A stretch of DNA of 64,000 nucleotides, taken from IMG/VR virus record IMGVR_UViG_3300033121_002003, positions 1,764 through 65,763 of that record. One strand, written 5' to 3'. Positions 1 through 64,000 of this stretch are shown here, one piece after another (within the stretch, counting starts at the first letter, position 1; each line of letters starts with the position of its first letter). The notes under the pieces are model-generated. The model saw nothing but the letters and a program-made list of their open reading frames with translations, did not search any database and had not been told where the DNA came from. Both the position numbers and the translations under genes were made by a program. The stretch is from a virus. Lineage: Duplodnaviria; Caudoviricetes.

Positions 1-1142
1 CGGAGCTCGGCTTGGCGGATGGATTCCCCCGGGGCCAAGGTCTCGAGCAAGGCCCGCCTTGCTCGAGGGAAGGTATCCCACAGGATCCTTTCCGCCAGTT
101 TTTGATCCGCTATATCAATGTGGGGCTTGGCAAACAACCTAGCATGGTAGTCTCTAACCGCCCGGGCGCCTTTGATTAGTCGGGAGGGGAATTCTGTAAC
201 CGGGACTTCGGAGATCTGACCGTCGGCCCTGCGGGGGCGTACCCTAAACCTGGCTGCGAGGATAGATAGCTGCCGAAGCCGGCGGTCCAAAATGGCGGTA
301 AGGGGAGTTTCTTCCAAGGGAAGGGTGGTTTTGGTGGTGGGGCTGATCCAGGATGCCATCTTCCTAACCAACCCGGAGGCTATTTCCTCTTCATGCCCGA
401 TGTGGAAGGACATGCATTGGAGGGCCTGGTCAATATCTGTGGGCGGATTCCAGTAGATGGTTAAGAAACGGTCTCCTAGATCGGCATGAACTGCCCATTG
501 GTTCTCCAAAGCAGGGGTGGCGGCTACGATGGAGGTGATTTTTCCCTTCCAATCTACCCTCCGGGCGCCGGAACCCACCTCCCGGGAGCATTCTCCGTCC
601 CATACTGACCGTAGGCAGCCGATTATTTTCTTCAGTTCGTCAGGATTTTCCGATAGGGTCATGGAAAAGTCCTTGAAAAGCCACAATTCTGCTGGGCCTG
701 CCCTGCTGAGGAGGGAATTTTCCCCTACTCCCATGCCAGAGGAGAAGGATTTTGAGGAAATTTGGTCTAGGACCCGCTTTTTGGGGAGGCCGGTGAGGGA
801 TTTGATGCATAAATCCGTCTTACCGGTGCCCGAGGGCCCCAAAACAAAGATCCAGGTGGCACGCTCTTTGAGAGCGTAGTGGGAAAGGGCCACCGCGGAG
901 CAAACTCTGATGGCTTCCAGATCGGGAGAGTGGTACCAACGCAGGATATGCTGCCAACACTGGGACCATTGGAGCAGGGACTCGCGTTGGGCGGGGGTGG
1001 CATCCACGGGGAGGGAGGATTCTAGGGCGCCAAGGCCGTCAGAAGGGGAAAAACCCGGCCGGAATTTTAAATATGGATTGGCAGGAAGGGGGCCGGGGGG
1101 ATTGAACAGGGAGTTTGGGGTGGTTGAATCAAGATTGGACAT
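1..1142 (-). CDS. P-loop AAA+ ATPase, MCM/Cch-like putative replicative helicase (runs off the window; absent from ORF track)
   Basis: Hand translation of the - strand from ATG 1142 (GAAAGGA RBS upstream) is open to position 1: MSNLDSTTP...WIFVLGPSGTGKTDLC (Walker A)...LWLFKDF (Walker B-like)...LRSVWDG...GDRFL (Arg-finger-like). Confidence 0.75.
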   Translation of the reverse strand, partial: MSNLDSTTPNSLFNPPGPLPANPYLKFRPGFSPSDGLGALESSLPVDATPAQRESLLQWSQCWQHILRWYHSPDLEAIRVCSAVALSHYALKERATWIFVLGPSGTGKTDLCIKSLTGLPKKRVLDQISSKSFSSGMGVGENSLLSRAGPAELWLFKDFSMTLSENPDELKKIIGCLRSVWDGECSREVGSGARRVDWKGKITSIVAATPALENQWAVHADLGDRFLTIYWNPPTDIDQALQCMSFHIGHEEEIASGLVRKMASWISPTTKTTLPLEETPLTAILDRRLRQLSILAARFRVRPRRADGQISEVPVTEFPSRLIKGARAVRDYHARLFAKPHIDIADQKLAERILWDTFPRARRALLETLAPGESIRQAEL

Positions 1143-1170
1143 TCTTGATTGGTATCCTTTCAATGAAACG

Positions 1171-1200
1171 TTGACAAAGTTGACAACGTTGGGGTATGCT
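1171..1200 (+). promoter_or_regulatory. sigma70-like promoter in divergent intergenic region
   Basis: TTGACA(1171-1176)-N18-TATGCT(1195-1200); second TTGACA at 1180; flanked by inverted AACGTTG/CAACGTT. Confidence 0.65.
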
Positions 1201-1212
1201 GGCACTAACATC

Positions 1213-1638
1213 ATGAAGCTAACAGACGAGCAAGTCAAGCAGATGCGGGCAGAATTCGGCCAGGGGGCCAGCGCCGCGGAGCTAGGTACAAAATATGGGG
1301 TTAGCCGGCAAACGGCCTACAATGTCTTGGCGGGAAAGAATAGGAAGTATTTGGGGTTAGGGGATGGATTTGGGCCCCAGGGAGAGGTTGAGGAACGGTT
1401 GATCAATAGCCAAGGGGAGACCCTGAGGGTGATTAGGGGGTTGTTGGGGTTGACCCAGGTGCAGTTTGCGTTGCAGATGGGTAAGAGCCCGAGTACTATT
1501 GGGAATTGGGAGACGGGAATTACGGTAATGACTATTAAAGACAGGAGAAAGCTGGTGGGGTGGGTTAGGGAAAAGGGACTGGAGGCGGATTTGATAGGAG
1601 AGGGTCAGGCGGTCCTGCAAGGAGGGCCAAATGTCTAA
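1213..1638 (+). CDS. transcriptional regulator with two HTH domains (C-terminal XRE-type)
   Basis: True start probably ATG 1213 (MKLTDEQ). N-terminal HTH SAAELGTKYGVSRQTAYNVL; XRE HTH LRVIRGLLGLTQVQFALQMGKSPSTIGNWETG. Confidence 0.8.
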   Translation: MKLTDEQVKQMRAEFGQGASAAELGTKYGVSRQTAYNVLAGKNRKYLGLGDGFGPQGEVEERLINSQGETLRVIRGLLGLTQVQFALQMGKSPSTIGNWETGITVMTIKDRRKLVGWVREKGLEADLIGEGQAVLQGGPNV

Positions 1639-2323
1639 ACCGCGGGATCAGTTTGGGGATAGGGATGTAGGGCCGATTGATGATGACCTGGCGCCAGGGG
1701 AGAGGATATCCCCTATGACCGAGGCTGAGTTGGAGTTTGGGGAGGAGTACAAGCCCGAAATAGATATGCAGGGTAGCCGGTGCTCGGTGTGTAAGCATCC
1801 GGAAACCGAGGTCATTGATAAGCATCTGGTGGAGATGGATATTAGGATTGACCAAATTGCGGGGTTGTATGGTTTGTCGGAGTCGGCCTTGGGGAGGCAC
1901 AAAAAAGACTGCATCCTGGGGGTGATCAAGCGGGGCAGGGAGATTTTAAAAAGGCAACGGGAGAACCAGAAGATTGTCAAAACCCTGGACAAGGTGGATG
2001 AGCTGTATGATATTGGGAAGGGGTTGTTGGTGCAGGCGGCCGGAGATAGGAATGTGGGGGATAGTTTGGCGCTGATGACCAAGTTGGAGGACAATTTGAG
2101 GCTGCGGGGGGAGCTGAATGGGGAATTGGTGGGGGCCAATGGGCCAGCGCCGGGAATGGTGGGAACGGGGCAGGGGATGATGGGGCCAGGAGGAATCCCG
2201 GGAGGGCGAGTGCAGCTGATTGTTTTGCCGCAGGTATATGGCAAAACCGCGGAAGAGATTGCTAAGCTGACAGCAGCGACTCCGCTGGAAGTGGAGATCG
2301 CCGGGGAAGTAGTGGAGGGGTGA
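1631..2323 (+). CDS. terS: putative terminase small subunit
   Basis: CSVCKHP...IDKHL...IAGLYGLSESALGRHK HTH-type N-terminus followed by a helical region; first gene of packaging arm. Confidence 0.55.
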   Translation: MSKPRDQFGDRDVGPIDDDLAPGERISPMTEAELEFGEEYKPEIDMQGSRCSVCKHPETEVIDKHLVEMDIRIDQIAGLYGLSESALGRHKKDCILGVIKRGREILKRQRENQKIVKTLDKVDELYDIGKGLLVQAAGDRNVGDSLALMTKLEDNLRLRGELNGELVGANGPAPGMVGTGQGMMGPGGIPGGRVQLIVLPQVYGKTAEEIAKLTAATPLEVEIAGEVVEG

Positions 2324-2372
2324 GGGGATTGGGATTGGGATTGTTAATACAAAGAAAGGATTGGTAACAGAA

Positions 2373-2786
2373 ATGGCAAATAAGCAAACAGTTGCGGGAA
2401 CGGTGATGGGGACTGGAGTGACCAGTTTTGCCCAGCCGGTGGTGGATCGGGATGGGAGGGTGTATACAGACAAAGGCCAGGCTACGGATTGGATGTTTGT
2501 AGAGTGGCCGGACAAGATCAGCCCCAAGTCCCTGCCGGCGGCCATGCAGGTGGTGGATGGGACGGTGAGGGGGGTATTGGCGGGAGCCAATGTGGTATTG
2601 ACCACTCGGAACGGGGCGTATATCCTGCAGGTGCAGCATGAAGGGTTGGAGACCGAGGTTGGGATTGGGGAAGAGATCTCGAGGTTGGTGGTGGCAGAAC
2701 AGGCCAGCCCCCGAGGAAGGGATGACTGGCAGCGGGATTTTACAGGGAGACTGCAGGGGCTGCTGAAGGTGGCTAATCAGGGATAA
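2373..2786 (+). CDS. hypothetical protein
   Basis: ATG 2373 with GAAAGGA RBS; coding-strand bias. Confidence 0.6.
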   Translation: MANKQTVAGTVMGTGVTSFAQPVVDRDGRVYTDKGQATDWMFVEWPDKISPKSLPAAMQVVDGTVRGVLAGANVVLTTRNGAYILQVQHEGLETEVGIGEEISRLVVAEQASPRGRDDWQRDFTGRLQGLLKVANQG

Positions 2787-2834
2787 GGGGGGGGGGGAGC
2801 TGGGAAATCCAGGAAAAAGAAAGGATCCGGAAAG

Positions 2835-3491
2835 ATGACTATACGAGAACGGTTGGTAATGGGGATGGTGGGGGTGTTGCTGATTCTGGCCGGGCACTGG
2901 GCCGGGTGGATTGATTATCCCCCGGTGCCGGCGGCTTCGAATCTGATGGCCCAAGAGGGCCAGAATGTGAATATCAGCCAAGGGCCACCGGTGGTGCCGT
3001 ATCAGAAGTTGTTTTTCTATGACGGCTCGGATCGGATGGAGTATGTGTGCATGGCGATCGGGCCCAATCCCTCTACCACCACGTTTTCCATCACCGGGGC
3101 CACCAGCGCCAATCCGGCGGTGTTTACGGCTAGTGGATATGGGCTATATACCCAGGATGCCGCTACCCGGAGTAAGGTCACCATATCGGGGGCGGCAGCG
3201 CCTTGGACTGGGGTTAATACCAGCTGGCTGGTCAGTCCGGTGAATTCAACCACTTTTCAGTTGTTGAGTATCACAACCGGGACGGCATTTGATGGAAGCG
3301 CGTTGGGAGCATGGAGTGGGACAGCGACGGCGAGTACCAATGCGCCCCGGACCAATATTGGGATGTGGGCGATTGAGAAGCTGACTTACAGCGGGACGGG
3401 AAAGATCAAATCGGTGATGTGGGCCAATACCGGGAGTTTGGTTAGGAACAAATGCGATGACCGGGCGGCGGCCTATACTGAATACAGATAA
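2835..3491 (+). CDS. signal-peptide protein with E1-FCCH-like beta module
   Basis: Hydrophobic leader (LVMGMVGVLLILAG); SITGATSANPAVFTASGYGL motif. Confidence 0.6.
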   Translation: MTIRERLVMGMVGVLLILAGHWAGWIDYPPVPAASNLMAQEGQNVNISQGPPVVPYQKLFFYDGSDRMEYVCMAIGPNPSTTTFSITGATSANPAVFTASGYGLYTQDAATRSKVTISGAAAPWTGVNTSWLVSPVNSTTFQLLSITTGTAFDGSALGAWSGTATASTNAPRTNIGMWAIEKLTYSGTGKIKSVMWANTGSLVRNKCDDRAAAYTEYR

Positions 3492-3523
3492 GGTAGGGTA
3501 AAGAAAGGAAAGGGACAGGAAAG

Positions 3524-3892
3524 ATGAGATCCAGCATGTTGATGTTGATGGTGGGGTCGTGGTTGGTGGGGGGTTTGGGATGGGCGGAAGACAAGTCCAA
3601 ACCCCCGGCGGCTGATCCGGCTAAGGTCCTGGCGGATGAACTGAAAGCCCTGGCCGCGCAGTACACCAGGGGGGATAATACCGCCAAGACTATGGCCAGT
3701 GAGAGAGACCGATTGGCCTTGCAAGCCCAGAGTGCTATTATTGGGCTGAAGGACGCCCAGCTGCAGATGGAGCAGGCGATTTCGGCCGGGCGGTTTGCTT
3801 GCGCCAGGGTGGGAAAGGTCCTGGAAACGGATAGCGAAGTATGGCGTTGCGGAGTGCCGAAACCGGAGCCGAAGGAGATACCGAAGAAATGA
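3524..3892 (+). CDS. signal-peptide coiled-coil hypothetical protein (spanin-like possibility)
   Basis: Leader [21 protein letters not shown]; helical coiled-coil body. Confidence 0.55.
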
Positions 3893-5007
3893 TCTACGGG
3901 CAGTATCGAATCAACCAAAGGGCGGCTTACGTAGTCGCCCTTTTTGTATTATGGGCATGGGTTGGGGCGGGGACGGCCCGAGCGCAGTGTGATATCACCT
4001 ACAATCCGGTAAGCGGGTTTTTTGACTGCGCATCGACTGGGACGGGTGCGGCGGGGCCCACGGGGCCCACCGGGCCCACGGGCCCCGCGGGAGCCACCGG
4101 GCCCACGGGAGCAGCCGGCGCGACCGGATCCACGGGCAGTGGCAGCACTGGCGCGACTGGGCCGACGGGCGCCACCGGACCAACGGGCAGCGGTGGCGGC
4201 GGTGGGGCCTCCGCCGTTACCGACCTCACCGACTGCAAGGTCACAGCCACATCCTCGGTGGTGACGATTGCTGGCTGCACCGTGGTAATCCAGGGCAGCG
4301 ACGGGCGGCTGGTAAGCACCACGCTCTCCTCTGCCACCAACACCCGCAGCGGTTCCGAATCGGGAACCTCGCGCTACTACGTTGATCCAAATGGCGGCAG
4401 CCCGATTCTCGTGTGCATGTATGATTCCGGGACCATGACGGCGGGAAACTACGCGCCGAGCGGATGCACGGAGACGGGCGGAACGGCATTTCCCGTGGGC
4501 GTGTGGCCGCTCGCCACTGTGGTGATTTCATCCGGTACATGGCAGACACCTACTGATTTGCGCGGGATGCCGCAGATCTACGCTTACTCTGCGGGGACTG
4601 GGCTGAGTTTGAGCGGGAATGTGTTTTCGGTGAATCCCGCCTCGGCGTACTTTGAACAAGACAAGCATGCGGTCCTGTACGGAACGGGCGCGTCGAATGC
4701 TTTCCAGACCTCGGACGATATCACAACATTCTGGCGGAATGGCCATGCGGTCGGAGTCACGCTCACATCGGTTTGGTGCCAAGTAGACACCGGATCGCTC
4801 AATATCCAGTTCCAGAAAAACGACGGTTCCGCTACGAACATGTTTTCCTCGAATCTTGCATGCGATACGACGGGGGCCAGCACGAGCACTTTCGTGAGCG
4901 GCGAGAACGTGCTCGCGTCTGGAGACAAGATCGACTTTCTGACCGTGAGCATAGGCTCTGGAACGCCGACTAAAGTCGCAATCAATTTCATTTTCACGGT
5001 GAACTAA
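3889..5007 (+). CDS. collagen-like fibre/adhesin protein with signal peptide
   Basis: Start likely ATG 3889, overlapping the upstream stop; (G-P/A-T)n repeats at about 4040-4190; leader ending ARA|Q. Confidence 0.7.
4040..4195 (+). repeat. collagen-like Gly-X-Y coding repeat
   Basis: [45 protein letters not shown]. Confidence 0.85.
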
Positions 5008-5008
5008 C

Positions 5009-6097
5009 ATGAGACTCCTGATCCCTCTGCTGCTGATTATTCCAGCCCCGGCGCAGGCTGTGTTTTTACACCGGGAAACCTACACCCCGGCCACCTCGCA
5101 AGTGAGCAACGGGCCTCATTCTGGGTTCACCGTGCGCATTTCTGTTTCGGCGCAGACGTGGGCAAAGTGGTCGGTATTCGGCGGGCAGGTGCAGAGCGCG
5201 AGCGCTTACGACATTGTTCCAATCTCGACCGCAGACTGCGCCATCGCCAACAAATTGCCCTTCAAGCGGATCAGTTGGTCAGCTGGGGCGGGTGATCTGG
5301 AATTGGCTGTGTATGTGTCGAGCTTTTCACAGACCACACAGATTCACGTGTGCTCGAACGATTCCACTATTTCCGTGGATCAGCAAACAGCCGGTAGTCT
5401 TGATTCCACGATCAAGTACAGGTTCCCCATGGAGGATAACGCCGCCAACACTACGGTCGTTGATCTGACCGGCACTGCGAACGGAACCAACGCGGCCACT
5501 ACGAGCACGAAGACTACGACCGGGCGGATCGGAAAAGGGCTGAATTTTAACGGCTCCACGGATTTTATTTCGGTCACAGGTTCAACCACGAACGACCTCA
5601 ACGCCACCAATACTACGGTGTGTTTGTGGGCCAAGTCTGCTGCTACTACGGGCACCATTATCAGTCGGTTCCAGTCAGGCGGATCGGGCACCGGCAAAGG
5701 ATACGGCTCTTACGACGATGGGAACTGGTACGCCGGAAATGGAACCACATGGGCATCGGTGACAGCGAGCCGGCAATCCGATTCCGCTTGGCACTACTAC
5801 TGCTGGACGTATGACGGCTCAAACGTGCGCAGCTACCGCAACGGATCACTGGTGGGCGGGCCGACCTCACTTACGAGCGCCGTGCTTGCGGGCAATTCCG
5901 ACAACCTCAATTTCGGCAGAGACAACCGCGCCGGAACAACGTATTTCACAGGGGATCTGGACGAAGCGTACAAGGCCGATGCCGTGCGCTCGGCGGATTG
6001 GCTGCTGACCGAATACAACATGGGCACGCAGTCATCGTTTTGGTCGATTTCCAGCGGTGCTCCCGTTGTGAGAAGAAGGGATTTCTGGGTAGAATAA
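5009..6097 (+). CDS. LamG/concanavalin-A-like lectin domain protein with signal peptide
   Basis: Leader MRLLIPLLLIIPAPAQA; GRIGKGLNFNGSTDFI...WHYYCWTYDGSNVRSYRNG...YFTGDLDEA LamG signature. Confidence 0.8.
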   Translation: MRLLIPLLLIIPAPAQAVFLHRETYTPATSQVSNGPHSGFTVRISVSAQTWAKWSVFGGQVQSASAYDIVPISTADCAIANKLPFKRISWSAGAGDLELAVYVSSFSQTTQIHVCSNDSTISVDQQTAGSLDSTIKYRFPMEDNAANTTVVDLTGTANGTNAATTSTKTTTGRIGKGLNFNGSTDFISVTGSTTNDLNATNTTVCLWAKSAATTGTIISRFQSGGSGTGKGYGSYDDGNWYAGNGTTWASVTASRQSDSAWHYYCWTYDGSNVRSYRNGSLVGGPTSLTSAVLAGNSDNLNFGRDNRAGTTYFTGDLDEAYKADAVRSADWLLTEYNMGTQSSFWSISSGAPVVRRRDFWVE

Positions 6098-9000
6098 ATG
6101 TTATATGACACACAAAAGCACCGTATTGGATTCCATTTTGGATATCGTCATGGTAGTAACATTGGGGCTGCTTGCTATTTATTTCTTGCCCTAGCACTAG
6201 TTTGTTCTGGGGCTGTAACCGACCTACGGATTATAGGGGTCACCAACACGCAGGCAGTGATTCGATACACCGCGCCCACTACCACTGCTTGCACGGTCGA
6301 AGTGAGTGAAGAAGCCGACCTTGATCCGCTAGTCAACGATGTAAACACGACGCTGTTTTCTGGTTCTAATTCCGACTCGCGTACCGGCGCTGTATCGCGT
6401 GGCCGCGAGCGCGTGTTCGTTGCGGGAACGCGCACATTCGAAACAGCCGCTGATGGGGAGCGCTATTCACGCGCACTCCAGGCGGCAACGCTGCATTACG
6501 TGGAAGTGACGTGCGGGAGCGACACCGCCACAACCACATTCACAACATCCACAGTGCCGCTAGGTAACACCCGCCCGGACCCGGTGGCCTACCCACGGCC
6601 AGCTTCGCCATTAGGAAAATCGTGGTTTCCTACGCGCTTGCTGACGGATCGTGATGCTTGCTACATTGACCCCCACAGCGGAGTCAAGGTATGCAATCTA
6701 GCACTTCCCGGAGATATTTCTTACGCGGTCAACACTGGCCTTGGGTTTGAATCGGCCAGCGGAACGAACTGGACAAATCCCGGAAATATTTCGGTGGCGG
6801 GTGGCGGGACGGCGGATTACAACGGCGCGAGTTGCGCAGGGCCGACGGATTGCGACTGGCTACTTCTCACCAATGCCTTCACGGTCACCGACACGTTCCC
6901 GACAATTGACTATACTACCGTGACCTTAACTGGCTCTGGCTCGGATGCCACGGCAGCCAATCGGCAAGTGGAGTTGTGCATCGTGTTCACGGGCTCCTCC
7001 TGCTATGCAGACAGTGTGAGGAAGACTATCACGCTGCCCACATCCAGCGGGGCAGTGACTGCTGGCACCACTAATGCCGGTGACAACTGGCTCTACACCT
7101 ATGCTGGAGCGTATTCGGCAAAGACATGGAACGATAACGGCGGCTTCAAGATCGCCCTGCGGAAGACAACGAACGTGGGAACGATCAGCATCGATCTTGC
7201 CCAGTGGGGAGCGGGACGATCTCTTGCGACCCGCACCGGGTCAGGCGGAAACACCGATCGTTGTCAAGCCGTGGCAGATGTTTCTGGATTCTATTTCTGC
7301 ACCGGATTTCAGGGGAATGGCTCAAGCGGTGCAGTCTACCGCATCCACGGAGAAACCGGAGAGCACCGCTATCTCGGTATTTTGCCGACTGTATCCGTCA
7401 CGGGAGTTGGTAGCGAAGGATGTTCCAGCGAATATGCCAATTGGGATAATTCTACGCCGGGCGTGTTTTATTGTGCAGTGAAAACTGCACTGTGGAAATA
7501 TACCTACATCGGCGATGGCACGAACAAATCTATCCGCTACAGCGGCCAGCAGTCCGACTGGAGCACGACCGCGCTCACCGGGAACGGCACTAACACTATC
7601 GGTCCCAAGGTGCAGACGTTCACACAGGCGCACCCGGACAAATACCCCACAGAGTTTGACCCGTCGAAGTTCCCTTGCAGTTACGTCGGGACGCACGGCA
7701 CAAACCATTTGGTGACGTGTGCACGCGGCTCGCAGGACACCTACGGGTGGCTCGCGGTGCTGAATTCGGATGGCTCCGCAGCCATTGCCGCATGGGAGTT
7801 CTACAAGCACCCCTTCGGGCGCTGGTGTGCGATCCACTCAACCGAGGTAATTGGAGATCAACCGATTTTCATGATTGCCACGCAAGTGCTGAAAGAAGGC
7901 GTGGTAGGTGGCGGGCCGTATCGCACCACGCTGAGTGGCGCAATCGACGGCAGCACCACGACGGTTGTTGTGGCAAGCGACACCCCTACGTCGTCATTCG
8001 CGGACACGACCCTCTATGCGATGGGAGTGGGGGACGTGTTCAGCGTCGATCAGGAGTGGTTCAAGATTACGGCAAAAACCGGAACCACTCTCACCGTGCA
8101 ACGTGCCCGCAACTCCACCGGAGCCGCAAGCCACAGCGACGGAGCCACCGTCCAGATGCAGTGCGCCACCCCAACCGGGGCGGCGTTTGAAGCTTACGTT
8201 GCCTTCCTTCCGACCTGGGACTACGTGAATGACCCTTATGGCGAAGACCAAACAGGCAACTCAACTATCTGGATCAATCCGTACAATGGACACTTTACAA
8301 CTAGGCAGCACCTTGCGGCTGCACAGCCAGCGTTTGCCATCGGCACGGTAGGGCAGAACCTCTACGCTACTACCAAGCGCCCAAATTATAACACTTCGCA
8401 ATCCGACAATCCGAATTTTGCTGGAGTGAGTGCCGGAAATCCTGGACTAACAATGCAAACTCACCCATCGTTTCACAATGTAAGTGATCCGACGGTGAGT
8501 CGCAATTTCTGGCTGGATGTGCGTCCCTTTGTAGGCGGGTCCTCAATTATGAGGCAGACTACGGGCTGCACAACGACCAACGCAGCCTATCCTGCCGCCA
8601 ACGGTTGTGCCGTTGCTCGTGTGTCAGGCACGAGCAATATCTATCTCGTCACGCGCGCCGGCAACTCCACCAGTGAGGCCAACTACCCGGCCACGGCGAA
8701 ATACTTCCCGCTCCATGGCAAGGAGGGAGAGAGCCGGATGATCACATGGGTGGGCGGACCGGGTGTTTCGGTATCCGACTCCGATCATTACAAGGGATGC
8801 TGGGCCGTGGTGGACAACGAATGTATATCTGGCTCGTCGGCAGGCGATGTGTATGTAGTAATCCCATCGAAGACCACCTATTTCTGGTGTGAGGGCGGCG
8901 AGACTTCAAGCAACGATTACGATACTTGCGTGACGCCGCAATCGGATCAACTTGGGCAGTTGATGCAGATTGGAGCCATCGCTCCGCAGCGCGACAATAT

Positions 9001-9520
9001 CTATGGGCGCAAGCTGTCTGCTGTCGGGCTCGGCATGGCTGGCAACCGGGCCATGGCGCAAACGGAAAATACTAAGGCTCTGCCTAACGGAAAGTGGGCC
9101 ATGGCGACCAGTTATATCGGGCGGCAGGATGTGGTGCTGGTGAAGCTGCCGCCAATTGTGGTGGATTCGCAGAACCGCTCCACATGGGTGTCGCCGCGAG
9201 TGAATATCACGTCCCCCGCTGGAACCGATAACATGGTGGTGGAGTTCGGCTACGACACCAATTTCTATTGCCATGAGCAGCGTAGTGAAAAGTGCCTCGC
9301 AATCACGTCGGCGATCCCGACCGGGCAGCATCCCTACCGTTTCCCCGTCGAGGGCACTGGCGGGGTAGAATCGGGGCTGACGGGGGTATCCTGCACAAGC
9401 TCCTGCGCCGTTGATCTCCCGGCGATCAGTTCGCGGGTGCTGTATTACCGGGTGCGGTACCGGGATGCGGCAGGGGCGACACTGCGCACGGGGCCGACCG
9501 AGGTTGTGGCGGTGCCGTAG
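6098..9520 (+). CDS. large beta-rich, Cys-containing secreted/adhesin-like protein (1140 aa)
   Basis: Long ORF; hydrophobic segment CYLFLALALVCSGA; Ig/FN3-like N-terminus (GVTNTQAVIRYTAP...RALQAATLHY) resembling Bryobacteraceae hypothetical proteins as recalled. Confidence 0.7.
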   Translation: MLYDTQKHRIGFHFGYRHGSNIGAACYLFLALALVCSGAVTDLRIIGVTNTQAVIRYTAPTTTACTVEVSEEADLDPLVNDVNTTLFSGSNSDSRTGAVSRGRERVFVAGTRTFETAADGERYSRALQAATLHYVEVTCGSDTATTTFTTSTVPLGNTRPDPVAYPRPASPLGKSWFPTRLLTDRDACYIDPHSGVKVCNLALPGDISYAVNTGLGFESASGTNWTNPGNISVAGGGTADYNGASCAGPTDCDWLLLTNAFTVTDTFPTIDYTTVTLTGSGSDATAANRQVELCIVFTGSSCYADSVRKTITLPTSSGAVTAGTTNAGDNWLYTYAGAYSAKTWNDNGGFKIALRKTTNVGTISIDLAQWGAGRSLATRTGSGGNTDRCQAVADVSGFYFCTGFQGNGSSGAVYRIHGETGEHRYLGILPTVSVTGVGSEGCSSEYANWDNSTPGVFYCAVKTALWKYTYIGDGTNKSIRYSGQQSDWSTTALTGNGTNTIGPKVQTFTQAHPDKYPTEFDPSKFPCSYVGTHGTNHLVTCARGSQDTYGWLAVLNSDGSAAIAAWEFYKHPFGRWCAIHSTEVIGDQPIFMIATQVLKEGVVGGGPYRTTLSGAIDGSTTTVVVASDTPTSSFADTTLYAMGVGDVFSVDQEWFKITAKTGTTLTVQRARNSTGAASHSDGATVQMQCATPTGAAFEAYVAFLPTWDYVNDPYGEDQTGNSTIWINPYNGHFTTRQHLAAAQPAFAIGTVGQNLYATTKRPNYNTSQSDNPNFAGVSAGNPGLTMQTHPSFHNVSDPTVSRNFWLDVRPFVGGSSIMRQTTGCTTTNAAYPAANGCAVARVSGTSNIYLVTRAGNSTSEANYPATAKYFPLHGKEGESRMITWVGGPGVSVSDSDHYKGCWAVVDNECISGSSAGDVYVVIPSKTTYFWCEGGETSSNDYDTCVTPQSDQLGQLMQIGAIAPQRDNIYGRKLSAVGLGMAGNRAMAQTENTKALPNGKWAMATSYIGRQDVVLVKLPPIVVDSQNRSTWVSPRVNITSPAGTDNMVVEFGYDTNFYCHEQRSEKCLAITSAIPTGQHPYRFPVEGTGGVESGLTGVSCTSSCAVDLPAISSRVLYYRVRYRDAAGATLRTGPTEVVAVP

Positions 9521-9539
9521 AGGGGGGGGGAGAGTAGGT

Positions 9540-11555
9540 ATGGCTAAGAAATTAAAAACCGACCAGGTGACAACTCCGCCGGCTACTGCAGCCTTTGCGG
9601 ATTCGGTACCTGCGGATCTGCCGGTAAATTATGAGGTCTTTCTCCAGGCCCAGCCGGGGCCGCAGCTGGAAGTTCTTATCCGTATGGAGGATGAGATTTT
9701 GTTTGGCGGGGCTAGGGGTGGAGGCAAAACCCATGGTGGGATGCTGTGGTTGATTAAGGGCAATCCGGATTTGCCCCAGGACGATCCGGTGAATATAAGC
9801 TATGTTAACCATCCTAGGTATAGAGCGTTGGTTTTGCGCCGGCAGTTGGATGACTTGAAGGACTGGATTGATCGGGCACAGCAGTTTTTCTGCGCGGAGT
9901 CGGGAAGTCCGTTGGGGGCCAAGTATCAGATCCAGAATAAAACCTTTTTGTTTCCGTCTGGGGCCAAGATCATCTGCGCCCACCTCAAAGACGAGGCCAG
10001 TTTTCATAAATACCGTGGTCACCAATACCATAGGATATTGTTTGAGGAATTGACCCAGATCCCAACCTTGGAATTGTATTTGGAATTGCAATCCAGCTGC
10101 CGCAGCCCGCATAAAGGGCTGAGGCCGCAGATGCTGTCCACCACCAATCCGGATGGGCCGGGATTGGATTGGGTGAGGAAACGGTTTTTGAAGCATCCCA
10201 AAACTGGGTTGCGGGTACCGGGTAGGACGGTTATTGAGGAGGCTTATAAAGATCCCCGGACCCGGAAGACGGTTACCCTTACCAGGGTTTTTATCCCATC
10301 CACCATTGTGGACAATCCCAAACTGCTGGAGGCCGACCCGACTTATTATGTCCGGCTAAGGGCCATGAGCCCCGCTAAGCAGCGGGCCTATATCCACGGG
10401 GATTGGGATGCGTTGAGTGGGAGCCAGTTTTTTGAGGACTTTCGGCCGGAAGGGCCCAGGTATGGGGAGCCGGCGTGGGCCAGTCATTGTATTAATAGGA
10501 AGGATATTGAAATCCTCAGTTGGTGGTGGCGCGGGTATAGCATGGACTGGGGATATAACCACAGGTTGTGTATTTATGGAGGGGCTAAGCAGGAACCCAC
10601 TGGGAGATTGATTGTTTTTGATGAACTGACCATGAGAAGGACAGGGGCGCAGGAAGCCGGGAGGATTTTTGGCAAGCGGATTCTGCCGCAGTTGATGGAA
10701 ATGGATGTGCCCCGGATTCCCATGTTTGTCAGCCATGATGCGTTTCATGCCCGGAATGCGGATGCGGGGAATAACCCTTATTCGGTGGTGGATTTGTTTG
10801 CCAAGGGGATTGAGGAAGTGATTGGGAGGGATTCGGTTTATACTCCCAGCAAGCAGGAGTTGGAGGTGCTGGGGGAATCCGAAGCCCAGGATTGGTTGGG
10901 GATGGACTATATGGAGATGCGGGATAGGATTGCCAAAGCCAGGGTGGTGATTAGGAAGGCTCCGAATGCTAGGATTGCGGGATGGGAGCTGGCTAGGAAT
11001 TTACTAAACTGGCGGGGGTTTGATGCCAACCCGCAGGATCTGGATATGGAGTATGCTTTAAAACTACTTCATGGGCCGGGAGGGTCGGCTAGGTATATCC
11101 AGTATTACAATACGGTGCTGAAATCGCATAAAAGGGAAGACCTTCCCAAGATGTTGATTTGCAGAGATGCCTGCCCTTATTTGGTGGATGCCATTCCCCG
11201 GGCTATTTATGATGTGGATGGGGAGGATGTGAAGAAGGTAGATGCGGATCCGGAAACCGGAGAGGGTGGGGATGACGAGATCGATGCCTGGCGGTATTTG
11301 GTAGCGGGGTTTGCCAAGAGCCAGAGCCAGGAGCCGCGGGAGCTGCAGTTGAGGAAGATGTTTGCCAAGATTGCGGCCAAGTGGAATGGGGAGATCCCCG
11401 GGCATTTGGTGAGCCAGGCCTGGGACGGGGCGAATAAGATGTTGGATAAGGATCAAAGGGAGAAGTTGGCGGGCGGGTTTTCTATCCCAAGAGTCAAGCG
11501 GCCGGCGGGGTTGAAGCAGTGGCTTACGGGCGGGAATGGGTTTAGGATACAGTGA
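9540..11555 (+). CDS. terL: terminase large subunit
   Basis: Start ATG 9540 (MAKKLK); Walker A FGGARGGGKT; Walker B ILFEELTQ; TTNPDGPG motif; nuclease SMDWGY ... DDEIDAWRY. Confidence 0.92.
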   Translation: MAKKLKTDQVTTPPATAAFADSVPADLPVNYEVFLQAQPGPQLEVLIRMEDEILFGGARGGGKTHGGMLWLIKGNPDLPQDDPVNISYVNHPRYRALVLRRQLDDLKDWIDRAQQFFCAESGSPLGAKYQIQNKTFLFPSGAKIICAHLKDEASFHKYRGHQYHRILFEELTQIPTLELYLELQSSCRSPHKGLRPQMLSTTNPDGPGLDWVRKRFLKHPKTGLRVPGRTVIEEAYKDPRTRKTVTLTRVFIPSTIVDNPKLLEADPTYYVRLRAMSPAKQRAYIHGDWDALSGSQFFEDFRPEGPRYGEPAWASHCINRKDIEILSWWWRGYSMDWGYNHRLCIYGGAKQEPTGRLIVFDELTMRRTGAQEAGRIFGKRILPQLMEMDVPRIPMFVSHDAFHARNADAGNNPYSVVDLFAKGIEEVIGRDSVYTPSKQELEVLGESEAQDWLGMDYMEMRDRIAKARVVIRKAPNARIAGWELARNLLNWRGFDANPQDLDMEYALKLLHGPGGSARYIQYYNTVLKSHKREDLPKMLICRDACPYLVDAIPRAIYDVDGEDVKKVDADPETGEGGDDEIDAWRYLVAGFAKSQSQEPRELQLRKMFAKIAAKWNGEIPGHLVSQAWDGANKMLDKDQREKLAGGFSIPRVKRPAGLKQWLTGGNGFRIQ

Positions 11556-11571
11556 GAGGAGGAGTTAAGAG

Positions 11572-11910
11572 ATGGGAACGTTGAAGAACTTCATGGCGGC
11601 CTCGAGAAAGTCCAACCTGTTGCCGTTTGGGCTGCTGCCTGCCAACTGGGATGTGAGCTGGATCGAGAACAATGCCGGCGGCGGAGGAGGCGGGGCGCAG
11701 GCGGTAAATGACTTCACCAGCTCCCTAAATGGGAGCTTGCAGGATTTCACTCTCACCGCGGCGCCCAGTGGGACAGGGAAGTTGCAGGTTTATTGGAACG
11801 GGATTGGGTTGAGGCTGGGGGATCCGGGGGGATTTACCAACAGCGGAACCAGTTTGCATTTGAATGTGGTGCCACAGGTGGGAGATACCCTGGTGGCGTT
11901 TGTGTTTTAA
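11572..11910 (+). CDS. small virion-type beta-sandwich protein
   Basis: LNGSLQDFTL...VYWNG...FTNSGT...PQVGDTL pattern typical of tail-associated modules; GAGGAG RBS. Confidence 0.55.
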   Translation: MGTLKNFMAASRKSNLLPFGLLPANWDVSWIENNAGGGGGGAQAVNDFTSSLNGSLQDFTLTAAPSGTGKLQVYWNGIGLRLGDPGGFTNSGTSLHLNVVPQVGDTLVAFVF

Positions 11911-11933
11911 GGGCCAGGAAGGGAGATAAGGTT

Positions 11934-14900
11934 ATGACCGATCGGATCAAGATTGCATTGTGGTTGCTGGCAGGGTTGTTGTGGCTGGCAGGGTTGGAGA
12001 TCAAGGGGCAGACGGTTACGCTGGGGACCCAGACCAAAGGGATTCTGCCGGTGAACCAGGGCGGGACCAATGCTACGGATGCGGCTGCGGCCAGGAGCAA
12101 TCTGGGGGCGGTGGGGTTGTCGGATAGCCAGACCCTGAGTAATAAAATCCTGACCAGCCCCAGGGTGAATGATATTCGAGGGTATAGCAACTCCCTATTG
12201 ACGGTGTTGTTTGGGGAGGCCGCGGGGGCGGTGAATTATGTGGGGATTTACCAGGCCGCCACGGGGACTGGGCCGTTGATTCAGGCGCTGGGAACGGATG
12301 CCAATGTGGATTTGAGGTTGAGGCCTCAAGGGTCGGGGGCTTTGGATTTGGGAGATATGGGGGCGATCAAGATCACCGGATGCGCGGCGGGGGATTACCC
12401 CCGAATCACCGGGGGGAATTTGTTGAGTTGCGATTCCGGGTCGGGGTCGGGAGCGCCGACCGCTGCGAGCTATATCACCCGGACTGCGGAAGCGGGGTTG
12501 AGTAATGAGTTTGCGTTGGACTCCTTAACAACCGGGTTGTTGAAAAACACCGCGGGGGTGTTGTCGACGGCCGGGGCGGCAGATCTGCCTAATCATGCCA
12601 GCCGGCATAATGATGGCGGAGCGGATGAGATCGGGATTGATGGGAGCCAGGTGGTGAGTGGGTTGGTGGCGGATGCCAGGATTCCTACCAGCTTGGCGGG
12701 AAGGACATTTACCTCGGGGGTGTTGATTGATGGGTCTGGGATGGGGGATACCTACTTGGCGTTGGAAGACTCGGGGGGATCGCTACCAAGTTGTGTGGCG
12801 GGGCGGGCGGTTTTATATTCGGTATTGGGGGAGTTGGATTATTGTAACGGGTTTACCATGACCCGGCAGGTGGTAGGGAATCTACTTCTGACTTCGGGGA
12901 CCGTGGGGTATATACCATATATTTCAAGCAGTAGTACCCTTCAGGGGTATTTGGCGCCTGCTACGGCTGCTACTGCCAGTACATTTGCGGTTAGGGGGAG
13001 CCAGGGGGATCTTAAGGCCCAGCAGTTTGAGGCCATCCCTACCAATGACAATGTGGCAGGGGTTTTTCAGAGGTATTCCTCCGGCCAGTCCAACTATATC
13101 CTGGCGATTAGGAGGGAAGATACCGTCCAGATGGCGGGGGTGGATAAGGATTTCAGATGGATTGGGAATGTGGTTGGGAATGTAACCGGGAACGCGACCA
13201 CAGCTAACTCTTTAACCAATGATCCTACGGATTGCACCCCGTTGAATGGGTTTGCCTGGACAATTGATTCGACGGGGAATTTTGGTTGCCGGGCGGTGAA
13301 TTTGGCGTCGGCGGCGGATACCACCGGCCAGCTGGCGGTGAATAGGTTGAATGTAACGGGGACGCCGGATGCCAGTAAGGTTTTGTATGGGGATCGGTGG
13401 GCGGCGCCGCCTTCTGGCGGGGGGCCGGTGGTTTATTGTAGCGGGGTGGTTGGGGACGGGTCTACAGATGACCAGGCAGCGATCGCGAGCTGTATTAATT
13501 CGCTGCCGGTAACAGGGGGGACGGTGGATTTGCCGTGTGTGGCGATGGGGGTGGGGACGACGTTGGAGATTGGGAATGGGACACTATCAGCGGTGGGGAC
13601 CCGGTTTGGAATTACTTTGCGGGGATGTGGGAGGGGATCGGATAGTCATGTAATTAGCGATGCTAATGGACAAAGAGGAGCGACCAAATTAAAGTGGGTA
13701 GGGTCGGCGCTGTCGACCAAGACTATATCCGGGGCAACCAATACAACCCCGGTGCAGATTACCGTAACCGGCCATGGGTTTACCGACGCCCAGCAGTATG
13801 TGTTGGTGGATCAGGCGGGAAGGTCGGGGACTTGTAATAATGACAGCGGAGCGAATGGGGTTTGGGGGATCAGGGTGGTAGATGCGAATACCCTGGAATT
13901 AAGGGGATCGACGGGGAATGGGACTTATAACGGGACTTGTCCCGGGACTTTGTATTATGGGAACCCGGTAGTGAGAATTGCTGGGCCGACATTGAATGTT
14001 AGGTTGGAAGGGATTCAGATTGATGGAGGAGCGGCTAATTCAGGAGGGCTGACTGGAACGTTGAGCCTGGCCGGGCCCGCGGCGTTTACCGGGTTGGAAG
14101 TAAGGCATGCTAGCAATTCCAGCTTGAAGGATATTGGGGTGACTCGGGTAGCAGGGGTGGGGTTTATGTTTAGGACTTCCAACATCGCCCCGATCGCGTT
14201 TGGGAATTGTCATGGATATGGGGTGGGGATGGATTATTTGCAGCCCCAGCATCAAAGAAGCTCAGGAATGGTTATGACGGGGTATGATGCGGCTAATGGA
14301 ATGGATACGTGTAGCTGGAAGTTTAATGATATCAAGATGGCTTATGGCGGAGGCGGGGGAAGCTTTGGGGTTGAAGAGGCCTTTGCGGATAATAACAACT
14401 TCCTGCATTTGCAGTTGCCCAAATCCACCGGCGGGACAGGGGTGGATTGGAGATCTACCCGGCAGGTTACGCAGACAGCGTTTCCTCAGGCTCAGGTTTG
14501 CGATCGGTGCTATGTGGCCACCTGGAGTGGCCAGACCGGCACGGGAGGGGGAGGGAAGTTTTTATGGCTTCCTAATTATGGCAGCCAGGAGATTGGAGGG
14601 GTGATTCCCTCCAGCTTGACTTCCGGAACTGATGTCCGGGGGTTTAATGACATGGGCCAGATGTGGGGGATGGAGGCTTTGGGGCTGACCGTCACCAACG
14701 GGGCGGTTGTTAAATATACCGGGACTGATGAGAACTACGCCACCATGGTTATTAACAATGCCAGCGGGGCGCAAAATGGAGCGGGTAGGGTTTACTTTCA
14801 GCGGGCGGGGGTGAATATCGGGTCGATCAAGGCCCATTACTTTGATGGGTTGGGATTGTATGTAGGAGATGCTGGGGGAACGGGGACATTGAATGAACGG

Positions 14901-15101
14901 CTAAGGTTGAGAAACAATGGATTGTTTACTCCTACAGGAGTCAACTTTACCGATCTGGGAGGGGAGCCCACCGGGAGTTTTGGATATTGCCAGGATTGCC
15001 AGGTAACGTCCGGCGCCAATAATGCGTGTGCTAGTGGGGGATCGGGGGCTTTGGCTTGGAAGGTCAATGGAACCTGGAGATGTTTTGCCACGCAAAACTG
15101 A
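11934..15101 (+). CDS. tailspike/tail fibre with pectate-lyase-like beta-helix and N-terminal signal peptide
   Basis: Start ATG 11934 (MTDRIKIALWLLAGLLWLAGL); fibre motifs (GILPVNQGGTNAT); GVVGDGSTDDQAAIASCI Pectate_lyase_3-like entry motif. Confidence 0.7.
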   Translation: MTDRIKIALWLLAGLLWLAGLEIKGQTVTLGTQTKGILPVNQGGTNATDAAAARSNLGAVGLSDSQTLSNKILTSPRVNDIRGYSNSLLTVLFGEAAGAVNYVGIYQAATGTGPLIQALGTDANVDLRLRPQGSGALDLGDMGAIKITGCAAGDYPRITGGNLLSCDSGSGSGAPTAASYITRTAEAGLSNEFALDSLTTGLLKNTAGVLSTAGAADLPNHASRHNDGGADEIGIDGSQVVSGLVADARIPTSLAGRTFTSGVLIDGSGMGDTYLALEDSGGSLPSCVAGRAVLYSVLGELDYCNGFTMTRQVVGNLLLTSGTVGYIPYISSSSTLQGYLAPATAATASTFAVRGSQGDLKAQQFEAIPTNDNVAGVFQRYSSGQSNYILAIRREDTVQMAGVDKDFRWIGNVVGNVTGNATTANSLTNDPTDCTPLNGFAWTIDSTGNFGCRAVNLASAADTTGQLAVNRLNVTGTPDASKVLYGDRWAAPPSGGGPVVYCSGVVGDGSTDDQAAIASCINSLPVTGGTVDLPCVAMGVGTTLEIGNGTLSAVGTRFGITLRGCGRGSDSHVISDANGQRGATKLKWVGSALSTKTISGATNTTPVQITVTGHGFTDAQQYVLVDQAGRSGTCNNDSGANGVWGIRVVDANTLELRGSTGNGTYNGTCPGTLYYGNPVVRIAGPTLNVRLEGIQIDGGAANSGGLTGTLSLAGPAAFTGLEVRHASNSSLKDIGVTRVAGVGFMFRTSNIAPIAFGNCHGYGVGMDYLQPQHQRSSGMVMTGYDAANGMDTCSWKFNDIKMAYGGGGGSFGVEEAFADNNNFLHLQLPKSTGGTGVDWRSTRQVTQTAFPQAQVCDRCYVATWSGQTGTGGGGKFLWLPNYGSQEIGGVIPSSLTSGTDVRGFNDMGQMWGMEALGLTVTNGAVVKYTGTDENYATMVINNASGAQNGAGRVYFQRAGVNIGSIKAHYFDGLGLYVGDAGGTGTLNERLRLRNNGLFTPTGVNFTDLGGEPTGSFGYCQDCQVTSGANNACASGGSGALAWKVNGTWRCFATQN

Positions 15102-15201
15102 TTGCAGGGATTGGGGATTCATGGGTATGATGTAGGGGAAATCCCCATGCAGGGTGGGGAGGATACGGCGAGATACATTTACAAAACTAGGAGAGCCGGG
15201 C

Positions 15202-15525
15202 ATGCGCACAGGATCTGGGTGGATCGGGTTGGTGGCAATGGCGGCCGTGGTAGCAGGCGGGGTTATTGGAGCATGGGCACAGACCGGGCCCGCGGCGCCA
15301 GCAGCCGGTGGGGGAGATTTGGGATTGCCCTGGAATGGGGCACTGGGCGGGGGTGGGGTAGGATTGGCAGGGATCATGTTTTATTTCTATCGCCAGGATC
15401 GCAAGGCGGCGGAGGAAAGCATGCTCAGAATGGGGAATGAGTTTCGGGGAATCGTGGAAGCCAATACCCGGGCGATCACCACCCTTACCACGGTGATTGA
15501 GCGCTCGGATGGGGATAGTCAATAA
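15202..15525 (+). CDS. membrane protein, holin-like
   Basis: Two hydrophobic segments then charged coiled tail; AGGAG RBS before ATG 15202. Confidence 0.5.
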   Translation: MRTGSGWIGLVAMAAVVAGGVIGAWAQTGPAAPAAGGGDLGLPWNGALGGGGVGLAGIMFYFYRQDRKAAEESMLRMGNEFRGIVEANTRAITTLTTVIERSDGDSQ

Positions 15526-15554
15526 CCAACCAGAAAGGAAAGGAAGTTTCAAAA

Positions 15555-16205
15555 ATGCCTCCAGCAAATAGTCCGTGGCGGGGAATGCAAAGTTTGGTCC
15601 CCAACACCGTCACGGTGTATCTGACCAAACAGGAATATGAAGGGGTAGGCGGGGTGGGTACCGGGGCACCGGTCGACAACACCAAGCCGTTCAAACCCTG
15701 GCGGGATAATTCATTATGGTATCCATCATGGTTTGGCGGGGTTAGCCGGCGGGAGTACAACACCTTTGCTATGGATAACCAGGGGCGGTTGTCGTTGGCG
15801 CCCATTGATTCGAATCCGTTTTACTACACCTACTCGGATGTAGCGATCCGGACCTACCGGGAGTGGAGGCATCTGTTTCCGGCTGGGGTTCCGGTACTGA
15901 TCCCGTTGGTAATCTCTGCGGATGAGGCTGGGGAGTTCAATTACGGCAGCAATGGGAAGTTTATTCCCCCGCCGGCGTTTCTCCCTACCAATATGATGCT
16001 GGCTCAAGCCGCCCCGGGAGGGGAATGGATGGCGATTGATTGCCAGGAGTGGATCAAGATCCAGAAACAGACCACTCAGGTCCCGGCGGAGATGAAGGTG
16101 GAGATGATCCGGGGGGTTTGTAGCAAATCAATCCCCGCGGAAGATAAGCTGTCGGAGATCCGGTTGCTGGCGCAAATCAATCCACCGGCGGGAGTGGTGA
16201 TTTAG
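15555..16205 (+). CDS. hypothetical protein
   Basis: ORF with AAAGGA RBS. Confidence 0.6.
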   Translation: MPPANSPWRGMQSLVPNTVTVYLTKQEYEGVGGVGTGAPVDNTKPFKPWRDNSLWYPSWFGGVSRREYNTFAMDNQGRLSLAPIDSNPFYYTYSDVAIRTYREWRHLFPAGVPVLIPLVISADEAGEFNYGSNGKFIPPPAFLPTNMMLAQAAPGGEWMAIDCQEWIKIQKQTTQVPAEMKVEMIRGVCSKSIPAEDKLSEIRLLAQINPPAGVVI

Positions 16206-16224
16206 GAAAGAGAGGGCCCGGGAT

Positions 16225-16698
16225 ATGACCAGACCAATGCCAATGCCGCCGCGGCGGCCGGGGCCGGGGCCAGGAGCTCCTGGCCCAATGGGCGGGGGAT
16301 TGCCTCCTGGCCCAATGCCTACAGGAATGCCAGGGCCGATACCGGGCCCAGGACCCGGGGGGCCGATGCCTCCGATACCCCCCGGGTCTGGAATGCCTCC
16401 AGAACCAGAGCCGGATGGAGATGAACTGGCGGGAGGGGTTGAGCCTCCCAGCCCAGAGCCGGATATGCCCCCGGCGGGCGCCGGCGGAGGGAGTCAGATG
16501 TTTACGGACTCCCAGGTCAGTTATCACGGTCCCCAAGAGATTTGCGGGACGTGTGATTATTTCCAGCCGCCCAATGAGTGTGTTGTGGTACAGGGGCCCA
16601 AGGATGAATCCGGGTGGTGTACTTTGCACTCGGCGCGGGCCGGCGGGGCGGGAGGTGGGGGATTGGTTATACCTCCTGGAATGGGAGAAGGAGAATAA
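16225..16698 (+). CDS. Pro/Gly-rich protein with C-terminal HiPIP-like 4-Cys domain
   Basis: CGTCDYFQPPNECVVVQGPKDESGWCTLH matches the small HiPIP pattern CxxCxxF...C..V.G.....GWC. Confidence 0.65.
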   Translation: MTRPMPMPPRRPGPGPGAPGPMGGGLPPGPMPTGMPGPIPGPGPGGPMPPIPPGSGMPPEPEPDGDELAGGVEPPSPEPDMPPAGAGGGSQMFTDSQVSYHGPQEICGTCDYFQPPNECVVVQGPKDESGWCTLHSARAGGAGGGGLVIPPGMGEGE

Positions 16699-16702
16699 CG
16701 CG

Positions 16703-17182
16703 ATGTCCTGGTTGAGGATCTTTGAAGCATACCGGGATTTGGAAGCGGAAAAGGTAGCGGCCGAGGCCCGAGCGGAGTTTCTGCAAGATCAGGTTAGCCA
16801 GCTGCAAGCCCGAGTGGAGACCCTGGATGAACGGTCTCAACAGGCCCAAAGCCAGCTGCTGGCAGATAGAGAAAAGGTAGCGGATATGTTTGCCGTGAGG
16901 GTAATGGAAGAGGGGGTTTATGATCAATCCCGCCAGCATCCTGCAATGAAGCGTGCAGGTGGGAGCCAGCCAATTCCTGCCCCAGGCCCGCAGCGCATAC
17001 CCGCGCATTTGGTGGCGCGGGCACTGACCAAAAAGGCTTTTGAGGACGACCACCGGCGGATGCAGGAAGAAGCCGCAGAGCTGCAAAAGGTAGCGGAGGG
17101 GCAATTGGGATTGAAGTTGGGGCCGGTAGGGCCGCCAGTGGGGAAGGAAGGGACTGCTGATGCCCAAGCATCCGCTGGTTGA
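16703..17182 (+). CDS. coiled-coil hypothetical protein
   Basis: Start ATG 16703 (MSWLRIF) after GAAGGAG. Confidence 0.6.
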   Translation: MSWLRIFEAYRDLEAEKVAAEARAEFLQDQVSQLQARVETLDERSQQAQSQLLADREKVADMFAVRVMEEGVYDQSRQHPAMKRAGGSQPIPAPGPQRIPAHLVARALTKKAFEDDHRRMQEEAAELQKVAEGQLGLKLGPVGPPVGKEGTADAQASAG

Positions 17183-19583
17183 TGCCTTACGGCCGCATTT
17201 GCGGCGGTATATCCAGGAGCGGGTATTTCCGGACGTCGATCCGGAGAAGTATTTTCAGCTGGCGCTAGCCCGGCGGAGCTATCTCTACTGGGATGGGTTT
17301 CAAAATGTCTATCCCCAGGTAGATCATGGGGTGGTTTACAATTACCTACCCGTACCCCAGCCTGGGCAGGGGCAGTATTTTGAAGATTCCCAGCGGGATG
17401 TCCAGGCCCTGTTTGATGGGAATATCAACATGGTCCGGGGAGATGGGAATAAGTTTGTAGCGGTGCTATCTAACCGGGCGCCGAATGTCAAAGCCATGCC
17501 GCTACAATCAGACTCGGAGGATCTGCAGAAGAAGGCCAAGCTGGCGGATAAGATCCTGATGGCGCTGCGCCGGAGCTGGGATGTGGATATCATCCAGCAA
17601 CAGATGGCGTTTAATGCCTGGACGTTTGGGACTTATTTCCCCCATGTGTATTGGGAGGTGGATCCTCAGAAATACGGCAAGTTGTCTGTGGGGAAGTTTG
17701 AGGAGAAACAGCTGATCATGCAGGGTCAGGCCTGTATGAGATGTGGGGTTCCTTATCCAGAACCTCAGCGCCCGTTGATGTGTGAACAATGTGGGGGAAC
17801 TGATTTTGAGCCCCTGGAACCTATCACCATTCCCTATATGGAACAGACGGGGGAGGAGACATTTCCTATTGGCGCCCCCAAGATAGTTATGGCTACGGTG
17901 GTGGATTTCACCGTGCCTTTCTATTCCAAGGATGTGGAAGATGCGGTATGGGGATGGTACGACCAGGATATTGATTCCGGGCGGCTGGTGCAGGTGTTTC
18001 AGGACGACCCATTGATGACTCAGGCTGTGGAGTCGGATGGGGGTGGGTTTCCGGGATGGGCAACTGCCAGTCAAACCGGCCAGACTGCTCATATTACCCG
18101 GGAGTTGATGGCTAGCAAGGTGGGGAGCCCGCTGTTAAAAAAGCGGTCCCGCTGGAACTTTGGGCAGTTCTGGATTCACCCAGCCCGGTATTGGTCTATT
18201 CCCAGTTCCTGGAAAGTAACGGGGATCAAAGACGCCCGGGGGGTGGCAATGCCTGCCCGGCCTATGGGGGAGGTGCTGAGGGAAGCTTTCCCGCGGGGAG
18301 TGCGAGCCCAGTTTGTGGAAGGGGAGTTGATGGGGCTGCGGGATGACGCCCTGGCGGATTGTTGGGGATATGGAAAGCCTGGGGTTAGCCCTTATATTTA
18401 CGGCCATCCGGTAAGTTATGATCTGATCCCGATCGCGGATATGGTCAACTTCCAGCACGCTTTGTTTTCTGAAACGGTGCAACGGAATCTTCCTCTTACC
18501 TTGATCAACAATGAAATGATTGATCCGGCGGCGTTGCAGGGAAGGGCAGGGATTCCCGGGGAGTTCATCCCAGTCCGGCCGATGAGTGGGCAGAAAATGT
18601 CTGAAGCCCTCTACAACGTCCAGATGGCTAAGATCGAACCCCAATTGGCGACCTGGATTCAGGGGTTGGTAGCTACGGGCCGGGAAATAACTGGGGTGCT
18701 GCCGGCGATTTTTGGTGCAGAGTCCTCCAGCAATACCGCTAGGGAAGCGGAGCTGCGCCGCAACCAAGCTCTGATGCAATTGTCTCTGTCCTGGAATGGG
18801 ATGAGAAATGCCTGGCGCGGGATTTACATGTGCGCCCTCAAACTAATGCAGAAAAATGGGGCGTGGGCGCTGAAGAACTTTGGGCTGACCGAACAGGAAG
18901 TTAGGTTAATGGATACCCTGCTAACCCCGGAAGGCAACTTGGCGGGGTTTTATTTGGATATCGAAGAAGCCATCCCTGCTACTTGGGGTCAGGTTAGGGA
19001 TGCGGTGAATTTTGTGCTCCAGGGCGGTCCGGAGATGTGGCAATTGACCGGAGCTGGGGATCCAGCCAACATGTCCAAGGTCCACACAGCACTGGGGATC
19101 TCTGGATGGCGGGTGCCGGGTAATGATGCCAGGACGTTTGTGATGGAGGAAATTACCGGGATGCTGGCAGAGCAGCCTTTCCCCGGGCCTATGGGCCCAG
19201 TTCCCAGCCGGCCGGTGGATACTTTGTTATTTGTTGTTGATCCCGGTCTGGCATTGCAGGTGGTTAAGGAATGGCTGGTCAGTGATGACGGCAGGAATCA
19301 AAGGGAAATCAACCCCGGCGGGTATATGAATATCATGGCTTTGGGCTTGGCAATCAATCAGCAGGTTATGATGCAGCAGCAAGCTGCTGCAATGGCCGCT
19401 GGTGGAATGCCCCCGGAGGGTGGGGAGGCTGGAGCTGGACCAGCCGCTCCGCCTGCCGGTGCAATGCCGGAAGGGGGAGGGCCGGCGGGAAATCCGTTGT
19501 TGGCGGCGCCCCCGCCGGGAGGGGTTCCTCCGGCTGGCCCGGATGCGCAGGCCCGTCAATTAGGAGGTCCCGTACCAAGATGA
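17160..19583 (+). CDS. portal protein
   Basis: 807 aa, helical, directly upstream of scaffold-like and capsid genes; Pro-rich tail. Confidence 0.7.
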   Translation: MPKHPLVDALRPHLRRYIQERVFPDVDPEKYFQLALARRSYLYWDGFQNVYPQVDHGVVYNYLPVPQPGQGQYFEDSQRDVQALFDGNINMVRGDGNKFVAVLSNRAPNVKAMPLQSDSEDLQKKAKLADKILMALRRSWDVDIIQQQMAFNAWTFGTYFPHVYWEVDPQKYGKLSVGKFEEKQLIMQGQACMRCGVPYPEPQRPLMCEQCGGTDFEPLEPITIPYMEQTGEETFPIGAPKIVMATVVDFTVPFYSKDVEDAVWGWYDQDIDSGRLVQVFQDDPLMTQAVESDGGGFPGWATASQTGQTAHITRELMASKVGSPLLKKRSRWNFGQFWIHPARYWSIPSSWKVTGIKDARGVAMPARPMGEVLREAFPRGVRAQFVEGELMGLRDDALADCWGYGKPGVSPYIYGHPVSYDLIPIADMVNFQHALFSETVQRNLPLTLINNEMIDPAALQGRAGIPGEFIPVRPMSGQKMSEALYNVQMAKIEPQLATWIQGLVATGREITGVLPAIFGAESSSNTAREAELRRNQALMQLSLSWNGMRNAWRGIYMCALKLMQKNGAWALKNFGLTEQEVRLMDTLLTPEGNLAGFYLDIEEAIPATWGQVRDAVNFVLQGGPEMWQLTGAGDPANMSKVHTALGISGWRVPGNDARTFVMEEITGMLAEQPFPGPMGPVPSRPVDTLLFVVDPGLALQVVKEWLVSDDGRNQREINPGGYMNIMALGLAINQQVMMQQQAAAMAAGGMPPEGGEAGAGPAAPPAGAMPEGGGPAGNPLLAAPPPGGVPPAGPDAQARQLGGPVPR

Positions 19584-19593
19584 TTACCCAGGC

Positions 19594-19622
19594 TTGCCAT
19601 TGCCAGGAAATTGGAGTAGGCT
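19594..19622 (+). promoter_or_regulatory. sigma70-like promoter for scaffold/capsid genes
   Basis: TTGCCA(19594-19599)-N17-TAGGCT(19617-19622), 12 nt before ATG 19635. Confidence 0.45.
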
Positions 19623-19634
19623 AGGGGGGAAGAT

Positions 19635-20993
19635 ATGGGAAACCCGATTACACCTCCAGCACCTTCGGCTACCCCGGCTACGGCGGTTATGCATAACCTC
19701 CTAGCGGAATTCCAGCCTACAGCGGCGCCTTTGGTGCCTGCCACTCCAGCAGCTCCGGCGCCCGCGCCCGCCGCGCCCGCCGGGAATAGTGATATTCCTG
19801 GATTGCCGATTCCAGCCGTCCCGGCCACTCCGGTGGCCGCTCCTGCGGACCCGCCCCAACCAGTGGTAGAGTTTGATCTCACCGCGTTGGGGATTGCAGA
19901 AGAACCCCAGAGCGAAATCACCGAGGCGATTGATCCAACTTCTTCCAGGGGAAAGCAAATCTGGGCCGACCACAAATTCATGCGGGCTCTGGAATTGCCT
20001 CCGGATCAGGGCGGGATTGGTTACCGGCCTACCCTGGAACAGCTATCTAGCATGGCCCAGGATGCCAAGGCCATGAATACCCTTGTGCTGGATTTGCAGT
20101 CCCCTGAAAAGCAACACAACGTATCAGCGATTAATTGGCTGCTGCAGACGGCACCGACGGCTTTTTTGGATCTGGCAGGGAACCTCCCGCCGGATATGAT
20201 GAAAGTCGCCAAGCACCGGGTATTGACGAATGAGGTTCAAAATCTCCTGGCAGTGGCTCGCAAATTCCCCAACGACGAGCAGAACAAAGTTTACCGCCGG
20301 TATTGGTTTGATGTGGCGAATGGGTTGTATTATGTCCTGACAGGGGGGCAGTCTCTGGATCCTCAAGTGCTGGCGCAAGCGCCGCCACCGGATAAAACCG
20401 AATCCGAGCAGCTGCAGGAACGGGAGCAGCGCTTGGCCCAGCGGGAGAAGACCCTCAATCTCCAACGGTTTGAGGGGTGGAAATCTGAAGTAACTACCCG
20501 CCGGGAAAAGGCTATCAGGGACATGGTGGAGTTGGTGGTGAAGCCTGTACAGGCGTCCCCCTCCATGAAAGCCTTGGCGACCGATGCGATCGTAACCAGG
20601 ACGCTGGATCAACTTCGGCATCAAACCGCTTTGATGGATCAGGTGACGATTTTGCTGCGGCGGGCCGAAACCAACATGGCCAATGACGAGGCCATGAAAG
20701 CCGCGGCTGATCAGATTGTGGATTTGTATATCCGCGGGGCTTCCCCGATTATCCGCCGGCAAGTGGCGGAGTCGATCAAGAACACCGCAGCAACCGCGGC
20801 GTCGACGGCGGCAGCCGACGCGGCTAAGGCCAAACAAGCTTCATCCGGAGATCCGACTCCAGCAGGTTCTCCCACGGCCCCGGGAGGGGCGCCGCAAGCA
20901 GGCCAGGCAGGCGATAAGTTACGGCCACGAGAAAAAGGCGAGACGGACCAGAAATATATCCAGTCTGTTTTGGCCAACGTGTTACGGAGCTGA
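19635..20993 (+). CDS. putative capsid scaffolding protein
   Basis: Pro/Ala-rich N-terminus, coiled-coil body, between portal and MCP. Confidence 0.6.
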   Translation: MGNPITPPAPSATPATAVMHNLLAEFQPTAAPLVPATPAAPAPAPAAPAGNSDIPGLPIPAVPATPVAAPADPPQPVVEFDLTALGIAEEPQSEITEAIDPTSSRGKQIWADHKFMRALELPPDQGGIGYRPTLEQLSSMAQDAKAMNTLVLDLQSPEKQHNVSAINWLLQTAPTAFLDLAGNLPPDMMKVAKHRVLTNEVQNLLAVARKFPNDEQNKVYRRYWFDVANGLYYVLTGGQSLDPQVLAQAPPPDKTESEQLQEREQRLAQREKTLNLQRFEGWKSEVTTRREKAIRDMVELVVKPVQASPSMKALATDAIVTRTLDQLRHQTALMDQVTILLRRAETNMANDEAMKAAADQIVDLYIRGASPIIRRQVAESIKNTAATAASTAAADAAKAKQASSGDPTPAGSPTAPGGAPQAGQAGDKLRPREKGETDQKYIQSVLANVLRS

Positions 20994-21030
20994 TCAAATG
21001 CCAGGCCTAATTTTTTAGGAGGACCACACA

Positions 21031-22380
21031 ATGGTTAATGGAACCACAGTCGCGGCGGGAGATGTCCTGCAGGCGATGATTGAAAAAGTACGGCCGGTTT
21101 TGCAACAGCTGTACGAGGAAACCGATCGGTTGGCCAAGTTGATTGGCAAGGCCAATGTGGAGCAGATTTCTGACAAGCTCTACCGTATCCCCTTGCTGCT
21201 GTTTGCGGGTGGAACTTTCCAAAAGTTCGACGCCGACGGCGGGGTGGTCGGAACCGGCAGCGGTATGCTGGTGGACAAGATGACCGCGGGGTATATCTAT
21301 ACCTCGTATGGAATCAGCATCACGCGCCGGACCAAGGACACCACTTCCAGCCCGGGCCAGTCGGTGGTGAATGCGTTTGAATTCCAGCTCAGCAAGTCCA
21401 TGGTGGAATTGGGTTGCTGGGATGACGTGGTTCTCCATACCGCCGGGGATGGAGTGTTGACCAATGCTGCGTCGGCCACCGGTAGCTGGGCGTCGGGCAC
21501 CACCTATACCTTTGCGGGTGGCAGTGATTACCTGGGAATCAACCGGCTGCGTGAAGGTATGGCTGTGCACGTGTATGACACGGGCTTGGCCAACAACCGC
21601 CAGAACGGCACCACCGCCAACTACCCCTTCATCATTCACCACATTGATTTCTCCAGCAAGATTGTGTATCTGCTGGGGACGGTTACCGGCGCCGCTAGCA
21701 CCGACCGCTTTGCCATCCCGGGCATGTTTGCTCAGGGCGGCGCGGGCGCCCCGGTATATGGCCAGTCCACCTGGCCCCTGTCGGGAGACACCTTCCGCCA
21801 TGGGATTTATTACGCCAATGAGACCAATTCCAGCCTTTATTACCTGGGCGTGCAGCGCTCCAATATCCCCCAGCTGATGCCGAGCTATCGCTCTGTCAGC
21901 GGGACCATCTCCCACAACGATATTCTCCTGATCCAGGACCAGATGCGCCAGAAGCGCGATGAGTCTGTGTTTGAGGGCATGATCGGCGTGGCGCACATGG
22001 CGCAGCGGGCTCAGATCTTTGCGATTGGTATCACCATCTCGGAATGGCACCGCGGTCCCAAGGACGAGATGATCGATATCATGCCGGCCAACACGGGGCT
22101 GGAGCGGGTTTTCCAGGCAGGGGGTATTACCCATTACCTGTCCAAGCGGCAATACAAAGACCGGATTGATTACATCAATCCCAAACTGTGGGGCCGCGCC
22201 CAGCTGTTCGATGCCCGGCCTTATGAGGTGGGGGGAAGGACAGTGTTTGAGGGCAGGAATTCCAGCGGCCAGCTGGTTGCCAGCGAGCACATGTTTATTG
22301 AACAGGCGTTTGACAATGTGTGCTTTGACCCTGGCGCCCAGGCGGTTCTGACTGGTTTGTCTGTTCCCACTGGATATTGA
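21031..22380 (+). CDS. major capsid protein
   Basis: 449 aa, AGGAGG RBS, C-rich third codon positions, position after scaffold, followed by a strong terminator. Confidence 0.75.
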   Translation: MVNGTTVAAGDVLQAMIEKVRPVLQQLYEETDRLAKLIGKANVEQISDKLYRIPLLLFAGGTFQKFDADGGVVGTGSGMLVDKMTAGYIYTSYGISITRRTKDTTSSPGQSVVNAFEFQLSKSMVELGCWDDVVLHTAGDGVLTNAASATGSWASGTTYTFAGGSDYLGINRLREGMAVHVYDTGLANNRQNGTTANYPFIIHHIDFSSKIVYLLGTVTGAASTDRFAIPGMFAQGGAGAPVYGQSTWPLSGDTFRHGIYYANETNSSLYYLGVQRSNIPQLMPSYRSVSGTISHNDILLIQDQMRQKRDESVFEGMIGVAHMAQRAQIFAIGITISEWHRGPKDEMIDIMPANTGLERVFQAGGITHYLSKRQYKDRIDYINPKLWGRAQLFDARPYEVGGRTVFEGRNSSGQLVASEHMFIEQAFDNVCFDPGAQAVLTGLSVPTGY

Positions 22381-22428
22381 TCAGCAGGCGGGAAGTTAGT
22401 AAGTTGCTGTTCGATGATCAAGGCCATT

Positions 22429-22466
22429 GGGCAAGGCGGATTTCGGTTCGCCTTGCCCGATTTTTT
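22429..22466 (+). terminator. rho-independent terminator after capsid gene
   Basis: GGGCAAGGCG(22429-38)...CGCCTTGCCC(22449-58) then gaTTTTTT. Confidence 0.85.
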
Positions 22467-22489
22467 AAGGAAAGGGTTGGGATTGGGGT

Positions 22490-23260
22490 ATGAAGCTTGG
22501 ATGGAGGAAACGGGTTGAGGGACAAAATAAACTCCTGGCTGAGGAGCTGGGGAGATCCTGGACTGGGGCGGGGAGATATAAATGGGTCTGGTCGGAGGAC
22601 GGGGAGTTTTTTAGATCCAAGCTGGTGGTTTACAAAGACCCTGGGGGGAAGCTGGATCCGGCGTATAAGGTGATTGAAGCAGACCCGGCCAATGGGAGAA
22701 TCCTGGCTAAGGTGGTGCCGGAATACACCCGGGAGAAGTTGTTGCCCAAGATCTCCAATTGTTATGTGATGTGCAGGTGGATGGATAACGGGGGGTTTGA
22801 GGAGTTCAAGGCCAGGTTTGGGGATCGGCTGGAATGGCCTGGGGAGGGGAGTTACTTTCCAGTGGAGCACAGCCAGGGAGTGGTGCAGTTGTTTCCAAAC
22901 CAGGAACCAAATAAGGATGATACCTGGGAGTTTATTAGAATCCTCCGCAAAGACACCCAGTTGGGGATGGAAGGGATCCTGGCCCAGATCGAGCAGGGAG
23001 AAAAGGCGGCCGAGAAGGCGGCGTTGTTGAAAAACATGGGAAGGATTGATAATGTCCTGCCGGCATATGATCACATTCCAGGGAAAAGAGGATCGGGTGG
23101 GATCTGGGCGAGGGGCGGGGAGAAGGAATTTGGGGATATGGCCAAAGAATTTGGTACCGGGGGTGGGGCATTGTTTACCCAAGGCGCCCCTGGGGATACC
23201 ATCATGGCAGAAACCATGCCAAAGCCTCCGCGATCCAGTCAGGTGATGGATCAGGTTTAG
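22490..23260 (+). CDS. hypothetical protein
   Basis: 256-aa ORF in structural operon. Confidence 0.6.
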   Translation: MKLGWRKRVEGQNKLLAEELGRSWTGAGRYKWVWSEDGEFFRSKLVVYKDPGGKLDPAYKVIEADPANGRILAKVVPEYTREKLLPKISNCYVMCRWMDNGGFEEFKARFGDRLEWPGEGSYFPVEHSQGVVQLFPNQEPNKDDTWEFIRILRKDTQLGMEGILAQIEQGEKAAEKAALLKNMGRIDNVLPAYDHIPGKRGSGGIWARGGEKEFGDMAKEFGTGGGALFTQGAPGDTIMAETMPKPPRSSQVMDQV

Positions 23261-23296
23261 TTAGTTAATCAACGGAAAGGATAATCAGTAACCAAG

Positions 23297-24292
23297 ATGG
23301 GACCGCATAATCCAGCAGCAGACCCGAATACATATGGAGGCCAGCCTCTTAATCTAGGCAATCTCCAGCATGAGGAACAAAACCCCAAGCCCGGGCCCGT
23401 GCCTTCGCATTTTCTCAACGCCCACACCAAGGCCCAGACGGCCATGATTGTGAGCGTGTTTCCGGTGTTCCGGTATCGCCAGCTGCCCCTGGTAGGGCAG
23501 TTGTTGCTGTTGCTTCCGCCGGCTAAGCGGGATCAGATCAGGCTCCGCAAGATGCGTCCGGAGGTCATGGCCAACGCCGTGCAGTCCCCTGAATATGCCA
23601 ATCTCCTACCGTGGACGGATGAGCCCGCCCAGTCCGTAACCCGCGGCCAGGGGTATTCAGCTTTGGTCATTACTGATTCTTTCCAGTGGATTCTGGACAT
23701 CACCGAGACCAAGAAGCACAGTTATGTTCCCGCGCCGATCCCTGCCCGGCAAATTGCCGAGGCTACAGTGGCAGAGTGGACGTCGGGATTGGCGTCCGGC
23801 GCCGGCCGGGCAGGGATTGGGGTTTGGAATCCCCATGATGGGTTTGAGCTGAACCAGTTTGTGGCCCAGCTTCGCGCCGGCCAGGAGATCTACTTCCGGG
23901 AGCTGGTGATGGCTGCGGATATCTCATTTGCCCGCACCGGCCAGAAAGAAATCTCCGACCTGATGCGGATGGCTGCGGAGTGGCTGGGAGTGGATAGGGA
24001 ATGGAACAAGGCAATTGAGGAAGTGATCCAAAAACGCTGCCCGGCCTGCACTACCAAAATCCCCCAGGAGTCCTTGCGCTGTCAGCGGTGCCAGACCGAT
24101 CTGCCGCTGTGGTACCAGCAATATAAATTCCCCGCGCCGGAGATCTTTGCTATGGACCCGCATGTGGGAAGATTTATGCAGGACCGTGGTATGATCGTGC
24201 CAGTGGAGATCGAGGCCAAGGGACCAGCCGCGGCGGGTAAAGCCGCCCCCAGCGCGGCGCCCGGTCAGGATCCCCCTACAAAGAAGGGATAA
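23297..24292 (+). CDS. hypothetical protein with C-terminal double zinc-ribbon-like motif
   Basis: CPACTTKIPQESLRCQRCQT. Confidence 0.6.
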   Translation: MGPHNPAADPNTYGGQPLNLGNLQHEEQNPKPGPVPSHFLNAHTKAQTAMIVSVFPVFRYRQLPLVGQLLLLLPPAKRDQIRLRKMRPEVMANAVQSPEYANLLPWTDEPAQSVTRGQGYSALVITDSFQWILDITETKKHSYVPAPIPARQIAEATVAEWTSGLASGAGRAGIGVWNPHDGFELNQFVAQLRAGQEIYFRELVMAADISFARTGQKEISDLMRMAAEWLGVDREWNKAIEEVIQKRCPACTTKIPQESLRCQRCQTDLPLWYQQYKFPAPEIFAMDPHVGRFMQDRGMIVPVEIEAKGPAAAGKAAPSAAPGQDPPTKKG

Positions 24293-24298
24293 GGCCAG

Positions 24299-25303
24299 AT
24301 GGCTCAGGACCCAACCATTGCCCAGGTTTGTGATCGCGTCCGCTCCCACCTGGGGGATACCCAGGTGGTGGGTGGGGAGACCTATACCAACACTTTATTG
24401 TTGGAGCATGTCAAAGCCTCCATTGAGGGCATGCAGGCCGGGTTGGGCATGGCCGAGGCCATTCGCCAGCGGCGGGTTGGGTTTATCCCCATCATGGGAG
24501 GGTATGTCAGTCAATTCAATCCCAGGCTGTGGCTGCCGGATTTGGATAGGGTTTTGGAGATCTACCACCGGCCGCTGATTTCCAGGACCCAAATTACCGC
24601 GGCGGTATTTTCGGGAGGCCCACCCCCTACCTCATTGGGTATTACCTGTGGAGCTGCTCACGGCCGGACAAGTAACGATCAGGTAGAAATCACTGGGTTG
24701 TATCCCAATGCCTCAGCTGCCCGAGGGATGAATTCCTCATTTAGAGCAGTTGTGACCGGGGCCAATACCCTGTCTGTGATTGGGGATTTCCAGGGCGGGG
24801 CCATTATCGCCGGTGGGGATAGCTGGTTGCTGTGGGGCGGGACGGAAGGCTGGCACAAATTCAACCGCAAGGATGATTTGTTGAATCCACAAGGCACCCC
24901 TGGGATTCCTATCTGGGCCGAGCAGGGGAATGGGATTTGGATATCGCCTCCCAACTCTGCTACTGAATTGAGATTGCTTTATGAGTTTGGGGACCCCACC
25001 AATAACATGGTGGCGTCGGATTATGTTGGCTATCCCGGGAGTCTGGAGTTCCTGGGATTGTGGACCGCCTACATGGCAGGGTCCAGCAAGGGCGCCCAGG
25101 GTGGGTTGCTGACTGAATTACGGACCAGCGCGATCGGCGCACCGGTGGGAGGAATTGTCCCCACTGTCCACCGTCCTACAGGTGGGGCCCTTCATGCCAT
25201 GATCGTGGAGGAAACAAAGCGCCAGCAGCGCACCCCCAAAGTCCGGCCCCCGTACAGAAATTACCGCCGGCCGATCGGGCCGTTGGGATACAATTCGTAT
25301 TAG
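24299..25303 (+). CDS. putative head-tail adaptor with inserted FCCH-like module
   Basis: Helical N-terminus (IAQVCDRVRSHLGD); internal ITCGAAHGRTSNDQVEITG motif; position before nozzle-like gene. Confidence 0.5.
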   Translation: MAQDPTIAQVCDRVRSHLGDTQVVGGETYTNTLLLEHVKASIEGMQAGLGMAEAIRQRRVGFIPIMGGYVSQFNPRLWLPDLDRVLEIYHRPLISRTQITAAVFSGGPPPTSLGITCGAAHGRTSNDQVEITGLYPNASAARGMNSSFRAVVTGANTLSVIGDFQGGAIIAGGDSWLLWGGTEGWHKFNRKDDLLNPQGTPGIPIWAEQGNGIWISPPNSATELRLLYEFGDPTNNMVASDYVGYPGSLEFLGLWTAYMAGSSKGAQGGLLTELRTSAIGAPVGGIVPTVHRPTGGALHAMIVEETKRQQRTPKVRPPYRNYRRPIGPLGYNSY

Positions 25304-25321
25304 GAGAGGAGAATAGAAAAG

Positions 25322-25771
25322 ATGAATATTCCTACTCAGTTAATTCAGGCCATGGTGGATAAGGGCTTTACCAATTTCAACTACCACGGCAATATGATGG
25401 CGGTAACCAAGAAAGGTCTGGTTGCTGCTGATTTGACCACCACCGGCTATGTCCTGATCGGGGACATGCTGGCCAATTTTGGCATTGTGCCGGTTGGGTT
25501 CATGTTTGTGGTCAACTCGGCGGCCATCACCGGGCTGACAACCTTGCGGCTGTCGACCAGCGATGCCACCCCGGTGGACATTGCTACTTTGGCGGTGGCG
25601 GATCTGACCTCCGGATCAAAACATGTGGCAGCTACCGCCAACGTTACCTTGGGAGCTGGGTTTTTGGCCCCGGGCAACCCTGGCAAGGGACTGGTGGTGA
25701 GACGGGTGGGATCGGCCGCCGCCGGGGCGTTTACCCTGGATGTGGTGGTTTTCTTTACCCTTAAAGGCTAA
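25322..25771 (+). CDS. hypothetical virion (decoration-like) protein
   Basis: Small beta-rich Ala/Val/Thr protein in structural operon. Confidence 0.5.
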   Translation: MNIPTQLIQAMVDKGFTNFNYHGNMMAVTKKGLVAADLTTTGYVLIGDMLANFGIVPVGFMFVVNSAAITGLTTLRLSTSDATPVDIATLAVADLTSGSKHVAATANVTLGAGFLAPGNPGKGLVVRRVGSAAAGAFTLDVVVFFTLKG

Positions 25772-25789
25772 GCCGGAAAGGATCCAGCA

Positions 25790-26008
25790 ATGAATTTTGG
25801 ACAAGCAATTGAGGCTTTGAAAGCCGGGCATAAAGTCGCTCGTGCGGGCTGGAATGGGAAAAACATGTGGCTGGCGTTACAGCGGCCAGATACCAATTCC
25901 AAAATGACACTGCCCTACATCTATATGTTTACGGCCCAGGGGGATCTGGTTCCCTGGTTGGCCAGCCAAACGGATGTACTGGCGGAGGACTGGTCGATTC
26001 TGCCCTAA
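25790..26008 (+). CDS. tad2: DUF2829 / Tad2-like anti-Thoeris sponge protein
   Basis: [27 protein letters not shown]...[14 protein letters not shown], the DUF2829 signature. Confidence 0.8.
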
Positions 26009-26026
26009 GGAAAGGACTCCCCTTCG

Positions 26027-28015
26027 GTGTCTATTCTTCAATCCTACCCCAAGAGGTCTGTGAAGGACTTCTATGGGGTCAATTCTCGAGCGGAGGCCTC
26101 CAATGTGGGGCCTCCGTTTGGCTTGGTGGCTAGGAATGTGGAATACCTGCCCCAGACTGTAAAAACCCGGAAGGGCGTTTACCAGGAAGGCACCGCCCTG
26201 ACCCTTACCAGCATTGGGCAACTGCATGCCTGGTTTAGGGCGGATAATGGCAAGACGCAACTGGCCTGGATGGGAGTGAACGGGTCGGGAAATGGGGAGA
26301 TTCGGACCATGGCTTACGACGGCGGGAGCTCCGCACTGGTCCGGACCATTGCCTTCAGTGCCGGATATGCCACCCTGAGGGAATATGGGAATTTGCTGTT
26401 TTACTCCTTCATGGATAATTCCTTCACAGCGTTTGATGGGTTTTGGTATTATGATTATGCCTCCGCAACCAGTTACATAGGGGCCCGGGCTCCCCTATCC
26501 ACCGCGGAATTCACCATGGGCTTTGCCAACACCGCGGTCACGAGTGGGATGTCGGCTGGGCAGCATTTGTATCAGGTGGTGTTTATTACCCGATCGGGAT
26601 ACCTAACCCGATCCAGTCCGGTTACCCCATCCGGATCGCCGCCACAGGCTGCCCCGCAAGCGCATACCAATGCGGCCAATGACAAGGTGGTGGTTACTTT
26701 AACTCCCACCGGCAACTGGCCCAATGATATTGTGGGGGCTTATTTATTGGTTACCACAGCATCCAATCAATCCCGGTTGATGTGGGCGCCCTTGGCATCG
26801 GTGACCATTACCCCAGGCGGGGCTGGGGCGGTTTCTTTCTCTGCCCTACAGGTATCGGATGGGATCATTGCTCAACAGCGGGATGCCTTGGATCAGGAGG
26901 GGCTGCTGACTTCAGTTGGGGTCGCTCCTCCGTTTTACCCCAGATTTATTTTTTCTATGGGCGCTCGTATGGCTTACTGTATGGGCACCTCTAACAATGC
27001 CAATTTAGGCGGCCCAGGGGTGATGTTTTCTGACATCTCAAAGCCGGAGTCATTTGCTCTGGACAGGAATTACCGGTTTTTGCTGGGCAAGCAGGAACCG
27101 GTTTGTGGGTTTTATCACCAAGGGGTGGCTTATATCCTTGGCCACAACTTCACCCAGGCGTTTACTGATACTGGGGGATATCCAGCAACCTGGCCCAACC
27201 CACGGCAGGTATCTGGAAAGATCGGCACTTCCCACATCAACGGGGTGTATGTGGATCCGTCTGGGATTGGGTTGGTGGCTCATCAATCCGGGTTGTATGT
27301 GTTTTCCAACGGGGCGTATTCCGAGCTACCCATATCCTATTACCAAAAGGATGAATGGGAGAGGATCTTGTGGCCTCAGCCCGGCGGGGCGGTGCAGCCC
27401 TTCCAGATTGCGGAAGACCGGGCCAACCAGAAGATATTTGTATTGTGCAACACAACCCTGGGGTTGCGGGTGTATACCTGGGACTATTCCGCCGGCCTGA
27501 CCCCAGCCAAGGTCAAGTTTTCTGAGTGGGAATTCGGGGCTACCTTATCTCCTCGGGGATTGGTGGTGGCGGAGAACTTCGGGGATTCTGTTTCAACCTT
27601 GGTCCGGAATCAGTTATGGCTGGCCCCCAATGACGGCACGGGGATGTTTCGGTATAAACCCTCAACCCATGCCTCTCCCTACACCGATTCGGGAGCAAGG
27701 ATTGATTCCCGGTACCGGGGTCCCTTCATGCCGGATATCAACACTGAGTTTCTGATCAACAACCATCCAGGGGTGGAAGTGCGAGCCTTGGGTAATGGCA
27801 ACCTCAATGGCATTGCCTATGGGTACGATGATATCCGGACCCAGAACCTGGCCCCGATCGCTTTATCTGCCACGCCTGGGGTTATCTATACCCGCCTGAT
27901 GGATATCCGCAATGAGCGGGCCTCGATTGAGTGGCGGAATGGAAACAGCTCCGGGAATTGGTTCCAGCTATCCGGTTGGGATCAATATTACAGTGGGGCC
28001 ACCAAGCTCAGATAA
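26027..28015 (+). CDS. tail nozzle/stabilisation protein (P22 gp10 / tubular protein B-like)
   Basis: 662 aa beta-propeller-like; DFYGVNSR...ARNVEY N-terminal motif; position between adaptor and ejection-type genes. Confidence 0.6.
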   Translation: MSILQSYPKRSVKDFYGVNSRAEASNVGPPFGLVARNVEYLPQTVKTRKGVYQEGTALTLTSIGQLHAWFRADNGKTQLAWMGVNGSGNGEIRTMAYDGGSSALVRTIAFSAGYATLREYGNLLFYSFMDNSFTAFDGFWYYDYASATSYIGARAPLSTAEFTMGFANTAVTSGMSAGQHLYQVVFITRSGYLTRSSPVTPSGSPPQAAPQAHTNAANDKVVVTLTPTGNWPNDIVGAYLLVTTASNQSRLMWAPLASVTITPGGAGAVSFSALQVSDGIIAQQRDALDQEGLLTSVGVAPPFYPRFIFSMGARMAYCMGTSNNANLGGPGVMFSDISKPESFALDRNYRFLLGKQEPVCGFYHQGVAYILGHNFTQAFTDTGGYPATWPNPRQVSGKIGTSHINGVYVDPSGIGLVAHQSGLYVFSNGAYSELPISYYQKDEWERILWPQPGGAVQPFQIAEDRANQKIFVLCNTTLGLRVYTWDYSAGLTPAKVKFSEWEFGATLSPRGLVVAENFGDSVSTLVRNQLWLAPNDGTGMFRYKPSTHASPYTDSGARIDSRYRGPFMPDINTEFLINNHPGVEVRALGNGNLNGIAYGYDDIRTQNLAPIALSATPGVIYTRLMDIRNERASIEWRNGNSSGNWFQLSGWDQYYSGATKLR

Positions 28016-28020
28016 ATCCA

Positions 28021-28647
28021 ATGCCTATCCAGTTACAGATCGGGCCGATTATTGGCAGCCTAGCTCCGGCCTCGGTGGGGGTGGAAACCCTTCTACAGCA
28101 TTTACGGGGACGGGGAACCCGAGAAGCCCAGGCCTTGGCGGATGCCTTGTATGAATTGCAGATGGGCATTGCTACCTTGGAGGCCATACTGAGAGAAGTT
28201 GTGCCCATAGAGGGTGATGGGATTCTGCTGCTGAACGAGCGGGGCGAGTTGACTGATACCCTAGAGCGGGGGCGGTTGCATATCCAGGACCCGGCTGGAG
28301 GCGGCGCCCAGGTGGATATCCTGGCGGATGGCACCCCCGCCGCGGTTGTGCAAGGACAGGTAGGGAATGGGATTGGGATGATCCTGGTCAACAACACCGG
28401 GGCGATGTTGATTTTGACAGACAATGCTGGGGGGACTCAGGCTGAGCTAGATGGCACCACTGCCCAATTGAGGATCGGGGGCCAGCAGGTGGTGGGGACT
28501 CGGAAAGCCGCGGTGTCGACCGTCACCCAAACCGCAGGGGCCACCTACACCGCCACTGAGCAGGCAATGTTGAACGCCATCAAGGCCAGCCTGAATGATC
28601 TGATCAATAAGCTATCTGCGGGTACAGGCCATGGATTGTTGGGATAG
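28021..28647 (+). CDS. tail-associated hypothetical protein
   Basis: Start likely ATG 28021; C-terminal QVVGTRKAAV...LNDLINKL..HGLLG seen at ends of fibre-type proteins. Confidence 0.5.
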   Translation: MPIQLQIGPIIGSLAPASVGVETLLQHLRGRGTREAQALADALYELQMGIATLEAILREVVPIEGDGILLLNERGELTDTLERGRLHIQDPAGGGAQVDILADGTPAAVVQGQVGNGIGMILVNNTGAMLILTDNAGGTQAELDGTTAQLRIGGQQVVGTRKAAVSTVTQTAGATYTATEQAMLNAIKASLNDLINKLSAGTGHGLLG

Positions 28648-28685
28648 AATGGGATAGGTTTAGGGAACCGGAAGGAGATCTCGAG

Positions 28686-30857
28686 ATGGCGAACTGGCGG
28701 CCGGCGGCGAACAACCCTTATGGGCAGTATGGGATGGAACAAGTTCCCTACGATCCCAACTGGTTTGTCAATCCTCAGTTATCCGGGGATACCTACAATT
28801 ATGGCTACCCCCAGGATATGGGATACGCCAACTGGTGGGATGCCCGCAACCGCAATCCCGAGATGGAAGGGGACATCCAAACCGGGATTCGGGATTCCCG
28901 TCAGCAACAGGGCAGATACCAGCGAGCGGGAGACCAGGCGTATGCCTCCGGCGGGATCGATCCCCTTACCGGTAATTATAGATTTGATGCCGGGTCTTAC
29001 CAACCCGGGCAGATCTATTCCCCCGCCGAGCAGGAACAAATGGCCCGGGAGAATCAGCTTTATGGAGGGATGACCACCCCGGATCAGTTTGATCGGTGGG
29101 GCCAAACTCCTGATGAGATTTCTGCCATTATGGGCAATCCCTATGCCGGGTCGGATTATTTCAACCCGGTGGCTGGGAATATCTACCGGGACCAGGATTT
29201 CACCGAGCAGCGCGGGTTTGACAGATTAAACGAATCCCACCGCAACATCCGAGGGGATATTGGCACTTACCAAGGCGCCACTCAGGGATTGTTGGATTCG
29301 GGTGGGGGCCGGATCCGCGGGACTTTGGATCAGGGTGAGCAGGGGGTGAGGGGGGTTTATAACGATCCCCGGTTGGGCGTGTCGGATGAGTTCATGCGGG
29401 ATTACCAATTCGGGGATAAGGACATCACCGATCTGGAAACCCAAGCCGGCCGGGCGGTTGGCGCCCGATACCAAGGCGCCATGAACGACTTGGAGATGCA
29501 GGCCGCGGCGTCAGATATCAACAATCCCCTGGGTGTGGCGGCTATGAAGCAGCGGTATTTGAGGGATTCGGCCGCGGAGGGTGCGGATGCCCAGGTTGGG
29601 GCCCGGGTGGCGGGTAGGGGCCTGCAGCTGGCCACTACCAAAGGCCGGGAAGATACCCGGTTGGGGGCGGAACAAACCCGTGGCGGGATGGCTTTGCAAG
29701 GGGAGTTGAATCTCTCCGGCCGCAGGACAGCAGCCGAGCAAGACATGTTGGATCGGGGATTGGCAACAGAAGCTGATCTGGCCCGAATGCGGATGGAGGG
29801 GGAGCAGTATCTGGGGACTACCGCCCTAAATGAGAACCGGGAGCTGGGGAACATGCGCCAGCTCAATAACCGGTATATTGGATCCACAGGTAGCCAGTTG
29901 GCAATGGCCGGGGATGACGCTGCCACCGGCCGGGCCCGGGACATTGCCAATAACCGCCAGCAAACCCAGCGGGATGTGGACAATACCAGGTATCAACAGA
30001 ACTTCCAGACCCAAGGGGCCTTGGGCGATCGCTATACCCAAATCGCCAACCAGCGGCTGGATTTTGAAAAAGAGCGCCGGGGATATCTGGCGGGAAATAC
30101 CGGTATGTATTACCAGGGTGGATTGACTGGTCAGGGCCAGCAAGTGGGAGCATATGGAGCAAGGACCGGAGCCCAAAACCAGGCCGGGGCGAATTACATG
30201 CGGGATTGGAGAACCGGAGAGCAGATCGAGCTGGACCGCAGAAATTCTCCCACCACTGCTGAACGGGCGATCGCTGCCGGGTTGGGAGTGTTCACCGGCG
30301 GGCTGTCCGGATACCGGGACTATCAACAGGGCCGGAATACAGGATCGGTGGGATCTGGCACCAACAACAATCGCCTGGCCACGGCTGACCAACTGGAGGG
30401 ATTGATCAACCCGGCCACGGGAATGGCGTATGCCCAGGGCGGCCAGGGCGGAGGTAATGGGCTGACCAAGGGTAGCCCAAACACCCTAGCCCCTAAAGCA
30501 TCTTCGCCTTACAAATCAAATACCAATATCTATTCTGATCAGGACGGTGGTTATTCTATTCAGGGCTGGAGAACGGGTGATCCCACTGATCCACATAACC
30601 CTGCAAATCGCCCCACTACTGGGAGGCCTCCGGCAACCACAAGGCCTATGGCTAGTCCGTACTCTACGGGTGGTGGGTCGCGTCCCGGCGCGGGGGCCTA
30701 CTCAAGCTGGGGCAGTCCTTCAACTACTGGTCGGTCAGCTTATTCCAACCCGGGCCAGACGTCCTTCGCCGGGGGGCCACTGCCTCAGTCTATGAATTAC
30801 AACCCTACGGAGTCCAGCAGCACACGGCAGCGCCAGCAGACATCCTGGGCTGCGTAG
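28686..30857 (+). CDS. putative DNA ejection / internal virion protein
   Basis: Gln/Gly/Ala-rich helical 723 aa downstream of nozzle gene. Confidence 0.55.
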   Translation: MANWRPAANNPYGQYGMEQVPYDPNWFVNPQLSGDTYNYGYPQDMGYANWWDARNRNPEMEGDIQTGIRDSRQQQGRYQRAGDQAYASGGIDPLTGNYRFDAGSYQPGQIYSPAEQEQMARENQLYGGMTTPDQFDRWGQTPDEISAIMGNPYAGSDYFNPVAGNIYRDQDFTEQRGFDRLNESHRNIRGDIGTYQGATQGLLDSGGGRIRGTLDQGEQGVRGVYNDPRLGVSDEFMRDYQFGDKDITDLETQAGRAVGARYQGAMNDLEMQAAASDINNPLGVAAMKQRYLRDSAAEGADAQVGARVAGRGLQLATTKGREDTRLGAEQTRGGMALQGELNLSGRRTAAEQDMLDRGLATEADLARMRMEGEQYLGTTALNENRELGNMRQLNNRYIGSTGSQLAMAGDDAATGRARDIANNRQQTQRDVDNTRYQQNFQTQGALGDRYTQIANQRLDFEKERRGYLAGNTGMYYQGGLTGQGQQVGAYGARTGAQNQAGANYMRDWRTGEQIELDRRNSPTTAERAIAAGLGVFTGGLSGYRDYQQGRNTGSVGSGTNNNRLATADQLEGLINPATGMAYAQGGQGGGNGLTKGSPNTLAPKASSPYKSNTNIYSDQDGGYSIQGWRTGDPTDPHNPANRPTTGRPPATTRPMASPYSTGGGSRPGAGAYSSWGSPSTTGRSAYSNPGQTSFAGGPLPQSMNYNPTESSSTRQRQQTSWAA

Positions 30858-30874
30858 AAAGGATCTATCCACAA

Positions 30875-31144
30875 ATGAATCCCCAAATGCCTCCGGCCCC
30901 AGCCGCAGATCCGCTTCAACCCCTTGCTCCGCCCGGGCCGCCGGATCCGCTGATGGCCGCCCAATTGGAAACCGTCCGGCGCCGGCAACGGATGGGCCAG
31001 CCTTACATGCCTGCTTTGCAATCTACCCAACCAACGGATCCCACGGTGGTTCCGCCGATGGAGGATCCACTGGGCGGCCAGCGGTCTCGCCCGCCCCAGG
31101 TAGATTATCAAAACCCGGGGTATGGAGGGCTGCGGTATGGTTAA
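30875..31144 (+). CDS. Pro-rich hypothetical protein
   Basis: 89-aa ORF filling the gap. Confidence 0.45.
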   Translation: MNPQMPPAPAADPLQPLAPPGPPDPLMAAQLETVRRRQRMGQPYMPALQSTQPTDPTVVPPMEDPLGGQRSRPPQVDYQNPGYGGLRYG

Positions 31145-31145
31145 G

Positions 31146-31178
31146 GGGATGGCCATCCCTTCACAATAGTCCTATAAT
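31146..31178 (+). promoter_or_regulatory. promoter with overlapping palindrome, predicted leaderless transcript
   Basis: TGGCCA(31150-55)-N17-TATAAT(31173-78); ATG at 31185; perfect palindrome GGGATGGCCATCCC 31146-31159. Confidence 0.55.
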
Positions 31179-31184
31179 GAGGCC

Positions 31185-32957
31185 ATGGGAATTCCATCCT
31201 ATGGCCTCCGTCCCGGAGCCGGCCCTGGCCGCCCTCCTATTCCCCAGCAGTCCCTTATCCCCAGTCCCTACCTGGATGATGTGATTGGGGAATTACCGGA
31301 AAAGAACCCCATGTGGCCGATGCCCCAGGGAGTTGGGGATATTGGGCCGATGCCGGGGCCGCCCCCGGATGGCGGCCCGGCTCTAAGCAGTCCCCCGCCG
31401 CCCCCGGTCCCTGGTCCCCGCCCCGGGCCGCTGATGCCGGAAGACCCTTATCTCACCGATCAGATCCGGGAGCAGACCCAGTTATCCCCAATCAAACCTC
31501 CACCCCCGATGCCGATGCAACTCCCGGGGCCGGATTCTGAGAATCCCAGCCAGGGCCAGTTCCGGGCGGCCAACGTTCCCCCAATGGGTCAGCCGGGGAT
31601 GCCTCCCATTCCACCTCCCAGTAATGCACGGCAGGCAATGCCTCCCCCTCCCCCGGCGTCTCAGGAATTGGAATACCTCCGTCAGGTGCAGGGTCAACGG
31701 CCGGAACGCCCCCAGCCCAAATGGTGGCAGGTTGTTGGCGCTGCAGCCGCAGGCGGGCTGGAAGGATATCTGGCCTCTTCCCCTTCCGCCGCTACCCGAT
31801 CGGCGGTGCGGCAACCGGGCAGGCTGAGCCAAATGTTCACCGAGGGAGATTATCCCCAACGGATGGCGGAGTGGCAAGTGGATTTGAAAAACGCCCAGGA
31901 TTTGTTAGAGGCCAGTTTGGATATCCAAAAAGCCCGCAGCCAGCAACAGGTGCAGGAGGCTCAGGCCTGGAGATATCGAAACGAACCGGGGATCAAAGCA
32001 GATACCGCGCTGGAGGTACAGGAATCTCGTAATCAGGGTGGGCTTGCCCAAAAGCAGGCCGTGGCCCAGGGGTATCTCAACACCGAGGATAGGAAATATC
32101 GCCACACCCTAAAGCCCGTTACCAAGGAAAGATCGGCGGCGCTGCAGGCTGAAGGCTACCAACCCGAAGGTGAGGATGAACAGGGAAATCCCCTGTTTTC
32201 TGCCGCCACCCTGGCCAATTCAGACCGTAACCAAATCACCCGGGATAAACACGATCTGGATTGGATGTTGGGTCAGGACAAAATCAAATCCTCCGAAGCC
32301 ATTGCGGAGGAAAACCGCAAACACCGGGAAAAGCTACAAGCCGTCGGAGCTGGTCACGCTTGGGCGCGGATGCAGGCCCGCATCCAGGCGGATTTGCAGA
32401 AAGCTCGAGCCCGGGGAGAATCCGGGGAGTTTGAAAAAGAAAAGCTGGATAACCTGGCCAAGATCGAAAACATCTACCACAAAGGGGTGATCGATCTGGC
32501 CAAGCGGTTTAAATTCGCGGATGAGTACAATTCCAAAACCGCTGATGGGCTGACCGGCTCGCAGGCTGAAGAATATTGGACGGAGCGGCTGACCCTGGAA
32601 AAGCGGTTAAGGGAGGGGAAAAATCTGATGGAGAGTTTGTACGCCCGCCAGAAAGGGTCAGACAAACCGTTAGTGTATCAACCCGAGGAGGGGGAAACCT
32701 ACGCTACCCGCAAGCTGGAAGAGATCCGTGCCAAGAAGCAAGGAGCCGCGGGTGCCGCGCAGTCTGGCAATCCACAAATGGTTACGGGCAGTGGAGCAGG
32801 AAGCCCTGGTCAGCCGGCTCCGGGGAAGCTATCCCTGCCCCCCGGACTCAAACTGCCCGCAGGCTATATCGAAGCCCCGGGAGGAAAAGTCCAAGGACCT
32901 GACGGATCCATGTATCAGTTAGATCCTCAATCAAAGAAATTGAAAAAGATCAAATAA
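31185..32957 (+). CDS. putative DNA ejection / internal virion protein
   Basis: Pro-rich N-terminus, hydrophobic segment, long coiled coil. Confidence 0.55.
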   Translation: MGIPSYGLRPGAGPGRPPIPQQSLIPSPYLDDVIGELPEKNPMWPMPQGVGDIGPMPGPPPDGGPALSSPPPPPVPGPRPGPLMPEDPYLTDQIREQTQLSPIKPPPPMPMQLPGPDSENPSQGQFRAANVPPMGQPGMPPIPPPSNARQAMPPPPPASQELEYLRQVQGQRPERPQPKWWQVVGAAAAGGLEGYLASSPSAATRSAVRQPGRLSQMFTEGDYPQRMAEWQVDLKNAQDLLEASLDIQKARSQQQVQEAQAWRYRNEPGIKADTALEVQESRNQGGLAQKQAVAQGYLNTEDRKYRHTLKPVTKERSAALQAEGYQPEGEDEQGNPLFSAATLANSDRNQITRDKHDLDWMLGQDKIKSSEAIAEENRKHREKLQAVGAGHAWARMQARIQADLQKARARGESGEFEKEKLDNLAKIENIYHKGVIDLAKRFKFADEYNSKTADGLTGSQAEEYWTERLTLEKRLREGKNLMESLYARQKGSDKPLVYQPEEGETYATRKLEEIRAKKQGAAGAAQSGNPQMVTGSGAGSPGQPAPGKLSLPPGLKLPAGYIEAPGGKVQGPDGSMYQLDPQSKKLKKIK

Positions 32958-32969
32958 GGACCCCCGGCT

Positions 32970-35900
32970 ATGTATGGGACAAAAAAGAAAACCGCTCCGG
33001 ATGAAGTGCCTCTCGAGCCGATTGCTCCCGATGAGGTAGCGCTGGAGCCTATTGCTCCGGATGAGGTAGAGCTGGAAGCAATATCCCCGGCCAAGGGATT
33101 GACATCTCCATCCCCTATCCCCCATACTGGGCCTATCGGGGCGTCCCAACCCCGAAACCGAGGTCCTATTCCTACCTCGGAGCATCCTCAACCTGTGGCG
33201 GCGGAGGTATCCTCCAATCCCCAAAGACGCGCCTCCGCCGCCCCTCCACCACAGGTTGCCAAAAAACCTGCTTTTGCTCCCAACCAACAAATAGAAATCC
33301 TTCCCCGGCAGGAGTCGGTTTCTCCCTTGCCCCCGGCGGCTATGCCCCCGGCACCCATCCCCACCGGCCTCCAAGGCCCGCCGAGTAAAACTCCCCCTGG
33401 GGAATTCCCCCGGGTGGGGAGGGATATCCCCACCCCGGGTCCCCTACCTGGATTCCAAGGGGTGGAACCGGGATTGCGGCAAGCTGTCCAAGGATTCTCC
33501 CGTGCCAGCTATGGCACCGCCAGTGCTGGGATGGGCGCCGGGCCTGCCCAAACCACCCCAACTGCCCCTGCCCAGATTGATCCGGATGCCTGGCGCCCCC
33601 CTACCCTGGCAGGAAGGGTAGGCGCCCTGGCTGATATGGTGGAAGGTCTGGAACAAGCCTCCGCGCCTTATGTCCTGCCTGCTTTGGGGGCGGCGGCCCT
33701 AACCTCCGTCCCTGCCATGGTGGCGGTGGGAGCTGGGGTGGTTGGGGGTTATGCCCGGGAGGAAGGAACCCGCCAGGGATTGGAATACCTGGGAGTGGAT
33801 CCCCGCTATGCCAAGTTCGCCGGTAAGGTAGCGGGATGGTGGCCAGAATCCCACATCCCTGGTTATACCAGCGCTGTAACCGGCGCGGCCGAGGCCCTGA
33901 TCCCCAACTCCCCCACCAAGCAGTTCTCTAGCAGCCTGGAAAAATCCATTGGTGAATTCAACCAGATGGTGGATGAGGTGGGGAAGCTGGATCCCTCATC
34001 CCCCGAATACAGCCGGGCGATTAACGAATTGAAATCAGGTGAAGCCCAATTGGGGATAGCCGCCAACACCTTATCCCAAGCCAATTTGCTGGGGGCCCTC
34101 AAATCAGCCCAAGTAATGGGGAAGATGAGGAATGTGCCGGAAGGCATGGGGACAGCAGCTGAAACAATCCCATCCCCAGAAGCTCCCTTATCCCCAGATA
34201 TTATCTCCCTGGAAGGAATTGAATCCCAGGAACCGTTATACAAATCCTCCACAACCCAATACAACTTACCAGATGACCTATCCGCTAGGGTCCAATTCCT
34301 GGGAGAGCAGATCCCCGATTCCGCCCTAGCCGAATCTGGCCGGGAAACTCAACCCCATTTAACTGTTAGATATGGGATTGAGGAAGACCCCCAGGTGGCT
34401 ATTCCCAAAATCCGCCAGGCCTTGGCCAATCAATCCCCCATTACTGTTAAATTGGGGGAGACCTCCTTACTCCCCGACTTAGGGGATGGGGAGGTTCTAA
34501 AAATCGACCTGGAAAAATCCCCGGAACTGGAATCGGTACGGGAAGCCATTGCTAAATCAGGAGTCTCCCACATCCCTGACAAAGGGGACGAGCTGGGGTA
34601 TTCCCCCCATATTACCGTGGCCTATCTAAAACCCGGTGAGGGCCAGCACCATATCGGCGCCAGCCCCCTCACCGGCCAGGAGCTGGTGATTGACCGGATC
34701 TGGGTAGGGGACCGCCATGGCAACCAGTATGAAATCCCATTTGGCAAATCCATGGAGGGGATCCTGGGGCCCGAGCAGGAAGCCATTAGGGGAATGATGG
34801 GGGAAGGTCAGGCCTTGGGCCAATCCACTCCTGACCCATCCCAGGCCCAGTTTCATGTGGTCCAAAAAGGCCAGCAGGCCACTTCCCAATTGTGGACCCC
34901 CGATCAGCTATCCAAATCCCTTCCCGGGTATAAACTGGACGTACTCCCCAATGACGAGCGGGCCAACCCCGGCGGCGCCACTCTGGGGATTGAGACCCCC
35001 TCCGGCAAATGGGCCAAGCTGGTGGTTACCCGCACCCGCAACCTCAACGGCGACCCCAAATTGGTAGAGGCCCAGCTAGGCCGCCCCGCCAAGCCGGATG
35101 AAATCATTATGGGCCAGTATGAATCCCGCGGGTTGCGGGAGCAGTCAGTTATCACCCTGGCCGGAGCCGCCGGCCCTGATACCCTGGACCATGAACTGTT
35201 CCATTACGCCTTTGATACCTTCCTAACCCCCCAGGAACAGGCGGCCATCCTAGCTACCCATGGCTCCGAAGAAGCCGCGGCCATTGCTTACGGCTCCGGC
35301 CAGGGCGGGCTGGATCCCGGCCTGGGGAGGATGAAAAAGCTCTTTGCCGAGATCCACAACAAGTTCTATCCGGATTCCAAAGCCACCCTAGAACGGTTGC
35401 GCCAGGGAAAAATCTGGGAAAGGGAAGCTAGATATGGTGTCGACACCCGCCCCGGGATCTATCGCGATCCCCAAGGTCGCCCCCGCTTCAACCTGGGCGC
35501 CCTGGCTGACAACTTCCTCGAGACCTTCGATCGCAATCTGGTAAGGTTTGAATCCAACGAACCGGTTTACCTGGCGGCTACGCTGGCCGCCCCGGGTACC
35601 AGCCAATCCATCTCCCGGGAGGCCCTGATCGGCCCGGCCCAGGAAATCGCCCGGACCATGCACGCCGGAGGCTATGGTCAGGAATCCCTCCAACAGGGAT
35701 GGATAGCCTTTGCCGAGGTCTTGATTGACAACCGACTGGCAGGGGTTCAGGGCCGGTGGGCGGACCTGGCCAATGCAGTGGAGAAAGCCACCCCTAAAGA
35801 ACTCCGCAAAGCCCTGGCCAGGAATTCCGAAGCCCCAGATGGGCCATTGGCCCGGGTGCTGGATCGGGTAGAGGCTGATCAACCCATGAAGGATGGATCC

Positions 35901-38270
35901 CGGTATAGCAAGGTTGAGGCTCTGCTAACTAAAAAAGACTACGCCGGAGCCAAAGCCTACCTGGCCGCCACCTTCCGCCACAATGCCTATACGGTTAAAC
36001 GGCTGGATCTCCAGGGGATGTATGGCAAGCAATTAAAAGAGTTCGCCCAGGACCCCCAGTTTAAACAAGCTTTGCAGGTCTACAAATCCAAAGTCGAGGC
36101 CCTGTTTGCCAGCCACCATTTAAAAAACGAGGGCATCCTATCCGCGGATCTGGGCCCGCTGCAAACTTATTATCCACTGGTACCCCAAAAAGAATCCGGC
36201 CCCCTGCCGGTGTGGCAGGAATCCGCCAGGAAGCTTGGTTATTGGATCCGTCCCCACAACCCCAATAATTATTTCACCACCGGCCTGGCCACCAAAGGCT
36301 ATGACCCCGAATTGACTACATTACGCAGCCGTCTAACCGCCTCGATCCACGGTGGGAATGTAGCCCAGTTCCTGGATGTCATGCGCGGGACTGGATTAGC
36401 GGTGAAGGTCACTGACCCATCTGCTGCCACTGCCAAGTTCCGGGGAGGGGAAGAACTCCCGGTGGCGGTGATCCCTATCGGCTCCGCCCAATCCATTTCG
36501 GTAAAGGGCCAAGCCTTAAAAGTCCCTCCCCAATATATCGCCGTGCCGCAGGCCCTGGGGCCCACAGTGAAATCCATTGTTCTGGGAGAGGGCCCTGGCG
36601 GGTCATCCGCTTTCCACTCCGAAGGCTTTGTGGAGGACGCCGTCAACCGCATTACCGGCTGGAGCTTGGTGGGCCCGGCCGACGCCGCTTTCCACGCTCA
36701 AGCAGTATTATCATCTCTGGTTGCAGGAACTCCCTATCTCAAACAATCCAACGCCTTTAATTCGTTCATGGCCAATCTTCCCGTGGCCAAGGCCTTCACC
36801 GCTATGTGGGTAACTCAGCGCCGCCCCGCAAGTTATTTTGTCTCCCCCGAAGGATCTGCAAAGCTGCTCAACATGGCCAAGGGGGGAATGCTCAACCCCC
36901 GAATTGGGTCGGTGGCCTGGGATAAAGACTACGCTGATCTGTTCGGAGCGGAGTGGAAACCCCCCATCACTAACAAGGGCGCCTGGCAGAGAACCGTGGA
37001 TGAGAAAGAAGCCGCCAAGGCCGGGGGCTTGGGAGCCAAGCTCGCCAGTTATTTGGACGTCGCCGGCCGGGTGGGGGATCTGGGTACCTCCGCTATTGTG
37101 TTTGGTCATCCAGGTGAGGTTGGGGGAAAGTCGGGCTGGATCAGAAATCACATTCTAGGTCTGGATCTCCGCGCCCGAGTGGCGTTATATGACCTCCATA
37201 CTACCCTGTTCCCTGATGCCCCTCTCCCAGACCGGGCCAATTTCGTCAACCAGGCTATGCAATACAACTGGGGCCTGCAGTCCCAAATGGAACAATACAT
37301 CAAGGGCTATGCCGGAACCCGCTTTACTTCTGTATTCTTCACCGCCGGCTATTCCATGATCCGGGCTGGGGTTCGGGCAATGAATCCCATCGGTACCCGC
37401 CATGGCCTCAATCGTCTGGACCCCATTGGCCGGCAACAACTGGCTCGAGCTCAGCGGGCTTTCTCCGGCGGCATTACCGGGATGGTTGGGGCTTGGGCCC
37501 TTATGAATCTGGGCGCCACTGGCAAATGGCCCTGGGATCCTGACCAAGAGGGCGGCCCTGTTCCCCTCAACACTATCGCCCTGCCGGATAAAATCCGCCA
37601 ATCCGCTGCTGGCAAGGCCCTGATGGGAGACCCCAATAAAGGTGCCCCCCGGCAGGGTTATATGCCCATGGGATTCTTCAACGCCGCGGTGAAAAAAGGC
37701 CTGGACGTCACTGGTGTCAAAGCTGGGTATGACGAATCCATGCGGCTGGGGAGGTCTGGCCTGCCCGATCCCGTCGGTCGACAATGGATTGGGCAGGAGG
37801 CTTTACGATCGTCCATGAACACCTTCCTCCATCCCCTTACCAGCGGTCCCATTCCCCGCGCCGGGATGGCGGCGATGGGCATGTCTCCCTGGATCGGCCC
37901 GATGTGGGACCCTATCACCGGCCGGAACCAGTTCACCCTCCGCACGGAGTCTCGGGCTGCGGGATCTTTGTTTGAGGCCACTGGTACTGGGCTGGCCAGA
38001 GCCGCCGGCCAGATGTCCCCGTTTGTCAACTGGGCCAACGAAGCTGGAGCAGAGGCTTTTGTGGGGTCTCCCATGTCAGGCCCTACCAAGCACGATGATG
38101 GTGCCGCCTGGGCCAAGACCCTGGCGGATATCATGATCCCCCGATCCCGCCCCGTGGCCTGGGACATCCGCAAAAAAGCCGAACAGGCCCAGGAACTGGT
38201 TAAAAGCCGTAAGCAGGTGATTAAAAAACAGCACAACCAGGCTAATAAATCTGCGCAGCGTAGCCAGTAG
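32970..38270 (+). CDS. large polyvalent internal virion-type protein with 2H phosphoesterase (Acb1/gp57B-like) and HExxH peptidase-like domains
   Basis: 1766 aa; PHLTVRYG (H463) and PHITVAY (H547); LDHELFH (H741); last gene of structural arm. Confidence 0.75.
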   Translation: MYGTKKKTAPDEVPLEPIAPDEVALEPIAPDEVELEAISPAKGLTSPSPIPHTGPIGASQPRNRGPIPTSEHPQPVAAEVSSNPQRRASAAPPPQVAKKPAFAPNQQIEILPRQESVSPLPPAAMPPAPIPTGLQGPPSKTPPGEFPRVGRDIPTPGPLPGFQGVEPGLRQAVQGFSRASYGTASAGMGAGPAQTTPTAPAQIDPDAWRPPTLAGRVGALADMVEGLEQASAPYVLPALGAAALTSVPAMVAVGAGVVGGYAREEGTRQGLEYLGVDPRYAKFAGKVAGWWPESHIPGYTSAVTGAAEALIPNSPTKQFSSSLEKSIGEFNQMVDEVGKLDPSSPEYSRAINELKSGEAQLGIAANTLSQANLLGALKSAQVMGKMRNVPEGMGTAAETIPSPEAPLSPDIISLEGIESQEPLYKSSTTQYNLPDDLSARVQFLGEQIPDSALAESGRETQPHLTVRYGIEEDPQVAIPKIRQALANQSPITVKLGETSLLPDLGDGEVLKIDLEKSPELESVREAIAKSGVSHIPDKGDELGYSPHITVAYLKPGEGQHHIGASPLTGQELVIDRIWVGDRHGNQYEIPFGKSMEGILGPEQEAIRGMMGEGQALGQSTPDPSQAQFHVVQKGQQATSQLWTPDQLSKSLPGYKLDVLPNDERANPGGATLGIETPSGKWAKLVVTRTRNLNGDPKLVEAQLGRPAKPDEIIMGQYESRGLREQSVITLAGAAGPDTLDHELFHYAFDTFLTPQEQAAILATHGSEEAAAIAYGSGQGGLDPGLGRMKKLFAEIHNKFYPDSKATLERLRQGKIWEREARYGVDTRPGIYRDPQGRPRFNLGALADNFLETFDRNLVRFESNEPVYLAATLAAPGTSQSISREALIGPAQEIARTMHAGGYGQESLQQGWIAFAEVLIDNRLAGVQGRWADLANAVEKATPKELRKALARNSEAPDGPLARVLDRVEADQPMKDGSRYSKVEALLTKKDYAGAKAYLAATFRHNAYTVKRLDLQGMYGKQLKEFAQDPQFKQALQVYKSKVEALFASHHLKNEGILSADLGPLQTYYPLVPQKESGPLPVWQESARKLGYWIRPHNPNNYFTTGLATKGYDPELTTLRSRLTASIHGGNVAQFLDVMRGTGLAVKVTDPSAATAKFRGGEELPVAVIPIGSAQSISVKGQALKVPPQYIAVPQALGPTVKSIVLGEGPGGSSAFHSEGFVEDAVNRITGWSLVGPADAAFHAQAVLSSLVAGTPYLKQSNAFNSFMANLPVAKAFTAMWVTQRRPASYFVSPEGSAKLLNMAKGGMLNPRIGSVAWDKDYADLFGAEWKPPITNKGAWQRTVDEKEAAKAGGLGAKLASYLDVAGRVGDLGTSAIVFGHPGEVGGKSGWIRNHILGLDLRARVALYDLHTTLFPDAPLPDRANFVNQAMQYNWGLQSQMEQYIKGYAGTRFTSVFFTAGYSMIRAGVRAMNPIGTRHGLNRLDPIGRQQLARAQRAFSGGITGMVGAWALMNLGATGKWPWDPDQEGGPVPLNTIALPDKIRQSAAGKALMGDPNKGAPRQGYMPMGFFNAAVKKGLDVTGVKAGYDESMRLGRSGLPDPVGRQWIGQEALRSSMNTFLHPLTSGPIPRAGMAAMGMSPWIGPMWDPITGRNQFTLRTESRAAGSLFEATGTGLARAAGQMSPFVNWANEAGAEAFVGSPMSGPTKHDDGAAWAKTLADIMIPRSRPVAWDIRKKAEQAQELVKSRKQVIKKQHNQANKSAQRSQ
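32994..33085 (+). repeat. 30-bp tandem repeat x3 (APDEVxLExI)
   Basis: APDEVPLEPI APDEVALEPI APDEVELEAI. Confidence 0.8.
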
Positions 38271-38442
38271 GATTAGGAGGCTAGAACCCGCGAACTACCA
38301 AAATCACTAGCTCCGCGCCTCCCAAGACTCCAACAACAAACCCAAATCCCCACCCAGCCCCACTGACAAATTCATCCAAAAAAATCACACATCCACAAAT
38401 GCTTGGCCAGCTCCCAATCACGGGTCCACTTTTCCTTTTCCA

Positions 38443-38640
38443 TTATTTCATCATCTCCTCTACCTGCCGGATTTGTTCCTCCCCCACCCCGGATAATTTC
38501 AACCATCCTCGGGTAATGGGCCAGGATGCCAAGAACCACACCCGGGCCTGGGCCTGGCGGTCTTGTATGGGTATCCCCTCCAGGATGGTATTCGCCAGCT
38601 GAAGGGCTGCGGTGATTAAAGGGATTATGGTGAGGGTCAT
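38443..38640 (-). CDS. small hypothetical protein, hydrophobic N-terminus
   Basis: 65 aa, translationally coupled to upstream gene. Confidence 0.5.
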   Translation of the reverse strand: MTLTIIPLITAALQLANTILEGIPIQDRQAQARVWFLASWPITRGWLKLSGVGEEQIRQVEEMMK

Positions 38641-38849
38641 TCTGGTATATTTCCTCCTACCATCCTATCTAGCGGTATGCTATACAACCGATCGGCTGTG
38701 TTATTAACCAAATCTTTATCTCCCTGGGCTGGGATCTCTTGTCCCAGTACCTCAGTGAAATATACTATCTTACATATCTGGCGGTAGCTTCGTAGAACCT
38801 CGCGCCGCTGCTTTTCCAGTTTGTAAATCCGTCTACGGTATTTTCTCAT
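38637..38849 (-). CDS. hypothetical protein
   Basis: 4-bp overlaps with both neighbours. Confidence 0.55.
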   Translation of the reverse strand: MRKYRRRIYKLEKQRREVLRSYRQICKIVYFTEVLGQEIPAQGDKDLVNNTADRLYSIPLDRMVGGNIPE

Positions 38850-39076
38850 GGCAGGCCATCCAAATAAACCAATCCACTATTCTTAAAGGTGGTAGGGTCC
38901 TCCCCATCATTGGTACCCGGAAGCCAGGGCGCGGATACCATAACCCAATAAACCCCTCCGATGTTTACTGGTGGAGTCCATACCGTGAGTAGTTTATATT
39001 CGTGTTCCCATTTTGCAGCTACGTGGGCTCTGCGAGGATACCACACACCCTCGGCTAGGTTTGATCCGGCTTTCAT
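38846..39076 (-). CDS. hypothetical protein
   Basis: 4-bp overlaps with both neighbours. Confidence 0.55.
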   Translation of the reverse strand: MKAGSNLAEGVWYPRRAHVAAKWEHEYKLLTVWTPPVNIGGVYWVMVSAPWLPGTNDGEDPTTFKNSGLVYLDGLP

Positions 39077-39600
39077 ATCAACTTCCCTCCTTCCTTCTCC
39101 CGGTTCTCTTCCTTGTGGTCCGCTCGCTGCTGGTTATAAGCCAGCTTCTCCATCATGGCCCCCGGGACATCCAATCCTAACCACCCAGCCAAATCAAAAA
39201 TCCGGATCATCGCATCGGCCAATTCCACCTCGATCATCTGGCGGTGGGGGAGGTGATCATCCATCAACCCTTTCCGGTAGCCCTCCGTGGCCTCCCCCAA
39301 CTCACTGTGTTGGAGATCCAGCTTGGCCAGGACAATCAAAGCCCGGGCGTATTTTTTCATCCCCTCTGGCACCGAATCAATCACCGCCTGGTCTTTTTTC
39401 CACCATCCCGCATTAAAGCTGCTTTGGTGGCAAAGCCGCTGAACCAGAGTGAGGATGTGGACATAATGGGCATATAGGGGCTGCTCCACCGACATGTGTA
39501 AGGTCTGGGCGCTGGCCACCTCCTGTTCCCGGGCTTCCCGCCCCCGCTCTACGGCCTCCAACATCGCCTGAGTTAGCTGTTCTGTGGTTTTGTTTTCCAT
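39073..39600 (-). CDS. MazG-like nucleotide pyrophosphohydrolase
   Basis: LQHSELGEATEGYRKGLMDDHLPHRQMIEVELADAMIRIFDLAG (ExxE...ExxD), KLAYNQQR. Confidence 0.85.
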   Translation of the reverse strand: MENKTTEQLTQAMLEAVERGREAREQEVASAQTLHMSVEQPLYAHYVHILTLVQRLCHQSSFNAGWWKKDQAVIDSVPEGMKKYARALIVLAKLDLQHSELGEATEGYRKGLMDDHLPHRQMIEVELADAMIRIFDLAGWLGLDVPGAMMEKLAYNQQRADHKEENREKEGGKLI

Positions 39601-39603
39601 TGG

Positions 39604-39873
39604 TTATTTATCCACCCATGTCCCATCAATAAATTCAAGCTTGCCCTTGGCTACCCGGGCGGGATGATCTGCTATTAACCTAGTCAGATGATCTATATCA
39701 AACTGGGTCAGTGTATACCCAATATTAAATGGGTCTCCAGCCTTGGCCGAGAAGTCTGCGGTAAGGTGGCCTCTAAGATATATCACTATACCCTTATAGT
39801 TCATATCGGCATCGTAGCACTCGAAGGCCAGGATTCGTATAGGATCCTGGGATTTGGGGTTGTTCTCTTCCAT
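39604..39873 (-). CDS. hypothetical protein
   Basis: ORF with AAAGGA RBS. Confidence 0.5.
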   Translation of the reverse strand: MEENNPKSQDPIRILAFECYDADMNYKGIVIYLRGHLTADFSAKAGDPFNIGYTLTQFDIDHLTRLIADHPARVAKGKLEFIDGTWVDK

Positions 39874-39886
39874 AGTTATCCTTTCT

Positions 39887-40225
39887 TTAGTCCCCCTCTG
39901 GATCCTGCCAGAACGCAGTGTTGCAATTCGGACACCGGTTCAACCGGCTAATAGGTACCATCCCATCTGGATAATGATGGTCCCAATACAATACCCCAGG
40001 CTGCTCCCATTTCTCAATCTCATCCCACTTAAGTGACCGCTTTGGAAACCCCGGCGCCCGGTATCCGCAATCCGGCTGAGGGCACTGCCCGTTACACAAA
40101 GGCACTTGCCCTTCCCATACCAGCTTGGGCCGGCAGGGGGTGATAATAACTGACTGGGCTTTAGCCCAAGTGGCGGTTAGGGCCGCGGCCAGGGCTGTGA
40201 AAAAACCTTTTCTGGTTGTTGTCAT
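39887..40225 (-). CDS. Cys-rich protein with Tat-like signal
   Basis: TRKGFFTALAAALTATWAKA|Q; CNGQCPQPDC ... CPNC. Confidence 0.55.
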   Translation of the reverse strand: MTTTRKGFFTALAAALTATWAKAQSVIITPCRPKLVWEGQVPLCNGQCPQPDCGYRAPGFPKRSLKWDEIEKWEQPGVLYWDHHYPDGMVPISRLNRCPNCNTAFWQDPEGD

Positions 40226-40243
40226 TTGTTGATCTCCTGACCT

Positions 40244-40741
40244 TCAATAATTACGCAACTTTCTCCATCTAAATTCCAATATCATCTCGTTGATTTCCTG
40301 CTCCGTTAGCCAGACTGTCAAATGTCCAATGTCTCCCGGAGCAAACACTATATGCTCAACTACCGGTGCCCGCAGATATATACCTACCATATCAGGATCG
40401 CGCTTGCCTGTAACAGGGTCGCGCCAGTGTACAATCATTGCCATAGACTGGGCGGGCCGGATATGTCGGATATCAGGATAATCCACCGGCGGGGTCCACT
40501 CCCGCCAATTTCTCCATTCCCAATACTTCAACATCTCCGGCGGCCAGTTACACAAATTCCAATCCGGATCTTGCTGGTGGGTTAACAAACAATCTACCCC
40601 ACACAATGGGGTGAGCCAATGCGCGCCGCACCCACAGGTATACCACAAATCACCTCCGGCCATCCAAGCCTGAAAATCCCCAGTGACCTTTCTGACCTGG
40701 GCCTCAAACTTCCGCTGCCATTCCGCTTTTTGCCGGGTCAT
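40244..40741 (-). CDS. hypothetical protein with Cys motifs
   Basis: WYTCGCGAHWLTPLCGVDC. Confidence 0.5.
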   Translation of the reverse strand: MTRQKAEWQRKFEAQVRKVTGDFQAWMAGGDLWYTCGCGAHWLTPLCGVDCLLTHQQDPDWNLCNWPPEMLKYWEWRNWREWTPPVDYPDIRHIRPAQSMAMIVHWRDPVTGKRDPDMVGIYLRAPVVEHIVFAPGDIGHLTVWLTEQEINEMILEFRWRKLRNY

Positions 40742-40784
40742 AAATCATACCCCATATCATCCATCCTCCCTAGTTTCTTTATCC

Positions 40785-43700
40785 TTAGCCATTCAACCAT
40801 TCCTCCAATCCTTTAATCTCCTTACACTGTGCCCAGCTCTCCCCCAGCCCGGATATGGAAAACTCGGCCTCGCACTCCAACCCTTTCCCCCCGGGCAGGA
40901 TTAAATACCTGCTCTCCTCCTGCATTTTCCTTTGCATCACCCTAATCGCCGCCTTCTCCAACCCATTCCTACAAACCGCCACCAGGGAATCGTGGATCTG
41001 ATTGCAAATCCCAAACTCCTCCCCGGCCCCACAATCCTCCAGGTCAATCATGGCTTCCTTAATCCGCCCAAACGCATCATTGGCGGGTAAAAACGCAATC
41101 GCCGCTTCTGCATCATCCCCAGACTCCACCCGCCATCTCATTCCATTTTTATCAGTCAGAACCTTCCATCCCCACTTAGGCGCCTCCAACCGATGCAACG
41201 GCTTGTATCTTCGGACACAATTAAACCTCCTGACATACCCATGCGCGGATACCAAATACCCCTGCTGGTGGGCCCGGTCCTGGATCTCCTCCCGCCACTT
41301 ACAAGTAATGGGAAAGGCCTCATCCAAACTCCTCACAATCCTCTCCGCATCCGCTTTGCTGGCAATGAACTCCTGGTTCTCATGCCACAGCCTGCCCGGC
41401 CCCATCCCAAACCCATATCCCAAAATAGTAGGCTTGCCCTGCTTGTCCCTGACAAACTTGAAATTCACCGGATCGGGGCTGGCTGCGATCTTATACCTGG
41501 GTTTCTTATCCCCCTTCAACTCCTCAAACAACCGCATCATATCCTGATCGGACATCTTCACCAGTTCATCGGCTTGGTAGATATTCACCAGGCGGGTAGC
41601 GGTGAAGAAACTGTGCATATCCAACCTGGCCAACCGCATATACAGGGGATCGTTGGCCTCGAACCCTGTGGTCAGAACATGAAAGGACTTAAAATCACCC
41701 TCAATGATCCTATACCCAGGCGGCGCCTTGACCATCCCCCGCAATAGTTGGGCGAATTGTTGGTTGTGTTTGGGGAAATTCTGGCAGTTCCCAGTGATTG
41801 CTACCTTTCCATTCCGGCGTACCACCACCGTACCTTGGGGCATGGATACGCAATAAACCCAACCCTGATAATAATACTCCACCGGTTGGAGGTTGGTTGT
41901 CATGGAATAATCCTGGTCGGTTGCGTCCACTTGCCAGTTAGGCTGGGTTAGTTTATCGTTATAATACTCCCTAACCTTTGCCCTTCGCCCGGCCAGACAA
42001 GTTAGGATCTGCACCCAATCAGCGTTAGCCTTATTGCTACTAGAGTACATTGTTCGGCCTTCCGCATATCCATCCCAAAACCAGACCTCTTCAGCTAGCA
42101 AACTAAACGACTCTTGATCCAGATCCATAATCCAGGAATCAAATTGCTTACGTTGCCGAATCCATTCAGGAACTTCCCCGGCATGTATATAATACCGGCG
42201 CTCTCCATTTTCCTTGTCATAGCGGGAATAGGCATAACCCAAATCACCCAAGGCCATCTCTAGCCGCTGCTGTTTTCTTGGTTTGCTAAACCCAAACTCA
42301 ACAGCTGTGCAACTACGCAACAAATGGCCATCTGCCTGCAGGGCCGCCAGAAATATGATCTCAGCCCGGGATAGTTTTGTTTTTCCTCCCTTATATATCC
42401 CGGCTTGCATCTGTTGGTAATCTTCTGGATAGTCTTTGGCCGCTACCCATTGCCATTTTTTGGTTTTGCGATTCCTTACCAGGCACCGATGATCTGGAGT
42501 CATAAGCATATCTAACTGCTGTTCGGTATGAATATGCACCATAGGGCCACTATGCCAATTTCGGATATAACTAGTGGGCCGCGCCAGTGATATAACCCCG
42601 GATTTTGGATTGTATTGGGCCACCTGCAGCGCCGGATTCAAATCTTGAAACAGCTTCCAGCCGTCTTCGGTCAGGATCTCCGTGTCAGAGGAAAAGCAGT
42701 TTGGGTTACGGCTGGATAATTGGCCGGTAGCGGGAGAGGTGGTAAAAAACGAATGTACTCTCCCATCTTTTCCGGGCTGCCAACCCTGGGATGGTTGCTT
42801 CCATTTCCCTGTGGCCTGGAATTTTTTCTCCATAGCCTCATATTCCGGGCTCCCCGGCCCCGGACCCCCGACATAGGTCCCGGTCATTTTCTCTATCTCT
42901 TTGTACTCAATCCCCAACTCCAACACCGGATCCTTCACCCGGTTGTTCAACCGCCGGAGTTCCTTTTTATCAGTGGTTTCCTTGTCCGACCGAAACGCGG
43001 TTGGTACTTTCCACTTGGCCAGTTCTTCCGCCCGGGCCTGACAGTCCGGGCAGTCCTGTGCCCGCTGATACCCCAATCCATGCCGGCAGGGTTTATCCAA
43101 CAGTCTTTTGATTTCTTCTTTTCTTTTCCATCGAATATAGTCCCGGATCTGGAAAGTAGAGTTGGGATTGAATTCCTTCAATTCCACCCATCTCTCCACC
43201 GGCACCGGAGAATTCTTTAATACAATCTCCCTAAGCTCAAACCGCTTGCCGGACTTGGGATGGAATGCCACCTTGGCGGCGGTGGCCGCCGCCACTGCTT
43301 CTTGCCCCTGTTTTCTCAGCCATAACGGCACCTGCTTTAGGCCTTCTTTTTGTTTCGCTGGCCGCAAACAATCCGGGATCAGGGGTTGGATCTGGGCGAT
43401 CTTTTCCTTTTTCAGCCCCTGCAGATACCTCCAGATCTGCATTCTTTCCTGCTCGTCCACCGGCATTCCCCGGCGCTGCATCTGATCCAACGACTTGGCC
43501 GACAGTTCATTGACCTGCCGCCGATAGCCCTGCAATAAAGATACCTTGGATTGGGGATGGCTCAGGCCGGCCAGGTTTTTCTTCAACCATCTCCATAGCC
43601 GTTGGGGATAGTCCACATCCAGGGCCCCGTAAAATCGCTCATCGGATGTGAACATATGCTTCCAACAACCGGCCAGGGAAATCTCCGGGATCATACTACA

Positions 43701-44882
43701 AGCAAACTGCAGGCCTTGGGGCAGATCCGGCTCCCAGTGATGCCACATCTGCATCAAATCGTGATAGTTGCCAACAGGAATGGATCTGTTGATCAATTCC
43801 CTAACTTGGGGCTGCCACAACCCCAAATGCCCATCCATCCTCTTAATCAACATGGCATCGTTGTAATGCCGGTCAAATCCCCTTCCGTTGTAATCCAGCT
43901 TGTCATTGGTACACTCCAACAACAAGGTCAGCTTTTCCAGCACCCACGGTTCCCACCCCGAAACAATCGCCTGTCCCGGCCGGAGGCTAGCCTGGACCTG
44001 ATTGACTTCCCGCATGGCATGGTCATACTCCGACTCATCTGTGGCTGAATAAGTGAAATTAGTCTCGTAGTCATAAGAAATAGCCAGCTCCGGATTGGCC
44101 CGGGCATCCTCAATCATCCGATCCCAATCTGCCGGGCCGGCGTTTAACACATACCCCTGCTGGTCAGTTCCTGCTATCTCCCCATAATCCTGGATATGGG
44201 GGACCTTATTCCCCAGGTCCCGGCTGGTTATCCCCTTATGCGCCAGGGCAATCGCCAACTTGATATCCCTAATCAGCACCGACAACAAAGCCATCCCGCC
44301 GCCCTGGGCTTTTTCCGTCTTGGCCCCGGTTTCCTGGGATTTCTCCTTACTCCCCCTAGCCAGGAATGATGGATGGTAGGTCAGCACCACCGGCAATCCC
44401 CCATACTCTGGCTTGGATTGATAAACAAATCCCCTATCTCTTAATACCTGGAACTCTGTCCTCCCCGTGAGTTCGTAAAACGCCGTAGCTCCCAGCGCCA
44501 CCAAACACTTAATCCCCTTTTCCCTAAACAGCTGCTGATTCCACCCCCGGCAAATTCCTTTGGCCTCCTCCTCCCACGGCATCCCCACCAGCTGATTGTT
44601 ATAAGGCTGCCACCATACCGTGTTGGTGATTAAATAACTGTCCCGGGGAAGCCCTATATTCCTAATACAATTCGCCAAGACCGCCCCGGCCTCTGCCCAC
44701 GGCCTAAAGGGCATCCCATCCTTTTGCTCATGATGCCCGCCGGCCTCCCCCACTAGGGCCACCCCTGACTTCCCCGTTCCTTCTGAGCAAACCAGGGGCA
44801 CCCGGGCGGATCTCCCGCCCGGCCCCACCCCTGGTACCTCCCAACTCACTCCCTTGGTCGGGTATTTCTGAAGCATTTGCAT
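40785..44882 (-). CDS. polA: uracil-DNA glycosylase (family 4-like) + 3'-5' exonuclease + family A DNA polymerase, intein-containing
   Basis: UDG VGEAGG...TN...YHPSFLAR; ExoI YDYET, ExoII NGRGFD, ExoIII YGALD; TGQLSSRNPN|CQN; motif A GDF; motif B R..K...LG.GFG; motif C IHDS. Confidence 0.92.
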   Translation of the reverse strand: MQMLQKYPTKGVSWEVPGVGPGGRSARVPLVCSEGTGKSGVALVGEAGGHHEQKDGMPFRPWAEAGAVLANCIRNIGLPRDSYLITNTVWWQPYNNQLVGMPWEEEAKGICRGWNQQLFREKGIKCLVALGATAFYELTGRTEFQVLRDRGFVYQSKPEYGGLPVVLTYHPSFLARGSKEKSQETGAKTEKAQGGGMALLSVLIRDIKLAIALAHKGITSRDLGNKVPHIQDYGEIAGTDQQGYVLNAGPADWDRMIEDARANPELAISYDYETNFTYSATDESEYDHAMREVNQVQASLRPGQAIVSGWEPWVLEKLTLLLECTNDKLDYNGRGFDRHYNDAMLIKRMDGHLGLWQPQVRELINRSIPVGNYHDLMQMWHHWEPDLPQGLQFACSMIPEISLAGCWKHMFTSDERFYGALDVDYPQRLWRWLKKNLAGLSHPQSKVSLLQGYRRQVNELSAKSLDQMQRRGMPVDEQERMQIWRYLQGLKKEKIAQIQPLIPDCLRPAKQKEGLKQVPLWLRKQGQEAVAAATAAKVAFHPKSGKRFELREIVLKNSPVPVERWVELKEFNPNSTFQIRDYIRWKRKEEIKRLLDKPCRHGLGYQRAQDCPDCQARAEELAKWKVPTAFRSDKETTDKKELRRLNNRVKDPVLELGIEYKEIEKMTGTYVGGPGPGSPEYEAMEKKFQATGKWKQPSQGWQPGKDGRVHSFFTTSPATGQLSSRNPNCFSSDTEILTEDGWKLFQDLNPALQVAQYNPKSGVISLARPTSYIRNWHSGPMVHIHTEQQLDMLMTPDHRCLVRNRKTKKWQWVAAKDYPEDYQQMQAGIYKGGKTKLSRAEIIFLAALQADGHLLRSCTAVEFGFSKPRKQQRLEMALGDLGYAYSRYDKENGERRYYIHAGEVPEWIRQRKQFDSWIMDLDQESFSLLAEEVWFWDGYAEGRTMYSSSNKANADWVQILTCLAGRRAKVREYYNDKLTQPNWQVDATDQDYSMTTNLQPVEYYYQGWVYCVSMPQGTVVVRRNGKVAITGNCQNFPKHNQQFAQLLRGMVKAPPGYRIIEGDFKSFHVLTTGFEANDPLYMRLARLDMHSFFTATRLVNIYQADELVKMSDQDMMRLFEELKGDKKPRYKIAASPDPVNFKFVRDKQGKPTILGYGFGMGPGRLWHENQEFIASKADAERIVRSLDEAFPITCKWREEIQDRAHQQGYLVSAHGYVRRFNCVRRYKPLHRLEAPKWGWKVLTDKNGMRWRVESGDDAEAAIAFLPANDAFGRIKEAMIDLEDCGAGEEFGICNQIHDSLVAVCRNGLEKAAIRVMQRKMQEESRYLILPGGKGLECEAEFSISGLGESWAQCKEIKGLEEWLNG
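41787..42698 (-). mobile_element. intein (304 aa) with LAGLIDADG-like endonuclease region
   Basis: Begins CFSSDTEILTEDGW, block B MLMTPDHR, LAALQADG, ends VAITGN followed by +1 Cys; removal restores SSRNPNCQNFP. Confidence 0.92.
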
Positions 44883-44899
44883 CTTGAATTACCTTTCTA

Positions 44900-45130
44900 T
44901 TACCCGTGGGCCTCGGCATCATCTACAAATTCCATAGCCTGCCGAGCTGTCTTAAATGTAATTTTTACAAGTCTGGAATTGTGCGATACCAACCAATATT
45001 GGCTATCCCGTGGTCTGCTTACCACAACCGATCCATCCCGGACCCTCCGGACATAATATTTTCTGCCGCCCTGCTCCAGATGAGATCGCCACTCTTTATC
45101 CCTCATTGCACCATCCCCCCGCCCGGCCAC
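44900..45130 (-). CDS. hypothetical protein
   Basis: 76-aa ORF on coding strand. Confidence 0.45.
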   Translation of the reverse strand: MAGRGDGAMRDKEWRSHLEQGGRKYYVRRVRDGSVVVSRPRDSQYWLVSHNSRLVKITFKTARQAMEFVDDAEAHG

Positions 45131-45609
45131 CCTTTCCCTCCCCCATCCTCTGCCTTAATCACCTTCTTCACCCTATCCTCCCTCACCCGCTCATCCCACC
45201 CTTCCTTGCTGGCCTGGGCCAGTGCCTGCTGTACCGCTTCCGACGGCTCCCATCCCATCGTCCACATCAACAACAGCTCCTTGATCAAATCCGCCCCGAT
45301 AAAGATCCGGTATTTCAATTGGGGAATCAGCCAGGTCCATTGAGGCAAGGTCTTCCATCCCGCGGCTTTACCCATCCCAATCTCGTCCGGGGTTGCCGGC
45401 CGGAACATACTCCCGCCCACCACCCCCCGGGTAAATCCCAACTCCGCCACTACCGGCCGATCGGCTGACCATACCTGAAACCCCAAGTACAACCCCCCAG
45501 GGTAGGGAAAAGCAAACTGATTGATCAATCCAAAATCCGCCCAGGGTTCTGCAGGAGCTGGATTATCCGGTATGGTATCCGGATCCATCATGTCTTTTCC
45601 TAGAGCCAT
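45103..45609 (-). CDS. hypothetical protein
   Basis: 168-aa ORF on coding strand. Confidence 0.5.
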   Translation of the reverse strand: MALGKDMMDPDTIPDNPAPAEPWADFGLINQFAFPYPGGLYLGFQVWSADRPVVAELGFTRGVVGGSMFRPATPDEIGMGKAAGWKTLPQWTWLIPQLKYRIFIGADLIKELLLMWTMGWEPSEAVQQALAQASKEGWDERVREDRVKKVIKAEDGGGKGWPGGGMVQ

Positions 45610-47090
45610 TCCCTTACCTCCTTAGCCGCATTGATTTGCCTTGCCAGAATAAACTCCCCTCCCACAACCCGCAGCCCTTGGGGCGTCCGGGCCCGACTCA
45701 GTGCCACATACGCCATGTTGGGGTTGCCGAAAAACCTATCCCGGCAATCGATCTGCACATTATCCATGCTCAATCCTTGACTCTTGTGAACCGTTGTTGC
45801 CCAACCCAATCTCAGTGGATACCAATCCATCCACCCGCAGGCCCATCCTCCCCGGGTCCCATCCAATCCCCGCATTTCCTCTTCCCACTTGGCCCCCGGG
45901 GAATCCTTCTCACACTCATGCCACCGGCGGATCCGCCCAATCACCACCGTTTCTCCGGTCCTCTGCAGTTTCACCACTACCCCAGCCCCTCTCATCCCCT
46001 CAACCACTCCCAGGTCCCCATTTCCATAAGCCATATCCCCATTGGCTCCACCATCTACGTCATTGGCTAGGATCATCACCAAGGCCCCCTCCTTCACCAC
46101 CAAGGGCCCGATCTTCCCACCCGGACAGCCGGATATCAAATTCTTCCACTCCGTTTTGGGTAGCCCCCCAAACTTATTATCCAACCGGATCTCCGGCTTA
46201 TCCAACTGCCCCAGCCGCTTCTGATTAAACTCATCCACCCGCCGGTTGATGGCAAATATGGTAGTCCCGGGGAACTGCTCATCCAACATCCCCGTGTATT
46301 TCACCCCAGCCTCCCTAAACTGCCTGGCCGCCTCTGGCCCATGCCCAGCCCGGGCCAGGTTCAGCCCCGCCAAGAACTTGGGATCTGTCTGGCGCCAGAC
46401 CTTCTCCAACCTGACCACATTCCTCCCTACCACTCCCCAACACGGCGCGGTGAAGCACCAATCCGCCGGCTCTTCAATGGTCGACACCGGCGGTAGCTGG
46501 GCAAAGTCCCCGGTCAGGATCAACTTAATCGGCTCCGGCAGCCGCTGATTCACCGTCTGCAGAGCCATATATATGGTCTCCAATTGCGCGGCCGGCATCA
46601 TGGAGATCTCATCAATCCCCAGCACCCGCAGTCCCTTGTCGATATACAACTCCCTCAACCTCCGGGTCAGCAACCCGTTGGTGAAGTTCTGGATCAAACT
46701 GCTGGTGTTGAAGAACTTCAACAATGAATTAAGGGTGATAGTATCCAGGTTCACCGCGGCAATGCCGGTGGTGGCGCACAGCTTCATCCCTTTGTCTTTC
46801 TTGGCCATTTCCCTGACAATCCAGGACTTTCCCGTCCCCGCATTGCCGGTGATCATCTTCACATCCACATCCTGCGGGTCGCGTAGCGTGTCCTCAACCA
46901 TGGTATTGGCCAGCATCCGGTCCTGCTCGCTGACCACCTCGTCAGCCAGGAGGGAATCAATGTCATCCAAGGATTCCACAATGCCCTCCCGCGGGGGTGG
47001 CGGCACATCCTCATCCCGGGCCTCGCCCGGATCCCAATCCAATCCCTTAGATTGCCGTAAGTCTTTCAATTTCTGATTAAAATCGACCAT
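45600..47090 (-). CDS. Pif1-like SF1B helicase
   Basis: ITGNAGTGKS, IDEISM, TGDFAQLPPV, YPLRLGWATTVHKSQGLS, YVALSRA. Confidence 0.92.
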   Translation of the reverse strand: MVDFNQKLKDLRQSKGLDWDPGEARDEDVPPPPREGIVESLDDIDSLLADEVVSEQDRMLANTMVEDTLRDPQDVDVKMITGNAGTGKSWIVREMAKKDKGMKLCATTGIAAVNLDTITLNSLLKFFNTSSLIQNFTNGLLTRRLRELYIDKGLRVLGIDEISMMPAAQLETIYMALQTVNQRLPEPIKLILTGDFAQLPPVSTIEEPADWCFTAPCWGVVGRNVVRLEKVWRQTDPKFLAGLNLARAGHGPEAARQFREAGVKYTGMLDEQFPGTTIFAINRRVDEFNQKRLGQLDKPEIRLDNKFGGLPKTEWKNLISGCPGGKIGPLVVKEGALVMILANDVDGGANGDMAYGNGDLGVVEGMRGAGVVVKLQRTGETVVIGRIRRWHECEKDSPGAKWEEEMRGLDGTRGGWACGWMDWYPLRLGWATTVHKSQGLSMDNVQIDCRDRFFGNPNMAYVALSRARTPQGLRVVGGEFILARQINAAKEVREWL

Positions 47091-47136
47091 ACTATTTCTA
47101 GGGGTCCTTTCTTTTTAGTATTTGTCAGTCCTATCC

Positions 47137-47622
47137 TCAATCCAACCCATCCTCATCAAACAATCCCTGTTGACATCCCCCTTGCATCCTCTCCAACTCC
47201 TTCATTACCGACCACTCTTTCCCTCTCCCTTCCCATCCCGCCACGATCATCTCCACTACCAACCTGTCAATTTCCTCATTAGCCCCCGGCCGTTTCCTAA
47301 ACCCCTGTATCCCCTTTGCCATCCCCAACCTACTGGAGTTATCCAGCGCCTGGTGCAGATTATAATCCATCACCGCCAGGTTATAGGGACAACAATTCTT
47401 GGGATCCAGATCAATATGATGGACTTCTTTATCCGGGCCGGGTTTCTCCCCCGTCAATTTCTCAATCACCCACCGGTGGAGGTATTTGTTTCTGTGCGCG
47501 GTAGGGGTATAGATTCTCCAATACCCTTTTTTAGTCAGCAGATGCCCGGGTGGACTAAACAGTGGGCAATTGGGGTTATGGCAATCCCGATGCCGGGGCT
47601 TGTTTATTTTAGGCGGGGCCAT
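47137..47622 (-). CDS. HNH (HNH_3-like) endonuclease
   Basis: YLHRWVIE...EVHHIDLDPKNCCPYNL. Confidence 0.85.
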   Translation of the reverse strand: MAPPKINKPRHRDCHNPNCPLFSPPGHLLTKKGYWRIYTPTAHRNKYLHRWVIEKLTGEKPGPDKEVHHIDLDPKNCCPYNLAVMDYNLHQALDNSSRLGMAKGIQGFRKRPGANEEIDRLVVEMIVAGWEGRGKEWSVMKELERMQGGCQQGLFDEDGLD

Positions 47623-47636
47623 TCCTCTCTATCCCC

Positions 47637-47924
47637 TTACTGCTTCAAAAAGTCAATCACCGCGGAGGCCTGGACTGAGGACAAATCTTTCCATTCCTTT
47701 TGATCATCCCCCAACTCCAACCCTTCCCGTTCTGACTCCCCAAATGCCTCCCGGCAGACTTCCTTGAAATCCGTCCAGTCGTACAGCGGATGCCGGCCCA
47801 ACAGGCTATCAATCAGATCCGCCTGAGGAGCGGTCAGATAATTCCTGTTCGTCACCTGATGGGTCAGCAGCTTGTCTTGTTCGGCCTTGGACAATTTGGC
47901 CATTGTATTGGTTCCTTTCTTCAC
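47637..47924 (-). CDS. hypothetical protein
   Basis: Likely start MAKLSK with GAAAGGA RBS; QASAVIDFLK tail. Confidence 0.55.
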   Translation of the reverse strand: MKKGTNTMAKLSKAEQDKLLTHQVTNRNYLTAPQADLIDSLLGRHPLYDWTDFKEVCREAFGESEREGLELGDDQKEWKDLSSVQASAVIDFLKQ

Positions 47925-48213
47925 ATTCCTTACAATATTTCTTATTCCTGCTTATCACCTTCCCACACACACATCCCCAACTTCCCAGCTGGCTGCCCGC
48001 CGGCCTCTGGCCCTTTATCCACTGACTCTCCCACATCGCCTGGGCAATCACTGCCATGGATTCCATGGGCCCCATTCCCTGGGTTCTCTTGGCCAGCTCC
48101 TGGGCCAGCTCTGGATGCCGGATCAAAAACTGATGCAGCTCCCCTTCCAGGTTGGGCTGGTTGAAAACATTCCCCGGTGGCAGATCCCGTGATCCAACTG
48201 GTTTCTCTGTCAT
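47809..48213 (-). CDS. hypothetical protein with C-terminal zinc-finger-like motif
   Basis: CVCGKVISRNKKYCKEC. Confidence 0.5.
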   Translation of the reverse strand: MTEKPVGSRDLPPGNVFNQPNLEGELHQFLIRHPELAQELAKRTQGMGPMESMAVIAQAMWESQWIKGQRPAGSQLGSWGCVCGKVISRNKKYCKECEERNQYNGQIVQGRTRQAADPSGDEQELSDRSSGGSD

Positions 48214-48219
48214 ATTTTG

Positions 48220-48510
48220 TTAATCCCTTCCCTTCCCCCGGGCCCACATACTGATCACCCTCGCTACCATCCCCACTACTATCCCCACCATTACCGCCAA
48301 GCCCACCCCCGGTTCCGGGGTGGCCACCTCCAACCTGGGCGGATCTCCAATCTCCACCTTCCCCTCTCCCCACCTTCCCACCAACCGCGGGGCCATTACC
48401 ACCTGATCATAAACCCCCGGGCCTTGCGGTCCCTCCCCTGCCACCGATTGGGTATACCAATATTGCAACTCCCCCTCTCCATCATCACCTTGTTGATTGG
48501 TTATCGTCAT
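48220..48510 (-). CDS. small membrane protein
   Basis: C-terminal TM GVGLAVMVGIVVGMVARVI. Confidence 0.5.
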   Translation of the reverse strand: MTITNQQGDDGEGELQYWYTQSVAGEGPQGPGVYDQVVMAPRLVGRWGEGKVEIGDPPRLEVATPEPGVGLAVMVGIVVGMVARVISMWARGKGRD

Positions 48511-48543
48511 TGCTTTTTACCTCCTGCTTCCAATCCTAATCCC

Positions 48544-48584
48544 AAACAAAAAGGCCGGACCGGGGGGTTGCCCCAGCCCGGCCT
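48544..48584 (-). terminator. rho-independent terminator after SSB-like gene
   Basis: - strand AGGCCGGGCTGGG-GCAA-CCCCCCGGTCCGGCCT then TTTTGTTT. Confidence 0.8.
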
Positions 48585-48602
48585 CATCCCCATCCCTACC
48601 TG

Positions 48603-49244
48603 CTAGCCGATGGGATAATACCCCTTCACATCCGCCTTGGCCAATAGCTCCTCCCCGGTCTTGGGATGCTCGATCCGGTGATTGTAGCTGCCATCCGCGT
48701 TCTTGGGGAAATTCTTCATCCCGGTCTTGATGTTTTCGTACTTAATCACCTCCCCGGTCTTGGGATCCTTCACCTCAGCCTGTGCCCGCCACTGGGTCTC
48801 GATCTCCACGGTCACATTCTCCCCACCCAGGGTCTCCACCAGCATCTGCTTCAGGTGCCCCAGGCTGCAGGTCCGCGGCGGAGGATTGCCACAGGCCTTC
48901 AGGATCTCATGCACACGGGTGGTACCCGTCCGCATCTTCATGGTGTTGGCGTTGTCAAACACAAACAACCCATCCTCGGGGCTGCCGGGCGCCATGATCT
49001 TCAGGGCAATCGGAACCTGGAGATACGGATCCCCAGTGCCCTCCCCCTTCTTCTCCCCTTCCTTGCGCTGGCGATGGATCTGAATCGGCTCATCCGCGCC
49101 TTGCGGAGCTTTGCCCAAGCAGATAATCGCCTGATGCCGGCCATCGGGCGGCGGCGCCGGCTGTGCCCAAGGATCTTCTACCTCGGCGTATTCCACTTCC
49201 TGATTCAGCAGGTCCTGCAATTGTTCATCGGTCATTGTCGACAT
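48603..49244 (-). CDS. putative single-stranded DNA-binding protein (DUF669-like)
   Basis: PAPPPDGRHQAII OB-fold-like start; lies downstream of Sak4-like ATPase; followed by terminator. Confidence 0.55.
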   Translation of the reverse strand: MSTMTDEQLQDLLNQEVEYAEVEDPWAQPAPPPDGRHQAIICLGKAPQGADEPIQIHRQRKEGEKKGEGTGDPYLQVPIALKIMAPGSPEDGLFVFDNANTMKMRTGTTRVHEILKACGNPPPRTCSLGHLKQMLVETLGGENVTVEIETQWRAQAEVKDPKTGEVIKYENIKTGMKNFPKNADGSYNHRIEHPKTGEELLAKADVKGYYPIG

Positions 49245-49275
49245 TGGTTTATCGGTCCTTTCTTTTGGTAACTAG

Positions 49276-49491
49276 CTAGCGGTCAAAACTTTTGGTTTGG
49301 TTTGCGGTTGCAAGCTGAATAGCCTTTACTATCTGGCGATCCAACTCATCTTCTTGAGCGGTAACCGGACATGTAGCCCGCACCCACTCAAACAATTCCT
49401 TCAGCCGGGACAGCTGTTCGGGGGTAACAATCAGGGCTATTTCCCTACCCAGCTCCCTACCCTGTTCATTTTCCTGCCTTGGCATACCCAA
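49276..49491 (-). CDS. hypothetical protein
   Basis: 71-aa ORF. Confidence 0.45.
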   Translation of the reverse strand: MGMPRQENEQGRELGREIALIVTPEQLSRLKELFEWVRATCPVTAQEDELDRQIVKAIQLATANQTKSFDR

Positions 49492-50545
49492 CCACCCCTT
49501 CCTTTTCTAGAAACTGAACAAACTGTTCCATACCCCGGAACTTCCCATCCTTATCCACACCCATGGGAATAAACCCGCCCGGAAACTGCTTGCACAGCTT
49601 AGCTGATTTTTCCAAGCTCAAGCTGACCTTGCAGGGCCAGGACGCCTTCATCACCGTCGGCTCCGGATGCCTTAGAAAATAAGCCTTAAACACCCGGCTG
49701 TCCGGGTTTTTGGGGTCCTCCCAATCCACATCCAACCTAAACGCATGGGCAAAGTTCTCCGTCGTCCTGCTCACCAGCGCCTTGCCGATGGTCGCCGGCC
49801 CCAGCGCCACCATGGCTTTGTTCAGCTCATCCTCCCCTTTGGATTCGTGGCTGGTCCAGATACAATACTCCACCGGCAAGGCCTTAAACGCCGGCCACAG
49901 GCGGTTCCTCAAAATATTGTGGATATGGTTGTAATGGGCTCGTCCCCCTTGGCCCTCGGTGATCTTGAACTTCTCCGGGCTGCCATCCACCGGCAGGGTC
50001 AATTCATAACTCCCCACTACATCCTCCGCGATCTTCAACCTGTTCCGGATCATCTGTGCCATCAGCATCTGGCTGATTACCGCGGCGCCCTCTACCAACA
50101 TGAACTTTACTTCCTTGGCCCGATCCGGCGGGGTTTTGATCAACCTGATTTCATTCCCCATAATTTTGGGCCAGAACCCCTGGCCCACCGCTGACAGCAC
50201 CTCCAGGGTAGAGGTAGTGGTGGCCAGATCAAACGCCTCAATCTTTCCGTCTGGATTCTCCGGAGACTGAATCAAATCCACCAGCGGCGCAAAGCTGGAG
50301 TCCCCGGTTATCAATCTTCCATGCCAGCCCCAGGTGTTTACCAAATACCTGGCAATCTCTCCCAGCTGGCTGGTTTTGCCCGTATCACTGGCCCCATATA
50401 GGAGCATGAACTGGGACTTGCTAGCCCCTATAACCGCAGGCCTAACCGGCGGTGGGGATTGGGATTGTGTTGTGGGGTTGGTGGCTGGAGTAGCCCGGGT
50501 AGGTGTCGGAACTGCCGTAGCAGTCCCCGATCCGATCGTAGACAT
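49466..50545 (-). CDS. AAA_24/Sak4-like recombination ATPase
   Basis: MLLYGASDTGKTS, FMLVEG, CIWTSHE, GPATIGKAL. Confidence 0.75.
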   Translation of the reverse strand: MSTIGSGTATAVPTPTRATPATNPTTQSQSPPPVRPAVIGASKSQFMLLYGASDTGKTSQLGEIARYLVNTWGWHGRLITGDSSFAPLVDLIQSPENPDGKIEAFDLATTTSTLEVLSAVGQGFWPKIMGNEIRLIKTPPDRAKEVKFMLVEGAAVISQMLMAQMIRNRLKIAEDVVGSYELTLPVDGSPEKFKITEGQGGRAHYNHIHNILRNRLWPAFKALPVEYCIWTSHESKGEDELNKAMVALGPATIGKALVSRTTENFAHAFRLDVDWEDPKNPDSRVFKAYFLRHPEPTVMKASWPCKVSLSLEKSAKLCKQFPGGFIPMGVDKDGKFRGMEQFVQFLEKEGVVGYAKAGK

Positions 50546-50643
50546 ATGGTAAAGTCCTTTTAGCTTTTAGCTTTAAGTTGTTAATCGTTCAAGGGTTAGG
50601 GATTTCGGATCCAAAAGCCCTGGCTGCCATCAACCGGGCCCAA

Positions 50644-50937
50644 TTAGAATCCTACTCCCCCCGCCTTAATGTTGTCAACCAATTTCTTTTGGACATGATG
50701 CAGTTTTTTATTCCCCACCTCAAACGCCCGGCAGGGCCACCGAAAAGGGATAGACCAATCCGGACGGTAATATACTAGGGCCCCACAGGCATAAGCCTGA
50801 TACTGGTACCATCCCAACAAAGTAGGCCCATTGGCTGGGGTCGGAGCCATCAAACTATCTGCCCCGCAATCAGGGCAGTAATGCTGCGGTCCGGTTATTG
50901 GAGGGCTGGGCATCATCAAACTCCTGGGCATCATCAA
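50644..50937 (-). CDS. zinc-ribbon protein
   Basis: YCPDCG ... YACG ... WPC. Confidence 0.5.
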   Translation of the reverse strand: MMMPRSLMMPSPPITGPQHYCPDCGADSLMAPTPANGPTLLGWYQYQAYACGALVYYRPDWSIPFRWPCRAFEVGNKKLHHVQKKLVDNIKAGGVGF

Positions 50938-51379
50938 ACTCCTTCTTTGTTATTCCTACGATCTTATCCGCCGCTGACAAAGTCTGAGCAATATAATGCA
51001 TCAGCCTAGGATCGGTTTTGGCTGGCCCAGCAAGCCCCCCTCGAGGAAGGTTATCCAAAATTTCCCTTATCTTATCAGCCGCAAACAGCCGCTGTTGTTG
51101 GGCCCCCCATATCCCACCTATCAACGGCGCCCCCGGGTCATTGCACAAATCATATCCCGCCCAGCTAAGGGGCGGATTTCCCCGATACCGATCCTTTTCT
51201 CTCCCCAATACCTCTCTCACTATCTTTCGCCACCGACGGGTATTTGGCAATTCCCAAGCACGCTGCCGTAGCATTTTGAAACGGTTTGGCAGCCGGTCTT
51301 TTACCCGCCACCCCACCATCCAAGACATCCACAGCTTCTTGCTATTCTGTTGATACGGCCACGGTATTGGCTTTGGCAT
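50870..51379 (-). CDS. hypothetical protein
   Basis: Start ATG 51379 after AAGGAGG; 18-bp tandem duplication near 3' end (EFDDAQ x2). Confidence 0.55.
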   Translation of the reverse strand: MPKPIPWPYQQNSKKLWMSWMVGWRVKDRLPNRFKMLRQRAWELPNTRRWRKIVREVLGREKDRYRGNPPLSWAGYDLCNDPGAPLIGGIWGAQQQRLFAADKIREILDNLPRGGLAGPAKTDPRLMHYIAQTLSAADKIVGITKKEFDDAQEFDDAQPSNNRTAALLP

Positions 51380-51390
51380 CTTGTTCCTCC

Positions 51391-52743
51391 TTATCCCAAA
51401 TCCCCCAATATCCCAGCCACCGATTTCTCCAGTTGCTGCTGATACCGATACCCTTCCATCCCCTGGATCTCCAACCCCCCAATCTTCTCCAATACCGCAT
51501 CCGCCCGGGCCTGCCACACCCACAACCTATCCGAATCCTTATGCAACACCCGGATCACTTCCTTTTCCACCGCCAGGGTCCGGTAGCGCTCCAACAACCC
51601 GCCCTCATTTCCAATCACCACCCGATTAGCTAATCGCACCAACCCTTCCGCCAGGCACATCTGCTCCATTTCGGTCTGGAAATCCGCCAGGTCCGTAATG
51701 GGCTGACCATCCTCCGTAAACTCATCCTCCCGGATTCCCCCTTCCCTAATAATCCGCTGGTAACAATCCAACGCCGTCCCAACCGCTTCATCCTCCCCCT
51801 TGCCTAGCATCAACGCCCCCAGGCCCTCATGCACCACAATCCCTGTGGCTAGGGGAATGGCCGTGGCTTTGGGCCTCACCCCAAACCCGCCATAATGATA
51901 TTCCAACCACCGGCTTAGTTCACACCGGTGGCGCTGCAACACCCGGCTACGGTCCACCCAGATAATCTCCCTCCCCCGGGCATATTGGGTCAGATCTTGG
52001 ATCTTCAAAGCCAGCTGTTCATCCACCATCCCCAAATCCAAACAGGTTGAATCCTGAATCTGAACCAATCCGGCTTCCGGCCCGTGATGCGGCTTCCGGG
52101 GCACAAACTTCTCCGGATCGTTGATATCCAGGGACTCATGGCAATACCCATAAAACCCACACCGGCTGGGCCAAACACAACTCCTGGTTCCATCCTCAAT
52201 AAACTCTGCTATTCCCTGCTCATCCAGTTGATCGTGCCCGGTGCGCTGGGTCCAAGCCTGCTCAGCCCAGCTGGTCTGCCGCCACCATCTCTGAATCTTC
52301 TCCGGCTTCCGGTAATAAAGCGCCGGCTCCATCACCAGCTTCCCCAACTCCATCCCCAATCCATCCTTGGTGGGATAATGCCGCCCCTCCATCAGCATAT
52401 CCACCCATTCCTTGCTCCCCATCTCCTGCCACACCGCAAACTTCTCCCACTTAGGGCTGACATACTTGGGCGAGTATTGCCACTCCCCTTGGAGGGATTT
52501 GTAGGCATTCACCAGGGGAGATTGCTGGATCCGCCTCCCATCCTTTTCCTTCTTCCTATACCCTTTCACCAAATAAACCATCTTCACCGCATAGATATCC
52601 TGGCCCAGCTCCGCCTCGTGAGCCCAGGTTTCCGATATCCCCTGCATATCCACTTCACCGTCAAGGACGGTGCGTTGGTCGGTATTGCTGGCGGTCTTCC
52701 AACTAAGGAGATGAATCTCCTTTGCGGGTTGTTGATTTTCCAT
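51391..52743 (-). CDS. Cas4/AddB-like PD-(D/E)xK nuclease, apparently circularly permuted
   Basis: SWKTAS and CxxxxxCxxxxxCH occur before DRSR...RCELSRW...GIVVHEGL...AVEKE...RADA. Confidence 0.7.
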   Translation of the reverse strand: MENQQPAKEIHLLSWKTASNTDQRTVLDGEVDMQGISETWAHEAELGQDIYAVKMVYLVKGYRKKEKDGRRIQQSPLVNAYKSLQGEWQYSPKYVSPKWEKFAVWQEMGSKEWVDMLMEGRHYPTKDGLGMELGKLVMEPALYYRKPEKIQRWWRQTSWAEQAWTQRTGHDQLDEQGIAEFIEDGTRSCVWPSRCGFYGYCHESLDINDPEKFVPRKPHHGPEAGLVQIQDSTCLDLGMVDEQLALKIQDLTQYARGREIIWVDRSRVLQRHRCELSRWLEYHYGGFGVRPKATAIPLATGIVVHEGLGALMLGKGEDEAVGTALDCYQRIIREGGIREDEFTEDGQPITDLADFQTEMEQMCLAEGLVRLANRVVIGNEGGLLERYRTLAVEKEVIRVLHKDSDRLWVWQARADAVLEKIGGLEIQGMEGYRYQQQLEKSVAGILGDLG

Positions 52744-52815
52744 TAGGTGTGCCTCTTTTCCAAATCCGACAAAACCACTTTATGAAACTCCTCCGGGTCC
52801 GTCAACCGGGGCCTA

Positions 52816-53088
52816 TTAGCCATTCACCACCTCCTGAGTCAATTCCCGTCTCCCTTCCTTCATCGCTTCCCGATCTTCTTCATCCCACCCCTCCCTGCAT
52901 TGCTGATATACCTCCGCCGCGGCTGCTCGTGCTTTTTCCCTAGCCACCTTCATCATCCTCAACTGCACCGCCCGGCCGCGCATCTTGGCGGCTAGCCACT
53001 CTGCCCCTTTGGGGTCCACCCAACACATCCCCCCTACCATCCCGGGGATGGCCAACGCCAACCCCCCTGTCAAAATCAATGCATCCAT
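52816..53088 (-). CDS. membrane-anchored hypothetical protein
   Basis: MDALILTGGLALAIPGMVGGMCW TM segment then basic helix. Confidence 0.5.
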   Translation of the reverse strand: MDALILTGGLALAIPGMVGGMCWVDPKGAEWLAAKMRGRAVQLRMMKVAREKARAAAAEVYQQCREGWDEEDREAMKEGRRELTQEVVNG

Positions 53089-53130
53089 TTCTGATCTCCT
53101 ATTCCTTTCTACTTTGATAACCAATCCCCA

Positions 53131-53160
53131 ATAAAAAAGGGGGCCGCTCGGACAGCCCCC
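53131..53160 (-). terminator. rho-independent terminator
   Basis: - strand GGGGGCTG-TCCGAG-CGGCCCCC-TTTTTTAT. Confidence 0.8.
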
Positions 53161-53191
53161 TCTTTCCCACAACCCCGATCATTGATCGGGA

Positions 53192-53686
53192 TTAGCTGGC
53201 CTTCTGAAACACCTCATCCATCTCCGGCCGGGTCGACTCCACCGCCTCTTTAAACATCTCCTCCTGGGTGGGTTGGGCCTGCTGGGCCGGCTGGGCCTGC
53301 TCTCCTGCCGGGGCCGCGGGCGCCTGCTTGGGTTTGTTCTTACTCCCCGGCGGGCGGCCTCGCTTCTTGGCCGGTACCTGCTCGGGCGGCGCCGACTGGG
53401 CCGATCCCGTTCCCTTGACCACCCCAATGGTCCCTGCCACAATAGGCTGGGCAGCCTGAGCTTGGGCAATTCCCACCCCAATCAACCCATTCCTTACCGC
53501 GATCAGTTCTCGGGCGGTCTGTTCCAACTTCGCAATCTCCTGATCAATCCGCTGGATCAGCAAATATCGTGCATCCTGTCCCAATCCCATCAACGGATTG
53601 GGCGGTAGCTGAAAAGTGGGGGCCGGCGTAGCCAAATTGGCCTTGCCCTGCCCGGTGCTGGTGTTTTTTTGTTTGCGCTTCGGCAT
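53192..53686 (-). CDS. coiled-coil + AT-hook DNA-binding protein
   Basis: IQRIDQEIAKLEQTARELIAVRNGL; KKRGRPPGSKNKPK. Confidence 0.65.
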   Translation of the reverse strand: MPKRKQKNTSTGQGKANLATPAPTFQLPPNPLMGLGQDARYLLIQRIDQEIAKLEQTARELIAVRNGLIGVGIAQAQAAQPIVAGTIGVVKGTGSAQSAPPEQVPAKKRGRPPGSKNKPKQAPAAPAGEQAQPAQQAQPTQEEMFKEAVESTRPEMDEVFQKAS

Positions 53687-53718
53687 AGATTTATTGTGCT
53701 CCCTTATTGGCAACGTTG

Positions 53719-54177
53719 TCAACCCTCCCATGGCCGCATTGCGGCCAGCAACGCCTCAGACAGCTCTTTGGCTTCTTTGTGGGTCAGCTCATGAACCGAA
53801 GACCGGAAAGCCACCTCTACCATCGCTTCGTTGCTAGATATCATGTAGTCGTTCTTTCCGGCCTCATAGTAAATCCGCCCCGAGGCTGGCGGGTCTGGCG
53901 GGTCTGGTATCATCCCGCAGATCTTTTCCGTAACCCAGGCCAACAGTTGTTTGTCCTCAGTAGCCATAATGGTTGACCGGGCTACGGCATCAAACGCCTG
54001 ATCTACTTTATACCGGGGATTCGGTATCCCTGCTGGCTCCCCCAATTCCTCCCATCTTTGCAACTCTGCTCGGGCCGCTGCTAGGTTTATGTCATCCCTA
54101 CATGCTTGTCGGGTCGACATCCCACAATTCTGCTGCAGCATCTCCAACAGCCGCTTGGCTTTTTCTGCGTTGGTCAT
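53719..54177 (-). CDS. hypothetical protein
   Basis: Coupled ORF on coding strand. Confidence 0.5.
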   Translation of the reverse strand: MTNAEKAKRLLEMLQQNCGMSTRQACRDDINLAAARAELQRWEELGEPAGIPNPRYKVDQAFDAVARSTIMATEDKQLLAWVTEKICGMIPDPPDPPASGRIYYEAGKNDYMISSNEAMVEVAFRSSVHELTHKEAKELSEALLAAMRPWEG

Positions 54178-54431
54178 TTTGACTTATCTCCCTTTCTTTC
54201 CCTCTCCCTCAACCCCCAATTCAACGCCATCCTGGCCACCCCCCGGGTGATCAAATGCTCTACCCTGGCCCATTCCTTCTCATCCCCGATCAGATATATC
54301 CCAATCACCCCCAGCCCATTCCCCCAGCCCATTGCCAACCCCAGAATATCCAGCTTATCCCTCACCGTCCCCGGAGGCAGCCTCGCCGGCGGCAGCCGCC
54401 CCCAATGCCCAAGATCTTTATCTCTTTTCAT
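54174..54431 (-). CDS. hypothetical protein
   Basis: Coupled ORF. Confidence 0.45.
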   Translation of the reverse strand: MKRDKDLGHWGRLPPARLPPGTVRDKLDILGLAMGWGNGLGVIGIYLIGDEKEWARVEHLITRGVARMALNWGLRERERKGDKSK

Positions 54432-54435
54432 TCCC

Positions 54436-54933
54436 CTACCCTGCTTTCTCCTTGGCCAGCTTTTCCTTATGCTGCTTATTCAATACCTTCAATCCCGGGT
54501 TGGCCACATAATACCCCGCCAGCTGCCTCCCCGCCGGAGTCAGCTGCCAGGCCGCCCCGCCCCCTGCCAACTTCAACATCACCACCTTCCCCTCTCCTTC
54601 CAGCCGGCTCAGGGTATGCGTCACCAACTCCCGATCATACCTCAGTGCCTCCTGCAGCTGGATATAGCTGGCCGGACCGGTAAACAGCGCCCGCAGAATC
54701 TCCGCCTGGGCTCCCCGATTCCGGCGGTAGGTTTCCGACGGCGCTACCCGTTCCTTTACGGGGAGAGAGGGCGCCTGCCATTTTGGGGCAGGCTCCTCTT
54801 CTTTCTCTTTGGCTGCCTGCTTGCCGTCTCCCATCCCTTGGGCCAGCTGAATCCCCTTCAAAAACATCTTGGCCTCGGCCTTTTCCAGCCCCTGCAAAAT
54901 CTCCAGCATCTCATCCGTCAATGTGATTGCCAT
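54436..54933 (-). CDS. winged-HTH protein
   Basis: ILRALFTGPASYIQLQEALRYDRELVTHTLSRLEGEGKV...WQLTPAG. Confidence 0.7.
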   Translation of the reverse strand: MAITLTDEMLEILQGLEKAEAKMFLKGIQLAQGMGDGKQAAKEKEEEPAPKWQAPSLPVKERVAPSETYRRNRGAQAEILRALFTGPASYIQLQEALRYDRELVTHTLSRLEGEGKVVMLKLAGGGAAWQLTPAGRQLAGYYVANPGLKVLNKQHKEKLAKEKAG

Positions 54934-56418
54934 TTGGTTATTCCTTTCCTTCCCTATTCCCTTTCCCTTTCTCTATTCCCAAATAATCCTCAATCGCGGC
55001 TTCACCCGCTCTCATCACCGCCCTTAGTAACCACTCCTGAAACCCCCGGGTGTAATCCGCCTGCCCACTGTAATGATGGGCCAGCTCCTCCAAAATCGTC
55101 ATATCCAAATCCTCCCCACCCACCTCCATGTTGATCTGCACCTGCCGGGTCTTGGGATTGTACTGTCCTTTGGTAATCCCCCCTTGCCCCGGATGCTCCC
55201 GAAACCCCACAAACTCCGGCCGCGGCTTTCGGGCATCCAATCCCCACTTCTCCACCCGCTGGCACCATTCAAAACACCGGGCCAGGTTCAGCCCCGCTAG
55301 GGGCTGTTCTTGCCATCCTTGCTTGGCCATATCCCCAACCACTGTCGCCACCGTCGGCCCGCCCATGTTCTCCACTGCATGCGCCCAGCCCGGCGGCACC
55401 ACGATGGCCTTCAATCCCCTGGCCCTGGCCACCTCCGCCGAGGCCTCCGTAGCCGCCAGCACCCCTTTCTCCCCCAATCTCTCCGCCAGCTCCTGCTTAA
55501 TCCCTTCCTTCTTCTGCCAGTCGTAGCTGGTGAGGGAATACTCATTCAAAAACTTCCCCTCCCACCAATCCAACTGATCTTCCCTACCCCCCAGCTTCAT
55601 CACCATATCCGCGTAGATCTTGGGATCCGCCGTCAGCAACCCCCCTACCTTGTAAGCAATATCCCAATCACTCGCTTTCCGGGCCTCATCCACATCCAAA
55701 TCCTTGAAATTGTAATCAAACAAACTGTTCTTTGCCTGATCCCCCTCCCCGCTCCACTGCCGGATCAATACCCCCCGGCGATAGAACCGGGGCGGCCCGG
55801 GCTTCTGCTTCTCAATCGGCCCGTACTGCTGCCGCAGATTCCCCCCCTCCCGGCGGAAGTGCAGAAACATCGCCTCCAACCCCGCCTGCAGGTAATCCTG
55901 GGTAGTCCCCTCCCCGGCCTGCTTCACTCCCCACGGGATGTAAATCCGAGTCTCCCCCGACTTCGCCCGCGGCGGTTTGGTAGTCAACCCTACCCCAACT
56001 CCGGCCGGATTCCCTCCAACCTCATCCAGAGCATTGCTGACAAACTCCCTCACAGGCATCCACAGGTCATTCCAATCCCTCTCCCCCATCTGAATCACTG
56101 AGCCATAACTCTTCCACCCGCCCCCGTCCACCCGATACAAAATCTCCTGATGCTCCTTGGCCCGGACCTGGATCTTGCCCAGCCCAAACTCAATCTGGCG
56201 GGTGCCCAGATAAACCCGCGGCAACCTCCCCACCCGTGCCAACTGGGCCACACTATACTTAATCCCGCTACCAAACATCCCAATGGTATTGGGATCCTGG
56301 GCATCTTTATCAGAGGCCCCCATCAACAAAAACCCTTCCAGGGGAGCCACCCCCGGATTAGTGATCATCAACCATTCCTGATTGTTATCAGCCATTTGGT
56401 TATTCCTTTCCTTCCCTA
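54929..56418. repeat. 28-bp exact direct repeat pair (54929-54956; 56391-56418)
   Basis: gccatttggttattcctttccttcccta at both positions, covering RBS + start codon of two consecutive genes. Confidence 0.9.
54938..56395 (-). CDS. GHKL (Hsp90/MORC-like) ATPase with C-terminal zincin-like segment
   Basis: ITNPG...MGASDK...IGMFGSGIKYS; REFVSNALDE; C-terminal TILEELAHHYS. Confidence 0.65.
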   Translation of the reverse strand: MADNNQEWLMITNPGVAPLEGFLLMGASDKDAQDPNTIGMFGSGIKYSVAQLARVGRLPRVYLGTRQIEFGLGKIQVRAKEHQEILYRVDGGGWKSYGSVIQMGERDWNDLWMPVREFVSNALDEVGGNPAGVGVGLTTKPPRAKSGETRIYIPWGVKQAGEGTTQDYLQAGLEAMFLHFRREGGNLRQQYGPIEKQKPGPPRFYRRGVLIRQWSGEGDQAKNSLFDYNFKDLDVDEARKASDWDIAYKVGGLLTADPKIYADMVMKLGGREDQLDWWEGKFLNEYSLTSYDWQKKEGIKQELAERLGEKGVLAATEASAEVARARGLKAIVVPPGWAHAVENMGGPTVATVVGDMAKQGWQEQPLAGLNLARCFEWCQRVEKWGLDARKPRPEFVGFREHPGQGGITKGQYNPKTRQVQINMEVGGEDLDMTILEELAHHYSGQADYTRGFQEWLLRAVMRAGEAAIEDYLGIEKGKGNREGKE

Positions 56419-56690
56419 ATCTCCTCCACCCTGACCAACCACTTCCGGCCGTTGTGGGTAATCACCTGGCCATCCCCATATTTAATGGTATCGTTGATGT
56501 AAATCTCCGCCCCTAGCTTGTGCTCCCGCTTCTGATACTCTTCAATCTCCTCCTGCAATCCCCGTTTGGCGGCTTTTCGATAAACCCCTAGCCAGCAGTA
56601 ACTCTCCTCATCCCCGTGGCAGCGCCAGTTAATGATTTCAATCCGCCCCGGAATCCGCCGTGGCTTTTTCATACTCTCCCTTTCCCCCAT
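56400..56690 (-). CDS. hypothetical protein
   Basis: 96-aa ORF. Confidence 0.45.
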   Translation of the reverse strand: MGERESMKKPRRIPGRIEIINWRCHGDEESYCWLGVYRKAAKRGLQEEIEEYQKREHKLGAEIYINDTIKYGDGQVITHNGRKWLVRVEEIREGKE

Positions 56691-56946
56691 CCTCCAATTC
56701 CTTCTTCAACCTATCCACCAGATCCCGGGCATCCCGATAATCCGCCTGAGCCTTCAGCATCTTATGCCAGGCTTGCTCCAAATACCTATCCGGCCGAATC
56801 AGGGTCCAATTGCCCCACCCCGCCCAGATAAACCTCCCTTCCTGATTGGTCTTATCCAACCCATCCGGGGTAAATACCATTTCTTCCCCTCCCACAGGCT
56901 CTCCCTTTCTTTGGCCCCCACGGCCACCTATCACCCCACACCACAC
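56638..56946 (-). CDS. hypothetical protein
   Basis: ORF on coding strand. Confidence 0.4.
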   Translation of the reverse strand: MWCGVIGGRGGQRKGEPVGGEEMVFTPDGLDKTNQEGRFIWAGWGNWTLIRPDRYLEQAWHKMLKAQADYRDARDLVDRLKKELEDGGKGEYEKATADSGAD

Positions 56947-56952
56947 CAGACC

Positions 56953-57369
56953 TTACACGAATGGCTGTTGTGCGCGATGCATGGACGTTTCCGCGCGCTG
57001 TAAGTCACCAGCATGAAACGCGTCGAAACACTCCCGTGCAGACCGCATTGTATCCTCAGAAGGAAACGCTTCAAACGTAGCCCATAAGTCGCCGACTTCG
57101 ACGATTCCAGCGAAAGACGTGCTATCAAGCCATGCCTTGAACTGTTGCGTTACGATTCCGGCTTCGATACTGATGACTGATTCCTCGAGATCAACCACGC
57201 GGCCGGTATCCTCGATTTGTTCGGCTTCGTTCGGTACTGTCGATGTTTGCTGTGGAAGATTCGGGCCGGCGCCATCGAGTGACTGTACGATCCATACGCG
57301 TTCATGGCGATCCACATAAAACGTGTCTTGTGGCGTTTCCCAGTAGCTTTCAGGCTCAACGTGTCGCAT
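56953..57369 (-). CDS. hypothetical protein of foreign composition
   Basis: ATG 57369 with GAAAGGTAGG RBS; lacks the G-run bias of its neighbours. Confidence 0.55.
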   Translation of the reverse strand: MRHVEPESYWETPQDTFYVDRHERVWIVQSLDGAGPNLPQQTSTVPNEAEQIEDTGRVVDLEESVISIEAGIVTQQFKAWLDSTSFAGIVEVGDLWATFEAFPSEDTMRSARECFDAFHAGDLQRAETSMHRAQQPFV

Positions 57370-57494
57370 TGTTCCTACCTTTCGTTTGTTCGAACCAATC
57401 AAACTACATCCGCCGGGTACAGCGTATAGCTGTACCCTCGGCCTCGCTTTTGTTCACCATCGGCCAATACATATAGGCCAATGGCGGAGCTTCA

Positions 57495-58268
57495 TTATCT
57501 ATTCCCACAGGGCTTCCCCTCATCCCCTTCCTTGGGCTGCTCTATCCCCAACCCTTTCAACATCTCCCATGCCGCCTCACTCAGCACCGTCTTGGGGCAG
57601 GCTTTGTATTCCCGGGGCATCTGGATTTCATCCCAAGCCTGCGCTGCGGGATGCGACTGATGGCGGCCATTGGCATATCCAGATTTCCCTCCCAACGGCC
57701 CGCCCTTAAACGGATCCTTGGGACAGGCATTCTTGGCCCAGTGCGCCAGCTTGGCCAGGGCTTCCTTATTCCGCTTAACCTGCCACTCCACGGTTTGGCT
57801 CTCCGCCAGCTTTGGGGTGTATTGGGTAAACATCCCAGCCTGGGTCAATTCCGCCAGTACCCCCGGCGTGACATCCTCAATCCGCCGCTTTTCCGCGGCC
57901 ACCTGAATCAACTGCCCAACAGCCACCTTGGACAGCTTAACCAAGACCTCCCGGGCCTTGGCTGATTGCTTTACCGTTCCCATATTTGTTTCCATTTCCT
58001 TTATCCCTATTCCTTTCTTGTCATCCCCTTCCTCTTCAATCTCTTCATCCCCCACCCAACTCCAGGTCATCACATACGCCCCATTATCCGACAGCGACAC
58101 TACCGCATCCGAATCACACTCCAAAGTCCCTTCTTCTGTCTTGGTCATCATCGCATCCCGGTATTTGCTGGCCGTTTCTCCTGCCAACCCCGCATAATGC
58201 GCCATTCGCTCTTGGATATGGGCCATCCCTTGTTCTTCCACTTGCCGTGGGTCAATGCTTATCCACAT
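57495..58268 (-). CDS. hypothetical protein (possible two-gene fusion)
   Basis: Internal AAGGA-ATG at METNMGTVK. Confidence 0.55.
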   Translation of the reverse strand: MWISIDPRQVEEQGMAHIQERMAHYAGLAGETASKYRDAMMTKTEEGTLECDSDAVVSLSDNGAYVMTWSWVGDEEIEEEGDDKKGIGIKEMETNMGTVKQSAKAREVLVKLSKVAVGQLIQVAAEKRRIEDVTPGVLAELTQAGMFTQYTPKLAESQTVEWQVKRNKEALAKLAHWAKNACPKDPFKGGPLGGKSGYANGRHQSHPAAQAWDEIQMPREYKACPKTVLSEAAWEMLKGLGIEQPKEGDEGKPCGNR

Positions 58269-58271
58269 TGG

Positions 58272-59093
58272 TTATTTTCCTCCAAAATCCAACCTGCCCT
58301 CCCCCGGCCGGTCCTCCCCAATCCTCACCAATTTCTCTCTCACCCTCCCCGCCCCAGGCCCGTGAGCCGCAAACCCAATCACCGTCCGGCTGGCCCTCAA
58401 CCACCCGTCCTTCATGCAAAGCTGACAATCCTTGCACCCAATCCCCTTCCCCGGCATGGACTGCTCCGGACAGGGCACCACCTTAAACTTCTCACTCGCC
58501 TTTCCCGGCTGTTTTACCCACTGGGTATAAGCCTTGGGCCCATACGGAAACCAGTTCACCACCAGGGCCGCGGCATAACCCATTTCATTGGCCAGGGGCA
58601 AATCAATCGGATTCTCCACCGACGCCAAAATACTCACCCGTCCCCACGCGGGCCGCTCCACGGCCCGCCAGGCATGGGTATATCCCCACACCGGCGCCCC
58701 GGCGGTCCTCCGCCATACCTCCGCCCCATCAGCCACAATCTGGGCCGCCAAGTTGGTCTTACAATCCCCTACCCCATGCAACCTCAACGGCCGCCCTATA
58801 GCCGCTGGATCCCCCAGCCCACCCAGAATCTTCCTTCTCTCCAGCTCCGCCAGCTTGGCTGGCCACAATCCCCGCCCACCCGCATTCACCCGGTCGGTCA
58901 CTCCCCACTTCATCGGCCCGTACTGGGCATAACATCCATTCCCCTTCCCCAGAAACCTGCAATCCTTGGGACAACTGGATTGGCTTACATAAGTCACCGC
59001 GCATCCCACCAGCTTTTTATTACTGGACTTAATCGCCAGAATCACCGCTGGTGGCCGGCGAGGTTTGACCTTTCTGATGCCCCTAATGCCCAT
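58272..59093 (-). CDS. GP88/DUF7227-like putative radical-SAM-related Fe-S protein
   Basis: KSSNKK...SCPKDCRFLGKGNGCYA; LRLHGVGD; WGYTHAW; CPEQ...CKDCQLC. Confidence 0.65.
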   Translation of the reverse strand: MGIRGIRKVKPRRPPAVILAIKSSNKKLVGCAVTYVSQSSCPKDCRFLGKGNGCYAQYGPMKWGVTDRVNAGGRGLWPAKLAELERRKILGGLGDPAAIGRPLRLHGVGDCKTNLAAQIVADGAEVWRRTAGAPVWGYTHAWRAVERPAWGRVSILASVENPIDLPLANEMGYAAALVVNWFPYGPKAYTQWVKQPGKASEKFKVVPCPEQSMPGKGIGCKDCQLCMKDGWLRASRTVIGFAAHGPGAGRVREKLVRIGEDRPGEGRLDFGGK

Positions 59094-59277
59094 CCCTTAC
59101 CTCCCTTTCCCTGCCTTCCAACTCCCTCACCTGCCGGCTCAGCTTTGCCAGCGTGACCGTCAACACTATCCGCCGCTCACCCCACTGCTTCGCCAATTCC
59201 TTGGCAGTCTCCGCCACCTGCTCATACTTCTCAAACTCCGCCGAGGTTAAAATTACCTCATCCGGTCCTGTGATCAT
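59083..59277 (-). CDS. small coiled-coil hypothetical protein
   Basis: ATG 59277 after GAAAGGA. Confidence 0.5.
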   Translation of the reverse strand: MITGPDEVILTSAEFEKYEQVAETAKELAKQWGERRIVLTVTLAKLSRQVRELEGREREVRDGH

Positions 59278-59302
59278 GCTGCCAATCCTTTCCTGTGTTT
59301 TG

Positions 59303-59408
59303 TGGTAGGGAGAGGGAGCGGAATCGAACCGCAACCTACCATAGATACTGGCTGAATCGAACAGCCCCGGTGATCAAGCCGCCGGCACCGCGCCGGATTC
59401 CCTTTCCC
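59303..59408 (-). ncRNA. tRNA-like RNA with two T-loops and encoded 3' CCA
   Basis: GGGAAAGGGA...GGCTG TTCGATT CAGCC...GCGG TTCGATT CCGC TCCCTCTCCC TACCA; intergenic. Confidence 0.6.
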
Positions 59409-59422
59409 ACAAATCCCCGATC

Positions 59423-59845
59423 TTATCGGGCCTTCTCCAACCAGTCCCTCAACCCCCCTAACAAATTCATCACCCCTTCCAAGGCCAGCCACTTCCCACT
59501 TCCCTCCCGGCAATCATCTGCCTGGATCAAAGCCAAGTCATCTAGTTGTTGCGCCAGCAACAACTGATCCACCTTCTCCTTCCATCTCCACAACTCCCCC
59601 AACTCCCCCTGCCACAACCACTCAATTTCCTTCTCCAGGTTCCATAACTCCCGATGCTGATCTGTTTGTACCTGATCCGCGATTGCTCCCATTCCCCGCT
59701 GGCGCCATGATACTGGGTCATGAATAGCCTGAATCGCCGCTCTTCGACTGGCCCACAATCTCCAAAACTTTTCCTTACTCCCCGCTGGGTGTTTCTTCAA
59801 CCCCTGGGGTATGTTCACTCCCTCCGCTTGCTGATTGTCTGGCAT
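59423..59845 (-). CDS. hypothetical protein
   Basis: GGAGG RBS, 140 aa. Confidence 0.55.
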   Translation of the reverse strand: MPDNQQAEGVNIPQGLKKHPAGSKEKFWRLWASRRAAIQAIHDPVSWRQRGMGAIADQVQTDQHRELWNLEKEIEWLWQGELGELWRWKEKVDQLLLAQQLDDLALIQADDCREGSGKWLALEGVMNLLGGLRDWLEKAR

Positions 59846-60125
59846 AATAGTCCTCCAATTCCTTTCTGGCTTCCTGCTCCCATCTCTTCATCGCCCTGGT
59901 CGGCCCCTCCTCCAAATCCCGCAGCCGCTCCAAATCCATCTTCTTTACCACATCCCGCAGCTTCTTAGTCTCCTCCAGCATCCCTGCCCCATGCCGCTTG
60001 TCCACCACTTCAGTCCAGTCGCTAGCCGCCCATACCGGATGCCCGGCTTTGGCCACCCCTTGCTGCCTAACCAACTCCGGTATCACATACCTTAGTGGCA
60101 GCTTGATTTCCAAATCATCCCCCAT
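59775..60125 (-). CDS. hypothetical protein
   Basis: GGAGGAGG RBS. Confidence 0.5.
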   Translation of the reverse strand: MGDDLEIKLPLRYVIPELVRQQGVAKAGHPVWAASDWTEVVDKRHGAGMLEETKKLRDVVKKMDLERLRDLEEGPTRAMKRWEQEARKELEDYYARQSASGGSEHTPGVEETPSGE

Positions 60126-60606
60126 ATTTATTCCCCTCCTCCACCGTCTCCCCGTGTTTCTTCACCCACTCCTCCCGGGCCTGTTTTAACTCCCCAATCA
60201 AAATCTCTGGCCCCACACGGCTGTTCTCTACCAACCAATACGCATGACCTTCATCACCGCAAACCATATCCTTCCCCGCTTCATCCACTCCAACCAGCGG
60301 GCACCCTTTACACCCCAAATTATTCCCCGACGGCCCGGTCTCTTCCTGATATATCCAGCACAACCCACACTCCTCCCACCCCATCCGCATCATTTCCTGG
60401 CCATCCTCCTCCAGTATCTTGGTCCGATACCGATACAACCCGTGCTTTTTCAAATTCTCATCCCGGACCCCTTCCCACTTCCTGATCCCATGCTCAATCG
60501 CCGCCAGGGTCCCCTTCTTAGCCGAGGCTTCCCCGGTTTCGGGATAAAACTCCTCCCGCCATGATTCAATTCCCATTCCCAAACCTCCTTTCCTTCCAGC
60601 CCCCAA
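60115..60606 (-). CDS. Cys-cluster hypothetical protein
   Basis: CGLC...CKGCPL...C. Confidence 0.55.
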   Translation of the reverse strand: MGAGRKGGLGMGIESWREEFYPETGEASAKKGTLAAIEHGIRKWEGVRDENLKKHGLYRYRTKILEEDGQEMMRMGWEECGLCWIYQEETGPSGNNLGCKGCPLVGVDEAGKDMVCGDEGHAYWLVENSRVGPEILIGELKQAREEWVKKHGETVEEGNKYGG

Positions 60607-60672
60607 AGGACCGCCAGGAAAAGACTGGGGGGGGTTGGTTAATATCCCATCCCCATCCCCACCCCCTTCCCC

Positions 60673-61200
60673 CTAATCCCTGCTCTTTATCCAACCCTGA
60701 ACCTTTTTGGTAGCTAACTTCTCCGCCAGCCCTTCCCACACAACCTTCCCATCCGGCATGCCCTTCTCCGCTTGGGCTACTTGAATCACCACCTTTCCCC
60801 CCTCCCCCTCTTTCACAAAATACAACCATTCCTCCCCCGCATCCCGAGTACCCGCCGGATACAAATAATACCCTCCCGGCTTGTGCCCCGCTTGCTTGGG
60901 ATACTGATCTGCCGGCATCGGATAACTACCCCCTCCCACTACCTTGGCCGTCTTCTCCGCCTCTTCCCACTCCTTGGCCTTCAATTCACAAATCAAATGC
61001 AGGGCCAACTCCGCCATGCCATTGGCAAAGGGCTTGGAAAATACCTTCTTACACGGTATCCCATTTCCAACCTCATACTCTCCCAGGATCTCCCCCAGCT
61101 CCTTTCCCAATCCCGCCGGATAACCATCCCACTGGGAATAAATCACCCCCAGCTCCGTGTTATCCGGCTCCTTCAAAATCACCAATGCTCGTGTTCCCAT
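60673..61200 (-). CDS. conserved phage hypothetical protein
   Basis: MGTRA...YSQWDGYPAGLGKEL motif. Confidence 0.65.
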   Translation of the reverse strand: MGTRALVILKEPDNTELGVIYSQWDGYPAGLGKELGEILGEYEVGNGIPCKKVFSKPFANGMAELALHLICELKAKEWEEAEKTAKVVGGGSYPMPADQYPKQAGHKPGGYYLYPAGTRDAGEEWLYFVKEGEGGKVVIQVAQAEKGMPDGKVVWEGLAEKLATKKVQGWIKSRD

Positions 61201-61239
61201 TCTGTCCCCCTTCCTTTGTTGTCCCCAAAAGGGCTGCCT

Positions 61240-62541
61240 CTAGGCAGCCCCAGCCTTCCCCGCCATCTCCAAATCCTTCAGCCACATCTTCCCCACCTTC
61301 CCCGCTTCGATCTTCAACTTGCTCCCGGGCCCCCATTCCGCGCTCTCCACCGCGGTATCCCCGCCCTTCCGTCCCCGGTGATGATCAACCCAATGGGTCA
61401 GGGCATGATACGGCCGGGCCAACCCCCCTAACCCCTCCTGCCCCGGCGCCGCTACCAACATCTCCTCAACCTGGCCAAAGCTCCGGCCTCCCAATCCCTC
61501 CAACAACTCCTCCACAATCCGCCGGCTTTGATCCCGTCCCAACAACCCTTCCACCACCTCAATCCGGGCCAGCCTGCCTGCCGATGGCCGATCCAAAACC
61601 CCATGTCCCCCAGCCGCCAGCAGCTCATCCAGATCAATGGGCCGCTCTGTTGGGGGCTCCTGATAATGCTTCATCACCCCGGCTACCATACGAGATTCGG
61701 TACGAATCTCAGTGGCCATCAAAATCCGCTCCCACAACGCCGGATCCATGACCTCCGCCAGGTATGCCTTCTGCGCGACCTCCGGCAATTCAACCCCGTT
61801 GAAATCCCTGGCCATGTCGCACCACTCCCCAAACTTCCGCTCAAACTCCTTGAACACCTTCCCCACCCGCTCCCGCTGATAGCCCTCCCCGTTCCGCTCC
61901 CGGTGCCCCAGCTTATACGCCACGGCCGCCATGTCCTCCCCAATCACCACCCCATTGGTACACAAAAACCGGGTAGCCTTGGGAATCCACATTGACTTAA
62001 ACCCGGGCTGATGGCTGGCCACCATTAACACCCCGGCCTCCACCAGATCCTGGTTTTTGCCCTTCATCAAATCCCCAAAATGGGTGGCATACCCTTTATC
62101 CACCCCGGCCAAATCCGCCAGCTTTGGAGAGCTCGCGTAAGCGAGCACAAACTCTCCTCCCCCAATAGCCCCGGCGTGGGTGATCACCAGCCCCCACTCA
62201 TTAGCAAACTTGGCCATATCCCCAATCACTTCCGTGTTCTTGACCAGCTGGAAATCCTTGCTACACGGCTTCCCGCCGTCGATCGCCGGATAGGGAGCCT
62301 CATCCCGCACAATCCCATACTTATCCTGCCAAGGCCGGGCGGTAACCACCGTCCCCTCCTCACTGATCTGGGATTGCATCAACCCCAGGGCCATCTTCTT
62401 GGCCTCCCATCCCAACTTGGCCAGCTCTACAATCCCTTCCGGATCGTTATTGGCCCCCCTCACATCCGCCAGCTGCCCCCGAAAGGGCAACACCGACTTG
62501 AATTTCTCCTGGACCGATTCCCGGCCAAAGTTATTCGCCAT
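61240..62541 (-). CDS. DUF932 (TIGR03299-like) protein
   Basis: FQLVKN...THAGAIGGG...SH.....TRFLCTNG. Confidence 0.75.
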   Translation of the reverse strand: MANNFGRESVQEKFKSVLPFRGQLADVRGANNDPEGIVELAKLGWEAKKMALGLMQSQISEEGTVVTARPWQDKYGIVRDEAPYPAIDGGKPCSKDFQLVKNTEVIGDMAKFANEWGLVITHAGAIGGGEFVLAYASSPKLADLAGVDKGYATHFGDLMKGKNQDLVEAGVLMVASHQPGFKSMWIPKATRFLCTNGVVIGEDMAAVAYKLGHRERNGEGYQRERVGKVFKEFERKFGEWCDMARDFNGVELPEVAQKAYLAEVMDPALWERILMATEIRTESRMVAGVMKHYQEPPTERPIDLDELLAAGGHGVLDRPSAGRLARIEVVEGLLGRDQSRRIVEELLEGLGGRSFGQVEEMLVAAPGQEGLGGLARPYHALTHWVDHHRGRKGGDTAVESAEWGPGSKLKIEAGKVGKMWLKDLEMAGKAGAA

Positions 62542-62833
62542 TCTCTTTAAATCCTTTCTCTGCCTCTATCCATTGAGGCCCATCTAGCAACCCCAGCAAT
62601 TCGTTAATCGCCTGATCCTCGCCAATCCCATCCGGCGGAAGATATCTGCCTAATACTGCCTGGCAATCCATTACCAACCCTCTCCACAACCGGATCTGAT
62701 CCCGCAATCTCACCATCCCCCGTTCCCACTCTTCCTGTTGGGTAGGCTTGGCCTTTTTCCTCCCCAAATAAGCCGCCCATATAGCAGCCCGAAACTCCCG
62801 GGGCGCCGTATCCAACGCCCGCTTCAATGCCAC
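62531..62833 (-). CDS. hypothetical protein
   Basis: ORF on coding strand. Confidence 0.45.
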   Translation of the reverse strand: MALKRALDTAPREFRAAIWAAYLGRKKAKPTQQEEWERGMVRLRDQIRLWRGLVMDCQAVLGRYLPPDGIGEDQAINELLGLLDGPQWIEAEKGFKENGE

Positions 62834-62845
62834 CTTCCGCCCAAT

Positions 62846-63115
62846 CTAATAACTGGGCTTATCCCCATGGGCCCGCTGGCTGGCCCCAACCAACGTTCTT
62901 ACTCCTACTGGCCCATCCTTATCCAAGGGCGTCACCATACAATGGGTAATATTGGGCCCGCCCTGGGCCTTACACGCCTCCCGATTGGGGGTATACTGGA
63001 AAGTCACCTTCCACAAATACCCCTGATACTCAACTGGTTTGATCATTTTGGTATTACCTCCCCATCTCCTTCCCCAATCTCTCCAACAACTCCCCCATCG
63101 GCTTTGCCAATGCAT
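62846..63115 (-). CDS. hypothetical protein
   Basis: Likely start MIKPVEYQGY. Confidence 0.45.
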   Translation of the reverse strand: MHWQSRWGSCWRDWGRRWGGNTKMIKPVEYQGYLWKVTFQYTPNREACKAQGGPNITHCMVTPLDKDGPVGVRTLVGASQRAHGDKPSY

Positions 63116-63455
63116 GCACCGATCGGGAATTCCCCTCCAACGTCGCCATCATGGATTGCAGGATCTGCAGCAGGTTGCTCTGGATTTTCTCCAGATTCTC
63201 CCGCTTAGCCGCGGCCAGCTCCCGCTGGTAAAACTCAGCCTCTTCCGCCCGGAGCCGGCGAAGCTCCTCCTGCCCCCTTCTCAGCCTAATCACCTCTCCC
63301 ACCAGCCTCATGGCCCGTTGTTGTAGCTTACCCAATCCCTCATCCGCCATGGATTCCCAACAGGCCAGAGCCGTGGCGTCCTTCTCCAACCCCGCCGCCC
63401 GTAGCCATTTGGTAATAGCGGGGGGCCGCTTCTTTTTTGTCTGCTCTGTGGTCAT
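63054..63455 (-). CDS. coiled-coil hypothetical protein
   Basis: AAAAGGA RBS. Confidence 0.5.
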   Translation of the reverse strand: MTTEQTKKKRPPAITKWLRAAGLEKDATALACWESMADEGLGKLQQRAMRLVGEVIRLRRGQEELRRLRAEEAEFYQRELAAAKRENLEKIQSNLLQILQSMMATLEGNSRSVHALAKPMGELLERLGKEMGR

Positions 63456-63457
63456 GG

Positions 63458-63736
63458 CTATGTCCTTTTCTCCCTATTCCAATCCCGATCCCTTCCAATC
63501 CACCATTCCGCATAGGGCCGGGGCCAGATCCTCTCCCCATTCCGGCGGAGCCTATAACTCCCCACATACCAATACCCCCCTAACCCCGCCGCATCCCGCC
63601 GGTGGACATGGATATAATCCTCCTGTCCACCTTTCCACCGTTTGTTGATTTCCTCCATTACCTTATTCATTCCCAGGTAAGGCCCGCCATGCCCACCCGA
63701 TCCCCAAAACAGCTCGTAGGCCATTGGTTTGGCCAT
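63458..63736 (-). CDS. hypothetical protein (may extend upstream through the Gly-rich repeat)
   Basis: MAKPMAYELFWGSGGHGGPY; frame open to 63982. Confidence 0.45.
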   Translation of the reverse strand: MAKPMAYELFWGSGGHGGPYLGMNKVMEEINKRWKGGQEDYIHVHRRDAAGLGGYWYVGSYRLRRNGERIWPRPYAEWWIGRDRDWNREKRT

Positions 63737-63804
63737 TAGGTCGCATCCCCAATTTCCAACTCTGTGCCCATTGCCCATTTGGCATATTGGGCAAAATCGA
63801 TAGC

Positions 63805-64000
<196 letters not shown>

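Follow-up and report, generated by a model that had tools for sequence, protein, structure and literature searches.

A 2H phosphoesterase domain in a putatively ejected, polyvalent-type giant protein of an uncultured phage

Does the giant protein encoded at the end of the virion arm of an uncultured phage (Caudoviricetes) bring a phosphodiesterase into the cell along with the DNA, and if so, what would that enzyme attack? The window analyzed here is a 64,000-nt stretch, positions 1764 to 65763, of the 65.8-kb IMG/VR contig IMGVR_UViG_3300033121_002003, a record estimated by CheckV to be about 59% complete. The original prediction held that a 1766-residue protein in the window is ejected with the DNA and carries a 2H phosphodiesterase resembling T4 gp57B/Acb1, packaged in advance for use against host signaling. 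The gene and the parts of its product are listed below.

32970..38270, + strand: giant gene, a 1766-aa open reading frame of apparent polyvalent type, the terminal gene of the + strand virion arm
32970..33614, + strand: Pro-rich, low-complexity N-terminus (residues 1-215) containing three PDEVxLEPIA-like repeats, where close relatives differ most (48-58% identity, versus 72-81% in the other parts)
33666..33755, + strand: membrane-helix-like segment (residues 233-262), the sole strongly hydrophobic stretch (Kyte-Doolittle maximum 1.88, 19-residue window)
34242..34754, + strand: 2H phosphoesterase domain (residues ~425-595), from PF13563, an AlphaFold2 model, structural matches, and invariant motifs
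34356-34364, + strand: HLT motif (PHLTVRYG, H463), 2H motif 1
34608-34616, + strand: HIT motif (PHITVAY, H547), 2H motif 2
35037..35459, + strand: zincin-like HExxH module (residues ~690-830), with the HExxH and a downstream EE segment conserved
35190-35204, + strand: HELFH (residues 741-745), with G-S-EE-AAA-x-AY 20 residues further on
35682..38144, + strand: helical C-terminal module (residues ~905-1725, ~820 aa), common to other giants and always C-terminal

Two HxT motifs, PHLTVRYG and PHITVAY, do lie 84 residues apart in the 1766-aa protein, as had been claimed. At the size of this protein HxT triplets alone are unremarkable, with 1.4 HxT and 3.3 Hx[ST] expected from composition and four Hx[ST] observed; because such motifs are expected by chance, the domain is called from profile, model, and structural evidence and not from a count of motifs. 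Pfam model PF13563 (2_5_RNA_ligase2) matches the whole protein with an E-value of 1.9e-10, and the excised domain scores 46.8 bits against a 27-bit cutoff. The AlphaFold2 model of residues 421-607 (m7f91f9c58ee9), computed from a 34-sequence alignment, has a mean pLDDT of 87.9 and a pTM of 0.82; it shows the alpha+beta fold of the 2H superfamily and matches solved 2H enzymes (Foldseek, VIA). Both HxT motifs are invariant in 34 sequences of the clade. The 2H fold that was claimed is therefore borne out, and the domain is real and intact in its catalytic motifs. A phmmer search of PDB sequences with the 2H domain returned chance matches only.

Family membership within the superfamily is a separate matter. 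The Pfam model for Acb1, PF23474, has no match to the domain at E<=1 and so leaves its 27-bit gathering cutoff unreached. Sub-threshold matches to PF23474 occur in 14 of 17 clade members (best E 2.5e-6), with relatives scoring from 18.8 to 25.9 bits and none reaching 27 bits; matches of clade members to LigT_PEase (best 3.1e-7) are about as good, and both are far weaker than those to PF13563 (best 2.5e-16). When a profile of the clade was compared with PDB sequences, the best match was 9q2g (8.7e-4), an anti-CBASS phosphodiesterase from phage BCSR5 (PDE-9), with a plant CPDase (1.1e-3), YjcG (0.012), and the FBB1 Acb1 (0.13) behind it. Structural comparison of the domain model with Acb1, which the original prediction had proposed, brought matches across the 2H superfamily, but FBB1 Acb1 ranked just 35th, with a Z of 10.2. 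The statement that the flanking pattern resembles T4 gp57B/Acb1 is correct for about ten residues at motif 2 (Y-x-P-H-I-T-[VL]-[AS]-Y), but it does not extend to membership of the Acb1 family. BLASTP of the 2H domain against T4 gp57B gives an E-value of 0.003 over 48 residues, and hhalign of the clade against the same protein aligns 34 columns around motif 2 with a probability of 31%. In the register of that short, low-confidence alignment, F107 of Acb1 falls opposite a Glu here and Y110 opposite a clade-invariant Tyr. F107 is one of the base-stacking aromatics of Acb1, together with Y12, W74, and W147, to which E141 and a C-terminal lid are added (PMC9117128). T4 gp57B/Acb1 (Hobbs et al. 2022, PMC9117128; PF23474) thus has in common with our domain the 2H superfamily, the HxT/HxT tetrad, the motif-2 flank, and a phage origin, but it is a compact, free-standing protein of ~150 aa with a spacing of 69 between H44 and H113, whereas here an internal module of ~170 aa has a spacing of 84.

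Comparison with the cellular enzymes comes out nearer, though still outside. The NCBIfam equivalog model for ThpR/LigT, TIGR02258, matches with both motifs in register at an E-value of 3e-6, scoring 27.2 bits against a cutoff of 65.7 bits that the E. coli ThpR control, at 149.8 bits, easily exceeds. An hhalign comparison of the clade with E. coli ThpR gave a wrong-register match of 0.8% probability and nothing usable. ThpR/LigT (TIGR02258; PDB 5ldm) and B. subtilis YjcG (2d4g), which show 11-19% identity to our domain, are stand-alone cellular enzymes, whereas our domain is embedded in a phage giant and has invariant residues of its own. By fold and by NCBIfam, then, the domain is nearer to LigT/ThpR-type RNA 2',3'-cyclic phosphodiesterases than to Acb1, yet it lies far below the ThpR equivalog cutoff. 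The term Acb1-like holds at the superfamily level only. The domain has the size and shape of LigT with a motif-2 flank that recalls Acb1, and by its sequence it appears to be a 2H enzyme of a separate clade, a member of neither the Acb1 nor the ThpR/LigT family.

That clade is large. Used as the query of an exhaustive HMMER search, the 187-residue domain matched 3144 cluster representatives at an E-value cutoff of 1e-3; tightening the cutoff to 1e-10 left 1320. Two of the best 150 of those matches belong to the query's own family (P0003 and P0008); among the other 148 (P0009-P0156), 111 are at least 1500 aa long and seven are shorter than 300 aa, with a median of 2304 aa and a maximum of 7768. 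The median relative position of the 2H domain along the giants, among the matches listed, is 0.25. The clade resides mainly within giant proteins. Its invariant residues beyond the catalytic tetrad are a D-G-R-E turn before motif 1, the Lys in V-V-K-V-D, and Y-x-P-H...A-Y. Among annotated phages, tblastn with the giant found two remote matches to the 2H domain and zero full-length relatives. The better of these 2H matches (29.6% identity) lies at 263001-263435 of PP885688.1, the 309-kb jumbo phage Tunturi_5 of Tunturiibacter, under a gene annotated "MutT/NUDIX hydrolase"; this case may represent either a 2H-NUDIX fusion or incomplete annotation.

What kind of protein carries the domain here is indicated by its other parts. 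The N-terminal residues 1-215, with 21-22 Pro per 100 residues, have zero Pfam matches at E<=5. Residues 233-262 may, from their hydrophobicity, have a membrane role. The HExxH module likewise has zero Pfam matches, and metal binding and peptidase activity would be expected from its motif. Residues 620-1766 yielded a mostly helical AlphaFold2 model of poor quality (pLDDT 52, from a 12-sequence alignment); zero PDB sequences match this region, and Foldseek with the pLDDT-52 model returned helical-solenoid noise only. The protein ends in a basic tail. None of the LPD, PolyVal, or MuF domains of Pfam was detected in the giant itself at cutoffs of E<=0.1 to 5. An Atlas feature search finds it to resemble LPD38/LPD39 clusters, a likeness that neither Pfam nor hhalign to phi24B gp47 confirmed. 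PHROGs has no family for the giant or for its five nearest neighbors in the virion arm.

Modules of the giant recur in other large proteins. Local phmmer searches of the retrieved proteins found the C-terminal module in P0016, P0126, P0131, P0134, and P0149, always C-terminal, and the HExxH module in P0037 and P0072. According to Pfam, P0149 joins 2H, an N6 DNA methylase, and an SNF2 helicase to the C-terminal module; P0126 joins to it an SLT lytic transglycosylase, 2H, a methyltransferase, and a histidine phosphatase; P0134 joins to it 2H and a Strawberry-notch-type helicase; and P0037 has 2H and GGDEF, then the HExxH module, then ART-PolyVal. P0149 is encoded within a module of phage structural genes, flanked by a Phage_stabilise (PF11134) gene on one side and a beta-helix gene on the other. 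In P0072 (2827 aa) the HExxH module matches at residues 1893-1947 with a domain E-value of 9.8e-07, and a second, weak match at residues ~1627-1709 (domain E 0.03) may be a degenerate copy.

The class of polyvalent proteins of phages and conjugative elements was defined by Iyer, Burroughs, Anand, de Souza, and Aravind in 2017 (PMC5512222). With the proteins described there, ours has in common a giant, multi-module build, a gene encoded with late and packaging genes, and the presence of both 2H and a zincin-like HExxH. A 2H domain, an HExxH module (a presumptive peptidase by its motif), and the shared C-terminal module occur in one polypeptide; the gene is on the same strand and in the same arm as the terminase and portal genes, and is kept in the related loci L002 and L004; and its modules are common to the recognized polyvalent proteins P0037, P0149, P0126, and P0134. 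The difference from the 2017 set is that no LPD, PolyVal, or MuF domain of Pfam is detected in ours, while Pfam has no entry for either its HExxH or its C-terminal module, the latter being a lineage of its own. The giant appears, on these sequence relationships, to be a new lineage within the class described in 2017.

Seven relatives were found in public metagenomes, and the full-length ones (P0002-P0007) show 46-80% identity to the giant. Five relatives have the 2H module, with both motifs at the 84-residue spacing, no gaps, and 72-78% identity; identity among close relatives is 75-81% in the C-terminal module, where alignment A3 shows invariant columns, versus 48-61% at the N-terminus. Since the 2H domain is as conserved as the scaffold and far more so than the N-terminus, it appears to be under purifying selection. 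The distance from 2H to HExxH, by contrast with the fixed motif spacing, varies among relatives from 192 to 629 residues: 192-194 here and in P0002, 274 in P0005, ~400 in both P0003 and P0004, and 629 in P0008, the added stretches of the longer relatives belonging to no recognized family. In P0007, encoded in L002, the N-terminal ~290 and C-terminal ~1150 residues are kept, 2H is absent, and an unrelated insert of ~670 aa takes its place. This swap and the variable spacing together mark the N-terminal half as a region of exchangeable cargo on a conserved scaffold. The P0007 insert (residues 290-958; L002 10868-12874) occupies the site of 2H in other relatives and may be an alternative cargo; it has no Pfam match, and its best Atlas score, 0.76, is unconvincing. 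P0007, P0037, and P0072 all keep the HExxH and the EE segment that follows it. In L004 the zincin module of the giant gene contains two in-frame stops within 12920-13020, a TAG replacing Tyr right after HELFH and a TGA replacing Gly 19 codons later, and the gene is consequently called as two, P0008 and P0006. Recoding is ruled out as the explanation, the two stops being different codons; the module may be dispensable in L004, or this copy may be defective or mis-sequenced.

How might such a protein work? We propose, with a confidence that comes close to an even chance, an ejected polyvalent giant whose 2H cargo attacks defense messengers; its packaging, ejection, processing, and substrate are all what we infer. 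The giant would be made late, along with the virion proteins, as one long polypeptide, packed in the capsid, and expelled with the DNA. The C-terminal ~820 residues, and probably also the Pro-rich and hydrophobic N-terminal part, would serve packaging and ejection, leaving the N-terminal half as exchangeable enzymatic cargo, here an intact 2H phosphoesterase. The HExxH module may cut the polypeptide to free that cargo, in line with the proposal of Iyer et al. 2017 (PMC5512222) that zincin-like peptidases process polyvalent polypeptides, or it may cleave a host protein. From the earliest stage of infection, the 2H domain would use its His-x-Thr pair for transesterification and hydrolysis that need no metal, with defense messengers as the likeliest substrates, either cyclic oligonucleotides of the CBASS or type III CRISPR kind or 2'-5'-linked signals.

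Messengers are one of two kinds of substrate that Iyer et al. 2017 (PMC5512222) proposed for injected 2H domains, as degraders of defense-system nucleotides or as Usb1-like RNases, and we rank messenger degradation slightly above a role on RNA. It is favored because of the sub-threshold likeness to Acb1 and to BCSR5 PDE-9, the GGDEF cyclase domain that adjoins 2H in P0037, a Tad2-like sponge in the same window, and the lack of an RNA ligase or RtcB. The gene for this Tad2-like protein (72 aa, 25790-26008, + strand; PF11195 with E 1.7e-29) belongs to the virion arm and immediately precedes a gene for a 662-aa product. A Tad2-like gene has the same placement in L004 (2341-2562), and L002 has a weakly Tad2-like gene after its giant.

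The same delivered protein might instead use its 2H domain on RNA, as a Usb1-like RNase acting on host RNA at entry or as a 2',3'-cyclic phosphodiesterase acting on the RNA ends left by metal-independent defense RNases of the host. We consider this somewhat improbable, though it is the alternative with most in its favor: the LigT-like fold and the match to the ThpR model TIGR02258 point toward it, but that match stops at 27.2 of the 65.7 bits required and hhalign to E. coli ThpR has no meaningful alignment. The record also encodes neither an Rnl-type RNA ligase nor RtcB that would finish a repair pathway, which at ~59% completeness is weak evidence, and Iyer et al. 2017 (PMC5512222) found no association of the 2H domains of polyvalent proteins with RNA ligases. 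A 2025 survey of 75 phage 2H phosphodiesterases (10.1101/2025.08.21.671373) counts against the messenger reading. Specificity there tracked structural group, and two structural groups cleaved none of 18 messengers, so fold membership is no predictor of activity on messengers. Thirteen of the 75 enzymes were multidomain, and from two multidomain proteins the 2H domain was purified.

Both substrate readings presume that the giant is delivered with the DNA, which is probably so, to judge from gene position and from the precedent of phi24B gp47. The original prediction called it the last large gene of the structural arm, and this was right: it closes the + strand arm that contains the terminase (9411-11555) and portal (17160-19583) genes and is the largest gene there, and it is terminal in the virion arms of L002 and L004 as well. 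The phi24B protein gp47 (vb_24B_48; 2807-2811 aa) was found by mass spectrometry to be abundant in virions, is invisible in capsid and tail maps, and was read as a packaged ejection protein (preprint 10.64898/2026.04.10.717836). Like our giant, gp47 of this Stx phage is a polyvalent protein whose gene ends the late region and is the largest in it, and it has a metallopeptidase module (MuF_C); unlike ours, it has LPD5, LPD1, MuF_C, and a conserved C-terminal LPD38, and is without a 2H domain. No sequence or profile similarity of our giant or its C-terminal module to gp47 or LPD38 was found by tblastn or hhalign, nor any of the C-terminal module to solved ejection proteins by PDB sequence search or by Foldseek of the poor model. 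Phage P1 DarB and T4 Alt, enzymes packed in the capsid beforehand and acting at entry, offer a likeness in principle only, although P0149, which has our C-terminal module, has a DarB-like make-up of methylase and helicase. Delivery is also favored by the enzymes joined to the shared modules (methylase with helicase, SLT, ART), whose activities would be of use only in a cell just entered.

Alternatively, the giant might stay behind as a tail, tape-measure-like, assembly, or non-virion late-operon protein, its 2H domain acting late in the producing cell. A long helical C-terminal module (in the pLDDT-52 model) like that of many tail-length and scaffold proteins is consistent with this, as is the lack of homology to known ejection proteins in our searches; but no baseplate or distal-tail genes were seen 3' of the giant in the virion arm, where it comes last, homologous modules are fused to DarB-like methyltransferase and helicase, SLT, and ART-PolyVal, whose logic is that of the newly infected cell, and the phi24B gp47 precedent stands against it too. 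We regard a non-ejected protein as unlikely. Identity as the tape measure itself is ruled out by gene position.

That the domain is a true but divergent Acb1 with broad anti-CBASS specificity is very improbable, the motif-2 flank shared with T4 gp57B and the relatives' scores of up to 25.9 bits being outweighed by the failure of PF23474 to match at E<=1 or to reach 27 bits in any relative, the rank of FBB1 Acb1, the wider motif spacing, and, in the low-confidence register, the Glu aligned with F107. An ejected giant directed against messengers thus keeps from the original interpretation the 2H domain and the terminal gene, but not Acb1.

The enzymes known to counter signaling by CBASS, Pycsar, and type III CRISPR, among them Acb1 and Apyc1, are produced only after infection. 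A wider conjecture, one we think rather doubtful, is that the 2H clade found in polyvalent giants, with its 1320 clusters at E<=1e-10, consists of phosphodiesterases delivered by the virion, present in the cell before phage expression and destroying defense messengers as they are made, paired here with a Tad2-like sponge of the virion operon. If true, it would be the first case of an enzyme packaged in advance against signaling immunity, and a very widespread one; our literature search found no experimental demonstration that such enzymes are delivered ready-made, as has been predicted since 2017. The proposed role itself was already published in 2017, and this gene by itself contributes a new lineage within a class already described, and no new principle. 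What it offers is a clean test case of the long-standing prediction of Iyer et al. 2017: the gene is an intact, uncomplicated example of a 2H clade that is very large and lies almost wholly inside giant, probably injected proteins, and relatives with and without the 2H module are natural controls for the idea of pre-delivery.

Promoters and terminators around the giant gene were not above shuffled expectation, and the putative nozzle, capsid, and portal genes, compared with PDB sequences as a check on podovirus morphology, gave zero matches. Just downstream of the giant, on the - strand at 39073-39600, a 175-aa protein has a weak, below-cutoff MazG-like match (PF12643, E 0.0085), and L002 has a dGTP_diPhyd_N gene in the corresponding arm. 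The window also encodes, at 40785-44882 on the - strand, a 1365-aa DNA polymerase that is a fusion of UDG and PolA. Its residues ~728-1048 form an insert that appears intein-like, since it matches PHROGs of unrelated intein-bearing families (PhoH, RNR, ThyA). In L002, UDG (235 aa) and PolA (933 aa) are separate genes and the insert is absent.

Follow-up and report, generated by a model that had tools for sequence, protein, structure and literature searches.

The window analyzed here, a stretch of 64,000 nucleotides, covers bases 1764-65763 of an IMG/VR virus record that is 65.8 kb long and has an estimated completeness of 59%. An open reading frame of 450 codons (51391-52743, minus strand) runs through it in a single frame without stops. 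Its start codon (ATG, 52743) is preceded at a distance of 8 nt by AGAGG, and its stop codon (TAA, 51391-51393) is followed directly by GGAGG and the ATG of the next gene. A preliminary description of this ORF had quoted a series of sequence motifs, and all of them were found in place when the coordinates were checked against the window. The features of the gene and of its neighbors are as follows.

51391..52743, minus strand: whole gene, encoding a 450-aa circularly permuted protein, predicted PD-(D/E)XK / Fe-S nuclease (P0001)
52066..52728, minus strand: usual C-terminal half (residues 6-226; model positions 150-392; HMM E 5.6e-60 and BLASTP)
52696..52704, minus strand: motif III, S14-W-K16, with the predicted catalytic Lys, on what is now the chain's first beta strand (model E10-18)
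52630..52650, minus strand: D32-M-Q34-G-I-S-E38 (DMQGISE), conserved helix motif after motif III
52141..52179, minus strand: C189-x5-C195-x5-C201 (CVWPSRCGFYGYC), predicted Fe-S ligands, C-terminal in the canonical family
52084..52092, minus strand: P218-H219-H220, end motif (RxPHH) of the canonical C-terminus
51967..52065, minus strand: linker, residues 227-259, from the old C-terminus to the old N-terminus
51484..51966, minus strand: usual N-terminal half (residues 260-420; model positions 4-148; HMM E 1.2e-40 and BLASTP)
51922..51924, minus strand: C274, lone Cys, N-terminal in canonical relatives, predicted fourth Fe-S ligand
51829..51831, minus strand: H305 (GIVVHEG), conserved His in the first core helix
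51559..51567, minus strand: E393-K-E395, core strand before motif II
51499..51507, minus strand: motif II, R413-A-D415, with the predicted catalytic Asp, on the last core strand (model E406-420)
51394..51483, minus strand: C-terminal tail, residues 421-450, a low-confidence helix in the model
49466..50545, minus strand: 359-aa P-loop ATPase, downstream of the nuclease (AAA_24 via homologues)
48603..49244, minus strand: 213-aa protein, putative SSB (ESM Atlas lead)

The first half of the protein (residues 6-226) contains the motif III strand, the DMQG..E helix, KGxR, a beta-rich insertion, the Cys cluster and PHH, and the second half (residues 260-420) contains DRSR, the lone Cys, the H305 helix, the EQ..L.E helix, the VEKE strand and the RAD strand. 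Along the ORF, motif III and the Cys cluster come first; the linker follows, and the lone Cys, the His helix and motif II come last. In enzymes of the RecB-family / Cas4 type, the lone Cys, the His helix and motif II, in this order, precede motif III, and the Cys cluster is last. The D32-M-Q34-G-I-S-E38 segment probably corresponds to QhxxY of RecB-family nucleases, and E393 and E395 are candidate metal ligands.

Relatives of the protein were collected by a word-indexed search together with an exhaustive HMMER search of cluster representatives, which gave 526 at E ≤0.001. BLASTP against 171 retrieved proteins separated a canonical-order group from a group colinear with the query. Among the 147 canonical proteins, the N-terminal ~150-190 residues corresponded to query residues 260-440 and the C-terminal ~230 residues to query residues 4-225; all 147 with both halves matched showed the usual order, and the swapped pattern of two HSPs was obtained with each individual canonical protein. 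The colinear group consisted of 11 full-length proteins and fragments. A profile of the canonical family, which comprises phage PD-(D/E)XK nucleases of ~400 aa, was built from 46 canonical proteins and has 399 positions. On the window ORF this profile matched with positions 150-392 (E 5.6e-60) and then, downstream in the same frame, with positions 4-148 (E 1.2e-40). When it was run over the 65 other loci retrieved from viral and metagenome contigs, the usual order was obtained for every one of them; the swapped arrangement was confined to the window and the loci of one other permuted protein, P0013. The swapped order of the halves, as originally proposed, is thus borne out by both the HMM and the BLASTP matches and lies well outside what chance would give, and the canonical relatives are not colinear with the query. 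The new termini also fall exactly where they had been placed, between motif II (R413-A-D415) and motif III (S14-W-K16).

Four of the canonical proteins (P0015, P0017, P0019, and P0024) pass Pfam PF12705 (PDDEXK_1) colinearly with 27.5-49.5 bits (gathering cut-off 22 bits), and some canonical members match PHROG 1218, annotated as exonuclease. BLASTP of the query against the PF12705-positive P0015 gave two swapped HSPs (5e-25 and 5e-20). The permutant itself had no match to PF12705 at E up to 10, either as a whole or with either half. Scoring of a permuted chain in a single pass is beyond a linear HMM. The alignment of each half to PDDEXK_1 and Cas4 HMMs, by which the assignment was to be checked, yielded nothing directly: neither the permutant nor its separate halves had a direct match in Pfam, Cas4 and PDDEXK_1 included. 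Since neither half matches the Pfam models directly, the link of the permutant to PDDEXK_1/Cas4 runs through its canonical relatives. A PHROGs search with the permutant protein returned nothing usable, and no match was obtained by tblastn against GenBank phages or in a scan of viral contigs with the canonical protein P0014 alone. When the canonical alignment was used as a profile against PDB sequences, SSO0001 alone was matched, at a non-significant level (E 0.49); this weak match falls on the Cys/His and motif II/III segments.

The permuted arrangement is not confined to the window. Cluster look-ups identified 34 full-length permuted proteins of 403-477 aa, which fall into 10 clusters; their sources are JGI/IMG, ENA, Logan and NCBI. 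They are spread over several dozen contigs and diverge to 48% identity, and all 34 have the same break, starting near profile position 151 and ending at 148-152. The P0013 gene is one uninterrupted ORF in two different records, and the permuted gene is also present in two syntenic loci, one from a Logan assembly (L001) and one from an NCBI MAG (L002). Misassembly, which had been raised as one way in which the observation could fail, does not account for it; the arrangement is independent of any one assembly. Two subclades were distinguished. Identity to the query is 73-90% for P0001-P0008 together with their cluster-mates, and 48-53% for P0011-13. The latter begin with MSE(F/I)xILSWKTA and end right after ..SRADA(L/I)(M/L)(R/K)RK.., and canonical proteins read ..SRPDALLRER | STGxLYxxSFKT.. 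at the cut; this places the cut in the loop of the hairpin that connects the motif II and motif III strands.

For a phylogeny, permuted sequences were re-ordered and aligned to the profile, and a FastTree tree of 150 sequences was calculated. All 11 permuted proteins formed one clade (support 1.0), nested in a clade of 16 leaves (support 0.98); P0038, P0052 and P0065 are their nearest canonical sisters. Some short relatives (P0137, P0140 and P0155) match with the C-terminal half only. The outgroup families AddB, AdnA and Cas4 have the canonical order throughout, so the permuted order is derived and arose once. The permutation is conserved, natural and of single origin inside a canonical family.

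Conservation across the 34 permuted proteins was complete for S14, K16, D32, Q34, E38, C189, C195 and C201, and likewise for H219, H220, C274, H305, E393, E395, R413 and D415. Among these residues, D415, K16, H305, E393 and E395 are also conserved in canonical members, and C274, C189, C195 and C201 align with canonical C17, C364, C370 and C376. Motif III reads S-x-K and not D/E-x-K in the majority of family members, those of canonical order among them (S169 is at least 90% conserved). Judged from this motif, the catalytic geometry may be atypical.

The linker that joins the two halves (from ..PHHGPE to ..IIWVDRSR) varies from ~15 to 40 aa among relatives and is poorly conserved. The preliminary description had pointed to a possible internal start within it, the ATG that ends at 52029. 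The corresponding Met (M239; 52027-52029) is replaced in other members by P, A, V, L or a gap, and the sole purine run at this site, GGGG, abuts the ATG without spacing. The internal start was rejected as unsupported on these grounds, a non-conserved Met and the lack of a spaced Shine-Dalgarno sequence. The C-terminal tail of ~30-50 aa, with a conserved SVAGILGD motif, occurs only in the P0001-P0008 subclade and is absent from P0011-13. The BLASTP alignment to P0015 seemed to run on through the tail (LEIQGMEGYRYQQQLEK vs. ILSFKTASGFDYRRENEN), and the tail was considered as a fossil of a duplicated motif III strand. This candidate was rejected: against the canonical sub-profile the tails scored no better than shuffled sequences, and for the tails of eight proteins the real score was reached by 34-257 of 300 shuffles. 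Relic half-genes were looked for in all six frames of the surrounding DNA, both in the window and in L001, by an unfiltered HMM search, which gave nothing better than E 0.6. The permutation could have arisen by duplication, fusion and trimming, or by fission and re-fusion.

The structure of the permutant was predicted with AlphaFold (AF2) from an alignment in which the permuted proteins were combined with the two halves of 14 canonical genes as separate rows, and the key columns were checked as lined up. The 14-locus subset was chosen because MAFFT with all 41 split canonical loci misplaced the Cys-cluster tails. The resulting model is a confident single domain (mean pLDDT 84.1, pTM 0.85), and low confidence is confined to residues 1-3, the linker at 227-239 (pLDDT <50) and the tail. 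The model opens with the motif III strand (10-18), and its core closes with two long strands, one of which (387-402) carries E393/E395 and the other (406-420) D415; pLDDT is high on both terminal strands. A Foldseek search with the permuted model gave no match at E ≤0.001, which we read as a limit of sequential alignment and not as a new fold. With VIA-align, AdnA, AddB, ACE1, Dna2 and a putative exonuclease were on top of the list (Z 3.4-5.0). By this sequential aligner, the permutant matched AdnA, AddB, ACE1, Dna2 and Cas4 half by half only (Z 2.6-5.0). In most matches model residues ~250-423 were placed on the N-terminal parts of nuclease domains, with several matches starting nearer residue 165, and the C-terminal parts of Cas4 (8D3L), MGME1, Exo5 and LHK-Exo were placed on model residues 1-211. 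A canonical control, P0014 (pLDDT 94.7), matched full-length: AdnA with Z 16.9, AddB with 15.9, ACE1 with 15.7, RecE with 12.3, Dna2 with 11.2, Cas4 with 10.8 and SSO0001 with 9.8. For the permutant, Z against the proteins matched by the control was 3.8-5.0, with residues ~250-423 on their N-terminal parts. The drop from Z 16 to Z 5, over half of the chain and in swapped register, is what would be expected of a sequential aligner applied to a circular permutant, although the individual matches of the permutant are weak (Z ≤5) and do not amount to proof.

Downstream of the nuclease gene, the 359-aa P-loop ATPase and the 213-aa protein were found by tblastn in the same order beside both canonical and permuted nucleases at dozens of loci. 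The preliminary description had placed the nuclease in a Sak4/SSB recombination module. AAA_24 is the family of Sak4-type ATPases. The window's own ATPase had no Pfam or PHROG match; when it was aligned with its 20 syntenic homologues, 13 of the 21 sequences matched PF13479 AAA_24 (best E 1.3e-5), and the Sak4 part of the proposal therefore stands. The SSB part is tentative. No Pfam, PHROG or PDB-sequence match was obtained for the 213-aa protein, and its putative identity comes from an ESM Atlas feature score of 0.94 against DUF669-named viral clusters, which is to be taken as a lead only. Proteins with DUF669 have been described as distant SSBs adjoining sak4 (PMC5928155). The genes for a DUF669 SSB, a Sak4-like AAA protein and a Cas4-domain exonuclease are neighbors in phage phi47, where the SSB and the AAA protein repair DNA breaks by recombination (PMC13687109). 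On the basis of family and gene neighborhood, and by analogy with such modules, the permuted enzyme most likely serves in end resection that feeds a Sak4-like annealing system.

Several known systems can be compared with this protein. The AddB and Cas4 families have a Cys spacing of Cx2Cx5C. The canonical relatives superpose full-length on AddB/AdnA (PDB 3U44, 4CEH, 6PPR and 9NP6; Z 14.5-16.9 over 217-267 residues) and have in common with them one N-terminal and three C-terminal Cys, the H-helix, the Asp of motif II and the Lys of motif III. None of these residues is missing from the permutant, where they occur in swapped order; it differs from AddB/AdnA in being a stand-alone protein of 450 aa without helicase domains, with Cx5Cx5C, an S-x-K motif III and a family-specific beta-rich insertion after KGxR. 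Members of the Cas4 family (SSO0001, 4IC1; type I-C Cas4, 8D3L; Argonaute-associated ACE1, 9IAB/9IAC) resemble the canonical control in fold and have the same four-Cys site, but the permutant is found outside a CRISPR context, is about twice the size, is circularly permuted and has no Pfam Cas4/PDDEXK_1 match. The same three kinds of genes adjoin in the modules of phages phi47 (gp61/gp63/gp64, 'Healer'; PMC13687109) and HK620 (Sak4/SSB; PMC5928155), the SSB being putative in the window. In contrast to those modules, the nuclease here is permuted, and the ATPase and the 213-aa protein of the window have diverged beyond recognition by Pfam and PHROGs.

Natural circular permutation within this superfamily fold has a single recorded precedent, the Hef/XPF-type nuclease (PDB 1J22), in which the first helix is affected (Steczkiewicz et al., 2012, PMC3424549). 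Unlike in Hef, the chain described here is cut between the two catalytic beta-strands. The relocated segment makes up about half of a protein of 400 aa, which is a member of the Fe-S RecB/Cas4 branch. In the text of a phylogenomic survey of Cas4 (PMC5704561), no word starts with 'permut', and no paper linking circular permutation with Cas4-like or RecB-like Fe-S nucleases was found in the literature covered, outside which lie many subscription journals, so that an earlier report is possible.

The protein is very probably a functional circular permutant, in a single chain, of a phage RecB-family (AddB/AdnA/Cas4-like) PD-(D/E)XK nuclease with a predicted four-Cys Fe-S site. Its reading as a natural permutant, first suggested in the preliminary description, is supported by the order of the HMM and BLAST matches, by recurrence in other loci, by monophyly, by the AlphaFold model and by structural matches that are swapped and half by half. 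Metal-dependent nuclease activity, Fe-S binding and a role in recombination are predicted. In the ancestral order, the lone N-terminal Cys and the C-terminal Cx5Cx5C cluster would bring the ends of the chain together. In the permuted lineage, the old ends are joined via the flexible linker (residues 227-259), and the catalytic beta-hairpin has been opened in its loop to give new ends. As a result, the chain starts at the motif III strand (S14-x-K16) and ends, apart from the short tail, at the motif II strand (R413-x-D415). In the closed fold, these two strands would be neighbors within a single sheet. The enzyme would resect DNA ends and so provide ssDNA for the Sak4-like annealing ATPase and the SSB, probably in the setting of recombination-dependent replication or repair of the phage, as has been proposed for comparable modules of other phages.

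Four other explanations have been weighed against the single-chain permutant. As the window comes from a metagenome-derived virus record, the arrangement might reflect an artefact of assembly or annotation, such as a chimeric contig or collapsed tandem copies. The probability of this is negligible: the same order and break are found in 34 proteins from several dozen contigs and four independent sources, down to 48% identity, a divergence that excludes one mis-assembled template for all contigs; moreover, the gene is carried by the syntenic Logan and NCBI MAG loci, and the flanks contain no extra half-copies. It is also highly improbable that two polypeptides are made, with the second half translated from the M239 ATG (52029) and the halves assembled non-covalently via the Fe-S cluster. 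Such a cluster could in principle hold a split enzyme together, and the in-frame ATG does lie within a linker that is poorly conserved and modeled with low confidence; however, the frame is uninterrupted in 34/34 full-length relatives despite the variation of the linker, M239 is not conserved (P, A, V, L or a gap elsewhere), and the GGGG abuts the internal ATG, whereas the true start has AGAGG at 8 nt.

A domain-swapped oligomer, in which the motif III strand of one protomer is inserted beside the motif II strand of another and a dimer or ring is needed to complete the active sites, is very unlikely. The compact AF2 monomer (pTM 0.85) with high pLDDT on both terminal strands argues against it, even though the new termini are at the active site and swapping of core elements occurs in the superfamily, T7 endonuclease I being an example (PMC3424549). 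Finally, the protein could be a decayed or repurposed relic that acts in the module as a non-cutting DNA-binding or scaffold protein, like some Cas4 derivatives. Motif III has no acidic residue (S-x-K), and viral Cas4 derivatives with lost catalysis are known (PMC4625639). Nevertheless, S-x-K is the norm of the family, canonical members included (S169, at least 90%), and the invariance of K16, D415, E393, E395, H305, Q34 and the four Cys across subclades that are ~50% identical is typical of an active enzyme; loss of cutting is quite unlikely.

The single-chain permutant raises the question of whether the permutation was adaptive rather than neutral, with the chain ends moved from the Fe-S-stapled pole to the catalytic hairpin and the engagement of DNA or partners thereby altered. 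We consider this unlikely, if somewhat conceivable. If it were so, the enzyme might be loaded on gapped DNA or internal ssDNA with no free end having to be threaded, the new C-terminal tail beside the active site might be offered to the Sak4-like ATPase or the SSB, or the protein might escape host or satellite factors that recognize the termini of the canonical enzyme; the family would then be a natural case in which an Fe-S nuclease was retuned by circular permutation.

The permutant is named 'hypothetical protein' wherever a source names it. This exposes an annotation gap, as linear profile HMMs (Pfam, PHROGs) and Foldseek miss the permutant. To our knowledge, natural circular permutants cut through a catalytic hairpin are rare, and such permutants reveal which chain connections the fold of an enzyme needs. 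The Fe-S cluster of AddB, Dna2 and Cas4 is thought to staple distant segments of the chain. The findings suggest that, once the Fe-S pole has been covalently joined, the chain can open at the active site and yet stay under selection. With many canonical forms and 34 permuted forms in the same gene context, the family offers a test of the share of the iron staple in folding and activity.

In the nuclease family the third catalytic motif has the form S-x-K instead of D/E-x-K; this holds for at least 90% of the canonical proteins (relatives with the usual order of halves) and for all permuted ones, in which the halves are swapped. Two glutamates on the strand preceding this motif, E393 and E395, are conserved. 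The S-x-K motif together with these glutamates may reflect migration of an active-site residue. The motif, the two genes flanking the nuclease gene, and a gene upstream of the module (nuclease, Sak4-like ATPase and DUF669-like protein) are located as follows.

Window 52696-52704: motif III S-x-K, a family-wide feature
Window 50870-51379, (-) strand: immediate neighbour of the permuted nuclease gene, 169 aa; it starts at 51379, where it has a GGAGG-ATG of its own
Window 52816-53172, (-) strand: flanking gene, 118 aa, immediate neighbour of the permuted nuclease gene
Window 54938-56395, (-) strand: gene for a 485-aa protein, upstream of the module

The 485-aa protein matches PHROG 8203, a family of unknown function (E 6e-19), and its counterpart in L001, a locus with a permuted nuclease, is 43% identical and occupies the same relative position. 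Neither the 169-aa nor the 118-aa flanking protein matched a family model, and no counterparts of their genes were detectable beside canonical nucleases.

A large insertion (roughly 60-120 residues) was observed in a subset of canonical nucleases at about position 88-90 of the canonical profile, where it falls between two N-terminal helices. The loci concerned are L011 (3939-5954, for example), L012, L013, L015, L016, L047, and L060; their nuclease ORFs span 610-720 codons, counted stop to stop.

Some nuclease genes were read as two ORFs. On two metagenome contigs the split nuclease is canonical and retains the usual order:

L055, 262-1368: split canonical nuclease, profile matches 4-126 and 136-269
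L068, 269-2194: split canonical nuclease, profile matches 2-92 and 86-203, with a gap of about 750 bp between them

Such cases could reflect frameshifts, the insertion of an element, or genes that are truly split. One permuted relative was also called as two ORFs, which share their ENA contigs: P0182, the first 56 aa, covers profile positions 151-188, and P0183 (404 aa) covers 198-392 plus 4-150. This split is probably a frameshift or sequencing error.

Three short relatives, P0137 (262 aa), P0140 (257 aa), and P0155 (295 aa), consist of the part from motif II/III to the Cys cluster alone; the N-terminus of P0137 reads MGRADALL. These proteins may be contig-edge fragments or stand-alone C-terminal halves. 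If they are stand-alone halves, they could represent intermediates toward permutation.
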